A stretch of 64,000 nt of DNA from Oopsacas minuta (Eukaryota; Animalia; Porifera): positions 310,001 to 374,000 of the forward strand of contig JAKMXF010000033.1 of the NCBI GenBank assembly GCA_024704765.1. The letters run 5' to 3'. Shown in pieces: positions 1-64,000 of this stretch. Made by a program: the position numbers and the translations under genes. The notes under the pieces are model-generated. The model saw nothing but the letters and a program-made list of their open reading frames with translations. It had not been told where the DNA came from and searched no databases. Within the stretch, counting starts at the first letter, position 1. The number at the start of each line of letters is the position of its first letter.

Positions 1-2295
1 CTGATTCTGTATCTGATTAGCCCATATGATACTCCCGGAGACAGGAGGTAAATCCCTAACTTTACAGAGTCGTTTAGCACTAGTACTGTTATATCCACTC
101 TTGTAAATGTTCTGCAGAGCTTCTATATCTTCCTTCACACGAGTAATTAACTCAGCTTGATATTCACGTATGGCACCACGGATATGTTGTCGTACAAACA
201 GTGCATTGAATCGAGAGAAAATTCGGAACATTTCAAAAGCGTTCTTAGCAGTTCCCAGCTGGTCTCTAAGTCTAGCAGCTATTCGTGTCTCCACTCTATC
301 AATCCGTTCGTTGTACCTCCTTATTGCCGCTTCCCAGGCCTGTTGGCCGTCCGGGCTCATGTCCAATACATCCAATTGTTTCATATCTTCGTATGCGAGG
401 TTCACTTCTCGAGTTGCTGACTGACTGTCTTGTAGGAAAATGTCCGATTGCTCTGTTGTGTCGCCAGGAGATAGAACACGGGAGATCACAGATTGTAGCT
501 GTTCGTGTTGCAGACGGAACTCTGCCAGCCTCTTCAGACGTTCAGAAAGTTTCCTGTGCTCGGGAAATATCTTCATTGACATGATGCCAGTAGCTCCGCT
601 AGCACGCGGTCTCTTAGTGTCTCGTAACATAGTCTGGAATTTGTCGTAATGGTCATCCCACATTTTGAATACTAGGCTACAGCGCTGTGTCAGATCACTG
701 AAATCCTGATAGCTAATGTGCATCATTTTTCGGGTATTAAGAATTTTTAGCATTTGTTGTGTAAGATCGACTGAGATTGCTTCTACAAGTTTTGAGAGTC
801 TCTGTGCTGGGTATAGAGAGTTCCTAGCTTTTTTGAGGTGTGTGAATATCTGACGGATACTTTCTGCTATTGCTTCTAGGTCAGTAGCCCCCAGCAAATT
901 TTGAATAGGGAAATCACGTAGGAATGTGCAGTAGTCCTCAACTTTCTGCATTGCATCGAGTAATCCTGTGTCCGTATCGAAAGAAACAAATACTCTGAAC
1001 TTTTTGGCTTTCTTCAGACATTCCATGGTAAGTTCAACTTCTGTACTAGCTTTCATATTTTGGATATTATGTAACGCATATTCCATATTCACCCAGAAAG
1101 TCATTTCCTGTAGGGCTGAACCAATTGCGGGGTCCTGTGTGAGAATTGTAACTTTTTGAATTTTCTTTATCCAATCTTTTACGTCATTTTGTAGCTTTGT
1201 TAAGAATTTAGGATCTTCCAGCTCATCCCCGAAATCTTCGTATGTGGCCTTTTTGCCCTGACTGAGTGCATTTTGCACGACTTCCTTCACTCTCCTTGAA
1301 GTTATTAACTCCACTTCTGGTATGTTGATATTCTGCTGGAGATGAAGCAGCGATATCTCTAGCTCACTCATCCTCTTCTGAACCGCAGGGACTAGTTTCT
1401 CTCCCTCACGACTGCCCTGTCCAGTTACTTGTACGTAGTTATTGAAGTATGGACTCACAGCGTTACGTACGTACGAGTGTAGTGTCTCGAAAGGAGAGCC
1501 GTCTCCAAAGTTTATGCAACGTATCTGATTATTCAGCGGCTTTCCAGCCTCGAGTACATCAGAAACTTTTATGAGAAAGAATGATGAACTGTTAGGCCTG
1601 TAGGATAGACCCAATGTGATAATGTATGTAACGTCACGAGTCACAGTCTTCTCTTGTATTGTCTCGTCTAACTCCCCTTCTGCTTGTGCAACAACTCTGC
1701 TGATCTAAATACAAACAGTTATAGCAGTAATAAACTGGGAACTTCAGGAAACGAAGAGACAATACAGAGAGCGAATTCCTAGTCTCATACAAATGAACAA
1801 ACGAGGAAATGGACAAAAAAGGAGCATTTTTCGGCATCCCTGGCGCCCCGTTTTAGAGGCTGCGTGTGCTCGCTTATATCTAAGTAATTATTGTATAACG
1901 GGAGATGATTGTATAGTTAATCAGGTGAATCAAAATTCCCTCTGAATAATATTGAAATTTGGTGTCACTTTTTTATAATAATTGAAACGACTTATGGACA
2001 GAAAATGTGCGGTAAAGGAATAATCAAAAGAAGGACGTACTTGTAAAGTTTTCTCTTGTGCATCTCTAATATATTTCCTGACAGCTTCACTGGCTTCTTT
2101 ACTTGCCAAACATTGTTCTAAGGCTGTACCCACTTGTTCCCCTGCATCCACTTCCTCTAGCTCTGTTATTGTCCTTCTCCTTATGTATCGGACTAACACG
2201 TCAGAACTGAGTTCCTGTCGCTCTGTGGGTCCGGAACTCTGTGCCTGTAAGGGTTCAGTAGTCCCTGGATCAAGAGTCTCAGGCTCTTCTGCCAT
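1..2295 (-). CDS. DYNC1H1: Cytoplasmic dynein 1 heavy chain, 5' part (gene runs off the window start)
   Basis: Exon 1 is 2295-2041 (MAEEPE...EKTLQ, donor CAA|GTACGT). Exon 2 runs from 1704 (TTTAG|ATC, phase 0) and is open to base 1. The translation contains SPFETLHSYVRNAVSPYF, LLHLQQNINIPEV, SFDTDTGL, EMFRIFSRFNALFVRQHIRGAIREYQ and RDLPPVSGSIIWA, matching the dynein-1 heavy chain N-terminal tail. Confidence 0.97.
1815..1860. mobile_element. MITE fragment in dynein intron 1, same family as 60636-60803
   Basis: The reverse complement (CCTCTAAAACGGGGCGCCAGGGATGCCGAAAAATGCT) resembles CCTCCACAAATGAGGTGTCAGGGACGCCGAAAAATGCT at about 60644-60680. Confidence 0.55.
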
Positions 2296-3264
2296 CGCTA
2301 ATTACTCTAGCTACCAGGTAATGTGAATTGAAAACCGATAATTTGATTAAAGTAAACAAAAACAAACACAAAATAAATAAACTAAGATAAATAAATAATA
2401 AATTGATGTAAATACCCCACTATTCGAATGTAAGGCAAATATGAAATTTGAACTTTTGGTTGAATAATAATTTATTCTATGGAAGGCCGCTAGAAATCTG
2501 ATATCAAACAGGATTCTATTTATTTCTATATAGGGTGCACTTACTATACAAAATACAAAAGACGCGCTGAAATAATTGCTGAGAATGGCGTTACGTGAAT
2601 TAGCTCCCATTCATATCCTAGGGGACCTACACGACCGACGCTTAGAGCACCATTGGTGTCCCTAACAACGGCCCCGACAGAAAATATGTTTACAGTTTCC
2701 ATGGAATGTCCGGAGTGTAACATTATTAATTCCGTTTTCATGAACAATTATAAATCTTTAATCATAATCACTCCGGAAATCGGAAATCCTGTCGGACCTG
2801 TCCTTGTAAGATGCTCTGTGAAATAGATTGCACTATCTAGCATATACTAAAATAATCCATGGAAGGGAAGGGAAGTTTTACCTCTTTCAATGTAATATAC
2901 ATGTAGTAAGCAATCTTTATTGTCGTGAAATCGAAAGGGTTATACAGGAAGTTTGATAATGAAGTAATAATATTCAAAAATATTCCAGTACAAGTTCAAT
3001 AATTTGTAGATTAGAACAGAAATGCTATATGAAAGTACAGAGCAATACAGTGTAAAGTAGCAAAGTATTTCATGAATAGTAACAAAATGTACACGAATGC
3101 TTACAATTTGGTTGTCTGAAGTATAATTAACTTGAATGACGGATGTATACTAATCAAAACACCATAAAATTATAATTAGCAAATAAATAATCAAACTAAT
3201 GCATTATATAATATACCCAAGAAATATTCAAGTGATAATCTTTCAAAGAGATATTCGGTCTGTA

Positions 3265-4239
3265 TTAGGTCAACAACGTTTGCAAAGCGTGAGTTAACTT
3301 GTCATCACACACAACAATATTCCCATCATAATTGAGACTTATACCAGTAGGAGTTTTGAGAATATCTTCACCATTAATCTTCTCTTTTGCTCCCAAAACC
3401 AAAATCAAGTCTCCTTTCTTGTTAAACATACGAATGACAGATTCATGATTATCACTGATCAATATATTCTGGTCTGAGTCAATATGAAAAAAGTAGCCTC
3501 GTGATGTTTCACTTTGATGAATCACACATTTCAACAATTTCCCTTTCATGTTAAACAGCTGTACAGGGTATTGACTGCCCTCACACAAAATATACACAAA
3601 TTCATCGCTAATAATCTTCACATCCCAAACATCTGTATCCTCTTTAATGTAGTCTGATTGTAGTTTAATCTTCTTCGTTAAGTTCAATGAATCGTCGAAT
3701 ACTTGAAGGAAATTATTCACTTCACAAGCATAGATATTCCCCAAGGAGTCAATATCAAGTCCAGCAAGCCAAGATTCACTAGCTACCATCTTAACCTCAT
3801 CTCCAGTCCGTTTACAAAGTTTTAAAAGGTAATTTTTGTCAAAAGTACAGCATGTAATGTAAAGGAATTCTCCGTGAACTATGATTCCCCATGGATATGT
3901 TAGCAATGAAGATTTTAATGCATTCAAATGTGCACCATGCTTATTGAATGATTGTATTCTATGATTCATGCAGTCAGCAACATAAATAATCTCTGTACCG
4001 TTATCAATTGCTAATCCTTTAGGTTGGAAAAGGCCATCATGTTTATTTCCACGATTGCACATTCTCCAAACGTAACTATGCCCAAATGAATCATTTTGCA
4101 CAGTTTCCAAGATCACAGGCTGAATTGTATCACTCGTACAACTCCCATTCAATGCATGGAAAGCATTACCGTCGTTACCAGTCTGTTTTGGTAACAGTTT
4201 GTCTGGTGAATTCAAAGAAAAGTAGATTTTCTCATCCAT
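3265..4239 (-). CDS. NHL-repeat (six-bladed beta-propeller) protein, TRIM/NHL-like C-terminal domain
   Basis: Intronless 324-aa ORF with repeated NHL blades: FQPKGLAID..IYVADCMNHRIQSF, YPWGIIV, GLDIDSLGNIY, ILISDNHESVIRMF, PTGISLNYDGNIVVCD. Confidence 0.88.
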   Translation of the reverse strand: MDEKIYFSLNSPDKLLPKQTGNDGNAFHALNGSCTSDTIQPVILETVQNDSFGHSYVWRMCNRGNKHDGLFQPKGLAIDNGTEIIYVADCMNHRIQSFNKHGAHLNALKSSLLTYPWGIIVHGEFLYITCCTFDKNYLLKLCKRTGDEVKMVASESWLAGLDIDSLGNIYACEVNNFLQVFDDSLNLTKKIKLQSDYIKEDTDVWDVKIISDEFVYILCEGSQYPVQLFNMKGKLLKCVIHQSETSRGYFFHIDSDQNILISDNHESVIRMFNKKGDLILVLGAKEKINGEDILKTPTGISLNYDGNIVVCDDKLTHALQTLLT

Positions 4240-4574
4240 TTCTAATGATTCTAAGCTAGATTGTGCCTAGTAAAATAACTGATAAAACTCGTAAGAGCGA
4301 TAATTACCTTAAAAGTTTTATCAGTTTATCAATTAAAGCAGAATTGCGTTGTAGTAATGAAGTTTATCAAAACAGCAATGCTTTGAAGAAATGTCATCTA
4401 ATTTTAGTAGTACATTCGTATATTACGAAATTCTGATACTAAGATAAAGCAGTGATAATGTCTATAAGAAGTATTAATGGATTAATACTTAATTCAGAAT
4501 CTATAAATATAGAAACTTATAACAAAAAATAAGAAATTCAAAATTTCTAAATTCGAAGAAAACTGCGCTATAAA

Positions 4575-5063
4575 ATGGAAGCAATATCAATAACAAATTC
4601 TGATATCAAGAGTTACTACACCTGCAATCAGTTAGCAGAGTATAGACAATTATTCGGGACATTTGAATTGAATAAAGATGGTCACATTACTTGTACACAA
4701 CTCAAAAAATATCTAACAGGAAATTATATGAAAAAGAGCAATGAAGAGTTAGAAGAAATAGTAAATGAAGCAGATTTAAGCGGGTGTGGTCGTATTACAT
4801 TCGACAATTTTATGCAACTGATCCTAAACAGAGACTTAGAGGAAAAAAGAACTGAGATTAAATCATTATTTGATAGCTTTGATTCGAACAGAGACGGATA
4901 CATTGACATAGCAGAACTATCAGCTGTATTCTTCTCACTCAACAGCAAAGATGAGAATCAAATAATAACAGTATTCAAACAGCTGGACAGAAACAATGAT
5001 GGTAAAGTGGATTTTGAAGAGTTCCATTCATTTATGGCACAAGGCGATGACTTGAAATTATAG
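4575..5063 (+). CDS. Calmodulin-like four-EF-hand protein, copy 1
   Basis: 162-aa ORF with EF loops ELNKDGHITCTQL (degenerate), DLSGCGRITFDNF, DSNRDGYIDIAEL and DRNNDGKVDFEEF. A TATAAAT lies at about 4502. Confidence 0.9.
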   Translation: MEAISITNSDIKSYYTCNQLAEYRQLFGTFELNKDGHITCTQLKKYLTGNYMKKSNEELEEIVNEADLSGCGRITFDNFMQLILNRDLEEKRTEIKSLFDSFDSNRDGYIDIAELSAVFFSLNSKDENQIITVFKQLDRNNDGKVDFEEFHSFMAQGDDLKL

Positions 5064-5531
5064 GCTTCAGTAATTATAGCAGTGTATCCTTGAGTAAAAT
5101 AGTAATATATAAATATTGCCTGATTTGTTGAAAAATTAATAAATATACGCTTACATATCAAACGAATTTGCTTAATTACTCATAAGATATATCCATAAAT
5201 TGTATACTCCATGCGCTGTCGAGTTACTGTGACCTATTTAGCGAACTCTTAGTTTATTCAAAACGACTTCAATCAATAGTATGATTTACCAATTTTTAAC
5301 ATACGTAATTCAAAAGGAATAAGTATAACTTCCGCTGTGTGAATAGAAACATATAATAAGATCAGTTTACATCCTTAAACCAAATTAATGAACTAGTTGT
5401 CGCAATTACCAACACAACTATCGTCAGTGCATTGCTATCAAGATTGAACATATCAGTAATTAACTACAGAATCATATAAATACATCTATTTCTAATCGAA
5501 TGTTAAAAATAATATAATTTCAATTAGAAAC

Positions 5532-6023
5532 ATGCAAGCCTTACTACCAGCTCAGTGCGAACTATTCCTAAACCAATATACATGCTCAGAATTGGCCGAA
5601 TACAAACAATTATTCGGTACAATCGATCCAAACAATGATGGCTACATAACTTGCAATCAACTCAAGAATTATTTGATGTGTTCCATGAATCATATAAGTA
5701 GTGAAGAGTTAGAAGAAATAGTAAATGAAGCGGATTTAAGCGGGTGTGGTCGTATTACATTCGACAATTTTATGCAACTGATCCTAAACAGAGACTTGAA
5801 GGAAAAAAGAACTGAGACTAAATCAGTATTTGATAGCTTTGATTTGAACAGAGACGGATACATTGACATACTAGATCTATCAGCCGTATTCTTCTCACTC
5901 AACAGCAAAGATGAGAATCAAATAATAACAGTATTCAAACAGCTGGACAGAAACAATGATGGTAAAGTCGACTTTGAAGAGTTCCAAGAGTTTATGGATT
6001 ATTGCAATGACTTGCCATTCTAG
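5532..6023 (+). CDS. Calmodulin-like four-EF-hand protein, copy 2 (tandem paralog)
   Basis: 163-aa ORF with loops DPNNDGYITCNQL, DLSGCGRITFDNF, DLNRDGYIDILDL and DRNNDGKVDFEEF. Its 3' part is nearly identical to copy 1 at a 960-bp offset. Confidence 0.9.
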   Translation: MQALLPAQCELFLNQYTCSELAEYKQLFGTIDPNNDGYITCNQLKNYLMCSMNHISSEELEEIVNEADLSGCGRITFDNFMQLILNRDLKEKRTETKSVFDSFDLNRDGYIDILDLSAVFFSLNSKDENQIITVFKQLDRNNDGKVDFEEFQEFMDYCNDLPF

Positions 6024-6343
6024 TCAAAAGAGCGATATTATTATCTTATATACACTTAATTAAGTGAAAAGAGTTACATATATAGCTATATACCTGATTA
6101 TATCTGAATAAAAAGAATATTAAAATTTGAAGTCTATCGGTTATATTTCGCTTCCCGCTTCCTCAGTCAAATTGGGAATTTGGCGTATACCTGGAAAATG
6201 GATGATGGGGGAAATGGTTTGTAACAATTGAATTAACATCTTAACAGTACTGTCCAGCTGCTTTGGGAATGCTAATCCAAAATTCCATCACTTAGTGGTG
6301 GAATTTATTAGAGAATATCTGATTAAAGTGTTCTAATGCAATT

Positions 6344-6656
6344 ATTAAGATAAAATTGGAGATTGTGAATAATTATTTGATAATACGTAATCCTTGTAAT
6401 ATATACTTTGAAGCAAAATGAATAACTCATTTCGTATACAGTGGATGTTGGTTATAAGAACACCTATGGGAGTAGTAATACATGTCTTAATAACCAGCAA
6501 ATATAGAGGAATATATGAGAACCGTTTTCCAGAGGATGGTGCTTATAACCGACATCCACTGTATACGAAATGAGTTATTCATTTTGCTTCAAAGTATATA
6601 TTACAAGGATTACGTATTATCAAATAATTATCCACAATCCCCAATTTTATCTTAAT
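6344..6656. repeat. Long inverted repeat: 95-bp arms (6344-6438 and 6562-6656) enclosing a MITE
   Basis: The left arm equals the reverse complement of the right arm at 93 of 95 positions (compared base by base). Confidence 0.95.
6439..6561. mobile_element. MITE family B (Tc1/mariner-pogo type), 123 bp
   Basis: TIR CAGTGGATG(T/C)TGGTTATAAG-type ends (CAGTGGATGTTGGTTATAAG ... CTTATAACCGACATCCACTG), flanked by TA on both sides. Confidence 0.9.
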
Positions 6657-9203
6657 GTTCTTCAGTATCCACTGGATACATTACAAACGAGCAAAAAAAA
6701 ACACTATTAGACAAGAAAGGAAAACACGTGTACTTTGTGCCATTAATGTATTAGCGCATTTCCTATTATAATAATACTACTATCATCATAATTGTAACTA
6801 CCAAATCAGATATAAGTACAAGGTCGTTAGCGAAGCAATATTCTAACATAGGTTAATTAAGCGAGGTAATTATCGTAGGTGTATTCATAAACACATAACT
6901 ACACGTAATATACCATAGTGAAGGTACTTTTAAGCTACATAATCTTTGTAAAGGTTGTTGAGCAAATTAACCCAAGCGACATACAATAGAAGAGGTCATT
7001 AGATGTACTTGATTATGAATACCTGGAAAGCTTACACAGACAATTACACTCAAATGCATTACAGATATTGCGTTTTGGAAACATTAGAATTACCATACGA
7101 TTGCAGAGAATTTAGTTATGTCCATTTGGACGAATTTATTCTCTAAAGTACAAGAATAATCAAACAATTTGTTACGTATTCACATCATGTTGTTTCATTA
7201 CGTTTGCAGTAACCAAGTTAACATGCAATCGTATTCACTACAGTGCATTATACCCACTGGCATCATTGAGATGGGATGCAAAAATATGATAAATTTCCAG
7301 TCAGTTCAATAGCATATAGTTGATAATATGATTAGGATAAACGTATTTTACAGTCTATACTCGTTGCAAATATTATCTTAGATTGTAAGTGGAATACAAA
7401 AGTTCTCTTCACAAATATGTAGCAGTTGTTATAAGATGATATACGCATCAGGTCATATATCCAAAAAGGGAGAAAGGGGAAAGAGCGAACAGATGTATAT
7501 AGACGATAGAGTATTGTAATATACCAGTAATATTAACGTGCAAATAATTAAGAATTATTATAATACAGTGTCACAAATAATGACATTTACGATTTAGTGA
7601 ATATTCTAAAATGACAGAAATTGTCTACGTATCAGTCTATCAGAGCCCACCTTCCTTCAGTGTTAAAATACAATCAGCTTCAATACAGGAAATTACAATC
7701 ATCTCGAAATATCTGACAAGCGTTTGCTAAGCACAGTTTATTAATTCTTAGTTATGGAGTAATTACAATAAATAGGATAATGCTACAGGAATGAGCATTT
7801 GCTTGTCATTCAATTGCTTGAGTGTCAATATGGTTAAATCATTAGGAAATAAAAGATACCCCTTTGGCAAGTTAATGACACAAAATTGTTAAAGTTCCTC
7901 ACAGATTTGTATATGTCTAGAGCGTGACCATGGTAGGATGTTAAACCAATGAAAATACAAGTTTACTAAATTCAAAATATATCTGTAATCAGCATTTTGA
8001 GTTATTGCGTGGTTTAGGAATGTATTATTAACTCAATTAGGGAACGCTAATTTATACATTACCAACATCTGGGAGAATATGTACGTAATATTGGAGTTAT
8101 TTAGAGAGTAAACTCAGTCGTAAAACAAACATTAAATCCATTACGATGATGTCATAAAAGGAAAATCCTCTTATTTCCGTATCTTGATGGTAAGAAGTTT
8201 CATGGTAAAGACAGGTAGCTTTATAATGACAAAATTATTTACTTACTTTCAAATTAAAGAAAGAGAGTGGATAGATTTATGAACCGACATCAGTTTCACA
8301 ATGAAATGTATGCCATAAATGATTTATCTACACATCCAGCTGCTTATGTCCAAATTATGTCTGCTTCCCGAATATTTTAGATAAAATGAATAATCGTGTT
8401 TGCAATCATTATTTCCTTTATGATTGCAGAAAGTAGAAATATTCTTGGTAATTAACATACGTATTTTGTAATTGTCTAATTGATAGATTTTGGTAGCTGT
8501 ATCATTGTGGCAGAAATTTTGAGAAAATTTATGGGGAAATGGTATGATTTTCGAGTATGCTAGCCTCTTAAAATTGATCGTGGTACAATTCAGAACTAAA
8601 CTGGCAATAGGCGAGATATATTACACAGTATTGTCTCTTGCCTAAACTGGCGAATACTTACTTATGGGTAAGCCTGCAGAGACGCAGCTTTAGAGCTCGA
8701 GCTAATTAGCAGAGCCATCAACAAAAGATCGTGATAACAATATTGAACGCAAGATTTGCAAATCATTTACTTGCAATGAAGACTTGCGTTCCGCGAAACA
8801 AAGTCATTAGATAAGCTTTGTATAGCAAATTAATTTTGATTTCTAAACATTGAAAAAATTAATCTTAACTCATATACGAAGTAGAAGTGTGTGTACGTAG
8901 ATTTGAATCAATTTGCAATAAGCAATAGACCACAAATAGCAATCAAAACCAAGAATATTAATGAATTATAATATAATTACATTATCCATCTAATACTTAA
9001 AAGCTGGAAATTCGAACACAAATGAGCTAAAGTCGATTGCGTTTTGGATATATTTAGTAGCTAAACAATGTTGAGAAAGAATTAATTTACTGAGTGTTAT
9101 CCCTGGAAAGTTTACAGAACAGATATCATAATATTTGTACCAATATTAGAAGGCCAGATAAATTGAGGTATAATACAGTTACTGAAAGTACGTCTGTGAC
9201 TTG

Positions 9204-9827
9204 CTATTTTAAGCTAGAAATAATTTCCGTGAGAGCTATTCCAGCTCGAGTTTTATCAATCTGTTTTATTTCACGAACTCTCTGACTGATTTCTGTAAGA
9301 ATCTTATGCTGAACTTCTCTATCTGCTCCGTGTTTGTTAACACAATTCAAGAAATCTTGTCTCTCTCTAATCTCATCCATAACTTCATCAAACTTGTCAA
9401 TCGTGACGTCATCACTGTCACATGTCTCACGTCTTAATGCTTTAATCTGATCACTGAATTTATCCTCATGTAATGCATCCCCAAACGCCATTATATTTTG
9501 TAACTTCTCCTTTTCTAGTTTAGTATCTCTACCAGGTTTACAAGGCCTTGGTAATAATTCTGTCTCTGTGTCTTCAGATTGTAATCTCTCTATAACGTCT
9601 TTAGATCGCTTAGAGTATAGCTTACTTTTGGACTGACGGGGTAATTTAGCTTTAGAGACAGTAGACTTAGAAGAGGTCGGGTTGACTGTTGTAGGTAGAG
9701 AAGAACCTGACTTGAGTTTATCTTTTATTTGCCTCTGTTGGAAAAGAGTTAATTTAGATTCCTCCATCATTACTTTGAGCAGATCTTGTGTATCTTTACT
9801 GTAGGCTGGAGTTGTACGTGAAAACAT
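9204..9827 (-). CDS. C22orf23: UPF0193 protein EVG1 homolog
   Basis: Motifs YSKDTQDLLKVMMEESKLTLFQQRQI, EKEKLQNIMAFG, DKFDEVMDEIRERQDFL and ILTEISQRVREIKQID. The ORF-track start at 9854 lies in a MITE, so the ATG at 9827 after TATAG|CT is preferred; an upstream exon cannot be excluded. Confidence 0.85.
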   Translation of the reverse strand: MFSRTTPAYSKDTQDLLKVMMEESKLTLFQQRQIKDKLKSGSSLPTTVNPTSSKSTVSKAKLPRQSKSKLYSKRSKDVIERLQSEDTETELLPRPCKPGRDTKLEKEKLQNIMAFGDALHEDKFSDQIKALRRETCDSDDVTIDKFDEVMDEIRERQDFLNCVNKHGADREVQHKILTEISQRVREIKQIDKTRAGIALTEIISSLK

Positions 9828-9847
9828 AGCTATACACAGGATATATA

Positions 9848-9917
9848 CAATCAACTCCAGTTATATCGAAGCTCAAGGAACCATGATAATTACTTCGATA
9901 TCAGCGGGAGTTGACTG
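9848..9917. mobile_element. MITE family A, 70-bp minimal copy
   Basis: CAATCAACTCCAGTTATATCGAAG ... CTTCGATATCAGCGGGAGTTGACTG; ends match the family A TIR CAGTCAACTCCCGTTATATCGAA. Confidence 0.8.
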
Positions 9918-10714
9918 ATAAATCGATTCTACAAACAAATTTCCGCACGAAAACAACATTCCATTAAGAATTAAGTAATATCCTGAAGTGTATTACTTGT
10001 AAATACTAACAAAACAGATATGACATTTACAACTGATCTCTTCTTCACTTGTACTTGCCTCTATACACACATATCCCCATATTGTAGCAGTCAAATCGAG
10101 TACTTGTACTACTCCACAAGATGAAGTGTACACTTGTGAGTCTCATTATAATATATACCAGGGATTTATGGGTACCCGTCTACTCCGTTGCTTTAGTGTA
10201 TCACAAGATACGAAATCTAAATCCTCGAATAATTCCTTTCCTATAAACACTCAATCGTCTCCTACACAACAAAAGCAGCAAAAGACAGTTTTCTTCACGA
10301 GTTTTAAGCGCAGGATTTGATTACACAAAATTCCTAAGATTTCTGATACAAACAGACCAGACTAGACAAGATGTACATCCAGACCCAACACCTCTTTCTC
10401 TCATTTCTCTTAGAGTACGGAGCAAAGAATAATAATAATAATAATAAGCATAGAAATCATGCTAAAGTCAAAACAAAAACAAATACAACTGACGAAGCTG
10501 GAAAATACCGGAATTCTAGGCTCGATATCTAGACTATTACCATTGATGAGTCAAGTCCGAAACAGAACTTCGCATTTCCAAAACAGGCTCTGACTGTAAC
10601 AAGCTTAAAACTGTAAAAAGAGGGACAGCGTTATAGCCTATGCCGTTACTTGTTATCTTATACATTATGAGTATTCACGAAATAATTAAATTACTCAAAC
10701 ACACAAATGTAGTA

Positions 10715-10780
10715 CAGTAAAACCTGCATAATCCTACACTCGTTTGGATGTGGGAATTCAATTGTGTCGGATTATGCAGG
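10715..10780. mobile_element. Tigger/pogo-like MITE end fragment
   Basis: TA|CAGTAAAACCTGCATAATCC followed by the inverted GGATTATGCAGG. Confidence 0.5.
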
Positions 10781-11920
10781 GCAAGGTGTTTGGGGTTAGA
10801 TACAAAGGTAGACATTCTGTTATCAAGTCTAGCCCCTGAATGCGTAAAGGAGAAGTGTCTATCACCTTATTTTATATATTACAGTTAGTAGTCATTTCAA
10901 ATTAGATCTGTCTACATCAGCATTTTTCAAGTTTGATGTGCTTGCATTCTGATTAGAAAGTTGATGAGTAAACTTGTCCCAGACTAATTAGCAAAAATAA
11001 AATCTGCTGTGGCTGTTTTACTATGCTTAATTACTCGTATGATTAGCCTACTGATAAAATATACAGTTGGTGTTTTGATGAATTTTAGAATGAGGAATTA
11101 TAATGTCGACGGCTATGTATAACAGAATATCTTAAAGAGATTAGTGATAATTATTACAAGTTGGGAAACAGTTAGAAACTGGTTTAAATGTATTATTCGT
11201 ACTAATACTCGTTAACTGAAATACACTGCAACCTCTATAAGTGGGGTCTCAATAATGGGGAATCACCTTAAGCGCTTTATATTCGTTCATTTCCACACAA
11301 ATGGATTACCCCATAAAGAAGGCCTTCGCTCGGGTTCTTGCCACGAAACAAAATTTTTTTGAAAATCCGAGGAAGATGAAAATTACTATTTTGTGATTTT
11401 CACAATTGTATGTCTCATTGTGTCTGTTTACAATATTGAACCATTAAACTGGCTATTTCATCATTCACATGATAAACTGACAAAAGTATGTTCCTGAATT
11501 TCCCGTCCACTGAGAGTAGTGTATTAACCTGTGTAAACTAGTAGAATTCTACAAGCTTGTGTAATAGCTGTGCTACTAACTAGTACAGCATGAAAGTTCA
11601 TCTGTATATATAAATAGATGGGAGCCAAACTACAAACTAAGCTTTCAATATAACCACTTGTTTCAAGTAAGTACCCAACAATTGTTTGATATTTTGTGTA
11701 CAGTCGGTATCAAATTTTGATTTGTCCCGCGAGGTGAGTATACAATTAATCCTTCTAAATCGGATAGGAAATGAGATACAATTAATTAAATACCAAATTA
11801 CACAAAAGTAGCATTTGAAATTTGATTACATTTTAGACAAAGCAATAAATAGCATACCTTATATATTAATAGAATGTATTTTTGTATATGAAGGCTTGTG
11901 TAATTCTGTACTTGTGTAGA

Positions 11921-13983
11921 ATGGCGACCAAAAAAATAAAACAGGCATTTCACAGAACATCGACACCAAAAGAAAAAGGTGGTCAACCCCTAAAAGTGGT
12001 GATTGTTGGAGCTGGTTTAGCAGGAATGTGTGCAGCTCATTTGCTTACACAAAGCGGAGTCAATGTAGAAGTGTTTGAAGCGTTGGATAGAGTTGGTGGT
12101 CGGACATATGCAATTGATGGTGTAGATCAAGGAGGAACTTTTCTTGGGCCTCAGAAAAAGCGAACCATATATTTGGCAGAGAAGCTAGGTGTCAAACAAA
12201 TAAATTTGAATAAAGATGGTTTGTACACGTTTTTTCTAGATGGGAAAGTGTATCGAACTAAGATTGCGCTCCCTTTTGGTGCACTTGCCGTTGATGATCT
12301 TCTGGCGCTACTCTGGGCATTGGGAAATATAATGGTGAAAACTAGCGAAATAAATTTAGATGAACCTTGGAAATCGGACAATGCATTGGAATGGGATAAA
12401 AAGACTGTACAAGATTATTTTAATGATTTGATATTCACTGAAGTTTCAAGAGAACTGTTTCAGATAGTTGTTGAAGTACTCGTGGGTGTAGAACCTTGGG
12501 AAATGTCCATGCTGTATTTTCTTTGGTACATTAAATCGGGTCATGGTATTATTGATATTTTGACGGATGCACAGGATTCAATTCTTGAAGGAGGTGCTCA
12601 GCAATTAAGCCAAAAACTTGCTGTACTAGTCCAAAGTGCCAGCCCAAGAAACAAAGTAATAACCAACGATCCAACATTGTCCATTCACAAAGATAACGAC
12701 AAAGTTTTTCTAAGACAACAATCAGGACTTACTTCGCAAGGAAATTACGTAATTGTTGCAACAACGCCCAGCGTACGAAACCAGATCGAGTTCAAAAACG
12801 TGGGATACAATGGTTTGTATATGCAATACGCACAACGTATGCCGATGGGTTCAATATTGAAAACTTTCATGTATTACAAAACTAGGTGGTGGCATGATAA
12901 TGGATTTAATGGGATAGCTACAATGAGTGGGGCTGCGAATTTCGTTGGTCAGGTTTTTGATATTTCCCAACAAACTCCCATTCCTTGCCTAATGGGATTC
13001 GTACTTGGTGATAAAGCGAGAGAATGGCAAACTCTAAGCAAAGATGCAAAAACAAACATCCTAAAGCGAGAATATGAAATTTTTGAGGGTGATGGACCTG
13101 CGAATTTAGACTTTGTGGAATACAAAGAATACGACTGGTTGGATGTGTCGTATATCGGGGGCACCGGAGGTGTAGCAGGTCCTGGCACCACTACAACATT
13201 CCATCAAGCCATATGTACACCAATTGATGATGCAAGAATCTATTTCGCTGGTACTGAGACTGCTACGGATTGGACAGGGTACATGGATGGAGCTATCCAA
13301 TCTGGATGGAATGCCGCCAAAGAGATTTTGAAAAAGGAAAACATTCCTTATGATGACCCTGAAAAGCACATTAAACAAAGCACAACATTCTTTGACGAAC
13401 TACAAGCATTGATTGTTTATATTATCAAAGAGATACTCAAAATTTTCGGCAGGTAATGATTTGTTGTGTGCACTTCAGGGTAGAGAATCGTAATGTGTAT
13501 AAATATTATCAGAGTTTTATCGTAAATTTGTATTTAGTAAAGGCAAGAAAGACCTGAAGTCACTCTCAGGATCAGAATCAGTGGAAGAGGTAATATTTAT
13601 TCGTATTTACCATTATGAACTAACTAATACACTTAGTATATAAATATACAAGCTCGATTATCCGAACTCGTTGGCACTGGTCAAAACGTTCATATATAAT
13701 GAAGAATTCGGATAATCAAGGTTGCACTGATCCATCATATTTATTAAATTTTAATTTTTAGATATTTCAAAGTATGTTGCATGCACTGGGTTTGAATGTT
13801 GATAGTGAGCTACAAAATTTACTGAATGAAGATCCGACTGGGGTGCATCATTTGCTGCTAGCATTTGAAGAAAGAACAAGTAAAATTGAAACCCCAACGA
13901 GTATCCAAAGTGTGAAGGTACTTGAGACTAGTGAAAACCGCCTAATAGCAAATCGTATTTGTAAGAACTTTCCTTGCCATTAA
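11921..13983 (+). CDS. Flavin-containing amine oxidase (MAO family) with a spliced C-terminal extension; possibly fused to the downstream FAD oxidase
   Basis: GAGLAG Rossmann motif, EALDRVGGRT, GSILK lysine and YFAGTETATDWTGYMDGA. Exon 1 is 11921-13452 (AG|GTAATG), exon 2 is 13538-13589 (TTTAG|T ... GAG|GTAATA), and exon 3 starts at 13762 (TTTTTAG|ATA) in frame with ORF 13774-13983. Exon 3 either ends at TAA 13983 or splices at 13917. Confidence 0.88.
13649..13729. mobile_element. Small Tigger-like MITE in amine oxidase intron 2
   Basis: Inverted CTCGATTATCCGAA ... TTCGGATAATCAAG (13/14), ending CACTG. Confidence 0.6.
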
Positions 13984-14216
13984 TACGCAACTATTTACCA
14001 TACAAAACTGCAATGTAATGTCATGAGATTAGTTGCTATAAGCGGTTTCCACTGTGCATGCATTTTGTTCTTATCCTGAAATGTATATTAGTTAGTATAC
14101 AGTGTAGAGAGAATCTATACTATCAAAATAGTAGTAAAATACTCTTTACGACAGTACTAACGGAATTCCATCGAATACAAAATCCTATTTTATAAATATA
14201 ATTCTTCTAGCATTTA

Positions 14217-15791
14217 ATGACAACGAAATTCAAGAATTTAGAAGGTATGGCTACTCATGAGATAGCAGATGCAGTACATTACATTGGATCACATTTGAAG
14301 TTTGAGGATATTATCCCACGAAAAGTTCCACAGATTAAAGAAATAACAATTGAAGACGAACTCAAGCATATCCGTTTTCAAAATGGGATATATTATCCTG
14401 ACTACATAGATCAAGTTGTCGATCTGGTTATGTACAGTCGTAAATATAAAAAAATTGCGCGATGCAGGGGTTCTGGGCATTCGCCTCCAGAATCTATTTT
14501 CGCGCCAAATGGAATCGACATGGTTTTGTCTGGAGATTTAAGAACTGTATCGTTAGTTGAAGAATTACCACTTAATCGAGCCGTGTTCAAGGTGGGTGGA
14601 GGATGCTACATTGGAGTAAATCGCTTAGATCCTACTTCAACAAGAGAGAACTCGTTAAGTTATCAAATTTCGCAACTTGGATATGCCATATCAATTACCG
14701 GTGGCATCAGTGAGCAATCTATTGCAGGTTTTATGCTAACAGGATCTTCAGGAGGTAGCGTTAAATTTGGCTTTCCAGAATCTATCCGCGAAATTCAGTT
14801 TGTTAATGGGAAAGGTGAAATAAAAACTGTCTCACCAACTGTAGAGAAAGACCTCTTCTATGCAGTTGGCGTTTCAATGGGTTTATTCGGTATTGTAATA
14901 TCTGTGACTATTGAGGTTGTTCCATATTTCAATGTTGTCGGAGAGGAAACCAATGTAATGTACGCGAATTCATCTTTACAGCCTCACAAATTCATACATT
15001 ATCTTAAAGACCAAGAGTACTATCATTCACAATGGTTGCCACAAAAAGGTGTCAATCGTGTAGATGAATTCTTCGGCAAGAAAACACAGAGTACCAAAAT
15101 TAAAAAGTATCACCATGAAGTTGGAAGTCTTAAAGTTGGTATAGAGGCAGCAATTGCTCTGAAGATTACCAATGAAATACTGACAAGAAGTGACCCAGTT
15201 AAGCCGTGGGAGGAAACTGTGATTGCATTTCTTCTAAAACAGTTCCTACCTATTCCGTATAAGGAAACTTTCCTAGATTACTGGTACATCGCATTGCCCA
15301 ATGATGATTTAGCACCAATTGATACTCTACTGAAAGTAGATTTCTTGGAAATGTGGTTTCCAATTGATTTTGCTGATGAACTAATTGCAACTCTACAACA
15401 AAAGGTGTTTCCATATCCCAAGAAAGCTGGTAACATTACGACTGAGTTTTATGCATCAAAAGAATCTCCGTTTTGGTTGAGCATGTCCTATGGTAGGAAT
15501 TGTGTACGTCTAGACAAGTTGCGATGGGCATACGATATCGGCCCTCCAAGGGATTTCTACAAATACTATTGGGATGTATTAATGGCCAAACCAGGAGCGA
15601 GGTTTCATTGGGGGAAATGGATGCCTCAAAACGGAGATGTTTGCGATGGCTTGGTTTTCAATCTTGACTTCTTGAAAAAAGCCTACCCCAAAATGGAAGA
15701 ATGGTTGATTTTTCGTGAACTGATGGATCCTGATCAAGTATTCGTTTCAGATTATTGGAGATCAATCTTGGAAATCCCAAGATTAAAATGA
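14217..15791 (+). CDS. FAD-linked oxidase, VAO/PCMH family (L-gulonolactone / D-arabinono-1,4-lactone oxidase-like)
   Basis: Intronless 524-aa ORF with RGSGHS (histidyl-FAD attachment motif), GGISEQSIAG, DLFYAVGVSMGLFGIVISVT and C-terminal RFHWGK. Confidence 0.9.
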   Translation: MTTKFKNLEGMATHEIADAVHYIGSHLKFEDIIPRKVPQIKEITIEDELKHIRFQNGIYYPDYIDQVVDLVMYSRKYKKIARCRGSGHSPPESIFAPNGIDMVLSGDLRTVSLVEELPLNRAVFKVGGGCYIGVNRLDPTSTRENSLSYQISQLGYAISITGGISEQSIAGFMLTGSSGGSVKFGFPESIREIQFVNGKGEIKTVSPTVEKDLFYAVGVSMGLFGIVISVTIEVVPYFNVVGEETNVMYANSSLQPHKFIHYLKDQEYYHSQWLPQKGVNRVDEFFGKKTQSTKIKKYHHEVGSLKVGIEAAIALKITNEILTRSDPVKPWEETVIAFLLKQFLPIPYKETFLDYWYIALPNDDLAPIDTLLKVDFLEMWFPIDFADELIATLQQKVFPYPKKAGNITTEFYASKESPFWLSMSYGRNCVRLDKLRWAYDIGPPRDFYKYYWDVLMAKPGARFHWGKWMPQNGDVCDGLVFNLDFLKKAYPKMEEWLIFRELMDPDQVFVSDYWRSILEIPRLK

Positions 15792-16101
15792 TAACTCAAT
15801 TATAGTGTGTATGTGTGTGTGTGTAGGCCTCGCAATTAGGATATTATTAGATCAGGACTACTGACTGTAGTAATGTATGTACACGTTTAGTTAGGAGTTA
15901 TGCGCGTATATATTTCGTATTGAACTTCGTATCTATTCATAGTGTGTTAGATTAATAGGATATCATTTGAGTCAATTGTGCTAATGGTTTATGAACTACT
16001 ATTCATGCGAGACACCGGTTGAAGTATGAAAGCTCTAGTAATGGATCAGCCAGTACAACTGGAGTATAGTTCTCACATGGCAGCATAGCTATAATACGAT
16101 A

Positions 16102-16252
16102 CAGTCAACTCTCGTTATATCGAAGCTTAAGGGACCACGATAAGTACTTATATAACCAATAAAGTATATGCTACTTTGAAGGTTTGGGACCATATTTGTA
16201 CAATTTCAGACTTCGATATAAGCGGGTGTTTCGATATAATAGGAGTTAACAA
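16102..16252. mobile_element. MITE family A
   Basis: TA|CAGTCAACTCTCGTTATATCGAAG ... TTCGATATAATAGGAGTTAAC, with the shared core GGTTTGGGACCATATTTGTACAATTTCAGAC. Confidence 0.85.
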
Positions 16253-16429
16253 TAGTAAAAGAACTATTCTCAGTATGAAAACGATATTTCACTAAGAATT
16301 AAGTAATAAACTGAAAGTATTACTTGAAATGCTACAGAGCAGATATAACATGTACAACTGAAAATATTGTTCATACCAGATAGCACCATGGATCAATTAG
16401 ACTATGAGCAAAAGCAGTTGAGCAAATAT

Positions 16430-18302
16430 TCAAAAATATTTCTTCTGTCTATTCTCTTTCATCTTAAGACAAGCCATGAAACAGCTAAACACTAACAAGT
16501 GAAAACACAAAAGTAAGAACACTGTCCAGAATCCGATACACCCTGTACATTGTACAGAGGCCGCATGCTCACTAGAAACAGGTTTTTGTTTTAGCTCACC
16601 AAACGCTACTACTAATTGAGTTAACGTTCTATCCATATTACTTCTCAGTTCATTTACAGAGTCTTGTAATGACTTAACTTGTCTATTAACTTCATGAAAA
16701 GAGCCTTGTGATTCAGAGCTAATACCATCTTGTTTGGCATCATTAATTCTATGTTCTAGATTCTTAATATCTCTGCTAATAGAGCTGAGTATGTTTGTAT
16801 CAGTACTGCTTATTGCTGCTTTAGTTGATAATAATTCCCTGATAATTCCCTCCTGTCTTTCCAGGAGTAACTTGAGTTTACTCTCTACATTAATCTCAAA
16901 ATCTTCTAGTAAATACTCATTCCTGGTGTCTGGGTGTTCTTCTTGGTACCTGGTCCTCCTCTCTGAGAATTCACGATCAAATTCCTCATACAGTTTACTC
17001 ACTCTTTCTCTAACAGAATCTTCTTCAGAGCTAGCATCTGAGAATACATTATAATATGTTACGAATAATTTGGTAATTTAACCTACTTTGATTTATTTCT
17101 GAATTTGGACCCGACTCCAACTGTTTGAGGGAGTGTAGTGTGAAGCACATGACGTCATGATCATCAGAGAGACCTCCTGTAGCAGCAGTCACACCTAGAT
17201 ACCCTTCAGTAAAGGTGAAAACAGGAAGGATAGACTGAAGACACAAATCATAGTCCTCGTAGCCCGGGTTTAAATTGTATCCAGAATGTACCCAAATCTA
17301 ACAATATACTGTTAATATTCCAAAATTCCTGAAAACATACAGTCATCTCCCGTTATACCGAACCTCGAAGGATCGTGATAATTACTTAAGCGATGAATAT
17401 ATGTACAATTTCATACTTCGATATATCCGTGTTTGATACAACGAAAGTTGACAGTATGATATTTACAATTCTATACTTGAATATTAGAGCTATTCTACCT
17501 GTAATACATCATCTGCTTTAATTATCTTAATACGAACAGCATAAGGCTGATTTCTATAATCCTTCATGCATGAAGACAACTCGTCAGATTTACCATCTAG
17601 CTGGTGGTCATATCGATGTGTACCATCATTAATAACTAATTGTATCTTAGGATTGTCTTTTAGGGCATCGTTATCAAATGAGTCTAACATTATACCAATC
17701 CCATTCCATACGTCACTGCTACCAAACACGGGACCTCTTCCCATTTGCTGTTCTGTCAGCCAAATAGCCATCCCATCTGCACCCTGTCGTAGCCTGCCTG
17801 ACACCCGGAGTGCCATATCGATCTTAATAATAAAGCAAATAAATAATCCAAGCCTTAAAATCTGATAGGCAAATATTACCCTAATTGAATAACCCTGAAA
17901 AATCCCAATTTTGTAGCTCTTATCAGTTTCTCAATCAATTTACATACAGAAAAACCATCGAATAGTAATATATAAGATATTTTGTCAATTAACTACCTCC
18001 CAATCCTTAATAGTTAGCTTCTGCTCATTCCATACAAATCCTTGTCTACTTCTAATGCTAGGTACAATCCTAAGTGAGTCTTGTGTTGCTATGGCATCTC
18101 CTCCATACCTCCAGAATGCTATCCTACTGTCTCTGCCTAGCGTAAGCTTAGGAGCACAGAAACTGTGTTTATACTCGTGTCTGTGAATAATATCAGAACG
18201 CTGATACCATTGTGTTAGAGAGATAGGCAGCAGATCAGCTGAGCAAGTAGAGAAGAATAGCAACAAATAGGAAGTGAGGGAGATGTATAGGATTATATTC
18301 AT
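16430..18302 (-). CDS. LMAN1: ERGIC-53 L-type lectin cargo receptor (4 exons, about 482 aa)
   Basis: Exons 18302-17997, 17822-17499, 17297-17087 and 17037-16430 join in frame through GT-AG introns. The protein has a signal peptide, HEYKHSF, GADGMAIW, DSFDND, GVTAATGGLSDDHDV, a coiled-coil stalk, a TM helix and C-terminal KKYF (compare KKFF). Confidence 0.93.
17340..17454. mobile_element. MITE family A in LMAN1 intron 2
   Basis: TA|CAGTCATCTCCCGTTATACCGAAC ... AAAGTTGACAG|TA. Confidence 0.75.
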
Positions 18303-18359
18303 CAAGTCGAATGCTAAACACAAGTAAAAGTTAATAAATAAATTGGTAAACAATGTACG

Positions 18360-18479
18360 TTATAAGAACACCGGATATAAGAACCATCCTGTGAAAACGG
18401 TTCTCGTATATTTCTGTATAGTATGTACTTGTTAGAGGTTTACTACTCCCAGGGACGTTCTTATAACCGACATCCGCTG
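18360..18479. mobile_element. MITE family B
   Basis: Right end TTCTTATAACCGACATCCGCTG|TA plus an internal AACCATCCTGTGAAAACGGTTCTC shared (inverted) with 6439-6561. Confidence 0.75.
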
Positions 18480-18595
18480 TATACGATAAAATATAATCAA
18501 ACATCCAATATACATATAATAGATGCAGAAAAGTAGTAGGACACAATACAACTAAAAACGTCATGACGTCATACTATAGATTATATAGGAACAAG

Positions 18596-19501
18596 TTAAT
18601 AGCATTTCTTGTTAATAATAGTAGGCCCTTCTTCGTCATATTCATCCTTAGTTATCCAGGATTCTTCAAAATGACTGAGAGCAGTTAGCATAGATCCTCC
18701 TATCCATGGTAACAAGCCTCGTTCAGGAGGCGCTATTACTTTGTAATGCTTACCATCTTGAGTTAGACCTAACTCCTTTTTAACACGATCAGGATACCCA
18801 TTTAGAAGCGATGTTTTCCCAGCTAGTACAATATTCTGAAATATATACTTCCCAAGCTCAGGGTCACACTTTCTAACAGATCTAAGAATCATTTCTGCAA
18901 GACCTTCATCTTGAAATCCATCTAGAGAGGGCTGGAATAGCACCTCTGGTGTTGAGAATCTCTCATTTTTCATTTCTATAATATTACCATCAGGAAGTTC
19001 ATATTTAAATAGCTTATCATTTGTCTTTTTCAATTCGGCTTTGTAATCTAATGCTACGTAACAACCATTTGCTTTGATATCTTCTAATATACTCTTCATT
19101 GAGCTTCCAGGCAGACTATGCCCTAGATTAGCCAGTTGTCTGGACAGACGCTCAGTCAGGTATTGTCCAGCTAGGTCAGTGGATAGAGCAGCGTCTGGGC
19201 ATGATACACATTCATACACGGGTACTATATAAGTATTCCCGTATCCGGAATTAACTACAACTCCATTAGTTTTTCCTGTAGCGATTAGACTCAATACAGA
19301 AGAATCTCCAATGTAGAACGCAGGTACGCTGAAAGTTTCAAACATTATCTGTGTTAGTTTTTCCCTAGTAGATTTGGATGTAAATGGGCTGCTTGGTAGT
19401 ACAATCATCACGGGATGTTCCTCTGGGGCAACACGGAGCTCATTGTAACAACAATGATGTAGGAGAGATTCTGCATCATCCCAGTTAGTAATTACAGACA
19501 T
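18596..19501 (-). CDS. Divergent actin-like protein lacking about the first 74 actin residues
   Basis: TNWDD, YNELRVAPEEHPV, REKLTQIMFETF, YELPDGN, ERFSTPEVLFQPS, KVIAPPER, WIGGS and WITKDEYDEEGPTIINKKCY are colinear with actin from about residue 75 to the C-terminus. There is an in-frame TAA five codons upstream of the ATG. Confidence 0.85.
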   Translation of the reverse strand: MSVITNWDDAESLLHHCCYNELRVAPEEHPVMIVLPSSPFTSKSTREKLTQIMFETFSVPAFYIGDSSVLSLIATGKTNGVVVNSGYGNTYIVPVYECVSCPDAALSTDLAGQYLTERLSRQLANLGHSLPGSSMKSILEDIKANGCYVALDYKAELKKTNDKLFKYELPDGNIIEMKNERFSTPEVLFQPSLDGFQDEGLAEMILRSVRKCDPELGKYIFQNIVLAGKTSLLNGYPDRVKKELGLTQDGKHYKVIAPPERGLLPWIGGSMLTALSHFEESWITKDEYDEEGPTIINKKCY

Positions 19502-19639
19502 ACTGATACTTACTTAATACAATAAAACACGCTTAAACAAACTAATTGTGACGGTAACATTTTATTCGTAATAAGCGTCAATTCGTTATAACCGTGTTCT
19601 ACTGAATACCGAAATTGCACAAATAAGGCCCCAAACAGT

Positions 19640-19717
19640 CAAAGTAACATAATATCATCGGATATATCGAAGTAATTATCACTGTCCCTTGAACTTGGAT
19701 ATAATGGGAGTTGACTG
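19640..19717. mobile_element. MITE family A, one-ended fragment
   Basis: ATATCGAAGTAATTATC...GATATAATGGGAGTTGACTG|TA. Confidence 0.7.
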
Positions 19718-20420
19718 TATTTCCAAGGAAATGACCAATTTTAGTCAAAACAGAATGTAATGTAAATAGAAATGATGAAACTATGATGCAGCCATGAATT
19801 GTGGCAGTAATACTTATCTAAACAGTAACGATTCCAATGACCACATAAACGACCTAACCACAACTAAATATTGCTCCAAAAAGGTATGTGAATAGGTTGT
19901 ACAGCTGATGCTAGGGGTACTATAAAAGTAACGCCCGTGAGGTTATAACACAGCAATGTTGAAACTGTTGAATAACTACATACATGTTATTGTATTACAT
20001 GTAATTAATACATGTACAAGTTATTTGCAATGAACTGATAAATAGCTATCTTCATTGGCTTTGTTGATAAAGTTAATTGAATAAAGATATGTCTCAATTT
20101 GTACAAGAATACCTCAGTTATTGAACTGTGCAAGTTACAAATATTACAGTCTTGAAATATGGGCAAGTTGAAGATAACATGACCACCTGCCTTAATAGTC
20201 TAAGTAAAGTTTAAAGATTTGCAAAAAGCAATTATTAATAATGCTACGTAGCCTCCTGTAATAAATATCCGATGTGTTAGAATGTAATTATTTTACATAC
20301 AAGTAGGAGCATTATTCATTTGGGTGAATTTTGCAATCTTTACAAAGATAATAATTCTATATAGTAATGATTTGATACACATGGAATGGAGGAAAACATG
20401 TATCCACATAGGACATAGAT

Positions 20421-20587
20421 CAGTCAACTCCCATTATATCGAAGCTCAAAGGGACCGCGATAATTACTTCGATACAAGCAGAGTTCGATATAGCCGATGA
20501 AGTATATGTTACTTTAACGGTTTGGGACCATATTTGTACACTTTCAGACCTCAATATATCCGTGTTCAATATACCGACAGTTGACTG
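20421..20587. mobile_element. MITE family A
   Basis: CAGTCAACTCCCATTATATCGAAG ... CAGTTGACTG|TA with the family core. Confidence 0.85.
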
Positions 20588-20734
20588 TAAATACTACGTA
20601 AATATTCCCAATATATTCATAAAGAAAATATTAATAATAAATAAAAAGATAATTCAAACTTGAAAAATAGTTTCAAACAAAAATTCGTGAATAGTAAAGT
20701 AAAAGAGGAGAGAAATATCCAAATATTCGTAATA

Positions 20735-23700
20735 TCAAAAACTCTCTGAAAATCCCCCGGTTTTGTTCAAAAAATTTTCATTATGCATATCAAGATTTGA
20801 TAACACATCCTCATCTGTAAGATACGACCAGTTCTCTATAGCAGGGTTATATTTATATTTGTAATGCTCAATAAATTCGTATCGGAATGTGTAAAATACC
20901 CATTGCCAGTATTTCGAATCTATGGCATCTTCTCCAAGGATATTCCATGAAGCAAAGTCTTCATTAATGAGAGCGTAATCAGTGTATTTGTAAGAACCAT
21001 TATTGTAAACAATCGTATCATCAGTATTCATTGATTGAGTGCATTCTCTTACGGAGAAAGTATAGGAAGTTTGGTGATAGTATCCAGCCAAGCCTTTAGG
21101 CCGGTGTAACGACCCACAATAATGTTTATGACCGTGGGAGGACAATATACACGGCTCTCTACAGAATGGACACAGGGATTGACAGCGTATCAGGAGTTTA
21201 ATGAGGTATTTTGTGTTAGAATAAAGTTTCATAGACATTGTACCTTTGATCCATCTAAGCCAATTACATGGTGTACACATATTCTCAAATGATTGTAGAA
21301 AATATTCTACAAATTCTTGTGTATTTTGAATCGGATTCTGGTAGACTTCCAGAATATTAAAATCGTTCTTCCTTAACTCTTTCGTATGCGATTTTATCTT
21401 CTCAAAGAAAATATTTTTCCAATCAATCTTGGAGGTATTTACGGAATCAGATAATGATCGTTTGTAAAATTCTTTCAGCTTGGCTATCGAAGGCTCTAAG
21501 GACTGTACCTTGAATTCCTTGTGTCGCTCTTCGTTGCTACAGTAAGTAGTGAATCTTACTTCAATCCATTTTCTAATGTAGTTTACAGGATCAGAAATAT
21601 AACTTATGTACATTTGAAAATTTCTATTTCGAGCTAGATCTTTGAGAACTTGAATTTGGAGAGAACTTCTCCTCTTAAAAGTGTCAAAATTCGCGACGTC
21701 ATTTTGGAAGAAGTGGATAACATCAGCTCCTAATTTATTCTCTAGGAAATAGTTCATTTTCTGAAAAACAATCTCAGCTAGAGCTTTTGCACAGGAAATT
21801 TCCATTTGTACTCCCTGGCAAACTCCTAGAAATATTGGTTGCAGATCATTTTTGAGATTTTGTAATTGTGATTTAGTGTTTGCTTGTGAAACAAATGTTT
21901 GATGAAGTTTTTCAAGTTGTGGAAGAGCTTTGCAACAGTGATAAAGACAAAATTCAAACATAAACAGGTCTTTGAGTATAATTTGTAATGCCACATTATT
22001 TCTTTCTTTCTCATTAAACTCTTCAATCTGATTGAGAATAATCTCAATCAAATTATTGAAAGAGTTGATCGAATAAGGATCTGATTTTGATAAAGAAAAC
22101 AAGAATTTATTACACCACATAGAAACGAATTCAATAAATGTAGTGATGCGATCTTGTAGCAGATCATTCCTCTCAATATTCTGCTTTGTTTTGTAATGAC
22201 TAACGTAGTCGTAATAGTCAATAAAAGTACAATTAGTAGGGATAATCTCTTTAGTACTAGAATTGAAAACTGTATAATGGTTAGATCCTAATTGAAAGTT
22301 GAGTGTTTCTAATTTAGCAAAAGAGCTGGCATCTCGTATCAATCTTTCTCTCTGATCTTCTGACAATTCGAGTGTCTTAAAACATGAAAAATTCCTTAAC
22401 GTATATTGTAAATCAGTTTTAATATCAATTGGGAAACTCTTCTCACATTCCTTAGTAAGAGTAGCATCCCATCCATTCCAGTGGTCCTCAAATAAATTCT
22501 CCAGATGCTGTATTGGCTTGCTCCAGTCATCTTTAGCATTAATGCTAATCATATCGTCTTTGGCTTTCTGAAGTATTTCGTCACGAATTTGGAAGAAACG
22601 CTCATCAATTGAGAGAGCCTCTCTGCGTAATATAACATGATGCTCGATTTTCTCAAACATTCTAGCTCGCTTTCGCTGTCTTGCTAAAGTAAAGAATTCA
22701 TCAGCCCTCTCCTTCCAATCAGAGAATATTTCCCTATTTGTACTCTTATTGAACAAATAGTTAAGTGTTTCTGCTTGTTCATCTTTTGCCTTTGCTGTAC
22801 AAGCAACATCCAAAAGATGTTTCGAGGCTAAATAGACAGATTGTATATCAATTGAATTTGCATTTGTGATATCGTCTTTTGCCTGGTTGAGAAGGTTAAT
22901 CAATTCCGTATCGAAATATACCGCCCATTTATTTAACACTTCGTCAAACTCAATAGAAGCGCAGAGTTCTAGAATATTCTTGTAGCCTAGTACAAAGTTA
23001 TGAGTGAGTAGAGCATTCCAAATGTGTTTCAACTTTTTAGACCAGTCAGATAAATTCAGAAACAAGTTGAATTGTTGTGAGTATTGGTGAGTGATTTTAT
23101 TTCTTAAAACTTCAGCTTGCTTGCTGTATTCAGAGCAAACAATAGACATAGGAGGTTGTACAGAGAACAAACAAGGAAGATAATATGTATCATCATTTAT
23201 ATCATAATCAATGACGTCACTGAACCGTTTGTATCTTGTAAAACCTTCCTGCTCTGCAGCTATTTGTGTATTTTCATCTAGCAGATTGATAAGTCTTTGC
23301 CTACCCTCAGTCATGCAATGTTTCGCAGCCAAATCCGCTACATTTTGGTGAACAAATATGCATTTAGGTTTAGCATATGCTAATTGCATTCTTATGAGAG
23401 CTAACACAGTAATCTGTAGAATGTCCTTAAATTTAGACTCATTCTCTCCCAGCAAATTTACTATAGTTAGATCACTGAGACCGACTACAAATGTAGCTAA
23501 TTCGTTGTCATGATGGTCTGGGACAATTCCGATCAATTCTGGAGCGTTTAGACCTTCAGTATCTAGCACTAGAAGGTAATCATAGCCCAGCTCACTATCT
23601 CTGTCTACTGCAATCATCTGCATGAATATACCACGTGTACAGCGACCAGTTCTAACCGGAAACTGGAGGCCAAACATAGTATTTAGGAGAGTAGACTTTC

Positions 23701-25471
23701 CACTACTTTGAATACCTAATATTCCAACTACAAATACACGTTTATTCTCACCAATAAGTTTACTTAACTCTTTTATAACAGCTGATACCCATATGAGAGA
23801 GACATGTGAAACAGCACCGTCTAGGAGCTCGAAGGAATGTCCAGAGATTATAAGTTTAGCAGCAAATATTGCCAGATCAGCTACATTGAAATTAAGTATT
23901 TTAGTGATGTCATCTCGTTTCAGTCTAGCATTAATAAAACTCTCGTAAACTTGTCCAAGCTCTCGCATAACATGTTCTACACCTAGCGAATCAGTATAAG
24001 TAACTAATGCGTATTCGAGGGAGAGGCAATCTAAACTGGTTTGTAAAATACGCCATAGGAACGTTAGACTATCACTGTTATGTATATTTGCTTTTATCAT
24101 AGTTAGCACTGTGAGTATAAACTCATTTTGTATTATAGGACCCAGCAAATATGAAATCTGTTCTTCACGAGCTAGATTTAAGTGTTTTCTCAGATCTCTC
24201 AGTATCTGTTCACGTTTCTCAATATCCAGACTAGTATTCGACTTTATACACGATTGTCTACGTACTGCCTTAGAACGGTTTTCCCATGGCTTAAGTTGAA
24301 GAGGTAATACTATAGATTTAGCGTAGGCTAGATCTAACGGAGTGGTTTCATTTGTACGAAATATTTGGTGAAACTTTTCCTGAAAACCTTGCATCAGTTT
24401 AATATCTTCACTTTCATCGTCTGCGTCCATTTGGTGTTTAAGAGCTACGGACTTACATTTGTAAAGGGAAATCTTTGTAATATCAGGATGTTTCCCTAAA
24501 ATTCCATTTATACTAGCAGTTATTTCTCTAGGGATACTCGTTAGGTTCTGTTTAGCAATGAAATACCAATTCTTATCTTGCTGTTCAGTGAGGGGTCTAT
24601 AGTTAGCTATACTCTTAGTTTTACAATCCATTATTACCAAACAAGTCTTGTGTTTGTGGGTGTTGAGAATTGTTTGAATTTCTGTTTGATTTGTCGTTGA
24701 TAAATTAATGAAGATATAAACTAGAGAAGATACGTCTAAGATGAAATTTAATTGTTTTCTGTGTTCTAGAGCATCGCCTCGGAGATTAAGGAACATGAGC
24801 GGTTCATGGAAACACTCCGGGGGACTATTCCGAGGTAGAAACCAATTCATTTCAATGAGTCCGTCACAAAGTACTCGGCTGGTGGAGCTACCTTTAGTTA
24901 CATGAGAAATGAAACAACCATTCAATCCTAAAATATCATTGATTGAAACAGATTTATAACTCATATGACATGGACCAATGCGAATAAATGAAATAAAATA
25001 TATTTCTTCTGTGAAGATAGGGATTATCTTCGCTTTCCCTTCTGGAGTAAAATAGCTCTGAGACATTATAGAATGGTATGGGATAGAGAAGAAAGTTGGA
25101 TTCTTAGTGCGGGGGTTTGAAACTACAAGAGGTAATGATAGTTGGCACTTTGTCGCTTGTGTTATGAAAATAGGCCTAAATATGTAATTGCATTCTAGGA
25201 AAAGTTTGATGAAAATATCCATAGAATTGATATCACATAATTCATCAGAATCTTCACTCAATAAAATTTCAATCGAAACATTTCTACTTTTCTGGTCTAA
25301 CCCTAATATTTTGTCTAACATCTCTTCAGCGTAATCTGACAAACTCTTGTCTCCTTCCGAGTGATCATGTTTTCTTTCCAAATCTTTCAATTTCCTTTTT
25401 ATTCTAGTGCAATGGGAGAAGCTATAATGCTCTGTTTGTAGCTGAATATGTTCAAGTTCAAATTCGGTCAT
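20735..25471 (-). CDS. Very large inducible GTPase (GVIN1/URGCP family)
   Basis: Intronless 1578-aa ORF with G1 GIQSSGKSTLLN, GRCTRG, G3 LDTEG, LGVEHVMRELGQVYE, DNELATFVVGLSD and C-terminal CPFCREPC...HRPKG. Confidence 0.9.
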   Translation of the reverse strand: MTEFELEHIQLQTEHYSFSHCTRIKRKLKDLERKHDHSEGDKSLSDYAEEMLDKILGLDQKSRNVSIEILLSEDSDELCDINSMDIFIKLFLECNYIFRPIFITQATKCQLSLPLVVSNPRTKNPTFFSIPYHSIMSQSYFTPEGKAKIIPIFTEEIYFISFIRIGPCHMSYKSVSINDILGLNGCFISHVTKGSSTSRVLCDGLIEMNWFLPRNSPPECFHEPLMFLNLRGDALEHRKQLNFILDVSSLVYIFINLSTTNQTEIQTILNTHKHKTCLVIMDCKTKSIANYRPLTEQQDKNWYFIAKQNLTSIPREITASINGILGKHPDITKISLYKCKSVALKHQMDADDESEDIKLMQGFQEKFHQIFRTNETTPLDLAYAKSIVLPLQLKPWENRSKAVRRQSCIKSNTSLDIEKREQILRDLRKHLNLAREEQISYLLGPIIQNEFILTVLTMIKANIHNSDSLTFLWRILQTSLDCLSLEYALVTYTDSLGVEHVMRELGQVYESFINARLKRDDITKILNFNVADLAIFAAKLIISGHSFELLDGAVSHVSLIWVSAVIKELSKLIGENKRVFVVGILGIQSSGKSTLLNTMFGLQFPVRTGRCTRGIFMQMIAVDRDSELGYDYLLVLDTEGLNAPELIGIVPDHHDNELATFVVGLSDLTIVNLLGENESKFKDILQITVLALIRMQLAYAKPKCIFVHQNVADLAAKHCMTEGRQRLINLLDENTQIAAEQEGFTRYKRFSDVIDYDINDDTYYLPCLFSVQPPMSIVCSEYSKQAEVLRNKITHQYSQQFNLFLNLSDWSKKLKHIWNALLTHNFVLGYKNILELCASIEFDEVLNKWAVYFDTELINLLNQAKDDITNANSIDIQSVYLASKHLLDVACTAKAKDEQAETLNYLFNKSTNREIFSDWKERADEFFTLARQRKRARMFEKIEHHVILRREALSIDERFFQIRDEILQKAKDDMISINAKDDWSKPIQHLENLFEDHWNGWDATLTKECEKSFPIDIKTDLQYTLRNFSCFKTLELSEDQRERLIRDASSFAKLETLNFQLGSNHYTVFNSSTKEIIPTNCTFIDYYDYVSHYKTKQNIERNDLLQDRITTFIEFVSMWCNKFLFSLSKSDPYSINSFNNLIEIILNQIEEFNEKERNNVALQIILKDLFMFEFCLYHCCKALPQLEKLHQTFVSQANTKSQLQNLKNDLQPIFLGVCQGVQMEISCAKALAEIVFQKMNYFLENKLGADVIHFFQNDVANFDTFKRRSSLQIQVLKDLARNRNFQMYISYISDPVNYIRKWIEVRFTTYCSNEERHKEFKVQSLEPSIAKLKEFYKRSLSDSVNTSKIDWKNIFFEKIKSHTKELRKNDFNILEVYQNPIQNTQEFVEYFLQSFENMCTPCNWLRWIKGTMSMKLYSNTKYLIKLLIRCQSLCPFCREPCILSSHGHKHYCGSLHRPKGLAGYYHQTSYTFSVRECTQSMNTDDTIVYNNGSYKYTDYALINEDFASWNILGEDAIDSKYWQWVFYTFRYEFIEHYKYKYNPAIENWSYLTDEDVLSNLDMHNENFLNKTGGFSESF

Positions 25472-26372
25472 ATATCTAATTCAATAACACTATACGTAAA
25501 AGTTTGGCAAGCACACTGACTCCAAGAAAAGTGACTATCCTTCAAAACGATCACTTCCAGTTGTCAATTTGGCAACTAAGTAATAGAATACACATAGATT
25601 ATATATTATTAAAGGGTTGTCTACGGAAGTAATAGAACCACTTGTAATATAATCAACACAGCTATAGGAAAGATATAGTTGTAAATGATCCAAACCACAT
25701 AGCGAACTAAAGGTACTTAATTGGTTAGAACATCCAATATTATATCAAAAAAATGTGATATGGGGCCCTACACGCAGGAGATGTCATTACACTAGGAAAG
25801 GAAGCAGTTTAAAATCAACAGTGAATGACTTCCTGTTGACCAGATCATAATTGCTCTTAGTAACCATGATTTATGTCCTTCGATGCAATTTAATGTTAGC
25901 CTCATCTCAGAATCGATAAGAAAACCTTCCATGTAGAAATAATATAGCGTACAAACTCAAATTAGCTCTAAATAAGTTGTGTCATTTATTAATAAGATTA
26001 GTGTGTCTGTGAATTTAGATATATTTAATAATGAACTGTTTGAGGGACATTGAAACTATGATATAGTAATACATGAGCATAGCATTTATGTATTTCTTCA
26101 ATGTTAGATAATGTTTGGTACAAAATTATCAGATTTTTACATGATAAAGCATGTTTTAGGTGTCTAGTTTGTTAAACTGCAGAGGAACGCTGTTACAAAT
26201 GACTTTGATATAAATAATATTGCGTTTAGATTGCTTAAGAATCAAGTTCATTATTGAAGTACATTTACAAGTACTAATCACATGACAGTAAAGGAAATTA
26301 AAGAACGCGTGTGACAGACAACTACCCACTATATCGTGATATCAAATTCACAAACAAATGACACTACACCTA

Positions 26373-26525
26373 CAGTCAACTCCGTTACATCAAACTTATG
26401 GAAATACCAGATTATATCGAAGTGTTAAATCGTACAAATATGAATTCAAAGTAATATATATTTATCGGTTATATCAAAGTGATTATCGCGGGTCCCTTGA
26501 GCTTCGAAGTAACGGAGGTTGACTG
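26373..26525. mobile_element. MITE family A (reverse orientation)
   Basis: TA|CAGTCAACTCCGTTAC ... CTTCGAAGTAACGGAGGTTGACTG|TA. Confidence 0.85.
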
Positions 26526-27068
26526 TATATACTTTAGCACAAGCATTACGATGTTCTGTGAATGTACTTTGCAATTGTATCTGCAGAGGCTATTATTAAT
26601 AGATGTAATTATCATATTTCAATTAGAACTTTTCGTAGAATTATTTAAGATAATGAACAAACAAGCCATGATTAAAAATTAATATAGCTAATATAATTAA
26701 TAGTTAAGATTTGTGTAAACAAGTTCGTGGAATATTATATTCCCTAAATAAATAATTAACACCTGCATTAATCATATATTCCTTCAAATTACAATATTAC
26801 CAATTCTTGTCTACTCAACCAAATTGTCATTACACCTTGATACAATTAATACTCGTAATTTCATATTTTCACATGAAGACACCTATTAATGAGATTATAG
26901 TTCATCCAGGAAAATAATCTTTTGGGTAAACAGGTCATAGCTAGATTGTCTGGCCGCCCAAGTGGGTAGGGCGTAGAGAGGACTATGAGAATGCACTAAT
27001 GTAATGTAATACGTTAGCAATCTATTACGAAGATATGGAGTGGTCGTTTGAAACGCATATGTACCAAG

Positions 27069-27071
<3 letters not shown>

Positions 27072-27107
<36 letters not shown>

Positions 27108-27134
27108 AATTAATATATATATATATATATATAT
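27072..27134. repeat. Compound (TG)n/(TA)n microsatellite
   Basis: About 16 TG units followed by a TA run. Confidence 0.95.
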
Positions 27135-27841
27135 GCCATGTTGAAAGATAGAGACAGAAATCGAAATACGTTGATTGACACGGATGGTATACTGACTCAA
27201 TATGCTTCAATTACATCAATTTTCATGCAAATGGACCCGGAGATGCGGAGGATCAAATCTTGGAGGCACAATCTCCCCCTTGGGGAGGTTCCACTGTATT
27301 TCAAAAGACACAAAGTAACACTACTATAGTCGGCAAAAACGAGTTCGTGTTTGTATGAGATAATCGAAGTAAATACTGATAGAAATTCAATATATATACA
27401 TATAGCAGTGTGATTTGTCTAGTTTGTATCGCATAGATTGTTTCTCAGTACAGATTCATGAACATTCTATTCACACAGACAAATTAACAAGCCGGAGACA
27501 TGATAGAATGAATTTATGGATTTGGATTAAATCGAGAAGATTAAGATTACAATAACATAACAAGTAGGATCAACATACCATCCAAAATACATTTAGCTTG
27601 TTGGTACGGGGAATTATAAGAAATGTTCCCTATTGAATATATGATTGCTTCTCGCATGCATGCTCACAACATGTGGTAATTGCAATGTCACAATAATTAT
27701 AACCTCTGCAAAGAACACAAGCATTTTTCATGTAGTACTAGTGCTAGTATATAAGAAAGCAATTTCAGGATACACTTAACTTGAATAGAAGCAACTTTGG
27801 TCTTAGAGGAAATACAAGTTACGAATAATAATATTTAGCAA

Positions 27842-28156
27842 ATGGCATACTATGAACCAGCACCATTCACAGAACAAGAAATAGTCTATCTTGATATAAA
27901 AGAGCTGAATAAGAAAATCAAACAAAAGAGATTATGTGAGGACGAAATAAAAGAAATAAAATCTATTAGAAGGAAACGAAGATTGAAGAGCTACGATTTA
28001 AACCGCAATCGCAGAGGAAAAGCACTTTTACAATCGCTCGAAACGGAAAGAGATTCGTTACAAGAAGAATACGAAAATCTAATGATAGAAGTGGAACAAC
28101 TCCACGATAGTAAAATGAAATTAGAATTATTATCACTACTTGATAACTATAGTTAA
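27842..28156 (+). CDS. Small Maf/CNC-like bZIP protein with an atypical basic region, copy 1
   Basis: 104 aa: extended-homology-like FTEQEIVYLDIKELNKKI, basic IRRKRRLKSY, and leucine heptads LETERDSLQEEYENLMIEVEQL. Confidence 0.8.
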   Translation: MAYYEPAPFTEQEIVYLDIKELNKKIKQKRLCEDEIKEIKSIRRKRRLKSYDLNRNRRGKALLQSLETERDSLQEEYENLMIEVEQLHDSKMKLELLSLLDNYS

Positions 28157-28498
28157 GACGGCGAGTATTAACAACATATATGACAGAATTTCGAAACACT
28201 GCAGCCCAGATATACAGTAGAATGTGCAATTGAGCTGTGGTGGATCGCACTCTCTGGCCTTTAATTATTTTCCAAAAACTGCTGTAAATTTGTAGTATTG
28301 CATACATAAAATGATTATATTGCTCCATTTTATAGAATTTATTCAAAATGTAAAATTAGCACTCGTAACTGTAAAACTTACTCATGAAAGTTTGCGACTG
28401 CCAAAACCGGTCAAACTAATCGCAGCATGGGTTGGATGGAGCACAATTAGTTGATACAGTATTCCAGAGAATTTGCAAGTAAATTCAGAATGTGATTA

Positions 28499-28980
28499 CA
28501 GCGGAAGCCGCTTAATCGGGACAACTCGGGAGTCAATGTTTTGTCCCGATTAACCGATTATGTAATATTTAAGTATTCAAAACTAGTTCCATGGACTCAA
28601 GTCATAACCAGAAATATCTTAGTACACAACTACTAATCCTGATTATATAGGGAGTGAGCAGAGTCAAGAATCTTAGTTTGTAAATTGCAATTGTATTGGT
28701 GTTGTATTATTATGGTTGTAGAATATTTAAATTCCTAGTTTTAAAAACAAACCATATTACAATGACTCTGAATAAATATACTATTGTTTCATTGGGATGA
28801 AATTCCAATTAAGCGAATATAAAGTTCATAATCGGTTAATCGGGATTTTTTATCCCAATTAACCGATTTGAGGTCCTAATTATCCGGTGATTTTTCTATG
28901 TCAAAAAACTGTTCCCAAATCATTGTCCCGTTTAAGCGGATATTCCGATTATCCGAGTCCCGATTAAGCGGCTTCCACTG
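28499..28980. mobile_element. Non-autonomous Tc1/mariner-pogo element, 482 bp
   Basis: 24-bp TIR CAG(C/T)GGAAGCCGCTTAATCGGGAC with 1 mismatch, TA on both sides, and subterminal CCGATTAA-like repeats. Confidence 0.92.
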
Positions 28981-30447
28981 TACTACTATGTGCTGAATTT
29001 GAGATTGTAGCATAAGCTATTAGAATCTACTTATTGAACTTATCATCTAAGAAGATATACATAACTTCAAACCTATAATTGTTCATGTAAACAAACTAAT
29101 TCCAACAGTATGTTGCAATATAGATAAGACCGGGGATTTTTATAATATCAGGATTGGATGATCCAATTAAGTGTTTAATACTAGCTAATATACTGACAGT
29201 AGATCAGTTTATTGGAGATACTTTTCTAAATTTTCAATCATGAATACAATGGGTATAGCTTATAAGAACATTTATGATAGAACAAATTTTGCTACTTTCA
29301 AGGGTGTTCTAATAAGCGATAACCTTAATTTGGACGAATTGAACATATTTGAATTTAAGCAGGCTATGAGTTACATCCATGGTATCGCTTCCAAAACCAA
29401 ATACACAACTATAAATGACATAAAACACGGTGCAAACACAGATTTTTGTTACTCAAGGATTCTAGCAAATACTGCTTATTTGTTAACAATATATTAATCT
29501 ATTATAATATTCTAAAAATAATGCAAATGTATCAAACTGAGTGTAGCTTTGTAATCGTTGTAACAATTATGTAATTCGCATCTTAGACTACACATAATTG
29601 CTGAGTGATCTCTCCATGATTTAGTAGCAATCATTTGATTGAAATATCCACAAAATCATAATTTGATCATAATTGCAATACTGTGTGGTAACGAGCTATG
29701 ATGTATATTGAACATTCACCGTTTATTTAACAGGTAATACTGATATGCGTGATATTCTGCGATGATAGTTTATTGAGACAAACACAAACTGCTTAGGGAA
29801 CGCCAATACGTTAGAGGAAGGGGCTGATAGATAATATTTCATGTTATCGTCATCACATGGGTAAAGACAAAGATTTTTAAGAATATATTATCTGCTTAAT
29901 ATGATTAACAAGTGTTAGAAATTTATTAAGAAGATCGGATTGCAATAACATGAAGTAAGAAGGATATATTAATTAGTTAGATTTGGGGTCAGGAATTAAT
30001 TTAAACAATACATGAACAAGGTGGTGAAAGCCTTGTCAGACGATTGACGTACGCTCAGTTCCTCTTCAAGGTTAATTTGAGCATTTATGACATTTCAACG
30101 GCTGCTAAACCTGGACACAGCCTGTCTGGTGAAGGCAAATACGTGAATACAATATGGCAGTGAATGAAGTTTAAATATATATATATCAAAGAAGAGAGAA
30201 TTGAATAATCTATGCTTGGGTAGACTAATCTTCTCGAGCGATATTAGGAAAGTGTTACAATTTACATATAAGCATTATTCATATTATGCGAATAATAGTT
30301 CGAAGAATTAGGAGAGCAAGAATTGTGTCGACGAGATAGCTAATTCATAAAATTAAAGATACAGTGCGATAAATTAATTAGAAATGTTAAGAGAGATTAG
30401 AGATCACTCAATATATTTTAATATACTTAGAAAATACGTAGATTACA

Positions 30448-30573
30448 TAGCCAACTCCTGTTATATCAAAGCTTCAGAAACAGCGATAATTCGTTATTCG
30501 ATATAACCGATGAAACGTAGGTGTGGAACCACATTTGTATAATTTGACGCTTTGATATGATGGGAGTTGACTG
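30448..30573. mobile_element. MITE family A
   Basis: TAGCCAACTCCTGTTATATCAAAG ... GATATGATGGGAGTTGACTG|TA. Confidence 0.8.
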
Positions 30574-30813
30574 TAAATGTATATTTAGAATTTTTTGATA
30601 CGCAGGGAATTGGTCACAATAAAATATTGAAACTAATCTTGTATTGAGCACACATATACCAACAAGATACTGAATTGGAAATGGGTGTAATGAGAGCAGA
30701 AATATTCAAACAACATTCTAATGATGCGACGAGCCAAAGGCTCGTATTAGTTAAAATCTCAACAAAACATGTATCTTAGAGGAATTCGAGTTACTATCTA
30801 CACTTAGTTACAC

Positions 30814-30880
30814 TTCGGGTTCTTGTCGGGTTCGGGTCGGGTCGGGTCGGTTTCTGAAAAGTGGACCCAATTCCAACTCT
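30814..30880. mobile_element. DNA transposon end fragment (hAT-like), with a second copy at 31378-31406
   Basis: Tandem CGGGT(T/C) subterminal units followed by ATTCCAACTCT; 31378-31406 reads GAACCCGAACCCGATTCCAACTCTAG. The superfamily assignment is inference. Confidence 0.4.
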
Positions 30881-31964
30881 GGTCTGTGCTGCTATGTTGT
30901 TTAGCTTGCGCATCGAGGTATCCATTATTCTTCAAATTGACGGCCCCTTTGAGTATTTTAACATAGATATATTAAGAACAATGTAATTCACAAATATACA
31001 TATATGGTACATATGTTACTGAATTATTTTGTAAGATCAACCCCCTTTGTAGCCGTTGAGAGCAAGTATCTACGTAAGACTTTGAGATTTTGGTGATTAG
31101 TTTACTTTATATTCATAAAAACAACAATAAATTTACATATGATTAATCCAAAAGTGCGAAAATCAGACTCAGCATGTTCGATATGTTTAGTAAAGTTGTA
31201 TTGAAATATATTTACTTTCTTGATAAACACAATAAATATATAGTTATGCGACAATCTCAAAATTGGATACCGGAAATCCTTTCCTTGACAACGGACAAAC
31301 AACAATTAAGATTTGATAATATAGATTCGTCAAACATTGAATGTAAAAAATCACGCACAAAGTTCGAACTGATCAACTTCGAACCCGAACCCGATTCCAA
31401 CTCTAGCATAGACACAACTTTATACAATATGCAACTAGATTCATTGGAAATTTGCAGAAATATTCTTATGTAGCGTCAGGGAACTCAAGGAGATAATATT
31501 ATATTAACAAATATGTTAATTATGTTACAGGTTAGAAATAGTTACAATACAATTATTGTAATCAATTGGGGAGTAATGTCTATGGAAACCTACATTGGGA
31601 ATAACTACAAGCTACTAACTAATTACTATGTTGCAGTTAGAGTGCGTTACCAATCAAAACATGTTTGATAAAGAATTATGCACGATGCAAGTTGTTCTAT
31701 GGAACTAGGAATATGTTAAATTTCCTGCAGCAATGTTGTGTGGATTGTGGATTCATGGGATATGTAGAAGTTTGTATAAAAAGACATTTGCAATATATAT
31801 ATATATATATACACACTGTAATTTGCATTGGCATGAAACAGGAATAAATAACATTGAATTGAAATAAAATAGACACTAAACTGACTGGGTAGTGGTATTG
31901 GAATAACACCATGGATAATTGAATAAACCATATAAATGAGTGGGGTAAAATTATTTAGGAAAGC

Positions 31965-31969
31965 AAAAA
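31965..31969 (-). terminator. RNA polymerase III terminator (T5) for the tRNA
   Basis: TTTTT on the minus strand begins 5 nt after the tRNA discriminator base. Confidence 0.7.
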
Positions 31970-31973
31970 GGAC

Positions 31974-32045
31974 TAGCAGAGAGTGGTTTCGATCCACCGA
32001 CCTCTGGGTTATGGGCCCAGCACGCTTCCCCTGCGCCACTCTGCT
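31974..32045 (-). tRNA. Initiator tRNA-Met (CAT)
   Basis: AGCAGAGTGGCGCAGGGGAAGCGTGCTGGGCCCATAACCCAGAGGTCGGTGGATCGAAACCACTCTCTGCTA: A1-U72 pair, CAT anticodon, GGG/CCC anticodon stem and ATCGAAA T-loop, all eukaryotic initiator hallmarks. Confidence 0.98.
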
Positions 32046-33002
32046 TATGAGAGAAAATACTGAAATTACATATACATATTTAGAATAAATTTAACTTCAA
32101 ATTGGTCACATTTGTATATCTTTTGAGAAAATAACAACAACTTATTCAATAATTGTGAACAGAATTGAATTCTTGGTCCATCTTATTTCCATGCAAAATT
32201 GTAAATGGTATTGAGATAGATTAGGTGTATCCATAGTAATAAGGGGAATAAAGTATTTGGCATGGATAATAGTAGATCAAATAATGCAAAATAGACGAAT
32301 TGCTATTTTCTTAGCTAATATCTAGCGGAAAGCAATATTTGACAAATATTACAATACAAACTGACTGTATAGGGCAGAATAACGTTCCCAGACTTGTAAA
32401 TAAAATACTATCCCTACCCTATTGAAGATTTTTTGATGAAATATAAAGACCAAATTAGGATAATCACCTAAGTATTGTCAAAATCGAACAAATTATTCAG
32501 AAAACAAAGCCAGAGCAGTAACACGATTATTAAAATCAATTAACAAATTGCAATAAACCATTCAAGCAAGTCTAATACAAAAACTAGTGTTAGTATGCTG
32601 GAGATTAGCAAGAAAAATACATTCAAATTTATGGGTTATCCGTTGCCATACTGGTCTGTGTTAATTAAATAAATAAATAATAATGTCTGCACCAATAAAG
32701 TGTAGTTAATTCAATTAATGACATAGACAATATCTTAGTGATAAATACTAGAAAGATAGGTGAGTAGTGGAAGTGGAGTAAAATCTTAATCGATAGAATG
32801 ATAAAGAATTGATAACAGAAAAGTATGTAAACTAATTGGGGGCGAGAATTGTGAAATGGATTAGTCTCAAAACATCAACAATTTTCAGTTCAAAGCAATT
32901 ACATACGATCTGCTCATATGCAACCAGAAAGTGGAACTTGAATATCTGTGCAAAACCAATAGCATTTTATTATGCCACTAGATAATCAGGTAGCAATAAT
33001 TA

Positions 33003-33479
33003 TTGATCACAATTAAATGGAAACAAGAAGAACGTCCTGGAGCTATAAATAGTGGAAAAATGCAAAATAATCCACATACTTCTGAAACAATAGAAATCTC
33101 AATCGTAAACATGACGACAACAGTCAGTGAGTTTTATTATTCAAACCAACAGTCTCCACTAGAATTGGATGGAAAAATTTCCAAATCCGAGGTAATTGAC
33201 CTAGACATTAAAACGCTGAATAGAAAAATCAGGGATACACAAATGACTAAGGAGGAGGCCAAGCTTATGAAAGTCATACGGCGGAAACAAAAAATGAAAG
33301 AATATGGGGTAATTAACCGCAAAAAAGAGAAAGTATTAATCCTAACCCTAGAGGAGGAGAGGAACGAACTTTTCAGAGAATACGGTTCTATTCGACGAGA
33401 AATAGAAGATCTCAAGACCCAAAAAGCACAATTGGAAATAATGGGTATTTTAGATAACCTAGAAGAACATAATTACTAG
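33003..33479 (+). CDS. Small Maf/CNC-like bZIP protein with an atypical basic region, copy 2
   Basis: SEVIDLDIKTLNRKI, IRRKQKMKEY and leucine heptads; ends LEIMGILDN like LELLSLLDN of copy 1. The track start is TTG, so the real start is probably ATG 33060 or 33111 (TATAAAT at 33044). Confidence 0.78.
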   Translation: MITIKWKQEERPGAINSGKMQNNPHTSETIEISIVNMTTTVSEFYYSNQQSPLELDGKISKSEVIDLDIKTLNRKIRDTQMTKEEAKLMKVIRRKQKMKEYGVINRKKEKVLILTLEEERNELFREYGSIRREIEDLKTQKAQLEIMGILDNLEEHNY

Positions 33480-33684
33480 TCATAACTTTAGTCAACAGCT
33501 TCAGAGAGCTATTTTGAATGCCTCCCCTGAATTTGATGAATTGAAAATTTGCTAACTACCGCTATTGAATAATTAGTTTAAGACGCAATGTAAATAATCC
33601 AAACTTTAATGTATTTATTCTATGTATAATTTGCAAAATTTTAATTAAATATTTCGCCAAATATTTGCTCAATTCGATTGCCTT

Positions 33685-33715
33685 GGGGGAGGGGGAGGGG
33701 GAGGGGGAGAGGGGG
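33685..33715 (+). repeat. (GGGGGA)n G-tract, potential G-quadruplex
   Basis: Five runs of five G separated by 1-3 nt in AT-rich DNA. Confidence 0.8.
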
Positions 33716-34576
33716 TGAAAACGTATGTTTAAAATCCATCAAATTTATTCTATGAGACAGAGCAGGGATAATTAGCATATGCTATTAATACAGCTGATCG
33801 TAACGCTTTCCTTATACCTTTCATCAACATTGAATACGTCGATCATGGAATATTTTCACTTAAAATTCATCTTCTGTATTCTACTAAAGCAAATACATTG
33901 CATTAAGTACCGTATTTGACCCTTCTGGATACATTACTCCCTGTTATTGTTCGAATTATCTAGAGGGAAGATTTCCTACATATCTATAGAACTCAGTTCG
34001 TTGATAATCCCCTATCATACCAATGTTTTTGTCTGTAAGGAATCAAGCTAGGACCGATCGCTCCGAATTGACGTTCATCGCCAGACGTATTGTCCTAGAA
34101 TGTCTAGATATATAATATAATGATTAGAGCAATCTAGTGGTTGAATCAATGACACTTACAACAACAACAGGTTACTCAATAAGCACTCAATAATTATGAT
34201 ATACAACCTCAGATAATCACAATAGAATAATTAAATAATCTAATTAAGAACTAGAATTGAAACTAATGGAGTCATGGGAATGTTGTGATGATAACTTGTT
34301 CATTAACAACCACAATTAAGAGTTAAATATGTCAAATCTTTAGAGAATGATATAGGATAGGGTTTTTCCGGGCCGGCACCGCCTTATCTTGCAGGGGGTC
34401 TCCTTAGATGGCACGTTTTTGGACGGTAACATATTAATCCTATGCTAATTTGAGAGCCCACGGTCCTGCTGAACTGGTACATGATGTAGGAGACGTGAGA
34501 CTTGTGGTTTCGACCATGGAGAGAGTAGGGAGAAAACGCAAATAGACATGGAAACACCATAACTGGCAACTACATA

Positions 34577-34741
34577 TAGTCAACTCCTGTTAGTATCGAA
34601 CAGGGGTATCTTGAAATACCCGCTTGTATCGAAGTCTGGAATTATACAAATATGGTCCCAAACCATCAAGGTAACATACAATTCATTGGTTATATCGAAT
34701 TATCGCGGTACCTTGAGCTTCGGCGTAACGGAAGTTGACTG
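34577..34741. mobile_element. MITE family A (reverse orientation)
   Basis: TAGTCAACTCCTGTTAGTATCGAAC ... GTAACGGAAGTTGACTG|TA. Confidence 0.85.
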
Positions 34742-35001
34742 TACATAACATATGTAATGAGCACGAGAAATACAATTAATTGACTGATTACTATTTCATG
34801 AAAATCTCAGAATTAAAGTTTAAAATATTGAAAATAATTGTATTATTAATAATTTCTATCAAGTAATATAAGTCAGGATTATCAATGTAGAAGCATTAAA
34901 ATAAATCTGTACACACAACTTTGAATAACGTTAAAGACCTCAAAAAAATTTGCAAAATACACAAATTCAAACCAAAATTATAAAATACAAAATATACAAC
35001 A

Positions 35002-36264
35002 TTATTTGACCAGATTGTAGTATATTATCCCACCGACCAGTGTTGGAATCCCGAATACAATTATGCCAGGGCCCAGAGCAAGTAGTACAGGTATAAGAAG
35101 TAGAGAGAGTGCTGAAAGTACTCCGATCTCCGATAAGAAAACACTCCAACGGACAAATTTCGTGTACCGAGGGCCTTGGCTGAATTTATAACGTCTGCAA
35201 CCGAATATACTCCATTTTGAATCGTGACCTCCAAATATGAGAGTTTGTATTTTTCTGTTACCACAGTCGTAACACCAATGTGTGTGACATCGTGAACATG
35301 TCATGTTAGGACAGCCAGAGATACGCTGGATAGGAACTTTACATTTAGGACACTTATGAGCATTTGCTTGATTGCCAGATCGTTTCTTCATCCAATCCTT
35401 GAAGAGGCCATCTCCTTTCTGGAATCCTTTACAAGACACACCCTCATGCCAAGGTGCCTGACAGTAAAAGCAGAAAACCTTGTCGCAATTATCGCAAGCT
35501 GTTCGAGCAATTTTAGAATTACTGTTTCCCTTATATCGCTTCATTTTCTTCAAATCTTTCTCAGTTCTCTCAACCACATGATAACAGTTGGTGCAAGCCC
35601 TAATTGTACTCTTATCTTTTGCATTGACTAGCATGTAAGTGAATTTTTTCTTATCAATTGAACCTAGATGTTGGTAAACAAGTGATTCTAATAGCTTTTC
35701 ATTACAGGACATACATGGGATTATTGTTCGCCCTTCTTCGTACTGAGCTGCGATATGAGAAGTAAGACATTTATTGCAACAGCTATCGTTACAACAAGGC
35801 ATAGTTATCATTGTATCCGGTGGTGACGGAGCGTAGCAGATGTCACAAAGAGGATGTAGCTCTTCCACAATAGAAATTTCAGGCTCAATCTCAAATATTG
35901 AAGTTTGAATTTTAACGCCATGAGGTGGGAGATTAGGAGGAGGTAATGGGATAATTAACTCATCTGTACTCACGTTAAGAAGATGTCCGCCCATTAGCAA
36001 AGCAATATCCGTCAGTTCAAACGAATCGGACGGACTAGTGCTTATAATACTAGATGAATAGTGAGAGTAGAGAGACTCCATATCTGAAGTATAGTTAGAA
36101 TCTTCTACCGGAGCGTACTTTGATATAATAAAGGGTTCCTCATCTGATATAGATGTCGATTCGGGGTCAAATGTTGAGCAGCGATTCACCTTACTATCTA
36201 ATTCAATGGATTGTATGTGTTCCATGTTTATAATAGAACTGTCTATGAATTGAGTTAATGACAT
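35002..36264 (-). CDS. RNF217: RBR-type E3 ubiquitin ligase with a C-terminal TM anchor, RNF217-like
   Basis: RING1 (CDIC...PCCNDSCCNKC...CMSC), IBR (CTNC...CDNCDKVFCFYCQAPWHEGVSC), RING2 (CPKCKVPIQRISGCPNMTCSRC), then GGHDSKWSIFGC (RNF217-like) and a hydrophobic tail. Confidence 0.85.
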   Translation of the reverse strand: MSLTQFIDSSIINMEHIQSIELDSKVNRCSTFDPESTSISDEEPFIISKYAPVEDSNYTSDMESLYSHYSSSIISTSPSDSFELTDIALLMGGHLLNVSTDELIIPLPPPNLPPHGVKIQTSIFEIEPEISIVEELHPLCDICYAPSPPDTMITMPCCNDSCCNKCLTSHIAAQYEEGRTIIPCMSCNEKLLESLVYQHLGSIDKKKFTYMLVNAKDKSTIRACTNCYHVVERTEKDLKKMKRYKGNSNSKIARTACDNCDKVFCFYCQAPWHEGVSCKGFQKGDGLFKDWMKKRSGNQANAHKCPKCKVPIQRISGCPNMTCSRCHTHWCYDCGNRKIQTLIFGGHDSKWSIFGCRRYKFSQGPRYTKFVRWSVFLSEIGVLSALSLLLIPVLLALGPGIIVFGIPTLVGGIIYYNLVK

Positions 36265-37746
36265 CGTTAACTTCTGTATCGTATACAGAATCTAAATTCA
36301 ATGTAGTATTTATATTAATATAAAATATCAAATTCTAAGGCAAAAGGAAATGTCATAACAATATACAGAGAATAAATCTATATTTAGTAATGCGAGTGGA
36401 GAGTTTGACCTAATAATAGTGAGGATTCACTAAATTGGAAAAAGTTAAAATTAGAAAAGTTAAAAATAAAAGGTGATTAGTTTGAAACGAAAAGGCATTA
36501 TGGAAATTATTGGATACTATCTACACAAGCTATACTTTCAATAAAGTAGGTTGAGTGACTTCCTTATTAGAGAAAATTAAACTATCAGATATTAACCACG
36601 TTGCCTTTATTACGTGGCTACAACTTTGTATTTCTTGATGTATCAAGTTGCAACTAATACCTAAGATATATACTATAATATTAGATAATTCGGTTATATG
36701 AAGAATTGAAGATAGATTGTCTTTTGCTCTTGCAATAAGATATAATTACCAAAATTAGTGAACTAAATGGAAGGACACTTAGAAGTGAAACATAAGTATT
36801 TGTAGCTTAATGCCCTTTATATAATGGTAATCAGTGTAGCTTTGTCGGTGATAATTACCCAAGGTAAATGATGAAATAGTGATTATAACAACCCCCAAGT
36901 ATGATTATTGTGTATATAAATTTGGCAATTTATCTAACTAGAAATAGTTTATGAATAATATCGGTTAGAATATATTATAATGTAATCAAAACCTTCGAGG
37001 ATTAATAGTAAATATTATCATATTTGTTGCAATAGAGTGCAAGGTTCCCTTTAAGATAGATAAAATCATGTTACAAATTTACGCGTGGGTAGCGATAAAC
37101 TAATTGAAGTTGAGTTCGAACAATGGTTTCTTAATTGAATTATTATATCTTTATCCCCTGCTGGATGAGAGGATGAGTAAATAATAGTTTGGCTAGTAAC
37201 GAGTCTCTAATGAATAGCAGAAAGGTGAAATGGCCCACACATTAATGCGTCAAGATATATATACCAGGTCACTGTATGTAGCACTATTATCCGATCTATG
37301 TAATATACATATGTATCTATACACACACCACTAGCGTAGGAAAAAAATAATATTTCTTGCAATAGTCAGTATGTTAAACCGAATACATTTGTTTACTGTA
37401 ATCAGACATAAAAACACTACCCACACATGTGGTTGACTGCTGTTGATTAGGTCAAAAACGAGCTATAGGTAAATATATCCTATTTCAAAGTAGAAAGCCA
37501 GTCACGTGTACACATCATGTAAATATCCCATTAACATCATCAATTATCGTCGCTCATAGTTCTATAACTGTCCACCTCAGCTTTTTCCATTAATATGTTT
37601 TAGAGGCAAGAGTTGCATTCTTGTTTTCAGTGAAATGATTGCTGGGTTTAATTGGGTGCCCAGAACTACACTAATAGGGGTCTGGATACCCCAAGGGGCA
37701 GCATACACTGAAAGCTCGTATTTAGAACATAAAGAGTATACATGTA

Positions 37747-37925
37747 CAGTCAACTCCCGTTACATCGAGCACAGATAATAGAATTACTCGCTTAGAGTAA
37801 AATTGTACAAATACGCCAAGTCGTCATAGTAACCTATTTGATTGGTTATATCGAACTCTTATAACGAAGGAATTATCGCCGTCACGTCCCTTAAGCTTCG
37901 ATTAAACGTAAACGGGAGCTGACTG
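37747..37925. mobile_element. MITE family A (reverse orientation)
   Basis: TA|CAGTCAACTCCCGTTAC ... GTAAACGGGAGCTGACTG|TA. Confidence 0.82.
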
Positions 37926-38322
37926 TAAGAATTTTCATCAGCACTGTAATTACACAAACTTGCGCATTTATTCGATGAAAAATTTCGATCCAAAATGAGC
38001 AAATACATTTCCTTAGAAAGAACAAAGCATCCATTAACTGTCCTGTTTAATATATGCAGTATTAATATGTATCATCTACAATCAATTAAAATTGCATATT
38101 TGCCCCTTACATTATCACTGCGCATAACCACTATCTAGAGTATTTATCAATATTCATTATAATAAGGATAAGAAGCGTAAGAATGTATCTTTGTGAATCT
38201 AGAATAGATAATAACCTCAGCAAACACTTCAGGGACAGGATGAAAAAATACATAATTATACTCTAATCGTTAATTTCTCACAAAGAAGTGTTAATTCCAT
38301 ATATATGTATTATCTGTGTATT

Positions 38323-39645
38323 CTATTGGAGAGATGGTTCAGATGAATAATGTATTGGAATACCAGTTTGTCCAGTTTGAACTATAGATGGTGCTATTTC
38401 AGCATTGGGCTCTAAGCCTTGCCAAGTTCTGTCTCGGAGGAAGACAGTTGCATCGTTTTGCCTTTTATCCTGAACTGCATAATCGTATTTTACTTGAAGT
38501 TCAGTAGTTTGACTCTCTGAGAAGTCATTTCCATCTGTATCATGTATTTCCTCATTAATACGAAGAGATGAAAAGTTTACTATATTACTATTAACATCGT
38601 TAATATAATTATCAGTAATGACAGAGCAGTGAGAATCCGTGAGGGAGAGATAGAGTTCATTAGGTGTAATTATTGGTTTATAGAACTCACTAGAATCTAG
38701 TATAACATTCTCTGGACATCCTAATAACACGAAAATATCGATTTCAAGAAAATTTGCTAGCTTAGTGGGCTGAATATTCCCCATAGATATTGTATAATAT
38801 TCCTTCCCTTTCTTTCGCAGAGCAGACTTAATGTCAGATATTATGTGTAAACAATCGGCGAGCCACATATTTCCTATAAGAATGCCTATAATAGCCGCGG
38901 AATCGACTTTTTGCATCAAATAATATCTCTTTTTAAGAAGCTTACTCTCATTACCAAGCTGTGTTATGGAATTAGAATTAGGTGAAAGTAAATAGAAATT
39001 ATTTGAATGAAAAGCTAATTTGAAATTCAGACAAGTACGGTTTTCTTCACCTATGAATAAAACAGTATAATTTTCTCTAGAGAATTTGAGAGAAATCTTT
39101 CTACCAAAACATATTTCATTAACATGAGTATCTGCTTCTGTCGTGTGTTCTGTTAATAGCTCTGAGTACTCCAGATTAATATAATCACTTTTTAGTACTG
39201 TGTACATGCCCTTAGCCAATTTATAACAATTCGTGTTGTAAATTAATAGAATTGGGGTATCTCTGGTTACAAATAAATTCTGCACTAATTCAACTAACGG
39301 AAGATAGTCTACTTGTAGCTCATTGAAAATATAGAGAGTTGGAATAGCTGTTACTCGGCTGAAACAGGAATTCCCAAAGTGTATGATGCAATTACAATTT
39401 AATTTCTGAGCTTGAATCTCGTCGATACAACAAGAATGATAAGGCGAATCGCCAATGATAAATATATTCTTACCCGTTTTTGCTTCTAGGACATTTGTCA
39501 AGGCAACAGCGTATTTTAGCAACTCAGATGGAACTTGCAAGGCTACGCGGTTACAATCACAATTTTGGATAAATTCACAACATCTCTCTAACTCGAAATG
39601 ATTAGGAATATTCGTGTGAGCAAAATATTGTCCATGATCTGCCAT
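38323..39645 (-). CDS. DPH2: Diphthamide biosynthesis protein 2
   Basis: RVALQVPSELL, IIGDSPYHSCCIDEI, IIHFGNSC, LKKRYYLMQK, KLANFLEIDIFVLLGCPE, FYKPIITPNEL, FLRDRTWQGLE and GQTGIPIHY. Confidence 0.93.
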   Translation of the reverse strand: MADHGQYFAHTNIPNHFELERCCEFIQNCDCNRVALQVPSELLKYAVALTNVLEAKTGKNIFIIGDSPYHSCCIDEIQAQKLNCNCIIHFGNSCFSRVTAIPTLYIFNELQVDYLPLVELVQNLFVTRDTPILLIYNTNCYKLAKGMYTVLKSDYINLEYSELLTEHTTEADTHVNEICFGRKISLKFSRENYTVLFIGEENRTCLNFKLAFHSNNFYLLSPNSNSITQLGNESKLLKKRYYLMQKVDSAAIIGILIGNMWLADCLHIISDIKSALRKKGKEYYTISMGNIQPTKLANFLEIDIFVLLGCPENVILDSSEFYKPIITPNELYLSLTDSHCSVITDNYINDVNSNIVNFSSLRINEEIHDTDGNDFSESQTTELQVKYDYAVQDKRQNDATVFLRDRTWQGLEPNAEIAPSIVQTGQTGIPIHYSSEPSLQ

Positions 39646-39910
39646 TAATTTATACTAATCTATTCCATTTAAGTACAATGTGAACAAACTGTAATATAAA
39701 TATGGGTAAGGTTATATTTAAAGTTAGTCATATCTAGTAAGAAAGAAATGATCAAGCAGAGTATTTACGGCTGTCTATTGTGAGATGATTATTTACAAAT
39801 GCATATAGGATTCATAATATATGCAATTATACTCAAATTCAAGAATGTGTATTTCCATTAAAATTCAAAAAAAAATATTACAGAATTTTAGTCAATTTCT
39901 CGATCTTGTC

Positions 39911-42133
39911 TCAATCAATCTTCTCAGCTAATCGTTGACTCTCACTGAAGGTTTTCTTAATAGTAGTAGAAGCAATAAAGTGAGGTCCATCGTCTTCATA
40001 TTCCATATACTTGTAGAAATATGACATGATGCCAAACAGGAAGGAAATCACTATCGCAGCTCCCGCGAAGAAAAAGAATTCTACAACTTGGCTTGAAAAA
40101 AGTTGGAATTGAGATACAAAGAAAACAAGCAAATTCCCAAAAGCAACAGTTAGCAACCACATAGCCAGCATTACAGATTTCAAACTAGCAGGCGACTGCG
40201 AATACGCGAATTCTAACCCCGAAATTGAGAACATAACTTCACCAACCGTCATTACAAAGTACATAGGTATTTGCCATAGAAAAGACACACTTCGATCTAT
40301 ACCAAGAGAAGGCTGTAGGAACACGCTACCGCTATCATTAGCGTAAACGAGCAATGATTTAATATCACCGTTCAATACACTAAATGCTATAGATTTGTTG
40401 GAAAATTCTAGAAAAAACTCTCCTTCAGGAATCCTGTAGAATTCAGATATTCCTAAAGCAGGTACAGAGCTATTAAAATATATTTCATCGCCCTGATCCT
40501 GTCGTATAGAGAACAGAATATCTCTGGATAGTGAGTTAATATACTGGACAGAAGCCTCGTATTTTGTTACCTCAGGACGAGCTAGGTTCATATCGGTACA
40601 ATATGGCTTAACGGTGGGTGAATTGGCGAGCAGAACAGTACAAGTCAAGGTAGAATTAAGGTTTACACCGTAATTGTAAGATTGCTTCGAACCAGAGCTT
40701 TCAACAGTAAATGAGAGAGAATATTTCCCTGACGAAAGGGTGCTCTGATTAAAATCACCTGGCTCTACCGTTGAATTAAGTATTAGAGTATTATTGCTGT
40801 TGAATATACTGACATTAGCCTGATGTGATGTGGGATTGAATAGTTTTAGGTAAGTCATATCGTTAGGGGCAGAAAGGTCCGCTCCAGCCTCGATCTGAAT
40901 TTGCACTATAGCTGATAAAATGAAAGCTACTCCAGCGAGGAAAATTCCGATTGTCATTTTCCGTAGCGTAGTTACCTTGATGCCACACTTACGAACTAAT
41001 GGGTAAATGATTTTATCGAATATAGGGATAAATACCAGTATAAAGATAGGATTTATTATCTGCACTTGATCAGGATGTATACTGATTACACCGATTGATG
41101 TATACATTCTAGCGACCTGAAATAACCAGCGAGATCCTTGCTGATCGAATAATGCCCAGAATATAGGCAGTGGAAGGAACATAACGAACACTTTCACAAC
41201 TGCCTTAACCCCCACAACTAATGATGTATCGTATTTAGGCACAGCCCAATCGAGCCAATGATCCTTCTTTATACCACTTTTCCGTTTTTTGAACCTCTCC
41301 TTAATGGCATAGAATATGATAGCAAATATCTGTACATACACATTCCGTCCTGTAGGAGGAACCTTAACGTATAGGAAGCTACCAGCTATAAACACGATAA
41401 TGGAGCATATCATTAGGATTGCTGGGACACCAAATGATGCTACATAACAATCAGCTCCAAAACACTGTATATCTCTACGTAAAATCGGTGTTAGGAATAT
41501 AGAGAGAAGACTACCAGCGTTTATTGAGAAATAGAAAAGCGAGAAGAACGCCGCTAGCAAGGAAGGATCGCCTTTCTTAACCTGATCGCCTCCAAAAGCA
41601 GATACGCAAGGCTTAATTCCTCCTGTCCCTAGCGCAATAAGAATCAACCCAATTATACAAATAGCAAGTCTTACCGGTATAATGTTAGCGACAAGACAAG
41701 GAACAGCTGATAGAGATATAAGGACACATCCAATAGCATATATGATAGAATATATTAGAATTGTCTTAAATTTACCGATATAGCTATCTGCCATCATGGA
41801 TCCGAATATGGGCATAAAGAATGCTAAGAATGTGTACATATGGAATACAGCAGTTGCGTTGTCTTCACTAACGTCCAATTGGAATGTAAGATATAGCACT
41901 AACACTGCTCGCATACCGTAGTACGCAAATCTCTCACAGAATTCATTTCCAACTATGAAATATACACTAACCGGGAAACTGGAGAAGAATTTACAAAATT
42001 GGGTGAATCGGGAAGACAATTTGGGTTTTTGGGGTTTAGGATGGATCGCGATATCTACAGTATTCTCATTGTCTGTTTCTCCAGCGATGGAGCCGTTTTC
42101 GCCTATTAACTTTGTCTTCTCTTCAGAGGCCAT
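39911..42133 (-). CDS. Proton-coupled oligopeptide transporter (SLC15A1/A2, PepT family)
   Basis: Intronless 740 aa with the ExxERFxYYG motif (NEFCERFAYYGMR), GTGGIKPCVSAFGGDQ, FYFSINAGSL, FWALFDQQGSRW, a large extracellular domain and GLEFAYSQSPASLKSV. Confidence 0.96.
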   Translation of the reverse strand: MASEEKTKLIGENGSIAGETDNENTVDIAIHPKPQKPKLSSRFTQFCKFFSSFPVSVYFIVGNEFCERFAYYGMRAVLVLYLTFQLDVSEDNATAVFHMYTFLAFFMPIFGSMMADSYIGKFKTILIYSIIYAIGCVLISLSAVPCLVANIIPVRLAICIIGLILIALGTGGIKPCVSAFGGDQVKKGDPSLLAAFFSLFYFSINAGSLLSIFLTPILRRDIQCFGADCYVASFGVPAILMICSIIVFIAGSFLYVKVPPTGRNVYVQIFAIIFYAIKERFKKRKSGIKKDHWLDWAVPKYDTSLVVGVKAVVKVFVMFLPLPIFWALFDQQGSRWLFQVARMYTSIGVISIHPDQVQIINPIFILVFIPIFDKIIYPLVRKCGIKVTTLRKMTIGIFLAGVAFILSAIVQIQIEAGADLSAPNDMTYLKLFNPTSHQANVSIFNSNNTLILNSTVEPGDFNQSTLSSGKYSLSFTVESSGSKQSYNYGVNLNSTLTCTVLLANSPTVKPYCTDMNLARPEVTKYEASVQYINSLSRDILFSIRQDQGDEIYFNSSVPALGISEFYRIPEGEFFLEFSNKSIAFSVLNGDIKSLLVYANDSGSVFLQPSLGIDRSVSFLWQIPMYFVMTVGEVMFSISGLEFAYSQSPASLKSVMLAMWLLTVAFGNLLVFFVSQFQLFSSQVVEFFFFAGAAIVISFLFGIMSYFYKYMEYEDDGPHFIASTTIKKTFSESQRLAEKID

Positions 42134-42320
42134 TAACTAATATACAAGGAATAATGCGCTTAGTCATACACTTAAGTATAAGGCTAATATACATACTTAA
42201 ACCTTACAGAGAGGAGAGTGTAAAACTACTTATTCAGAATTATAATTTAACATCCTACGGAAGAGATCACAAATCTCTACAAACAATAAAGCTTATGGCG
42301 AGAATATAGAAATTATAACA

Positions 42321-42486
42321 CAGTCAACTCCTGTTATATAGAAGCTCAAGGGATCGCGATAATCACTTCGATATAACCGATAAATATATGTTACTTTGAT
42401 GGTTTGGACCATATTTGTACAATTTAAGCCTTCGATATAAGCGGGTATTTTGATATCCCCGTGTTCAATATAGCGGGAGTTGACTG
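42321..42486. mobile_element. MITE family A
   Basis: CAGTCAACTCCTGTTATATAGAAG ... ATATAGCGGGAGTTGACTG|TA. Confidence 0.88.
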
Positions 42487-43710
42487 TAATTAATTTAACT
42501 ATTGCTATAGTAAGACAAGAGTTGCAGTTGCCATAATGAAATATTGTCATTAAGTTTAGAATTCTAACATTATACGTTTTACCCCACAGAATTATGCAAG
42601 TATTAAAACCAACAATTATTCTCCAATGAATAATAACTAGTTTCAAAGTCTGATAACAACAACTATTAAAGTATTCAGGGCATCTGGCATCGGTAAAAGA
42701 TCAAAATTCTGTAATTAAATTGCTACCACACCAAATCATGTAGAATGATAGAAATATATTAACATTGATAGGGCAAGTCATGGAAAGGCTTAGAACATAT
42801 GTGGAAAATTCTTGGAAAGGCGATAGCACATGAATAAATATGAGAAAAAGTATTCTATTTCATTCCACATATTTCTAAACTAACAAGTTTTCTCTACATA
42901 CATTATCAAATAGTTGTCTGACCACTAGCTAATCCTGTACGAAAAATTTTCCAATAATTCGGTAATAATGAGAAACAGACTATATAACCTATACCCTAAA
43001 AAGTTGGTAGGCAGTATCTACACGCTAAATTAGCTATTCTACGAATATAGAGTTAGAAATTATCGCATGAATGCGATCAATTGTAGAGCTCAATAATTCA
43101 GGTTGAATACATTCTAACTGTATTGTCAGCAATTATAAGATGAATGGATCTATGCGAAGTGTAGCGATTATACACTATAACCTTAAACCAAATCAGTAAA
43201 TATGTGCTAATGGATCTGAATTATTGAAATGTTGTTTATCAATATGTCTAATTTGTTTATTCTAAACAATAAACAATAAACAAAATAGAGCATAAATAAA
43301 TAATATAATTTCCAGCATCATATGTTCACGTAACAAGTATATCTCTATGATTTACCAAAATTATACAAGTGGAGCCTCAACACGTGGGGCCTCCTGAAGC
43401 TGGGTTAAAATATGTGTCAAAACATTGATCAGAATGTAAATGAACCTCTGAAAGCGGGAAGAGGGTTTCGGAGACCAAATATAGGGTACCCAACCTCCCA
43501 GCTTCGGGATGTTCCAGAATATACGTATAAAATTTAGTTGGTATAACTCTTCAGTTAGAAATCACATATATGGTGCTATTAGACTAAGTCACTAAGAGAT
43601 GTGATATGTAATCAGAGCAAAACAAGATAAAACACATGAACTATTGAATCAACACATAAGGAACCTAAATATGGAGTGAAACGAAAAGGGGCCAATCCCC
43701 CTATAAGAAT

Positions 43711-44058
43711 TTATTTGTCATAAGCATTTATACTTGACTTTTGATACTCTTCAATTAATCTCAATTCTTTGCTGAATTGAGGTAAATTCTTGAGCTTCTG
43801 GTCTAACATTTTCTTTTCAGAAATAATCTTATCCCAATCAATAGGATCAGTAGAAATTATTTTCTTATCAGATTTTACGCTAGATCCATTGGATTCCAAT
43901 TCAGCACATAGGTTGTCAAGTTTTAGAGGTATTTCACTAGCTAGTATCACAGATTGATCAAGCTTAGAAACCGCGGATTGTTGTTGTAACTTAGACTTTT
44001 CATAGACAGAGAGAAGCTCTGCGAATTCGGGCTCTTCTCCTGAGAATGTTCGATACAT
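43711..44058 (-). CDS. Hypothetical 115-aa helical/coiled-coil protein
   Basis: ATG-initiated ORF with natural amino acid composition, co-oriented 96 bp downstream of PRPF4; no family recognised. Confidence 0.55.
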   Translation of the reverse strand: MYRTFSGEEPEFAELLSVYEKSKLQQQSAVSKLDQSVILASEIPLKLDNLCAELESNGSSVKSDKKIISTDPIDWDKIISEKKMLDQKLKNLPQFSKELRLIEEYQKSSINAYDK

Positions 44059-44154
44059 TTGTTAGAAAACAGAATTGCTAGTATTAACGATGCATCATCT
44101 AAAGTAAATAACAACAAACAACAATCTATAAAACTGCAGCAAAAAATAAAATAT

Positions 44155-46095
44155 TTAATTATGAGTTGTCTGCCATAATTTAAAAGTTCTATCATAAGAA
44201 GTGGTCAGGATATAGTTGTCATCTTCTGATACATCAACACACATAACTTTATCATCATGTCCAGCTAGCGTCCTTAAAGGAGCCCATCCAGGATGTAACC
44301 AGGCCTTAGCAATCCTGTCATACCCAGAGGTGAGAAGATATTGTCCTGTTGTCTTCTGGAATACCACGTGGGACACCAGATTCTTGTGTGCGGGGAGAGT
44401 ATAAATACAGCGTCTACCTCTCAGGTCCCATATCCGAGCTGAATGGTCTTCACTCCCAGTAGCTACACTTACACCGTTTGGAGAGAAGTCAATCGCTAGA
44501 ACATTACCAGAGTGTCCTCCTAGCAGCATTATACACTTCCCACTTCTCAGATCCCACATGCGTCCGTACGCATCCAAACCACAGGAGCCTGCAAGAGAAC
44601 CGTCTGGATGGAAAGCTATATTGTAGAGGGGCGCGGAGTGTCCCTCCTGATGTAACACCTCTGTACAGGTCTCTAGGTCCCAGAGACGCCAGGAGCTGTC
44701 ATAACACGCAGTACCTATGAAACGACCTGAAGGGTGGAATGACAGTCTTGATACTCTCTGTAGATGTCCCTGCAGGGCATGTAGAGGGCTAGGAGAGGAT
44801 AGACTCCACAAGAACACAGAACCGTCAGCAGCACAACTAGCTAGATTCAAACCTGTATCAGTTTGTGCTAGAGTTGATTGAGGATGAAATTTGATACAAG
44901 AGGCTCTATCCTTGTGTCCTTTAAGGGTGTGTAGTGTATCGCAGGCTGGTATAGACCAGATCTTACAATCTCCACTCCAAGAGGAAGTAGCTACCAGTTT
45001 AGAATTGGGAGAGAAGTGACAGAATGATACAGGTCGTGTGTCTCCTATCTGACTACAGTAATTGGAGAGAGAGGAGAGGATCTTCTGTATAGCTTGCCTC
45101 TGTTTAGTCTTTTCTTCTTGGAATAAAGTTCCTTTCTCTGATTTAGATTTCTCAATTGATATACGAGCTTTTGCTTGAGACAGCGAGTACTCACTTAGCC
45201 AATACCTATACAGTGGATTGTAAAGTTAATGAGCTTTCTGATACAATCAACTCACGTTAATCGAAGCTCAAGGAGCGCGATATATCTCGATATAACCTGT
45301 GAATAATATGTTACTTTGAAGGTTTGGGACCATATTTGCACGAATTCAGACTTTAACATAACGGGAGCTGTTTATCACTACAAATTACTGAGATACATAT
45401 ACAATGTTATATTACTTATAAACTGACCTACATGTTTTGAGTAGATCTGGTCCTAAATGATACCAAACTTGGTCAGCTGACTCGCCCTTACTATCACCTG
45501 GAATAGTCGACTGAGAAATATTTTTCTTATTTGTATCAGCTATTTGAGGAGAAGGCTGTTGTTCAGCTACTAGAGCCTTTAACCTGTCTCTCCTGTCAGC
45601 TGGATTCTCACCGAATAGAATTCTAGGTTCATCTAATTCCAGAAGGCGAAGTTTTACCTAAAATATTTGTAGTATTGAATAGTAATTTAACTCCCATTAT
45701 ATCAAACACGGATATATCAAAATACCCGCTTATATAGAAGTCCCAAACCATTAAAGTAACATATATTTATCGGTTATATGGAAGTGATTATCGCGTCCCT
45801 TGGGCTACGATATAACAGGAGTTAACTACATTTCACTACCTTATGATTACTATATTTTTACCTGTTCATCGTCAGTGGGTACAACTATGGATTTAAGGAA
45901 CTTTTTCCTTTCAAAAAGAGCCAAAATTTTCTGCTCTCTCATCTTGCTTAGATTCTCTAAATCCATAACATTTCCTTGAGATACATCAATATTCCCAGCT
46001 GCTATACCTTCTCTTAGAGCTTCACTTTGATCTAGCATCGTCTCTAGTTTACGTCTCTTACCTCTCGTATCACTCTCTATCTCTGCTGTAGACAT
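44155..46095 (-). CDS. PRPF4: U4/U6 snRNP protein Prp4 (3 exons, about 504 aa)
   Basis: Exons 46095-45862, 45657-45428 and 45205-44155 join in frame. Contains VPTDDEQVKLRLLELDEP..FGENPADRRDRL, WYHLGP and WD40 repeats (ACYDSSWRLWDLE, QEGHS, GSEDHSARIWDLR, TSYDRTFKLW). Confidence 0.96.
45244..45371. mobile_element. MITE family A in PRPF4 intron 2
   Basis: TA|CAATCAACTCACGTTAATCGAAGCTCAAGG with the family core and a decayed right end. Confidence 0.78.
45685..45829. mobile_element. MITE family A in PRPF4 intron 1
   Basis: AACTCCCATTATATC ... GATATAACAGGAGTTAAC with the inverted family core. Confidence 0.78.
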
Positions 46096-46180
46096 TCTAT
46101 TATGCTATAATACTGGAAGAGTAGCAAGAATAGAAACAGTATAAGTGGAGATTCTTCCAGGTGATAGCAAATTAGCAATA

Positions 46181-46337
46181 TAGTAGATGTCAGTTATAAG
46201 TACACCCTTGGGAGTAGCAATATGATTCTTATAACTGGCATAAAAGATTCAGGAATATATGAGACCAATTTTCCATAGGATGGTGCTTATATTCAGCATG
46301 CTATTATATCTGTTGTTCTTATAACCTACATCCACAG
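46181..46337. mobile_element. MITE family B
   Basis: TAGTAGATGTCAGTTATAAG ... CTTATAACCTACATCCACAG|TA. Confidence 0.8.
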
Positions 46338-46534
46338 TATAATTTAATAGGATGACTCGGGGGAACCATTCTACCCATTCGAAGCTTCCAAGCAGGTATT
46401 ACAATATTTGATTATACATCTTAATAAAAATATAATAAATATAAATGATATTGGTTGAAATTCTATAATGCCTTGTAACTTTATCCAAGAGATGATTATC
46501 AGCTGTTAGAAGCAGGAACATCTACAGCTAATTC

Positions 46535-47854
46535 CTAAATTAAAGAATTTACATAACTTATAAATTTGTAAAATATTAAGAAACTCACTTCAATTCTATC
46601 CAATACTCCAATCAACTTGTCTACTTCCTCTACAGTATTGTAGTGCATGAATGATACTCTAACTACACCCACATCCAAGGCTATACCCAGTCTCTCACAT
46701 ATACGATAAGCCTGTAAGTGACCCTGTCTTACATACAGATTATTACTAGAACAAACTTGCTCGATTTTGTATGGAGAGATGGTGGAATGTTGAAATGAGA
46801 TAATCCCGACTCTACCTTTGATAGAGCTAGTTTTTGGGCCGAATAATCGGTAACAAGATTTGCTAAGCAGAAACTCAATAAATTTAGTGATTAGAAATTG
46901 TTCAAACTTTTCCATAACCTGATAAGCTCTCACTATAATATCCCTGGTACAAACTGTAGAAATAGGTTGTCTTAGAATTGTATTAAAGTAGTCAGTCAAA
47001 CCATGAAAAGCAAATAAATTTCCAGCTTGAAAAGGGCCACCTATCTCAAACTGTTTTAAATAGTTCGATTTATCCTGGTATCGATTCCCTAACCCTGGTA
47101 TAGAATCAAAATCCTTTCTCTTCCCATATAACACACCAAATCCAGGAGCACATGCTTTATAGCTTGCAAAGAAATAGAAATTACAATCAATATCTTGTAC
47201 ATTAGGACATTTATGTGGTACATACTGTGCGCCATCTACGACTACAACTACTGAGTTATTCATTGCACGTATGTCCTGTATAAGCTCTTTACAATTGTTA
47301 ACTTCTCCCAGTAAATTTGATGTATTAGAGAATGTTACTATTTTAGTACGACTGTTAACCAATGACGTCACATTGTCTATACAATTGTATCCATCTTGAG
47401 TAAACTCCCAGAAGCGGATAACAACGCCCTGCTTCTGTAGGTCTAACCATGGAGAGATATTGCATTCATGGTTAGAAGTACTGACAATAATCTCATCGCC
47501 TGGTACTAGAATATGTCCGTAAGCTATTGCGAGTAGTCTAACTAGTAGCGTGGCAGATTGACCTAACACAACTATTTCATCTCCTGCGTTTAACCATAAC
47601 TTTATGACGTCACGAGCAGAGTCTAGCTTCTCAGTTGTCTGTTTAGAGAGAAGAGAAGATTCACCTGTATTAAAATTGTGTAGTGTTACGTATTCTATTT
47701 CTCTGTCTATGAGGAAATGAGGGGTTTGACTACAAGCTGCGTTATTGAACAAAGCCCAACCACTTTTGCTACCAACTAGACCAACCCCAGAGAGAGCAGG
47801 GAACAGATCACGTATGTATGTAGATGTTATAGCTTGTTCTATATCGTTAGACAT
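46535..47854 (-). CDS. PLP-dependent class V aminotransferase / cysteine-desulfurase-like protein (bacterial-type subfamily without the persulfide Cys)
   Basis: FNNAACSQTP, PGDEIIVS..NHECNISPW, VVDGAQYVPH, FASYK (PLP lysine) and VVRVSFMHYNTVEEV. A GTGAGT donor at 46588 suggests the last few residues may come from an unresolved terminal exon. Confidence 0.88.
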   Translation of the reverse strand: MSNDIEQAITSTYIRDLFPALSGVGLVGSKSGWALFNNAACSQTPHFLIDREIEYVTLHNFNTGESSLLSKQTTEKLDSARDVIKLWLNAGDEIVVLGQSATLLVRLLAIAYGHILVPGDEIIVSTSNHECNISPWLDLQKQGVVIRFWEFTQDGYNCIDNVTSLVNSRTKIVTFSNTSNLLGEVNNCKELIQDIRAMNNSVVVVVDGAQYVPHKCPNVQDIDCNFYFFASYKACAPGFGVLYGKRKDFDSIPGLGNRYQDKSNYLKQFEIGGPFQAGNLFAFHGLTDYFNTILRQPISTVCTRDIIVRAYQVMEKFEQFLITKFIEFLLSKSCYRLFGPKTSSIKGRVGIISFQHSTISPYKIEQVCSSNNLYVRQGHLQAYRICERLGIALDVGVVRVSFMHYNTVEEVDKLIGVLDRIEVSFLIFYKFISYVNSLI

Positions 47855-47918
47855 GTCTATCACTCAAATAACTACGTATATAATTAATATTTCTGTGATT
47901 GGTAACTCATATATTATA

Positions 47919-48054
47919 CTGTGAATGCGGTCATAAGAACACCCTTGGGAATAGCAATACATGTTCTTATAACCGGAAAATATACAGGAATATATGAAAA
48001 CGGTTTTCCCTGAAGATGGTGCTTATAGCGGCGTTCTTAAACCAACATCAAATG
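47919..48054. mobile_element. MITE family B (decayed)
   Basis: CTGTGAATGCGGTCATAAGAACAC ... GATGGTGCTTATA ... AACCAACATCAAATG|TA. Confidence 0.72.
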
Positions 48055-48605
48055 TATGAAGTGTGAAATAAACAGAATTATTCATTACAATATAATACTA
48101 TTGTTAATAATTATTCTCAATCTCTATTTGTATTAATATTCTGTCTCATACGTCTTCTCTCATCTATTTGCATCTTATGTACAGCATATACTGTATACAT
48201 TGAAACTGCTAATGACAAGTATAGAAGGAGAGAAGGACCTGAATATCTCATAGCAAAATCGTGTATAATCAATATTGTAGTGATAGCTAGGAGTCAATCA
48301 TTATAAAAACTAATTACAAAAGTAAAAGAATAAAAAAATTTTGTTTAGAGAGGTGTATATACAGGGCTTACAGCCTGTATATACACCCCACTAGGGGAGG
48401 CAGATACGTACTCCTAGGGCCGCTTGTAGGAAGCTCCGGGTATTTCCCCTAAAATAGATCGTCTAGCTGCCTAGGCGGATGAGTGGGTAGTTATTTCACG
48501 CGACAGCCCTAGGGAATAATAAAGTTTAAAATTTAAGAATATGTTTCAAAGAGCATACAAACTAAGAGTATTTACACGAATAACTAATTCAGAGTAAAAA
48601 TAAAT

Positions 48606-51317
48606 TCATTCCAAGAGGCCAACTATCACCATAAGAGAGATACCCAACCCAAAGGTAAATATCTCCACGAGAGATCTCAATTTAGATTTAGAAGTAAGCA
48701 TTTCCGGTAGTATAGATACACATCCAATGTATATAAATCCTCCAGCAGTGAATGCTAGTATATAGCTAGTAGCAGATTGAAATAGGTTCTCTGCATAGAG
48801 ACCACAACATGTCCCAAGCATAGCTCCTATAGCTGTTACTAACTGCATTAGCATAGCTCTGGATTTAGAAAATCCTGAACGGACAAGTATAGCAAAGTCT
48901 CCAACTTCATGTGGAATCTCGTGTAGTAATATAGTCAGTGATGTCACTAGACCGACATTAGCACTGATGAGGAAAGAAGCACCGATAGCAAGACCGTCTG
49001 TATAGTTATGTGTGAAGTCAGCTATCAGGTTGAGGTAAGCTGAGATTTTTATCCCGGGGATAGACGAGACAGAAGGGGCCGTTTTCGTAGGAATGGGGTT
49101 TGGCTTTATAGCAGTGTTTTTCTTCTTTTTAGGAGAAGATGGTGGTTTCGTATCCGTTTTCTCTGTGACAGTTACTTCCTTCTCAATCTCTTTCTTCTTC
49201 TCGTTGTGGTAAGTACCCTCTTTCTTCCCGTGTGAGTGTGAGTGGCCACTGAAATCGATAATAGCTTTCTCTATCAGAAAGAACATAACTACCCCACTGA
49301 GAATAAAGCAACCTATAATAATCTCATCGTTATGAGAGTGCACTTCTGATTCGTGATCATGCTCTGAATGTTGAGAGTGTGAGTGTGGAGATACTGCATG
49401 GGGAATGAGATGTAGAAATGCGTCCCCTAATAGTCCCCCCGCTGCGAAACTTAACAGAGCCTGTGTGAAGGCAGATTCCTGAGAGTTACTAGCAGGTAGA
49501 GGGAGTAGGATAAGTACAGGGGCTATGCTGATTATTGCTGTTGCAGTGAATGCATATTTTATGCTAGCGCCAAATGATAAGTCTCTATCTGCTAAGTCAA
49601 TTGGAATATATTTGTTAATAAAGCACAATACCTTAGTGATATATACAGACTCATGTTTGTGAGAATGTTCCTCTCCATGAGAATTAAATTCCTCTTCGTG
49701 AGAATGAGATTCCGGGATATCTGATGAAACAATAACTTCAGGCTCCGGTATATCGGTTGGAGCAATTACTTCAGGCTCCGGTATATCTGATGGAGCAATA
49801 ACTTCAGGTTCCGGTATATCTGATGGAGCAATAACTTCAGGTTCCGGTATATCTGATGGAGCAATGACTTCAGGTTCCGGTATATCTGATGGAGCAATGA
49901 CTTCAGGATCCGGTATATCGGTTGGAGCAATGACTTCAGGTTCCGGTATATCTGATGGAGCAATGACTTCAGGATCCGGTATATCGGTTGGAGCAATGAC
50001 TTCAGGTTCCGGTATATCTGATGGAGCAATGACTTCAGGATCCGGTATATCGGTTGGAGCAATGACTTCAGGTTCCGGTATATCTGATGGAGCAATAACT
50101 TCAGGTTCCGGTATATCTGTTGGAATTATGACTCCAGGCTCCGGTATATCTGATGGAGCAATAACTTCAGGTTCCGGTATATCTGATGGAGCAATAACTT
50201 CAGGTTCCGGTATATCTGATGGAGCAATAACTTCAGGTTCCGGTATATCTGATGGAGCAATGACTTCAGGATCCGGTATATCGGTTGGAGCAATGACTTC
50301 AGGTTCCGGTATATCTGATGGAGCAATGACTTCAGGATCCGGTATATCGGTTGGAGCAATGACTTCAGGTTCCGGTATATCTGATGGAGCAATGACTTCA
50401 GGATCCGGTATATCGGTTGGAGCAATGACTTCAGGTTCCGGTATATCTGATGGAGCAATAACTTCAGGTTCCGGTATATCTGTTGGAATTATGACTCCAG
50501 GCTCCGGTATATCGGTTGGAGCAATGACTTCAGGTTCCTGTATATCAGGAGCTATAACTTCAGGTTCCGGGATATCTGTTGGAGTTACGACTTCAGGATC
50601 CGGTATATCTTTTGGAGTTACGACTTCAGGTTCCGGTATATCTGTTGGTGTAATGACTTCAGGTTTCTGTATATCAGGAGCCATAACTTCAGGCTCCGGG
50701 ATATCTGTTGGAGTTACGACTTCAGGTTCCGGTATATCTGTTGGAGTTATGATTTCAGGTTCCGGTATATCTGACGGAGTAATTACTTCAGGCTCCGGTA
50801 TATCTATTGGAGTTATGACTTCAGGCTCCGGTATATCTGATGGAGTAATTACTTCAGGCACCGGTATATCTATTGGAGTTATGACTTCAGGTTCCGGTAT
50901 ATCTGTTGGAGCAGTGACTTCAGGTTCCGGTATATCTGATGGAGCAATAACTTCAGGTTCCGGTATATCTGATGGAGCAATAACTTCAGGTTCCGGGATA
51001 TCTGTTGGAGTTATGACTTCAGGTTCCGGTATATCTGTTGGAGCAGTGACTTCAGGTTCCGGTATATCTGATGGAGCAATAACTTCAGGCTCCGGTATAT
51101 CTGATGGAGCAATAACTTCAGGCTCCGGTATATCTGATGGAGCAATAACTTCAGGTTCCGGTATATCTGATGGAGTAATGACTTCAGGTTCCGGTCTATC
51201 TAATGGAGTTATGACTTCAGGCTCCGGTATATCTGATTGTGTTTTAACCTTTTTTGATATCAAGAATGAAGGTGACAAGAGTAATAGTGTTCCTAGAAGG
51301 AACAAATTACACTTCAT
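48606..51317 (-). CDS. SLC39A7: Zinc transporter ZIP7 (LIV-1 subfamily) with a roughly 500-aa acidic tandem-repeat N-terminus
   Basis: Signal peptide, repeat, His-rich HSHEEE, LLSFAAGGLLGDAFLHLIPHA, AYLNLIADFTHNYTDGLAIGASF, HEIPHEVGDFAIL and AFTAGGFIY. Confidence 0.95.
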   Translation of the reverse strand: MKCNLFLLGTLLLLSPSFLISKKVKTQSDIPEPEVITPLDRPEPEVITPSDIPEPEVIAPSDIPEPEVIAPSDIPEPEVIAPSDIPEPEVTAPTDIPEPEVITPTDIPEPEVIAPSDIPEPEVIAPSDIPEPEVTAPTDIPEPEVITPIDIPVPEVITPSDIPEPEVITPIDIPEPEVITPSDIPEPEIITPTDIPEPEVVTPTDIPEPEVMAPDIQKPEVITPTDIPEPEVVTPKDIPDPEVVTPTDIPEPEVIAPDIQEPEVIAPTDIPEPGVIIPTDIPEPEVIAPSDIPEPEVIAPTDIPDPEVIAPSDIPEPEVIAPTDIPDPEVIAPSDIPEPEVIAPTDIPDPEVIAPSDIPEPEVIAPSDIPEPEVIAPSDIPEPEVIAPSDIPEPGVIIPTDIPEPEVIAPSDIPEPEVIAPTDIPDPEVIAPSDIPEPEVIAPTDIPDPEVIAPSDIPEPEVIAPTDIPDPEVIAPSDIPEPEVIAPSDIPEPEVIAPSDIPEPEVIAPSDIPEPEVIAPTDIPEPEVIVSSDIPESHSHEEEFNSHGEEHSHKHESVYITKVLCFINKYIPIDLADRDLSFGASIKYAFTATAIISIAPVLILLPLPASNSQESAFTQALLSFAAGGLLGDAFLHLIPHAVSPHSHSQHSEHDHESEVHSHNDEIIIGCFILSGVVMFFLIEKAIIDFSGHSHSHGKKEGTYHNEKKKEIEKEVTVTEKTDTKPPSSPKKKKNTAIKPNPIPTKTAPSVSSIPGIKISAYLNLIADFTHNYTDGLAIGASFLISANVGLVTSLTILLHEIPHEVGDFAILVRSGFSKSRAMLMQLVTAIGAMLGTCCGLYAENLFQSATSYILAFTAGGFIYIGCVSILPEMLTSKSKLRSLVEIFTFGLGISLMVIVGLLE
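49725..51236 (-). repeat. Coding minisatellite: about 46 units of 33 bp (two of 30 bp) encoding [S/T]DIP[E/D]PEVI[A/T]P
   Basis: Counted from the translation: 44 units of 11 aa and 2 of 10 aa; includes a 363-bp higher-order duplication. Confidence 0.97.
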
Positions 51318-51547
51318 AGCTAGAACTATAGCCTACTGCCCTACTATAATTAGAATAGGCTATGCTAGAACAAATATAAGATTTGATAACTGCAAATTCA
51401 GAATTCAGGGCCGTTCAAAGTGAATAAAGTTCCCTGAACATATTCATTTCTTGTCATAGTCCATACATATAACAAATCATATTTATGATTATATAAAAAG
51501 TGTTCAAATTCAAAAAGATACCTACAAACAGCTATTAATAAATAAAA

Positions 51548-52456
51548 TCAGTTAGCAATCATTTCACGAAGTCTTGTATTAACCATCAATACGCCAGGTC
51601 TAATATCAGGATCTAAGGCTAAAATCCATCTAAGTAACTCCCCAAAACCCTGACTATACCTGCCTCCCCTTTGAGCAGTGGGTATACACAAACGTCCACT
51701 TAGTGTACTCATAACAGTTCCATCAAATGGAGGCTCTCCGTATGCCATGGTGTATATAGTACAGCCCAGAGACCATACATCTGTCTTAGCAGTTATCAAC
51801 CCGGGCGAGGGGCAATCGAACAGTTCAGGAGCTCTGAATGTAGCAGTGCTCTCCTGAGCTGCTCTTTCCTGTAAGACAAGTGCCTCCTGTCTGTTGTTGA
51901 TCCTAACCTCTGCTTCTCGTACACTCCCTAAATCCATGAGCACTGCATGACTCATGTCATCTGGTAGAAGTACATTATCAGGCTTTAGGTCCCTATGAGC
52001 TAATGGTGGTGTTAAGCTATGCATGTATTCTAATCCATTACATATTGAAATGCTTAGAGTTATAATTAACAACTGTTTCTTGTCCAGTACTTTCTGATCA
52101 GCTCCCTCTCTTACATTAGGATCTATCCAATTCTGTATTGTACCTCTTGAATAGTAAGGAAATACAAGTCTTGCTTCTTGTGAATTATTGGATCTCTTCA
52201 AGAAATCATGATTGAGTAGAGATAATATATTTGGATGTGTTAGTTTCTGGTGTATACTGATTTCATGTAATACTGCATTCTCCTGTTCTTCATAAGCTAT
52301 TTCTATACGTTTCAAGGCTAGCTGTCTGCCTGTAGGATCTGCGACTAGGTCTACAAACGAGAATGCCCCCTCTCCTATTCTTCGCACCACTCTATAGTTG
52401 ACCTCTCCAACCTGTAGTCGATTGAACCCGAATAAGAATGATATCCATCCTCCCAT
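51548..52456 (-). CDS. STK16: Serine/threonine kinase 16 (NAK family)
   Basis: MG N-terminus, IGEGAFSFVDLV, ALKRI, AHRDLKPDNVLL, MDLGS, LQERAAQESTATFRAPELF, DVWSLGCTIY and RPG. Confidence 0.92.
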   Translation of the reverse strand: MGGWISFLFGFNRLQVGEVNYRVVRRIGEGAFSFVDLVADPTGRQLALKRIEIAYEEQENAVLHEISIHQKLTHPNILSLLNHDFLKRSNNSQEARLVFPYYSRGTIQNWIDPNVREGADQKVLDKKQLLIITLSISICNGLEYMHSLTPPLAHRDLKPDNVLLPDDMSHAVLMDLGSVREAEVRINNRQEALVLQERAAQESTATFRAPELFDCPSPGLITAKTDVWSLGCTIYTMAYGEPPFDGTVMSTLSGRLCIPTAQRGGRYSQGFGELLRWILALDPDIRPGVLMVNTRLREMIAN

Positions 52457-52822
52457 AATCTAGTTATCTGATAACTAATAAATACCTATTCTATACTATT
52501 AAACACCTTTGCAGTTCCTGATAAATACAGTAGAACTTCGTTAGTACAAACATTTTGGACCATTCAATGGTTTTGGAATACAAATGACACCGGTTAATGC
52601 GAATTTCGTAAAGGCGAACCTTATTTGACTGTTACTTGGTGTTCAGAATAAATCGTGGGGATAATATTGCCAACAAATAGTATACTATATTCAGTTGGTA
52701 AAATTCAAAATAAATTAATCCTACATTTGCAACGGAATCAATACTTAAATCGCTGATAATGCAAGATCTAAATGCGAGACAAACAAACTATATAGACAAT
52801 TCACAGCCAATATATCAGTGTG

Positions 52823-55093
52823 CTATAGATATTCAGCTTCTTGTTCATATGCTGTACCAAACTGCGCATGCCCAACAGAAACCTTTTGCTTCATCATATT
52901 AGCTCTCAATAGAAGATAAGCTGTTTGTTGGTTGTAGGCACGGCCTGCTTCTAGAACATGCTTAAAGCTCAGCATTCTAGGATCTACACTTCGTGAGTAT
53001 AGGATTTTGGCATTAGCATCGATTCTACCTTGAATCTTCCCTTCTAGAATTAGAGAGCTTATCTCATCCTCTAACTCTCCTAGAAACAAACATGGTGTGT
53101 TGGCATGTTTAATAATCACAGTGTATGCTGTTAAAAGTACCTCTTGGGAGTAACAATATATGCTATTATAACCGGTATATAATATACAGGAATATGTGAA
53201 ACCGTGTTCCAGGCGGTGGTGCATATATCCGGTATGTTCTTATAACCAGCATCTATTGTATCTAATAGAGTTAATTTATACTCACCAATTGTTGACTCGA
53301 ATGATTCAGCCATCTTATTCATATCAACAGAAGAATAGGGTGTGAAATATTGTACCAATGCTCTCCTCCTGATCTCCCCCAGTAACCTTGTAACGTGTGG
53401 TGCAAGAAAGGGGTCTAATAACAGGTCTCCTTGTATGGAGCGTAGTGATCCGAGACAAGCAGTATACTTAGAGTCATAAAACTGACAAATAGCATTCCGT
53501 AAAGTAGGTTCCAGTTCTAAGAATTCTTTGAAAGTGTTACTTGATATAACCTATTAGAATACAATTAGAATCAAGGCTTAATTCATGGTACTTTATATAC
53601 TAACCTTATTGTTGAGATCTGGTCGATCATAAGTAGCTAGAGCACACAAACCAGCATAAATAGCTACGTCATGAGCTGATAATATCTCAGGAAAATCAAA
53701 TGCATCTACTGATAGCTGTAAGAAATAGCGAGCAGCATTCTTATACCTTTCTAAACACATCTCTGCTAGCCCAACTGCAGCTAGTAACCTAAAAGAATAA
53801 ATAAATTGACAGATATCTTATGGATATTTTTTCGGAATTGATTGAGGCACTGGTAAGAGCTACAAACTTGAAATTTGCACGTATGGTCCAGTGTGGGATA
53901 TTGTGTATCTAGGAACATATTGTTATCTCTAAGCGATAACTCTTAAACTCTCTGAGGAAATTACGTAAATAAACAAACCGTTACCTTGATTTTATCTTGA
54001 GCATATCTGCCTGCTTAGCAAGTTGTTTATTAGATATTATCCCATAAGAATCTGCCTTGTTATAATAATTAATTACGGTACTCCAGTTTCCCACAAACAC
54101 AGATACCACTATAATATTCAAATACAGTCCATAGAAGTGTTTATCACTTAGACAGTAGTCTTTAGCACGTGAGTAGCATTTGAAGGCATTCGTTAGGTCA
54201 CCGCACTTGAGGTAGTGATCTCCTAGATCATCATAACCACGACGTATACTCTCTTTTATTGAATGAGATCTGTAAAATGTTAGAAATGGTTACACATAGC
54301 AATGTATACAGTGAGGTTTGCCTTTTAGCAATATTCGATTAATACAGCCAATTCCGGTGATTTCAAAGCTCAAGGGACCGCGATAATTACTTCGATATAA
54401 CCGGTGAAATATGTTACCTACCTTGACGGTTTTGAACCATAGTTATACAATTTCAGACCTCGATATATCCGTGTTAGATATTCGGGGAGTTGACTGTGGC
54501 AAGTTTGACTTAGATTCCCTTTTGTATTGGAAATAATTCCTCTAATAGCAAGTTCGCGTATTAGCAAGGGAAATTCGTGCACACACGACTTGCTAATAGG
54601 CGAACTCCACTGGCATTATTGGTTCATAATAAGGGTTATTCTAACCTAAAACTTTTGAGATCTTTATCCAGTGTTTCTAGTATAAGACTTGATTGTCTCT
54701 TACGGTCTTCTATCCAACTGATCGCCTCAGGACAAGTTGAAGAATCTTTAGGATCCTTTGTAAGGTGATGACGTATATTACAAATATCCTAAAAACATAT
54801 AAATATAGTAGAAATGGTAATAATTAGGACAATTTACTACAAACCTGGAATGCTGCTATATTGAATGTAGACTTAACTTCTTCCACAGCATAGTGCGTAG
54901 CATCTAGGGCTAGCATTGGACAGTGTTTAGCTATATGGATGAGACGTTTTATCTTCATAAGTCCTGAATAACTCTGAGAGATAGCATCAAGATCTAGGGA
55001 TGTATTCTCTACCGTATAGTCATCTAGTTCTTTCGTATCTTTAGTTGCAGATTCTACATGTAAGCTAGCACCTTGTGATTTGAACACTGCCAT
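52823..55093 (-). CDS. GPS1: COP9 signalosome subunit 1 (6 exons, about 460 aa)
   Basis: Exons 55093-54845, 54788-54646, 54269-53985, 53788-53605, 53550-53286 and 53079-52823 join in frame through GT-AG introns. Contains [60 protein letters not shown] and IQGRID. Confidence 0.96.
53119..53258. mobile_element. MITE family B in GPS1 intron 5
   Basis: CAGTGTATGCTGTTAAAAG ... TTCTTATAACCAGCATCTATTG|TA. Confidence 0.72.
54345..54496. mobile_element. MITE family A in GPS1 intron 2
   Basis: TA|CAGCCAATTCC...AAGCTCAAGGGACCGCGATAATTACTTCGATATAACC ... GGGGAGTTGACTG. Confidence 0.82.
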
Positions 55094-56344
55094 CTAAGCA
55101 GGTATAGCTAGGATAGTTTGCAAGATAATTAAATTCGCAAGATAACACGTATTTCAAAACACTGATGTAGAACAAATTTTTATCAATAAGGGTTATCATT
55201 CATTATTCTAGGTTTGCCAGTACAATAATGTCTCATTGGTAGAATTTCACAGACCAGAAGGTTCTAATATTCCGCAGGCAGGTCAGGCTGCGAATTTTGT
55301 CACTTATATTTTATGGAAACGAAGCAATAAATAGGAGTTAATTAGGTCCAGCATGCTCGTTTTGAGCTGCGAATTGTGCAAAACAATTAGATTGTTTCCG
55401 GAAGACAAACTTACTAATACAAATTCCTGTCAATAAACGCAATATATATATATAAAATAAATCTCTTAAAGTGCTACGTTTTGTCTCGCAATATAAGCCT
55501 TTGAGACCCATTCATTGGACTTCAAGTTTGGGTTTCAAGTGTGTTTTTTGTGGCCTAACAGCCACAAAAGCACTCTTAGAAACCCAGGGCCAAAATAGAT
55601 AGAGGTATAAATAGGAGATAATTATTGTAAATAAGATAATAAACTTAGTATAACACTTCATTCTGAATCATAATACACAGGTCAAACACGTATACTAGTG
55701 TATCAGTTGGATCTCGGATTAATTTATATGGCTTATTGCACCTGTGGCAAGCACAGTGTATATTGACAGATAATTACATAGTTCAATTGCCTGCACTTTG
55801 TTGATGCATTCAATGTTGTATACATTGCCCAATTAGATATTTATTCTTGGCATAAGCCATCCAAGTTCTGCCAATCTTTAGTCTCTCCAGAATGTGACTA
55901 TAACTCAGCCATATAATGCAATCTTAATTGCAATTTTGTTTAGCCGTATTTCCCTTCTTTATATTGTAAGTAATTCTATGATAGCATGACCCTATGCCAG
56001 ATAATCATCATGCCATAACCACCATAGGCGGATCCAAGGGGCGCATTACTTCTAAAGGCTCTACCTTGACCTCCTATAAGTTCTCCATTGTACAATCAAA
56101 TGCATTAGTATTCTGAGCCTAACACCCGGCTGTCCAGTTCCCTCCAATGTTAGCGCATAGGGCTACCGATGATAACCACCTTCCATCATATATATAATAA
56201 AATTTACATACTAGCGAATTCTATTATTATTTCCCAAAAGACAGAGTTTGATACACACTAAGTCATAGCGTAAACTAATTTGTATAACTTTTCACTAAGA
56301 TCATATTTCATATTTCATATACATAATCATCCACCCGAATAGAA

Positions 56345-58018
56345 ATGAACATACATCCTAGATTCAACACACGACAATTCTCTACTATGTCTTTCGAGGA
56401 AATAGACATAGGTTCCTTCTCGACTGCTAAAGCTACTCCGCTTCCTCCACTCAAAGAGCAGTACATCTGTTTTTCTGAGTTTGCAGACACAGTCCGTATC
56501 GTTACCCCTCATCAAATACTGAAACCACAGGCTGACAGGGAATGGCCCACTGACCCTGTGTCCTTATTAGAACTCACTCTAGACGGTTTTCCTAGCGCTA
56601 AACTAAAGAAGCATGTCCGTAAATTTGTGCCTTGTGAGTTTCGTCGTAAGATGTGGCTTATATTATCCGGTGGTGACCGGATGATGCAGAAATACCCGAG
56701 TTACTATCTTGACCAATCTGCTAAGGTACAGCATGTTGGAGTTCCACCTAGTTTCGGTAACCCTTACGACACAGAGATATTTCCACTGACGAAAGAAGGT
56801 CATGATTGTAGAGACCGTGTCCTACGTGTGATCGCTGTATCACAACCAAATATTACTTACTGCCCTCTTCTAGCTGTGACAGTGAGTATGCTCCTATGCT
56901 TCATGGGGGAGGAAGAATCATTCTTTGTCATTCTAGGTTTGTTTGAATCGGAAAAGCTAGAACACTCGAGACCAGGAGTAATCGCAGAGCGTAACACTCT
57001 CGGGGATCTCACCTATAACAAAGCAAGGGCCGTATGGAAAGCTCTTTACCAGATAGCTTACTCAGTAGACCCTGAGGCATCTCTAAACAGTCTCTATCCT
57101 CTGTTTGAAAACTGGGAAGCATGGATATTCCAATGCTTATTCTTCTGGGCATTAGTTCGTATTCTAGACTGCTATTTCGTTGAGGGCCCTAAGATATTCT
57201 ACCGGATTGGAGTATCAATCGTAATCCTGTTTCATAAATACGTTCTGAAACCAGGCAACAAAGATCTAGTCAACCTTAAGGAGGAATTGAGACATTTTGC
57301 CTCACATCTGCCCGTATCTGACACTGAGCTCCTAGACACTGGATTTAACATCCCGAACCTATCTCGTAGTCTGATCCAGAAATTCTACAAACGTCATGTG
57401 CTATTGAACCTCAGTCGTATCTCTTCTAACCCTGATCAAATAGTGATACCAGCTCCCAAACCGGATAAAGCGTCCAAGATAATCGCAACTGAAGAAGACT
57501 GGTTCAATCTATGGCAGTGGTTACCCGAACGGTTCCAGATATGTGCCCCACAGAAAATATTCGAAAGTGAGATTCATGGATACAACCTGACGCGTCTCTA
57601 CGAGGTGTTAGAAGATACAGAACCATTTATTCTCCTCATAAAAACCGTCAAGAAAGAGGTATTCGGTGCGTATTGCAGTGTGTCACTGACAAACCGTTTC
57701 AAAGAAGGGGAACTGCATTTTTTCGGGACTGGAGAAACTTTTCTATTTTCGTTTTGTTTCTCACCGCCAAAAAAGTTCCCTTGGGTGGGTCTACACCAGA
57801 GTAAGGGAGTTACTGACATGTTCTTGGCAGGGAATGACAGTTATATTGTCGTAGGCGGTGGGGATGGAGGGTTTGGGATATACCTTGACCATGAGCTGAA
57901 TAATGGCAGTACTACGACATGTAGTACCTTCAATAATTCACCGTTATGTCCTACACCCAACGGGGAGTTTACTTGTACAGCCGTAGAAGTGTACGGATTC
58001 TCTGACGAAGATGTGTAG
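56345..58018 (+). CDS. TBC1D24: TBC/TLDc domain protein
   Basis: Intronless 557 aa. N-terminal TBC (LKKHVRK..P...RRKMW, YCPLL, RILDCYFVEGPKIFYRIG) and C-terminal TLDc (HGYNL, EVFGAY, FFGTGETFLF, IVVGGGDG..GIYLD, CSTFNNSPL, VEVYGF). Confidence 0.92.
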   Translation: MNIHPRFNTRQFSTMSFEEIDIGSFSTAKATPLPPLKEQYICFSEFADTVRIVTPHQILKPQADREWPTDPVSLLELTLDGFPSAKLKKHVRKFVPCEFRRKMWLILSGGDRMMQKYPSYYLDQSAKVQHVGVPPSFGNPYDTEIFPLTKEGHDCRDRVLRVIAVSQPNITYCPLLAVTVSMLLCFMGEEESFFVILGLFESEKLEHSRPGVIAERNTLGDLTYNKARAVWKALYQIAYSVDPEASLNSLYPLFENWEAWIFQCLFFWALVRILDCYFVEGPKIFYRIGVSIVILFHKYVLKPGNKDLVNLKEELRHFASHLPVSDTELLDTGFNIPNLSRSLIQKFYKRHVLLNLSRISSNPDQIVIPAPKPDKASKIIATEEDWFNLWQWLPERFQICAPQKIFESEIHGYNLTRLYEVLEDTEPFILLIKTVKKEVFGAYCSVSLTNRFKEGELHFFGTGETFLFSFCFSPPKKFPWVGLHQSKGVTDMFLAGNDSYIVVGGGDGGFGIYLDHELNNGSTTTCSTFNNSPLCPTPNGEFTCTAVEVYGFSDEDV

Positions 58019-59200
58019 AACGATAGATGTAATTATTTATACGTATTTATTATTAGTATTGTATATTTGGCCTTTTGGGGATTTGTTTCCGTCACTTGTC
58101 AGTTGTCACTTTTGTATAGTAACTACAAATTATTTATTCTTCTATTTGTTTGCTAGTTATTCACTCAATTACCTTAACACTTGTATCATTATTAGTTTAT
58201 AAACTTAGACTGTCTTTTTTTGCTTGGTTTCTTTTGCTACACATTTTTGATTACAGATAAATTAACCTCAATTTTACCTTCCCGTTGTAAGCAATGTAAA
58301 TTGAAACGTATCTTTTGGGACAATATTGTGATACGTATTGTAACATCTAGCCGATATATGAGAATTTAATCATAACAGTATATTATATCCTATGCACAAG
58401 AGGACATACCATTGCTCCACTCTCCAAATTTCCGTTATCATTCATCTTTACAGTATCAGTCAATATATAATTACAAGTACTTCTGTTAGCGAATTTATTT
58501 GCTCCAAACATAACCATTTGAAATTTTGATGAGTCAACAATGTTGACAAAGCAATTTCATACAGTTTGGAGTGTCATAACTATTATTATCGATGAATAAG
58601 ATAACAATATGAATAATCAGCTGATGTTTTAGCCCTAATTAGCACACTCACACAATAAGCTGTTTATAGCTGTTTAGTGTTCATATGAACTCTCATTATA
58701 TCATATTTATCAAGTACACTACAACCTTTGTTTATCCCAAACAGCACATGCTCAGCACTATTTAAGTGTATTAATTAAGGTTTGTGGTCTTTCACTATTC
58801 GTCCTGATTATCTGTCTTACTTAATCTTAAAATTATTTCCGCTAACACTTCAGAATTTCCGGTAAATCCACAATTTTACGCATATATTAACAACACGGTC
58901 ATACGAGCAAAAATCTTTACAAACGTTTTAACACTACAAATATTTACGAATCACTTCAGAGATGAACTAAGCCTATTCGTGGTCAAACTGCCCGTTAGTT
59001 ATATAACTAATTGGATGTATGGATCAGGGTTTATCTGAGATTTGAGTGTATTCGAAAATATCAAAATTCATATATGATAAATTTTCTGATGGTTTTACAA
59101 TAAATGGTAGTTATGTCCATTATTCTGTATTTCCTAATGCAATTCAAATTACTTTACGCCATTATACTAGCTTTATAGCCTAGACAGAGCTGATCCGTCT

Positions 59201-62200
59201 ATGGCCACAGATTTCATATCACAACGCGAAAACTCTCCCACAAATTGCATGTCACAGCCTCAGCGAGGAGTTCAAGCCTTACCTCAACACCTCAGTCAGG
59301 ATCCGTCCCAGCCGGACTCTGAGCTCAATCTGGACGAAATGCTTAGTCTGGCATGTCGACAGGGCAAGCAGGACATTGTGGAGATTTTATTGGGCAGTGG
59401 AGCTGATTACCGACACAGGAATAAAGCTGGTAACACTCCGTTATTAGAAGCATGTAGTCAGGGTCATGTGGCTATAGCTCGTGTCCTGTTAGACCGTAAT
59501 GCTGAGATAGATATGTCTACTGAGACTACATGTGACTCTCCTCTCACCTGGGCTTGTACCCTCGGAAAAGAAGAGGTGAGTAGTTATCTTATTCCTAAGA
59601 ATAGAAATTTGTCCACCAAATTAAAATCTGCTAGGATATCTGTATGGCAATACTTACACTAGCTGTTCCCAACCTTTTTACCCATATATTGCAATACAAA
59701 TTTTGAGATCCTGTGGTCTTTGCTGTTATGCGTGGACCACCAAGGTGTCCATGGACGCAGGTTGGGACCCGTTGACGTGCACCATTTTGGAAGCAGTTTC
59801 TTTCATTTTTATGTATTGTCATGACGATTCATGACACTCCTTTAACCCTCGTTACGTAATCAGGCCGAAGTGAATGAGAAAGTTTGATTCATAGAACACC
59901 CAGGTAGCTTAAAAACTGATATCCATGTGTTTCTAATTATAGAGTATCGTAATAGCATAGAGGTCTAAATATAGCTACACTGTCCTCCAATGACGTCAAA
60001 TGACTCACTAAATACTTAATTATGGTTGAGCGGGGTTTCTTGAGAATTTCAAAATTGTGTAATCGATTTTGATTCAATTCAGCTGATTATTTTGTCCAGA
60101 TTCCTTCTTGAAATTCAAATGACGAATACTTGCACAGTTATGACTTTATTAGTGGAGACGTTCAGATTTAAACATGAATGGAATTTAAATTGTGTATTGT
60201 TCTATTATCGCACATTCCTAACGCTTTATTTTATACATTTCTAATAGGTAGTTGAACTTCTATTACAACGCAAAGCTAATGTAGAGCATCGTACTAAAGA
60301 TGGCTGTACAGCACTAATGTTTGCAGCTCTTGCTGGTCACGTCAGTGTAGTCAATTTCCTCCTAAGCAAGGGAGCACAACTTAATGTAGAGAGCGATTCT
60401 AATAAGGACAGTCCACTCACGTTTGCCTGTTGGAAGGGACATGTTGATGTAGTAGCACTATTGCTTAAGAACGGAGCTGATATAGAGCATAGGACCAAGG
60501 AAGGATTCACACCTCTTATGTTCGCAGCACTAGGTGGACATACTGAAGTGAGTATTCTATCGACAGAAATATAAGGAGATCTTGTCCATGGTTCAATTGA
60601 TTCCTTCAATGGTCTAGGCCCCCAAAAATACCCCACAATGTAACCTCCACAAATGAGGTGTCAGGGACGCCGAAAAATGCTACCCGTTTAACCGTCTCTG
60701 CCTAATTCTTCGTTTTGTGGAGGTTCTTTTATATGGGAGTAGTAGCTCGCTCTATTCCGTTTCCAGAAGTTCAACAGGCCCCAGTTTTGTGGAGGTTTTA
60801 CTGTATCAAATTAGCACTAGTTTCTAAGAAGTTCTAATTTATCGTAATTTCCCCTCATTCACTTTCTCCTATTCAGGTAGCTCGATTATTGCTCAAACAT
60901 GACGCTCAGGTAAATGTACCATCAGGAAGTAACAATGATATTCCATTGACCAGCGCCTGTTGGAAGGGACACCCAAATGTAGTAGAACTGCTTCTAACCT
61001 ACAGATCAAATATAGAACACAGGACTAAGGATGGATGTACCCCCCTGATGCTAGCTTCAAGAGAAGGACATTTATTAGTAGCTAAACTGTTATTGGAGAG
61101 AGGAGCAAAGGCAAGAACATAAATACAATAAAACTGAATTCTTATTAACCGTATTCGTATAATAGTTAGAAGTTACGTTTTGTTTGTTCGCAGGTGAATC
61201 AGCCTAGTGGCTCTGAAAACAACATTCCATTGACACTAGCCTGTTGGAAGGGACATTGTGACGTAGTAGAACTGTTACTACATTTCAACAGTGAGCTTGA
61301 GCACAGAAACAAAGCTGGATGTTCCCCTCTCATGCTAGCCTCTAGAGAAGGACATTTTGAAGCTACCTATCTACTTCTCAAACATGGTGCTCAACTGAAT
61401 GAGCCCTCTGGTGGTAATGACGATACTCCACTGACGCTAGCCTGTTGGAAGGGACATGAAAGAGTGGTGAAACTTCTCCTGGAGTACAGAAGCACGATAG
61501 ACCATCAAACAAAAACAGGCTGTACTCCGTTAATGGAGGCCACGAGAGAGGGCCACGTACATGTTGTTAAAATGCTCCTCTTACACCAAGCTGATGTAGA
61601 GACCCCTGACAACTACGGACAATCTCCTCTGTTCATGGCTTGTTGGAAGGGACATTCCGATGTGGCAAACCAGTTGCTACACTATGGAGCAAATAGGGAA
61701 TCTCGTACTAAGACTGGAATAACTCCTTTATTTCAAGCATGTAGAGAGAACCATGTAGAAGTCGTTAGGCTGCTGTTAATAAACGGATGCTCTGTGAATT
61801 CTCCTTTCCCTAATAGCAGGGAATGCCCCCTTACTCTAGCAGCTGAGAAGGGATTCGTAGAGCTAGTAGATCTCCTGCTGTCTAGAGATGTTATCGTAGA
61901 TTGTCGTACTAAGAAGGGATCTACTCCTTTCTTCTTAGCCTGTAAAGACGGACACTTAGAAATAGCTAAAGCTCTTTCTGAGAACGGAGCTGCTATAGAG
62001 ATGTCAGATTATCGGAACACCACGCCGCTCCTAGCTTCTTTTCGTAACGGACATTGTCATGTAGTAGACTGGCTGCTCAAACAAATAGGACACTTACCAT
62101 CAGACGAGGAGTGCCGTAAAACTCTAACTCCATCATCTAGCAATAACGACAAGGAACTACAGAGTGCTAAGAACCGATGTATGGAGCTTATACGTAAAGC

Positions 62201-64000
62201 TAAACATGCTCAGGAGAGAGCTGCCATGCATGTAGCTAAGATATTATGTGATGAAGTAGATGCTGAAAAAGAGAAGAGATTGAATAAACGTAAGGCTCAA
62301 GCAAGGAAGAAATCTAAACGTAAAGAGAAGAGAAAATTAAAGAAAGAAGTTTCAACTGATGTCCAGCCTAAATCAGACCCAATCCCCTGTTCCCCTGGTA
62401 TCCACCTGCCTAGTGCCATAGAGGAGCACACCTACTCAACCAGTGCTCCCGAGAAACTCTACCCCTCTCTAGCGATTTCTCTCCTCTCCTCTCCTCGTTC
62501 CTCTACACCTCCTCATTACGCGATAGCTCCCAGGCAGGACTTCGTGCTAGCCGTTAGACATGCCTCCCCTCCTCCAACAGATTTCCAAGTAGCTCCTCTC
62601 TTGACAGCGGTATCATCTCTAGAGTCTCTGGACACTGCTTCTGATCACGCCCCTATCCATCACCAGCGTGATAGCTCCTTCTCAGACTTTGAAGATTCAG
62701 AGCTAAATCTTCCAGGTGATAATGACGACTACTATTCTAACGGGTCTAATTACTCAGATCCTCTTGATGCTCACAGCTCTCTTAACCCCAGCACCCCTAT
62801 GAGCATATCAACAGCTCACAGGAATTACAGTCCTTCCCATTCACCTCTCAATTCTCTCAGTCGTATAACAGATCTAACTCCACCGGACTCTCCCGTCAGT
62901 TCGACTAGGCTGACAAGTTACTCGCCCCCTAGGGCTAGCTACACCCCTCAAGATGAACCTCATCAGCTGTCTGTCAGATGTCAATTCCCTCCAACTTATA
63001 AACTAACCAAGTTAGACAGTCACGATTCTTCTGATAGCCAGTTTAGAAGCCGGCCTAATTCTCTCCGCTCCAATATCTCTTCTAGGTCACACAAACCTCG
63101 ACCAGAGATGTGGTCCCCTAAGAAGAAAGCTCCCCCTGCCCCGTGGAGCAAGCATTACCCATCTCTCCCTAACGACAACTGTGAGACACACCCCCATACA
63201 GCTGTCCAGGTCCCATCCCCCCTCAGTCCAGCTACATACTCACAAGTGACTAGCAACACCTTCTCTCATCGACCCTCTCCAGCTCTCTACCCAATCAGAT
63301 CCTTCCCGTCCCCCAGTAGACCCAGAGAGAAATACGTGAACGCTAGCCCCACCCCCAATTCACACCCTGAGAGCCGTACAGATAGTCGAGCCAGTGAAGA
63401 GGAGGGTGAGATCATGAAGGGGACCAAAAACCTCCATGTCTCCGTGTCCAATTCTCTAGTAGGCCGTATAATCGGTAAAGCCGGCAGCAGGATTAATCAA
63501 ATAACGAATATATCTGGAGCTCATATTCATGTATCCAGACCTAATACAAAAAGCCAGGAGAGAATAATCACTATAAAAGGTACAGATAAATCTATTGGGC
63601 TAGCTAAGCACCTGATTAGCGAAGCTCTAAGTACTCCAGATAAAGATGTGGACTTCCATCAGATCGTGGAATGTGACAAAATTAATGGGAGAGAAGAGGA
63701 TATATATGAGACACCTGATAAAGGATTAAACTTAGAAAATCCACACCTTAAATCCCTCACAAGTTCTCAAAGCAGTTTCACACAAGTACCGACAGAGGTG
63801 GAGCTGGAATCGGAACATGTACCTCCTGTAGAATCGACCCCTAACGAGGTGACAAGACAACAAGAGGTCCCTGACTCATGTCGTCCTACTTCTAACCCAG
63901 CTCCCGAAACTACTCCACTCTCAGAGCCAGCTCTCCTGCCCAGTAATCTTGAAACACAAAAAAGCTATGGGGCTATTGGACAAGAGGTCTGCTCCCGTTT
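59201..64000 (+). CDS. ANKHD1: Mask / ankyrin-repeat and KH-domain protein (ANKHD1/ANKRD17 family), 3' incomplete
   Basis: Exons 59201-59575, 60248-60547, 60877-61110 (GC donor) and 61194 to beyond 64000. About 17 ankyrin repeats, a Lys-rich coiled coil, a Pro/Ser-rich linker and a KH domain (VGRIIGKAGSRINQITNISGAHIHV) at about 63420-63630 in the same frame. Confidence 0.92.
60636..60803. mobile_element. MITE in Mask intron 2
   Basis: CAATGTAACCTCCACAAA ... TTTGTGGAGGTTTTACTG|TA (TIR 15/18) with an internal TTTGTGGAGGTT repeat. Confidence 0.75.

Follow-up and report, generated by a model that had tools for sequence, protein, structure and literature searches.

A four-exon sponge gene very probably encodes a fusion of an amine oxidase and an ALO-like oxidase

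Positions 11921-15791 of the window, by which we mean the whole 64,000-nucleotide stretch of Oopsacas minuta DNA analyzed here, very probably form one four-exon gene encoding a fusion protein of 1106 aa, in which a MAO-like flavin amine oxidase is followed by an ALO-like oxidase of the VAO type. A sequence-only reading had proposed that the two neighboring open reading frames (ORFs) are fused. This is now supported by a junction 13917|14211 in RNA-like contigs, a frame kept in six genomes, an ATT in place of the presumed second start codon in two relatives and a constrained linker. Both the MAO and the VAO family have been studied well, and their flavoenzymes, whose folds are unrelated, produce H2O2. 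Literature and database searches yielded no description of a natural polypeptide with both MAO and VAO-type domains, which makes the pairing of the two unrelated flavin enzymes new as far as these searches reach.

The gene is laid out as follows.
11921-13452, forward strand: exon 1, MAO-like flavin amine oxidase domain and a ~40-aa amphipathic tail (510 codons and 2 nt of a split codon)
13453-13537, forward strand: intron 1, 85 nt, GT..AG, phase 2 (skipped in X4 contig record 18)
13538-13589, forward strand: exon 2, 52 nt, a mini-exon of 17 aa encoding S-KGKKDLKSLSGSESVEE (within X4 RNA-like contig record 18)
13590-13761, forward strand: intron 2, 172 nt, GT..AG, phase 0 (X4 joint 13587>13760, cut +2)
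13762-13917, forward strand: exon 3, 156 nt, 52 aa, helical linker module (within X4 RNA-like contig record 18)
13918-14210, forward strand: intron 3, 293 nt, GT..AG, phase 0 (X4 joint 13915>14209, cut +2)
14211-15791, forward strand: exon 4, 526 residues, a flexible linker of ~50 residues and then a VAO/PCMH-fold ALO-like oxidase (stop codon 15789-15791)
15792-16163, forward strand: 3' UTR up to the first AATAAA at 16158-16163 (X4 record 22 reaches 329 nt past 15800)

The ORF of the MAO half starts at ATG 11921, and relatives all start MA(T/S/A) at the equivalent ATG, while an upstream in-frame ATG at 11888 has no conservation among them. The stop codon of this ORF (13454-13456) overlaps the donor AG|GTAATG, and exon 1 therefore ends at 13452; that the stop lies inside a strong donor had been recognized from the sequence alone, and the coordinates bear it out. 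The phase-0 donor of intron 3 (AAG|GTACTT after 13917), its phase-0 acceptor at 14211 (TTCTTCTAG|CATTTAATG) and the TACTAAC at 14155-14161, all picked out by the same reading, are likewise in place. Summing the exons again (1532 + 52 + 156 + 1581) returned the 3321 nt and 1106 aa claimed before, in a single frame. Each catalytic domain occupies one long intron-free exon, and all three introns are confined to the linker. The linker had been put at about 70 aa. The two linker exons do encode ~70 aa, but the interdomain stretch is nearer 160 aa, because the MAO fold ends at about residue 470 and exon 4 opens with some 50 residues ahead of its VAO fold.

Splicing was examined with Logan contigs (not raw reads) of one run, X4, whose type is not on record. 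The run search for matching sequencing data returned a single sample, the one that X4 comes from, and three DNA runs of this sample (X1-X3) cover the locus end to end. The X4 contigs behave as RNA: each of the three predicted GT..AG introns (13453-13537, 13590-13761 and 13918-14210) is skipped exactly, with joints 13452|13538, 13589|13762 and 13917|14211. Contig record 18 consists of 12597-13450, exon 2 and exon 3, with the intron 1 joint at 13450>13536 (cut +2), and record 20 begins at 14209. Exons 13538-13589 and 13762-13917, which the sequence-only reading had continued in frame, are thus corroborated by the X4 joints and by five other genomes. The exon 3-exon 4 joint is carried by one short contig whose shorter arm measures 28 letters, under the 31-letter 'bridging' rule. 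The exon chain was pieced together from separate X4 contigs, with no single molecule seen across all four exons.

The joints could in principle have a source other than splicing, if X4 were a DNA run with a processed (intron-less) retrocopy or if the contigs were assembly artefacts, as the run type is not recorded and the evidence is at contig level throughout. We regard this as extremely improbable. None of the three joints appears in DNA runs X1-X3, despite their end-to-end cover. X4 depth is zero within intron 2 (bin 13603-13733) and a tenth in intron 3, and the three exact GT..AG joints fall at sites independently predicted from the five other genomes. Moreover, contig ends fall exactly at exon boundaries, as they would for mixed spliced and unspliced molecules.

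Intron 3 is sometimes retained. In X4, the spliced exon 3-exon 4 path has a depth of 395 and the retaining path 39.5, a difference of about 10 times by a measure that is a rough guide only. Retention adds 21 codons up to a stop at 13981-13983 and predicts a MAO-only product. Such a form would also suit a dicistronic unit, the alternative that had been raised beside the fusion, in which MAO ends at 13983, a leader is trans-spliced at 14211 and two separate enzymes are made. Spliced-leader trans-splicing is reported in some sponges, and ATG 14217 lies only 6 nt past the acceptor. However, the X4 analysis reported no loose (leader) ends at 14209-14211, and there the cis joint 13917|14211 exceeds the unspliced form about tenfold in depth. 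The retaining contig, X4 record 19 (13888-14238), continues into exon 4 rather than ending. AATAAA is absent from 13457-14216 between the two ORFs, as the sequence-only reading had noted, and is found downstream of the gene at 16158 and 16305. The junction check suggested with that reading, cis-joined against leader-joined ends, therefore comes out for the cis joint at contig level, and the genomes described below add a frame kept over this joint and a missing second start codon. The dicistronic unit is very unlikely.

The same four-exon layout is present, in frame, in five other genomes, and the frame across the exon 3-exon 4 joint is conserved in all six. Exon 2 is 52 nt long in 6/6 genomes with a conserved peptide, and exon 3 is 156 or 159 nt. 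Exon 3 is conserved in the six genomes and its similarity stops exactly at the donor; intron 3 measures 293, 65, 2221, 73, 797 and 67 nt. The presumed ALO start, ATG 14217, is replaced with ATT in relatives L002 and L004, yet the peptide encoded downstream of the acceptor is still conserved, so that the ALO half has no independent start there. Among closer species, pN/pS of the linker exons is 0.22-0.39; by this ratio, the linker exons are under purifying selection.

The fused gene is not kept intact everywhere. In sample ERZ25072740 both copies are damaged: an in-frame TAG interrupts the MAO half of L004 at about codon 98, and both halves of L016 are frameshifted. At least one lineage can therefore do without the gene. 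In the more distant L005 and L006, MAO and ALO-like homologues stand alone with no adjacent partner, from which we take the fusion to be confined to one clade.

The AlphaFold model of exon 3 has three helices with a pLDDT of 67. A UBA-like domain seen there by eye (LGF...LLxAF) was rejected, as Pfam returned only noise up to E 10 and Foldseek found no PDB fold match. Residues 1-45 of exon 4 have a pLDDT of only 40-70, against 88.7 for the exon 4 model. A linker of ~160 aa that is long and partly disordered could be cut after translation, or the fused mRNA could be a read-through ('conjoined') transcript beside independent MAO and ALO transcripts, so that the mRNA is real but the enzymes are separate. 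A MAO-only frame from intron 3 retention exists in every species, and the stand-alone homologues work partnerless elsewhere. On the other hand, X4 contig depths, though a rough guide, are alike for exon 1 (~457), the exon 3-exon 4 joint (395) and exon 4 (506), and no contig starts inside intron 3. The first ALO ATG is missing in two species, the linker keeps its length and frame under purifying selection, and no cleavage motif was identified in it. Separate enzymes from a fused mRNA are thus unlikely.

Searches and structure folds were run exon by exon. The MAO half matches PF01593 Amino_oxidase (E 2.4e-53, 182.5 bits) with residues 33-470 over profile positions 1-443 of 443, and rat and human MAO-A/B with 2e-69 to 1e-65. 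Two of its sites are as follows.
12008-12025, forward strand: GxGxxG dinucleotide-binding motif, G30-G35 (G30, G32 and G35 invariant in alignment A1; NAD_binding_8, 5.6e-11)
13163-13165, forward strand: Thr415 (ACC) at the position of the covalent-FAD Cys of SGGCY (HMMER alignment to PDB MAO-A chains)

In the HMMER alignment, IGGTG pairs with MAO-A SGGCY, placing Thr415 for Cys and Gly416 for Tyr. The cysteine of 8-alpha-S-cysteinyl FAD and the adjacent cage tyrosine are thus both missing from the MAO half, and GGTGG is common to all fused-clade members. Because Thr occupies the Cys position, the MAO half probably binds FAD non-covalently. The active-site lysine and the cage tyrosine of WSGYMEGA are retained, as GSILKTFMYY pairs with GAVIKCM(V/M)YY and WTGYMDGA with WSGYMEGA (1O5W, 2BXR). 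The C-terminal transmembrane anchor is missing; the tail ...LIVYIIKEILKIFG includes charged residues and leads, through splicing, into exons 2-4, and the MAO half is presumably no longer membrane-anchored. As for other targeting, an SKL-type C-terminus is absent by inspection (...EIPRLK, ...EIPKK), and there is no clear PTS2 near the N-terminus.

The second half scores above the cut-off for PF04030 ALO (35.1 vs 23.1 bits) and just below it for PF01565 (24.6 vs 26.4 bits). It matches TIGR01678 with 1e-32, but the 113.7 bits are far under the family cut-off of 396.8, so that it is not a bona fide sugar-1,4-lactone oxidase. Judged by these scores, it belongs to a divergent paralogous subfamily outside TIGR01678 (GULO/ALO) proper, and corals, echinoderms, fungi and bacteria have members of this subfamily too. 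The exon 4 model has a two-domain VAO fold (FAD_binding_4 plus a cap/ALO domain), as Foldseek matched it to L-galactonolactone dehydrogenase, alditol oxidase, DprE1 and cholesterol oxidase with E of 1e-23 to 1e-18. Two motifs stand out.
14478-14480, forward strand: His88 (CAT) of GSGHS, predicted covalent 8-alpha-histidyl FAD site (alignment A4, 23 sequences)
15606-15617, forward strand: HWGK, H464-K467, in the ALO C-terminal domain (lines up with the same motif in alditol oxidase 8ot8)

In the 23 sequences of alignment A4, R82, G85 and S89 are invariant, with H88 nearly so; within HWGK, the same holds for H464 and K467 (invariant) and for W465 and G466 (nearly invariant). We take H88 to be the flavinylation site by its resemblance to the GxGHS motif of GULO, ALO and AldO, and the VAO half would accordingly be predicted to bind FAD covalently through this residue. 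By analogy with its structural neighbors, it may oxidize a CH-OH group.

We infer that two adjacent intronless genes gave rise to the fusion within a single sponge clade. In such a course, the MAO stop would have come to sit within a donor site, and intergenic sequence would have been recruited as linker exons. This would be gene birth by exonization, as the two genes were joined via three new introns and the linker exons. In quick trees, the fused clade nests, for its MAO half, inside a clade that includes Ephydatia, apart from other animal MAOs, and the ALO half falls in an unresolved polytomy on a long stem, where nearest relatives are not separated. A horizontal-transfer origin was considered and dropped, as the MAO half lies in a sponge-type clade and the ALO half in the polytomy, and neither placement identifies a donor.

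Since the fusion is conserved and expressed, its two activities should serve the same pathway. In line with the sequential oxidation put forward in the sequence-only reading, the two halves might act in turn on one substrate with both an amine and a hydroxyl, a tentative proposal that we hold to be possible rather than probable. The MAO half would convert the amine to an aldehyde or imine, the VAO half would convert a hydroxyl or lactol to a carbonyl or lactone, and each oxidation step would release H2O2. Such sequential amine-to-lactone oxidation is plausible, since the modeled fold of the VAO-type half resembles those of alcohol, polyol and lactone oxidases. Retention of intron 3, at about a tenth of the depth, would supply some MAO-only protein besides.

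A narrower and rather doubtful version makes the fusion a two-step oxidase dedicated to amino-alcohol lipids, by which we mean long-chain bases of the sphingoid type or similar sponge metabolites, with the intermediate passed between tethered domains. Here the MAO half would take the amine, and the ALO-like half the neighboring hydroxyl or lactol of the same molecule. If true, sphingoids or amino alcohols would be catabolized, or natural products tailored, by a route not known before. More generally, the fusion offers a concrete route to substrate assignment for an uncharacterized ALO-like subfamily. Intermediate channeling could also be studied in it as a natural two-FAD system, where one flavin is predicted to be bound covalently and the other non-covalently. 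For the birth of the gene, stand-alone relatives, intact fused forms and decaying forms are at hand for comparison.

Other architectures were looked for. No fusion of Amino_oxidase with the ALO half was among the best 150 of an exhaustive representative search, which is weak evidence because the fused clade's own cluster was also not listed. The ESM Atlas returned plain FAD_binding_4 + ALO clusters only, and the word search of annotated proteins is blind to proteins more than 1.75 times the query length. P. aeruginosa SphC, a predicted FMN-linked oxidoreductase (PMC11893366), was set aside as a sphingosine oxidase precedent, its family membership with the VAO half not being demonstrated.

Compared with known systems, the MAO half resembles animal MAO-A and MAO-B (1O5W, 2BXR, 1GOS) in the full-length Amino_oxidase fold, at ~35% identity, with the GxGxxG, the lysine of GAVIKC and the tyrosine of WSGYMEGA all retained. 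It differs in that Thr415 and Gly416 replace the Cys and Tyr of SGGCY, and a linker into a second enzyme replaces the outer-membrane anchor. The VAO half shares the VAO/PCMH fold, the ALO C-terminal domain, the GxGHS His and HWGK with GULO/ALO, GalDH (8QMY), AldO (2VFR, 8OT8) and DprE1. However, its identity to solved structures is only 15-19%, and unlike the GULO/ALO/AldO group it has ~50 extra N-terminal residues and a fused MAO.

A MAO fold and a VAO fold also meet in Arthrobacter, where 6-hydroxy-L-nicotine oxidase (MAO fold) and 6-hydroxy-D-nicotine oxidase (VAO fold) serve the same pathway, the former being among the PDB matches to the MAO half. Unlike the sponge halves, these are separate proteins for opposite enantiomers. 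Bacterial single-ORF proteins with Ceramidase_alk + FAD_binding_4 + ALO (P0245, P0281, P0321 and P0330) share 33-39% identity with the VAO half of the sponge protein and occupy two distant places in the ALO tree. As in the sponge, an oxidase of the same ALO-like subfamily lies C-terminal to an enzyme handling a nitrogen-bearing lipid, although the N-terminal partner is an amide hydrolase and the whole is one uninterrupted, bacterial and uncharacterized ORF. By analogy, these recurrent fusions to ceramidase may foreshadow the amino-alcohol lipid proposal, as they hint at amino-alcohol substrates.

The window holds two intron-free ORFs on the same strand, with ~760 nt between them.

11921 to 13454-13456, + strand: first ORF (MAO), from its ATG to its stop codon
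14217-15791, + strand: second ORF (ALO-like)

The first ORF matches PF01593 over the entire Pfam profile (2.4e-53), has rat and human MAO-A and MAO-B as its nearest solved structures (2e-69 to 1e-65), and encodes a complete flavin amine oxidase. The second scores 35.1 bits against the ALO domain PF04030 (cut-off 23.1), with a sub-threshold FAD_binding_4 match and a match to TIGR01678 sugar-1,4-lactone oxidase (1e-32) that lies far under the family cut-off. The sequence-only reading had tentatively joined the two through a pair of small exons into one four-exon gene. Its donor, acceptor, TACTAAC element and 3321-nt total were all confirmed on the window sequence, as was the lack of AATAAA between the ORFs.

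The close relatives of the locus (68-84% identity) all come from ENA or Logan assemblies, as contigs that bear no annotation. Each of them (L001, L002, L003, L004, L007-L012 and L016) has a MAO ORF directly upstream of an ALO ORF on the same strand. When the intergenic DNA is aligned, both small exons are conserved, bearing out their earlier prediction; similarity breaks off precisely at the GT that follows exon 3, and restarts at the acceptor 6 nt upstream of the window ATG 14217. The frame was examined by an exon-by-exon phase check in six genomes, with exons searched singly. All six keep the frame of the four-exon model. Five have an uninterrupted MAO exon and encode products of 1095-1111 aa; exon 1 of L004 has an in-frame stop.

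Linker features across the six genomes (window coordinates, + strand)
13538-13589: exon 2, 52 nt in six of six
13762-13917: exon 3, 156 or 159 nt
13918-14210: intron 3; 293, 65, 2221, 73, 797 and 67 nt
Splice sites: GT..AG throughout

L002 and L004 have ATT where the window has ATG 14217. The peptide following the acceptor, (H/Q/D)(L/I)(M/I)xxK(F/L)xNL, is conserved even in these two, the DNA changes being mostly third-position, and pN/pS, computed on exons 2 and 3 plus the ten opening codons of exon 4, is 0.22-0.39 among the four closer species. Thus, the linker is translated.

Transcripts were examined in four runs of one sample that hold the stretch (Logan contig sets X1-X4), for none of which the library type is recorded as RNA. 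X1, X2 and X3 are colinear across the locus, X2 and X3 having Nextera-type adaptor ends. X4 has TruSeq-type ends and zero depth in intron 2, and its contigs contain three GT..AG joints, 13452/13538, 13589/13762 and 13917/14211. Its record 18 (12597-13450 + 13536-13587 + 13760-13917) connects the MAO body with exons 2 and 3. Depth is 395 at the joint to exon 4 and 39.5 for a contig retaining intron 3 (13888-14238); record 20 begins at 14209. This splice evidence comes from contigs rather than reads, in one run of unrecorded type from one sample. A single short contig supports the exon 3-exon 4 joint; its shorter arm has 28 letters, fewer than the 31 that the tool asks for bridging, and we read the 28 letters as the length expected of a k=31 bubble contig.

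The alternative offered by the sequence-only reading was a dicistronic unit, with the second gene trans-spliced at 14211. X4 instead gives a cis joint, 13917/14211, and no loose end at 14211 was reported in its contigs. Because this joint agrees to the base with the sites that five other genomes independently predict, the fusion transcript is taken as real, and the dicistronic arrangement, which we consider very improbable, is rejected.

Two features of the introns were noted besides. An A>G change at 13502 in intron 1, found in X2 and X3 contigs and absent from X1, probably reflects two alleles within one individual. The 32 nt at 13930-13961 in intron 3, recurring with one mismatch and unrelated flanks in other contigs of the DNA runs (X1-X3), are a short dispersed repeat.

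At the 5′ end, an in-frame upstream ATG within 11888-11920 would add 11 residues (MYMKACVILYLCR...) and lacks conservation in relatives, and a candidate acceptor, tgtag/A, immediately precedes ATG 11921. Among the X4 contigs listed (seven more exist), the one covering this end begins at 11936. At the 3′ end, the last X4 contig extends ~329 nt past 15800, towards the first AATAAA at 16158. About 270 nt past this first polyA signal sits a convergent ORF.

16430-17002, - strand: 190-aa ORF whose body looks like a coiled coil and whose C-terminal segment is hydrophobic; its product looks tail-anchored

The nearest named relative of the MAO half is a gene model of Ephydatia muelleri (46% identity). 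In a quick MAO tree, the fused clade has a long stem and nests with Ephydatia in a clade of 14 sequences, which is separate from other animal MAOs and from metagenomic, presumably bacterial, ones. In the quick ALO tree, the fused clade again has a long stem and joins coral, echinoderm and bacterial groups in a polytomy that the tree does not resolve. No ALO gene was found within 10 kb downstream of the more distant MAO locus L005, and no MAO within 10 kb upstream of the more distant ALO-like locus L006, which argues that the fusion is derived and confined to one clade. Both catalytic domains of the fused genes lack introns (11921-13452 and 14211-15791 in the window), and the stand-alone homologues at the two distant loci inspected (L005:10001-11581 and L006:10001-11632) are likewise single uninterrupted ORFs. 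Such intron-free domains would fit an origin through retroposition or transfer, on which the quick trees did not decide.

Sample ERZ25072740 contains two copies of the fused locus, L004:4712-6205 and L016:5677-10613, whose DNA is 87-91% identical, and both are damaged. An in-frame TAG interrupts L004 at about MAO codon 98; L016 lacks 5 nt within the conserved ...IYFAGTETA FAD motif and carries another frameshift near ALO residue 311. These copies are probably pseudogenes or decaying paralogues, and loss of the fused gene is evidently possible.

In the protein, a linker does separate the two domains, as had been proposed, and the segment between the folded domains measures ~160 aa rather than the ~70 aa first given. 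Exon 3 is modeled as three helices with modest confidence, for which no fold match was found; its UBA-like look by eye was not borne out by profile and fold searches. The first ~45 residues of exon 4 are modeled with low confidence, and the remainder with confidence as a VAO-type fold (pLDDT 88.7). The structures nearest this model are L-galactono-1,4-lactone dehydrogenase, alditol oxidase, DprE1 and cholesterol oxidase, all oxidizers of CH-OH groups. The VAO half, as modeled, resembles alcohol, polyol and lactone oxidases. His88 of its GSGHS motif and the HWGK motif are conserved in 23 homologues. As the histidine of such a motif in GULO, ALO and AldO carries covalent histidyl-FAD, this conservation predicts the same linkage in the VAO half.

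Within the literature and databases searched, the latter with single exons, no description of a MAO-plus-VAO fusion was found. The ALO-like subfamily has other partners. Among the matches listed from an exhaustive search, at least four long single-ORF proteins fuse a neutral/alkaline ceramidase domain to it.

P0245, P0281, P0321 and P0330 (L013:8001-11837, L014:2616-6890, L015:1258-5532): 1278-1424 aa, PF04734 + FAD_binding_4 + ALO

Their identity to the sponge VAO half is 33-39%; they occupy two distant places in the ALO tree, and have bacterial gene contexts at both loci inspected (P0245 and P0330). P0321 has an additional SnoaL_2 domain, and a Penicil_amidase fragment adjoins P0330. In another homologue, P0306, acetoacetate-decarboxylase-like and polyketide-cyclase domains are joined to the same oxidase.

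Ceramidase yields a long-chain amino alcohol and amine oxidase acts on amines; these partner chemistries point to a substrate bearing both nitrogen and hydroxyl groups. We tentatively propose that the MAO and VAO halves would oxidize an amine and then a hydroxyl or lactol, consecutively on one molecule. Alternatively, the two halves may act in parallel on related substrates, or may merely co-produce H2O2.

Catalytic hallmarks are kept in both halves. The MAO half retains GxGxxG, the lysine aligned with K of MAO-A GAVIKC, and the tyrosine of WSGYMEGA. It has Thr415-Gly416 in place of the Cys-Tyr of MAO SGGCY, of which the cysteine binds FAD covalently and the tyrosine is one of those forming the cage. 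Where MAO usually has its C-terminal membrane helix, the fused protein has an amphipathic tail that continues, through splicing, into the linker exons.

What the first reader, a model, noticed from the sequence alone, without database searches (positions are those of the whole stretch)
49725..51317. ZIP7 with a roughly 500-aa acidic proline-rich repeat ectodomain
Seen: after the signal peptide come about 46 repeats of [S/T]DIP[E/D]PEVI[A/T]P (about 3 acidic and 3 Pro residues per 11, almost no basic, aromatic or Cys residues), then a much shorter His-rich segment than mammalian ZIP7 and a normal TM domain, all in one exon. Established: ZIP7 exports Zn from the ER/Golgi lumen and normally has a His-rich lumenal N-terminus without such repeats. 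Inference: an extended polyanionic, possibly O-glycosylated, rod that binds cations or acts as a lumenal spacer. If the host is a glass sponge, a link to silica-depositing compartments is worth testing, since its biosilica proteins are also rich in acidic residues, Pro and His.
Basis: partly seen in the sequence, partly recalled or inferred. Interest (0 to 1): 0.75.

Follow-up and report, generated by a model that had tools for sequence, protein, structure and literature searches.

The report
Glass-sponge ZIP7 with acidic proline-rich repeats
The only ZIP7-type zinc transporter of this glass sponge really does carry about 46 copies of an 11-residue acidic, proline-rich repeat on its lumenal end. 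A distantly related sponge has a homologous array at the same place, but what the array does is untested and nothing ties it to silica.

Summary
One uninterrupted ORF (48606..51317, minus strand, 903 aa) encodes, in order:
- a signal-peptide-like start;
- 46 tandem units (44 of 11 aa, 2 of 10 aa) of [S/T]DIPEPEVI[A/T]P;
- a short His-rich segment;
- a full-length ZIP domain whose best named relatives are all SLC39A7/Catsup/KE4.

The assembly matches the published Oopsacas minuta (Hexactinellida) genome in size, scaffold number and GC.

New here: a syntenic ortholog from an unnamed sponge, seen in three independent ENA assemblies and only 69-74% identical in protein, carries a 10-aa unit (TPEEPVPENI, at least 24 copies) in frame at the same place. 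The two units share 20 of 30 nucleotides and the same three proline codons in the same order. The unit is therefore inherited and each array has been homogenised separately.

Codon tests favour translation. pN/pS is 0.40 in the coding frame against 0.52-1.54 in the other five, and every indel is a multiple of 3.

None of 216 other ZIP7-family proteins has a proline-rich N-terminus. The repeat's only look-alikes are mucin-type stalks, which are analogues, not relatives.

Most likely it is a disordered polyanionic stalk (net charge about -133), possibly O-glycosylated, on the lumenal side of the transporter. Cation collection is my best guess at mechanism. Near-neutral expansion is a serious rival. 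The silica link has no support. This is a new variant of a known transporter, of moderate interest.

The parts
48606..51317 (-). Complete single-ORF gene for a 903-aa ZIP7 (SLC39A7/KE4-type) zinc transporter, stop codon included
   Evidence: ORF; Pfam Zip E 3.9e-64; best named hits all SLC39A7/Catsup/KE4; a public record holds the identical 903-aa protein
51237..51317 (-). Start codon and signal-peptide-like N-terminus (aa 1-27; hydrophobic core aa 3-21)
   Evidence: Kyte-Doolittle peak of 1.81 at aa 3-21, with Lys residues before and after. The cleavage site is inferred; no signal-peptide predictor was available
49710..51236 (-). Array of 46 tandem units (33 bp / 11 aa; two units of 30 bp) encoding [S/T]DIPEPEVI[A/T]P, aa 28-536
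   Evidence: D2, P4 and P6 are invariant; E7, V8 and P11 nearly so. pN/pS is 0.40 in this frame against 0.52-1.54 in the other five
50154..50516 (-). Higher-order block A (units 23-33, aa 268-388)
   Evidence: 360 of 363 nt identical to block B
49791..50153 (-). Higher-order block B (units 34-44, aa 389-509), a near-identical copy of block A
   Evidence: 99.2% DNA identity. Either a recent duplication or the part of the array whose copy number is least certain
49650..49709 (-). Short lumenal His-rich segment SHSHEEEFNSHGEEHSHKHE (aa 537-556; 6 His)
48621..49556 (-). Pfam Zip domain (aa 588-899), the transmembrane core
   Evidence: hydrophobic segments listed
49326..49400 (-). His-rich loop between TM2 and TM3 (aa 640-664)
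48993..49010 (-). TM4 metal-site motif HNYTDG (aa 770-775)
   Evidence: Its role is inferred from the established ZIP metal centre
48897..48923 (-). TM5 LIV-1 signature HEIPHEVGD (aa 799-807)

Best explanation
This is the single ZIP7 (SLC39A7/KE4) ortholog of the glass sponge Oopsacas minuta. It has an ordinary, apparently intact zinc-transporting core.

Between its signal peptide and the His-rich segment that precedes TM1 lies a lineage-specific array of 46 units of 11 aa. The array is translated and, from the established ZIP topology plus the signal peptide, faces the ER/Golgi lumen (or the outside, if the protein reaches the surface). It amounts to about 54 kDa of chain with one Pro and one acidic residue in every 3.7 residues, a charge of about -133, and no aromatic, Cys or His residues. 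Such a chain cannot fold compactly and should be an extended, disordered polyanion, possibly carrying O-linked sugars on the Ser/Thr at unit position 1.

The mechanism I think most likely is a tethered anionic brush at the entry side of the channel. It would attract and loosely hold divalent cations (Zn2+, and Ca2+ in the ER) and pass Zn2+ to the adjacent His cluster and the pore. In other words, a low-affinity, high-capacity antenna or buffer that also keeps the transporter's mouth sterically clear.

The array evolves by unit turnover. A related sponge has the same unit in a diverged 10-aa form, homogenised separately.

Shown: the architecture, ZIP7 identity, homology of the two species' units, and codon-level constraint. 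Inferred: topology, disorder, glycosylation and cation binding.

My odds: a real translated domain 0.85; composition or length kept by selection 0.6; the cation-antenna mechanism specifically 0.35.
For: - Architecture and ZIP7 identity.
- Intact metal-site motifs HNYTDG and HEIPHEVGD.
- It is the only ZIP7-type gene in the genome; the one other LIV-1-type ZIP is a short 270-aa protein.
- Translation. The frame runs unbroken from the signal peptide through 1527 bp of repeat into the core. TRF reports no indels, and the two short units each lack exactly one codon. pN/pS among units is 0.40 in this frame against 0.52-1.54 in the other five. D2, P4 and P6 are invariant; E7, V8 and P11 nearly so. 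A public record holds the identical 903-aa protein.
- Conservation. A syntenic ortholog has the gene order ZIP7, Aminotran_5..., PTR2, Diphthamide_syn, with proteins 69-74% identical. It carries at least 24 in-frame TPEEPVPENI units directly before its His-rich segment in three independent assemblies. The two consensus units share 20 of 30 nt (P about 0.0002 against shuffles), including the CCA, CCG, CCT proline codons in the same order. Both have 3 Pro, 3 acidic and no basic residues.
- Uniqueness. None of 216 ZIP7-family N-termini exceeds about 8% Pro, against 24% here.
- Disorder. The public model has mean pLDDT 0.39, and no hydrophobic segment lies inside the array.
- Stalk analogy. The nearest look-alikes among 1.84 billion representatives are Mucin-like, SEA-domain, mucin-2-like and ANTXR-type stalks.
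- O-glycosylation is feasible. There are two GalNAc-transferase-type genes, and Ser/Thr sits at position 1 in 40 of 44 units with Pro at -1 and +3.
- Precedent. His-rich extracytoplasmic segments of LIV-1 ZIPs bind zinc at low micromolar affinity (review PMC7949119).
Against: - There is no expression, protein, localisation or binding data.
- Carboxylates bind Zn2+ only weakly, and in the ER they would mostly hold Ca2+.
- The frame must be kept whatever the peptide does, because the essential core lies downstream. Frame preservation alone therefore does not show that the peptide matters.
- pN/pS of 0.40 is only moderate, and units related by recent copying are not independent.
- The relative's array is very young: 3 distinct DNA units among 24. 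Long arrays may have expanded separately from a short ancestral seed.
- The ZIP7 N-terminus is a hot spot for low-complexity expansion in other animals too.
- Another note from this scan reports an orphan repeat add-on on a caspase in this genome (unchecked).
- Ser+Thr is only 11% of the array, well below typical mucin domains, and Pfam Mucin-like is not matched.
- The relative's unit has N-I-T sequons that the window's unit lacks, so no glycosylation pattern is conserved.
- In-frame cryptic GT..AG pairs that would remove the array exist.
Confidence: 0.45

Rival explanations
1. Near-neutral minisatellite expansion. The disordered lumenal N-terminus of ZIP7 tolerates low-complexity insertions. 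A 30-33-bp unit expanded by replication slippage or unequal exchange and persists because it does no harm. Only the reading frame and the absence of stops are under selection.
For: Other ZIP7s show large low-complexity expansions at this same site: pipefish 375 aa, plus several fishes and a gecko. Both arrays show recent turnover: the 99.2% identical 363-bp blocks here, and only 3 distinct DNA units among 24 in the relative. The neighbouring His repeat varies in length between two samples of the relative. The unit differs at about half its positions between the two species. An unchecked note from this scan reports another orphan repeat add-on in this genome.
Against: pN/pS is lowest in the coding frame. 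Six of 11 positions are essentially invariant over 44 units, even though there are 21 distinct DNA units. The counts of 3 Pro and 3 acidic residues per unit, and the lack of basic, aromatic and Cys residues, are the same in two species that differ by about 30% in ordinary proteins. Both species keep long arrays (46 and at least 24 units). It is the only strong tandem array in 64 kb.
Confidence: 0.3
2. Cleavable pro-domain. The array would be a PEST-like ectodomain removed by proteolysis to control trafficking or activity of the transporter, as reported for other LIV-1 ZIPs (N-terminal cleavage of ZIP6, ectodomain processing of ZIP4 and ZIP10).
For: About 64% of the array is Pro, Glu/Asp, Ser or Thr, with almost no basic residues. 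That is the composition that defines PEST regions (established knowledge). The review PMC7949119 marks PEST cleavage sites in ZIP N-termini and cites ectodomain processing and shedding of ZIP4 and the LIV-1 ZIPs.
Against: No cleavage motif was identified. ZIP7 itself is not known to be processed this way, to my knowledge. A signal for cleavage does not need 46 units.
Confidence: 0.1
3. The polyanionic domain would act in, or target the transporter to, the silica-depositing compartment, in analogy to acidic or Pro/His-rich biosilica proteins.
For: The host is a glass sponge. Glass-sponge glassin contains His, Pro and Ser/Thr repeats that differ between species. The array is so far seen only in two glass-sponge-like genomes.
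Against: This is the only ZIP7 ortholog, so it is presumably the housekeeping ER transporter. The array has no His. No paper in the library links sponge zinc transporters to silica or spicules. The repeat is not shared with any other gene of this genome. The glass-sponge genome papers do not list a ZIP among biosilicification candidates in the passages I searched.
Confidence: 0.05
4. The array is not part of the protein. It would be either an intron removed by splicing, or an array inflated by assembly.
For: 116 in-frame, stop-free GT..AG pairs could remove at least 1100 nt of it. The 99.2% identical 363-bp blocks are the kind of structure that assemblers can miscount. Short-read scaffolds of the relative break inside the array.
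Against: An intron has no reason to keep unit lengths of 33 and 30 bp, indels in whole codons, the lowest pN/pS in the flanking frame, or frame continuity with both flanks in two species. The best-scoring cryptic donor would also delete the signal peptide. The assembly used PacBio long reads plus Illumina. The relative's long-read contig shows 34-37 copies per arm. A public record holds the full 903-aa protein.
Confidence: 0.07

Closest known systems
SLC39A7 / ZIP7 / KE4 / Catsup (LIV-1 subfamily of ZIP transporters)
   Same: Full-length Zip domain. HEIPHEVGD and HNYTDG motifs. His-rich segment before TM1 and His-rich TM2-3 and TM3-4 loops. Best named hits across animals at 42-49% identity.
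   Different: A 509-aa His-free acidic proline-rich array sits between the signal peptide and the His segment. The 216 relatives have a median N-terminus of 138 aa and none is Pro-rich. There are only 6 His before TM1, against 34-55 in mammals.
Syntenic ZIP7 ortholog of an unnamed sponge (ENA assemblies ERZ26869290, ERZ23490157, ERZ23489589; loci L016, L097, L098)
   Same: Same gene order. Core 69% identical. An acidic proline-rich array lies directly before the His segment, in frame. The unit is homologous at codon level.
   Different: The unit is 10 aa (TPEEPVPENI), not 11. The array is much more homogeneous. It carries N-I-T sequons. Its His-rich repeat is much longer, with at least 26 His. 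Its 5' end is missing from all three assemblies.
Mucin-type PTS stalks of animal secreted and membrane proteins (Pfam Mucin-like PF16058, SEA-domain proteins, ANTXR-type receptors)
   Same: Short-period (often 11, 22 or 33 aa) Pro- and Ser/Thr-containing extracytoplasmic tandem repeats. These are the best hits of the repeat in the exhaustive search.
   Different: No shared domain and no ZIP core in any of the 150 hits. Ser+Thr is only 11% here, and the array is far more acidic. Pfam Mucin-like is not matched. The resemblance is compositional, not by descent.
Extended Glu/Pro-rich segments: trypanosome EP procyclin, the TonB Glu-Pro/Lys-Pro rod, titin PEVK (named from my own knowledge, not tested here)
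   Same: High Pro plus Glu content, which in those proteins gives extended, polyproline-II-rich, rod-like or spring-like chains. PEPE and PEV motifs recur in every unit.
   Different: No sequence relationship was tested or claimed. There is no Lys (P+E+V+K is 53% of the array). The array is attached to a polytopic transporter, not to a GPI anchor, an energy transducer or a sarcomere protein.
Large N-terminal ectodomains of other LIV-1 ZIPs (ZIP4 ECD; PrP-like domains of ZIP5/6/10)
   Same: Extra extracytoplasmic N-terminal modules on LIV-1 ZIPs. Some bind zinc through His-rich loops and are proteolytically processed (PMC7949119).
   Different: Those are folded domains in plasma-membrane ZIPs. 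This one is a low-complexity repeat on the ER/Golgi-type ZIP7.

Membership tests
ZIP family (Pfam PF02535) | Full-length match to the Zip profile above the curated cut-off | tested here: met
   217.4 bits against a cut-off of 35.1, E 3.9e-64, profile positions 6-322 of 323
LIV-1 subfamily | HExPHExGD signature in TM5 | tested here: met
   HEIPHEVGD at aa 799-807
SLC39A7 / ZIP7 / KE4 orthology group | Closest named relatives are SLC39A7/Catsup/KE4 rather than ZIP13 or other LIV-1 members | tested here: met
   Every named hit among the best 120 of each of two searches is SLC39A7, Catsup, KE4 or zipt-7.2, apart from uninformative names and gene-model fusions. None is named ZIP13. No tree with ZIP13 outgroups was built, because no ZIP13 sequence was in hand.
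SLC39A7 / ZIP7 / KE4 orthology group | His-rich lumenal N-terminus and His-rich loops | tested here: met
   His segment at aa 537-556, TM2-3 loop at aa 640-664, TM3-4 loop from aa 690. The N-terminal one is short, with 6 His.
SLC39A7 / ZIP7 / KE4 orthology group | ER/Golgi localisation and zinc release to the cytosol | not testable with these tools
   Needs localisation and transport assays
Mucin-like PTS domain | Match to Pfam Mucin-like (PF16058) or a Ser/Thr-dominated composition | tested here: not met
   No Pfam hit other than Zip at E up to 0.01. Ser+Thr is 11% of the array.
Mucin-like PTS domain | Dense O-glycosylation | not testable with these tools
   Only feasibility is shown: GalNAc-transferase-type genes are present, and Ser/Thr is flanked by Pro at -1 and +3.
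Glass-sponge biosilica matrix proteins (glassin type) | His-rich HX/HHX repeats and a conserved C-terminal domain, as described in PMC10282587 | tested here: not met
   The array contains no His. The rest of the protein is a ZIP core.

The most novel reading that the evidence does not exclude
The polyanionic array is a selected, glass-sponge-specific adaptation. It would turn the lumenal face of ZIP7 into a high-capacity divalent-cation store or collector. A bolder version is that it couples zinc handling to the silica-depositing endomembrane system. Its length and charge would then be tuned by rapid unit turnover.
Probability: 0.1. Interest if true: 0.75.

Novelty: new variant of a known kind. 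Interest (0 to 1): 0.4.

Why it matters
ZIP7 is a conserved housekeeping gate for zinc release from the ER, and its lumenal N-terminus is poorly understood. Here an animal's only ZIP7 carries a His-free tail of about 54 kDa and charge about -133 at that position, and the tail is homologous between two deeply diverged sponges. This is a natural experiment on what the lumenal end of the transporter can or must do. If the tail binds cations, it would show an alternative to His-based zinc capture. If it is neutral, it is a clean example of concerted evolution of a coding minisatellite inside an essential gene. Either way the gene is easy to test by expressing it with and without the array.

Tried and rejected
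- Word-index protein search with the repeat alone: nothing at E up to 0.01.
- ESM Atlas search by features on the repeat: no usable hit. The structure hits all had TM below 0.5 and were uninformative.
- Exhaustive phmmer on the repeat: 355 hits, but none of the best 150 has a ZIP motif. Those inspected are mucin-like stalks or a bacterial/phage-like APEV-repeat protein. I rejected them as relatives and kept them as analogues.
- Scan of JGI metagenome contigs for close orthologs: best 39% identity, none useful.
- Search for long ZIP7 relatives (497-1580 aa): no second glass-sponge ortholog. The long hits are His/Asp/Glu expansions or gene-model fusions.
- Identifying the relative's species from its sample and assembly identifiers: no paper holds them.
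- Supplementary tables of the Aphrocallistes paper, to look for differential expression of its ZIP7: not held.
- The glassin paper PMC4577155: not held.
- Exact look-up of the 903-aa protein in the 15-billion-protein collection: not there.
- Excluding splicing from sequence alone: not possible, because in-frame cryptic site pairs exist.
- The bacterial promoter/terminator scan is irrelevant for this eukaryote and showed nothing above shuffles.
- The 519-aa antisense ORF (49864..51423, +) is rejected as a gene. It is the repeat read backwards.
- No ZIP7-versus-ZIP13 tree was built, for lack of ZIP13 sequences obtained from a tool.
Full report
WHAT IS THERE. The minus strand of the window carries one uninterrupted ORF, 48606..51317, of 903 aa. 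Tandem Repeats Finder reports a single array at 49710..51237: period 33 bp, 46.5 copies, 88% matches, no indels. It is the only strong tandem array in the 64-kb window. In the ORF's frame the array reads as 46 units, 44 of 11 aa and two of 10 aa, with consensus SDIPEPEVIAP, covering aa 28-536. Those 509 residues contain 136 Pro, 136 Asp+Glu, 56 Ser+Thr, 3 Lys+Arg, and no His, Cys, Phe, Trp or Tyr. The calculated charge is about -133 and the mass about 54 kDa. Before the array lies a signal-peptide-like start with a hydrophobic core at aa 3-21. After it comes a short His-rich segment at aa 537-556 with 6 His, then a full-length Pfam Zip domain at aa 588-899 (E 3.9e-64). The core has the TM4 motif HNYTDG and the LIV-1 signature HEIPHEVGD.

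WHOSE GENOME. The window's assembly has 61,460,524 bases in 365 contigs and about 32-47% GC in 2-kb windows. The published Oopsacas minuta (Hexactinellida) genome is described as 365 scaffolds, about 61 Mb and 36% G+C (PMC10280926). The window's other genes are of animal type: URGCP GTPase, TBC/TLDc, NHL, actin. Nothing in the window or in the fetched loci looked human.

WHAT THE CORE IS. Searched without the repeat, the core's best named relatives are SLC39A7, Catsup, KE4 and zipt-7.2 from across animals, at 42-49% identity. A second search that admitted proteins of 497-1580 aa gave the same families. No hit among the best 120 of either search is named ZIP13. In the sponge's own genome the Zip profile finds five loci. 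Only one other has a LIV-1 signature, a short 270-aa protein with no N-terminal extension. The repeat-bearing gene is thus the only ZIP7-type gene and presumably does the housekeeping job of releasing zinc from the ER and Golgi.

THE KEY COMPARISON. The best hit of the core, P0001 (69% identity), comes from ENA assemblies of an unnamed organism.
- Its two short-read scaffolds (L097, L098) show the gene order ZIP7, Aminotran_5..., PTR2, Diphthamide_syn. That is the order in the window. The proteins are 69-74% identical. It is therefore the orthologous locus of a deeply diverged relative.
- The called gene models start at an internal Met inside a His-rich repeat. The open frame continues upstream into tandem units TPEEPVPENI.
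- On the long-read contig L016 the 30-bp array has 34-37 copies per arm. At least 24 units lie on the part of the arm that is reliable.
- L016 is a fold-back palindrome whose arms differ by 2 nt over 2460. Both short-read scaffolds end in the array at an N gap. The 5' end of that gene is therefore unknown.
- All three assemblies agree that the array is in frame with the His segment and the core.
- Aligned cyclically by codon with a one-codon gap, the two species' consensus units share 20 of 30 nt. The mean for shuffles is 13.1, and P is about 0.0002. They use CCA, CCG and CCT for the three prolines in the same order. Both units have 3 Pro, 3 acidic and no basic residues.
- The unit is therefore inherited from a common ancestor, and each species has homogenised its own version.
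- The relative's array is very uniform, with 3 distinct DNA units among 24. The window's is older and more varied, with 21 distinct DNA units among 44, apart from two 363-bp blocks that differ at 3 positions.

IS IT TRANSLATED? I had no RNA data, so the case is indirect.
- The frame runs from the signal peptide through 1527 bp of repeat into the core, and the two short units each lack exactly one codon.
- pN/pS among distinct units is 0.40 in this frame and 0.52-1.54 in the other five.
- D2, P4 and P6 are invariant, and E7, V8 and P11 nearly so. Most change is S/T at position 1, E/D at position 5 and A/T at position 10.
- In the relative the unit is one codon shorter, and the frame still joins the core.
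- The ESM Atlas holds the identical 903-aa sequence, so a public gene model reads it the same way.

Against this, 116 in-frame, stop-free GT..AG pairs could remove most of the array, and the best-scoring ones would also delete the signal peptide. Frame preservation is also expected whatever the peptide does, because the core lies downstream. The assembly was a PacBio plus Illumina hybrid, so the array could have been spanned by reads. The near-identical 363-bp blocks are where the unit count is least certain.

HOW UNUSUAL IS IT? Among 216 ZIP7-family proteins retrieved, the segment before TM1 has a median length of 138 aa, and none has more than about 8% Pro, against 24% here. The long ones are His/Asp/Glu/Gly expansions (a pipefish with 375 aa, other fishes, a gecko) or gene-model fusions. 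Low-complexity expansion at this site recurs in the family, but a His-free acidic proline-rich array is so far confined to the two sponges. The repeat occurs nowhere else in the sponge genome, by protein or by DNA. The word-index search found no relative of it. The exhaustive search of 1.84 billion representatives gave 355 hits at E up to 0.001, and none of the best 150 has a ZIP motif. Those I examined were Pfam Mucin-like proteins, a Xenopus SEA-domain protein, a chiton 'mucin-2-like' protein, an ANTXR-type receptor with a repeat stalk, and a bacterial/phage-like protein with APEV repeats. These are analogues by composition and period, not relatives.

HOW IT PROBABLY WORKS. ZIP proteins have their N-terminus on the extracytoplasmic side (established knowledge), and the signal peptide fits that. 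The array should therefore lie in the ER/Golgi lumen, immediately before the His cluster and TM1. A chain with Pro at every 3.7th residue, a charge of -133 and no aromatic or Cys residues cannot fold compactly. The public model has mean pLDDT 0.39, and no hydrophobic segment lies inside the array.

My preferred reading is a tethered, extended polyanionic brush. It would attract and loosely hold divalent cations at the entry side of the channel and pass Zn2+ to the His cluster. His-rich extracytoplasmic loops of other LIV-1 ZIPs are known to bind zinc at low micromolar affinity (PMC7949119). O-glycosylation is feasible: the genome has two GalNAc-transferase-type genes, and 40 of 44 units have Ser/Thr with Pro at -1 and +3. 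Those are positions such enzymes are known to favour (my own knowledge). All of this is inference. I put the cation-antenna mechanism at about 0.35, selection on composition or length at about 0.6, and a real translated domain at about 0.85.

RIVALS.
- Near-neutral expansion (0.3). It is supported by the recurrent expansions at this site in other animals, the evident recent turnover and the length polymorphism of the neighbouring His repeat in the relative. It is opposed by the conserved unit composition and invariant positions.
- A cleavable PEST-like pro-domain, as in ZIP6, ZIP4 and ZIP10 (0.1).
This is the only ZIP7 gene, the array has no His whereas glassin is His-based, no other gene shares the repeat, and no paper in the library connects sponge zinc transporters with silica.
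- Not part of the protein, through splicing or assembly inflation (0.07).
- The idea that the array replaces a shortened His segment is weakened, because the relative has both a long array and at least 26 His.

VERDICT. This is an ordinary ZIP7 core with a novel, lineage-specific, homologous-in-two-species repeat domain: a new variant of a known kind. I found no prior report in the searchable library. The gene model itself is already public. Interest is moderate (0.4). The feature is real and extreme, and the cross-species homology lifts it above a one-off low-complexity insertion. However, no function is shown, the neutral reading is live, and the most exciting suggestion (silica) has no support.

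Noticed in passing
L016:1-5702 (ENA ERZ26869290 ctg36731): The contig is a near-perfect fold-back palindrome. Arms 1-2460 and 3243-5702 differ by 2 nt, and the centre lies inside the 30-bp array. This is most likely a long-read or assembly artefact, and it makes gene callers emit a spurious 784-aa product.
   Followed up: yes
L097:1-1585 and L098:1-1517: Between two samples of the related sponge, the His-rich 21/63-bp repeat of ZIP7 differs by exactly 21 aa (406-aa against 385-aa models). This is a length polymorphism of the His segment within one species.
   Followed up: partly
L016:3243-4077 (relative's array): The relative's unit TPEEPVPENI carries an N-I-T sequon: 17 in about 250 aa, each followed by Pro. 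The window's unit has none, so possible N-glycosylation sites are not conserved between the two arrays.
   Followed up: no
G000:C44:819307-820077 (L005 ORF 1486..2298, minus): A second LIV-1-type ZIP in the genome: 270 aa, HEIPHEIGDF motif, no N-terminal extension and short loops. Its subfamily (ZIP13-like or other) was not resolved. The Atlas names its nearest clusters only as ZIP family or ATX2.
   Followed up: partly
G000:C332:1265502-1265858 (L099 ORF 1453..3261) and G000:C177:466567-466920 (L100): Two polypeptide GalNAc-transferase-type genes (Glycos_transf_2 + Glyco_transf_7C + Ricin_B_lectin). One is a single 602-aa ORF and the other is split over two ORFs. The glass sponge therefore has the enzymes that start mucin-type O-glycosylation.
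   Followed up: partly
window 49864-51423 (+): A 519-aa antisense ORF (MTSGSGISDGA repeats) is open only because the repeat unit has no stop in that frame. pN/pS there is 0.64, against 0.40 in the sense frame. It is not a gene.
   Followed up: yes
window 38323-51317 compared with L097:365-11145: The gene order ZIP7, class-V aminotransferase, ..., POT/PTR2 transporter, diphthamide synthesis protein is conserved between the two sponges, although the proteins are only 69-74% identical.
   Followed up: yes
window 51548-52456 (-): A 302-aa single-ORF protein kinase ends only 230 bp upstream of the ZIP7 start codon, which shows how compact the intergenic spacing is here.
   Followed up: no
P0153, P0154, P0185, P0132 (ZIP7 of a pipefish, other fishes and a gecko): Several vertebrate ZIP7s have N-termini of 230-375 aa made of His/Asp/Glu/Gly short-period repeats. 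The lumenal N-terminus of ZIP7 is a recurrent site of low-complexity expansion.
   Followed up: partly
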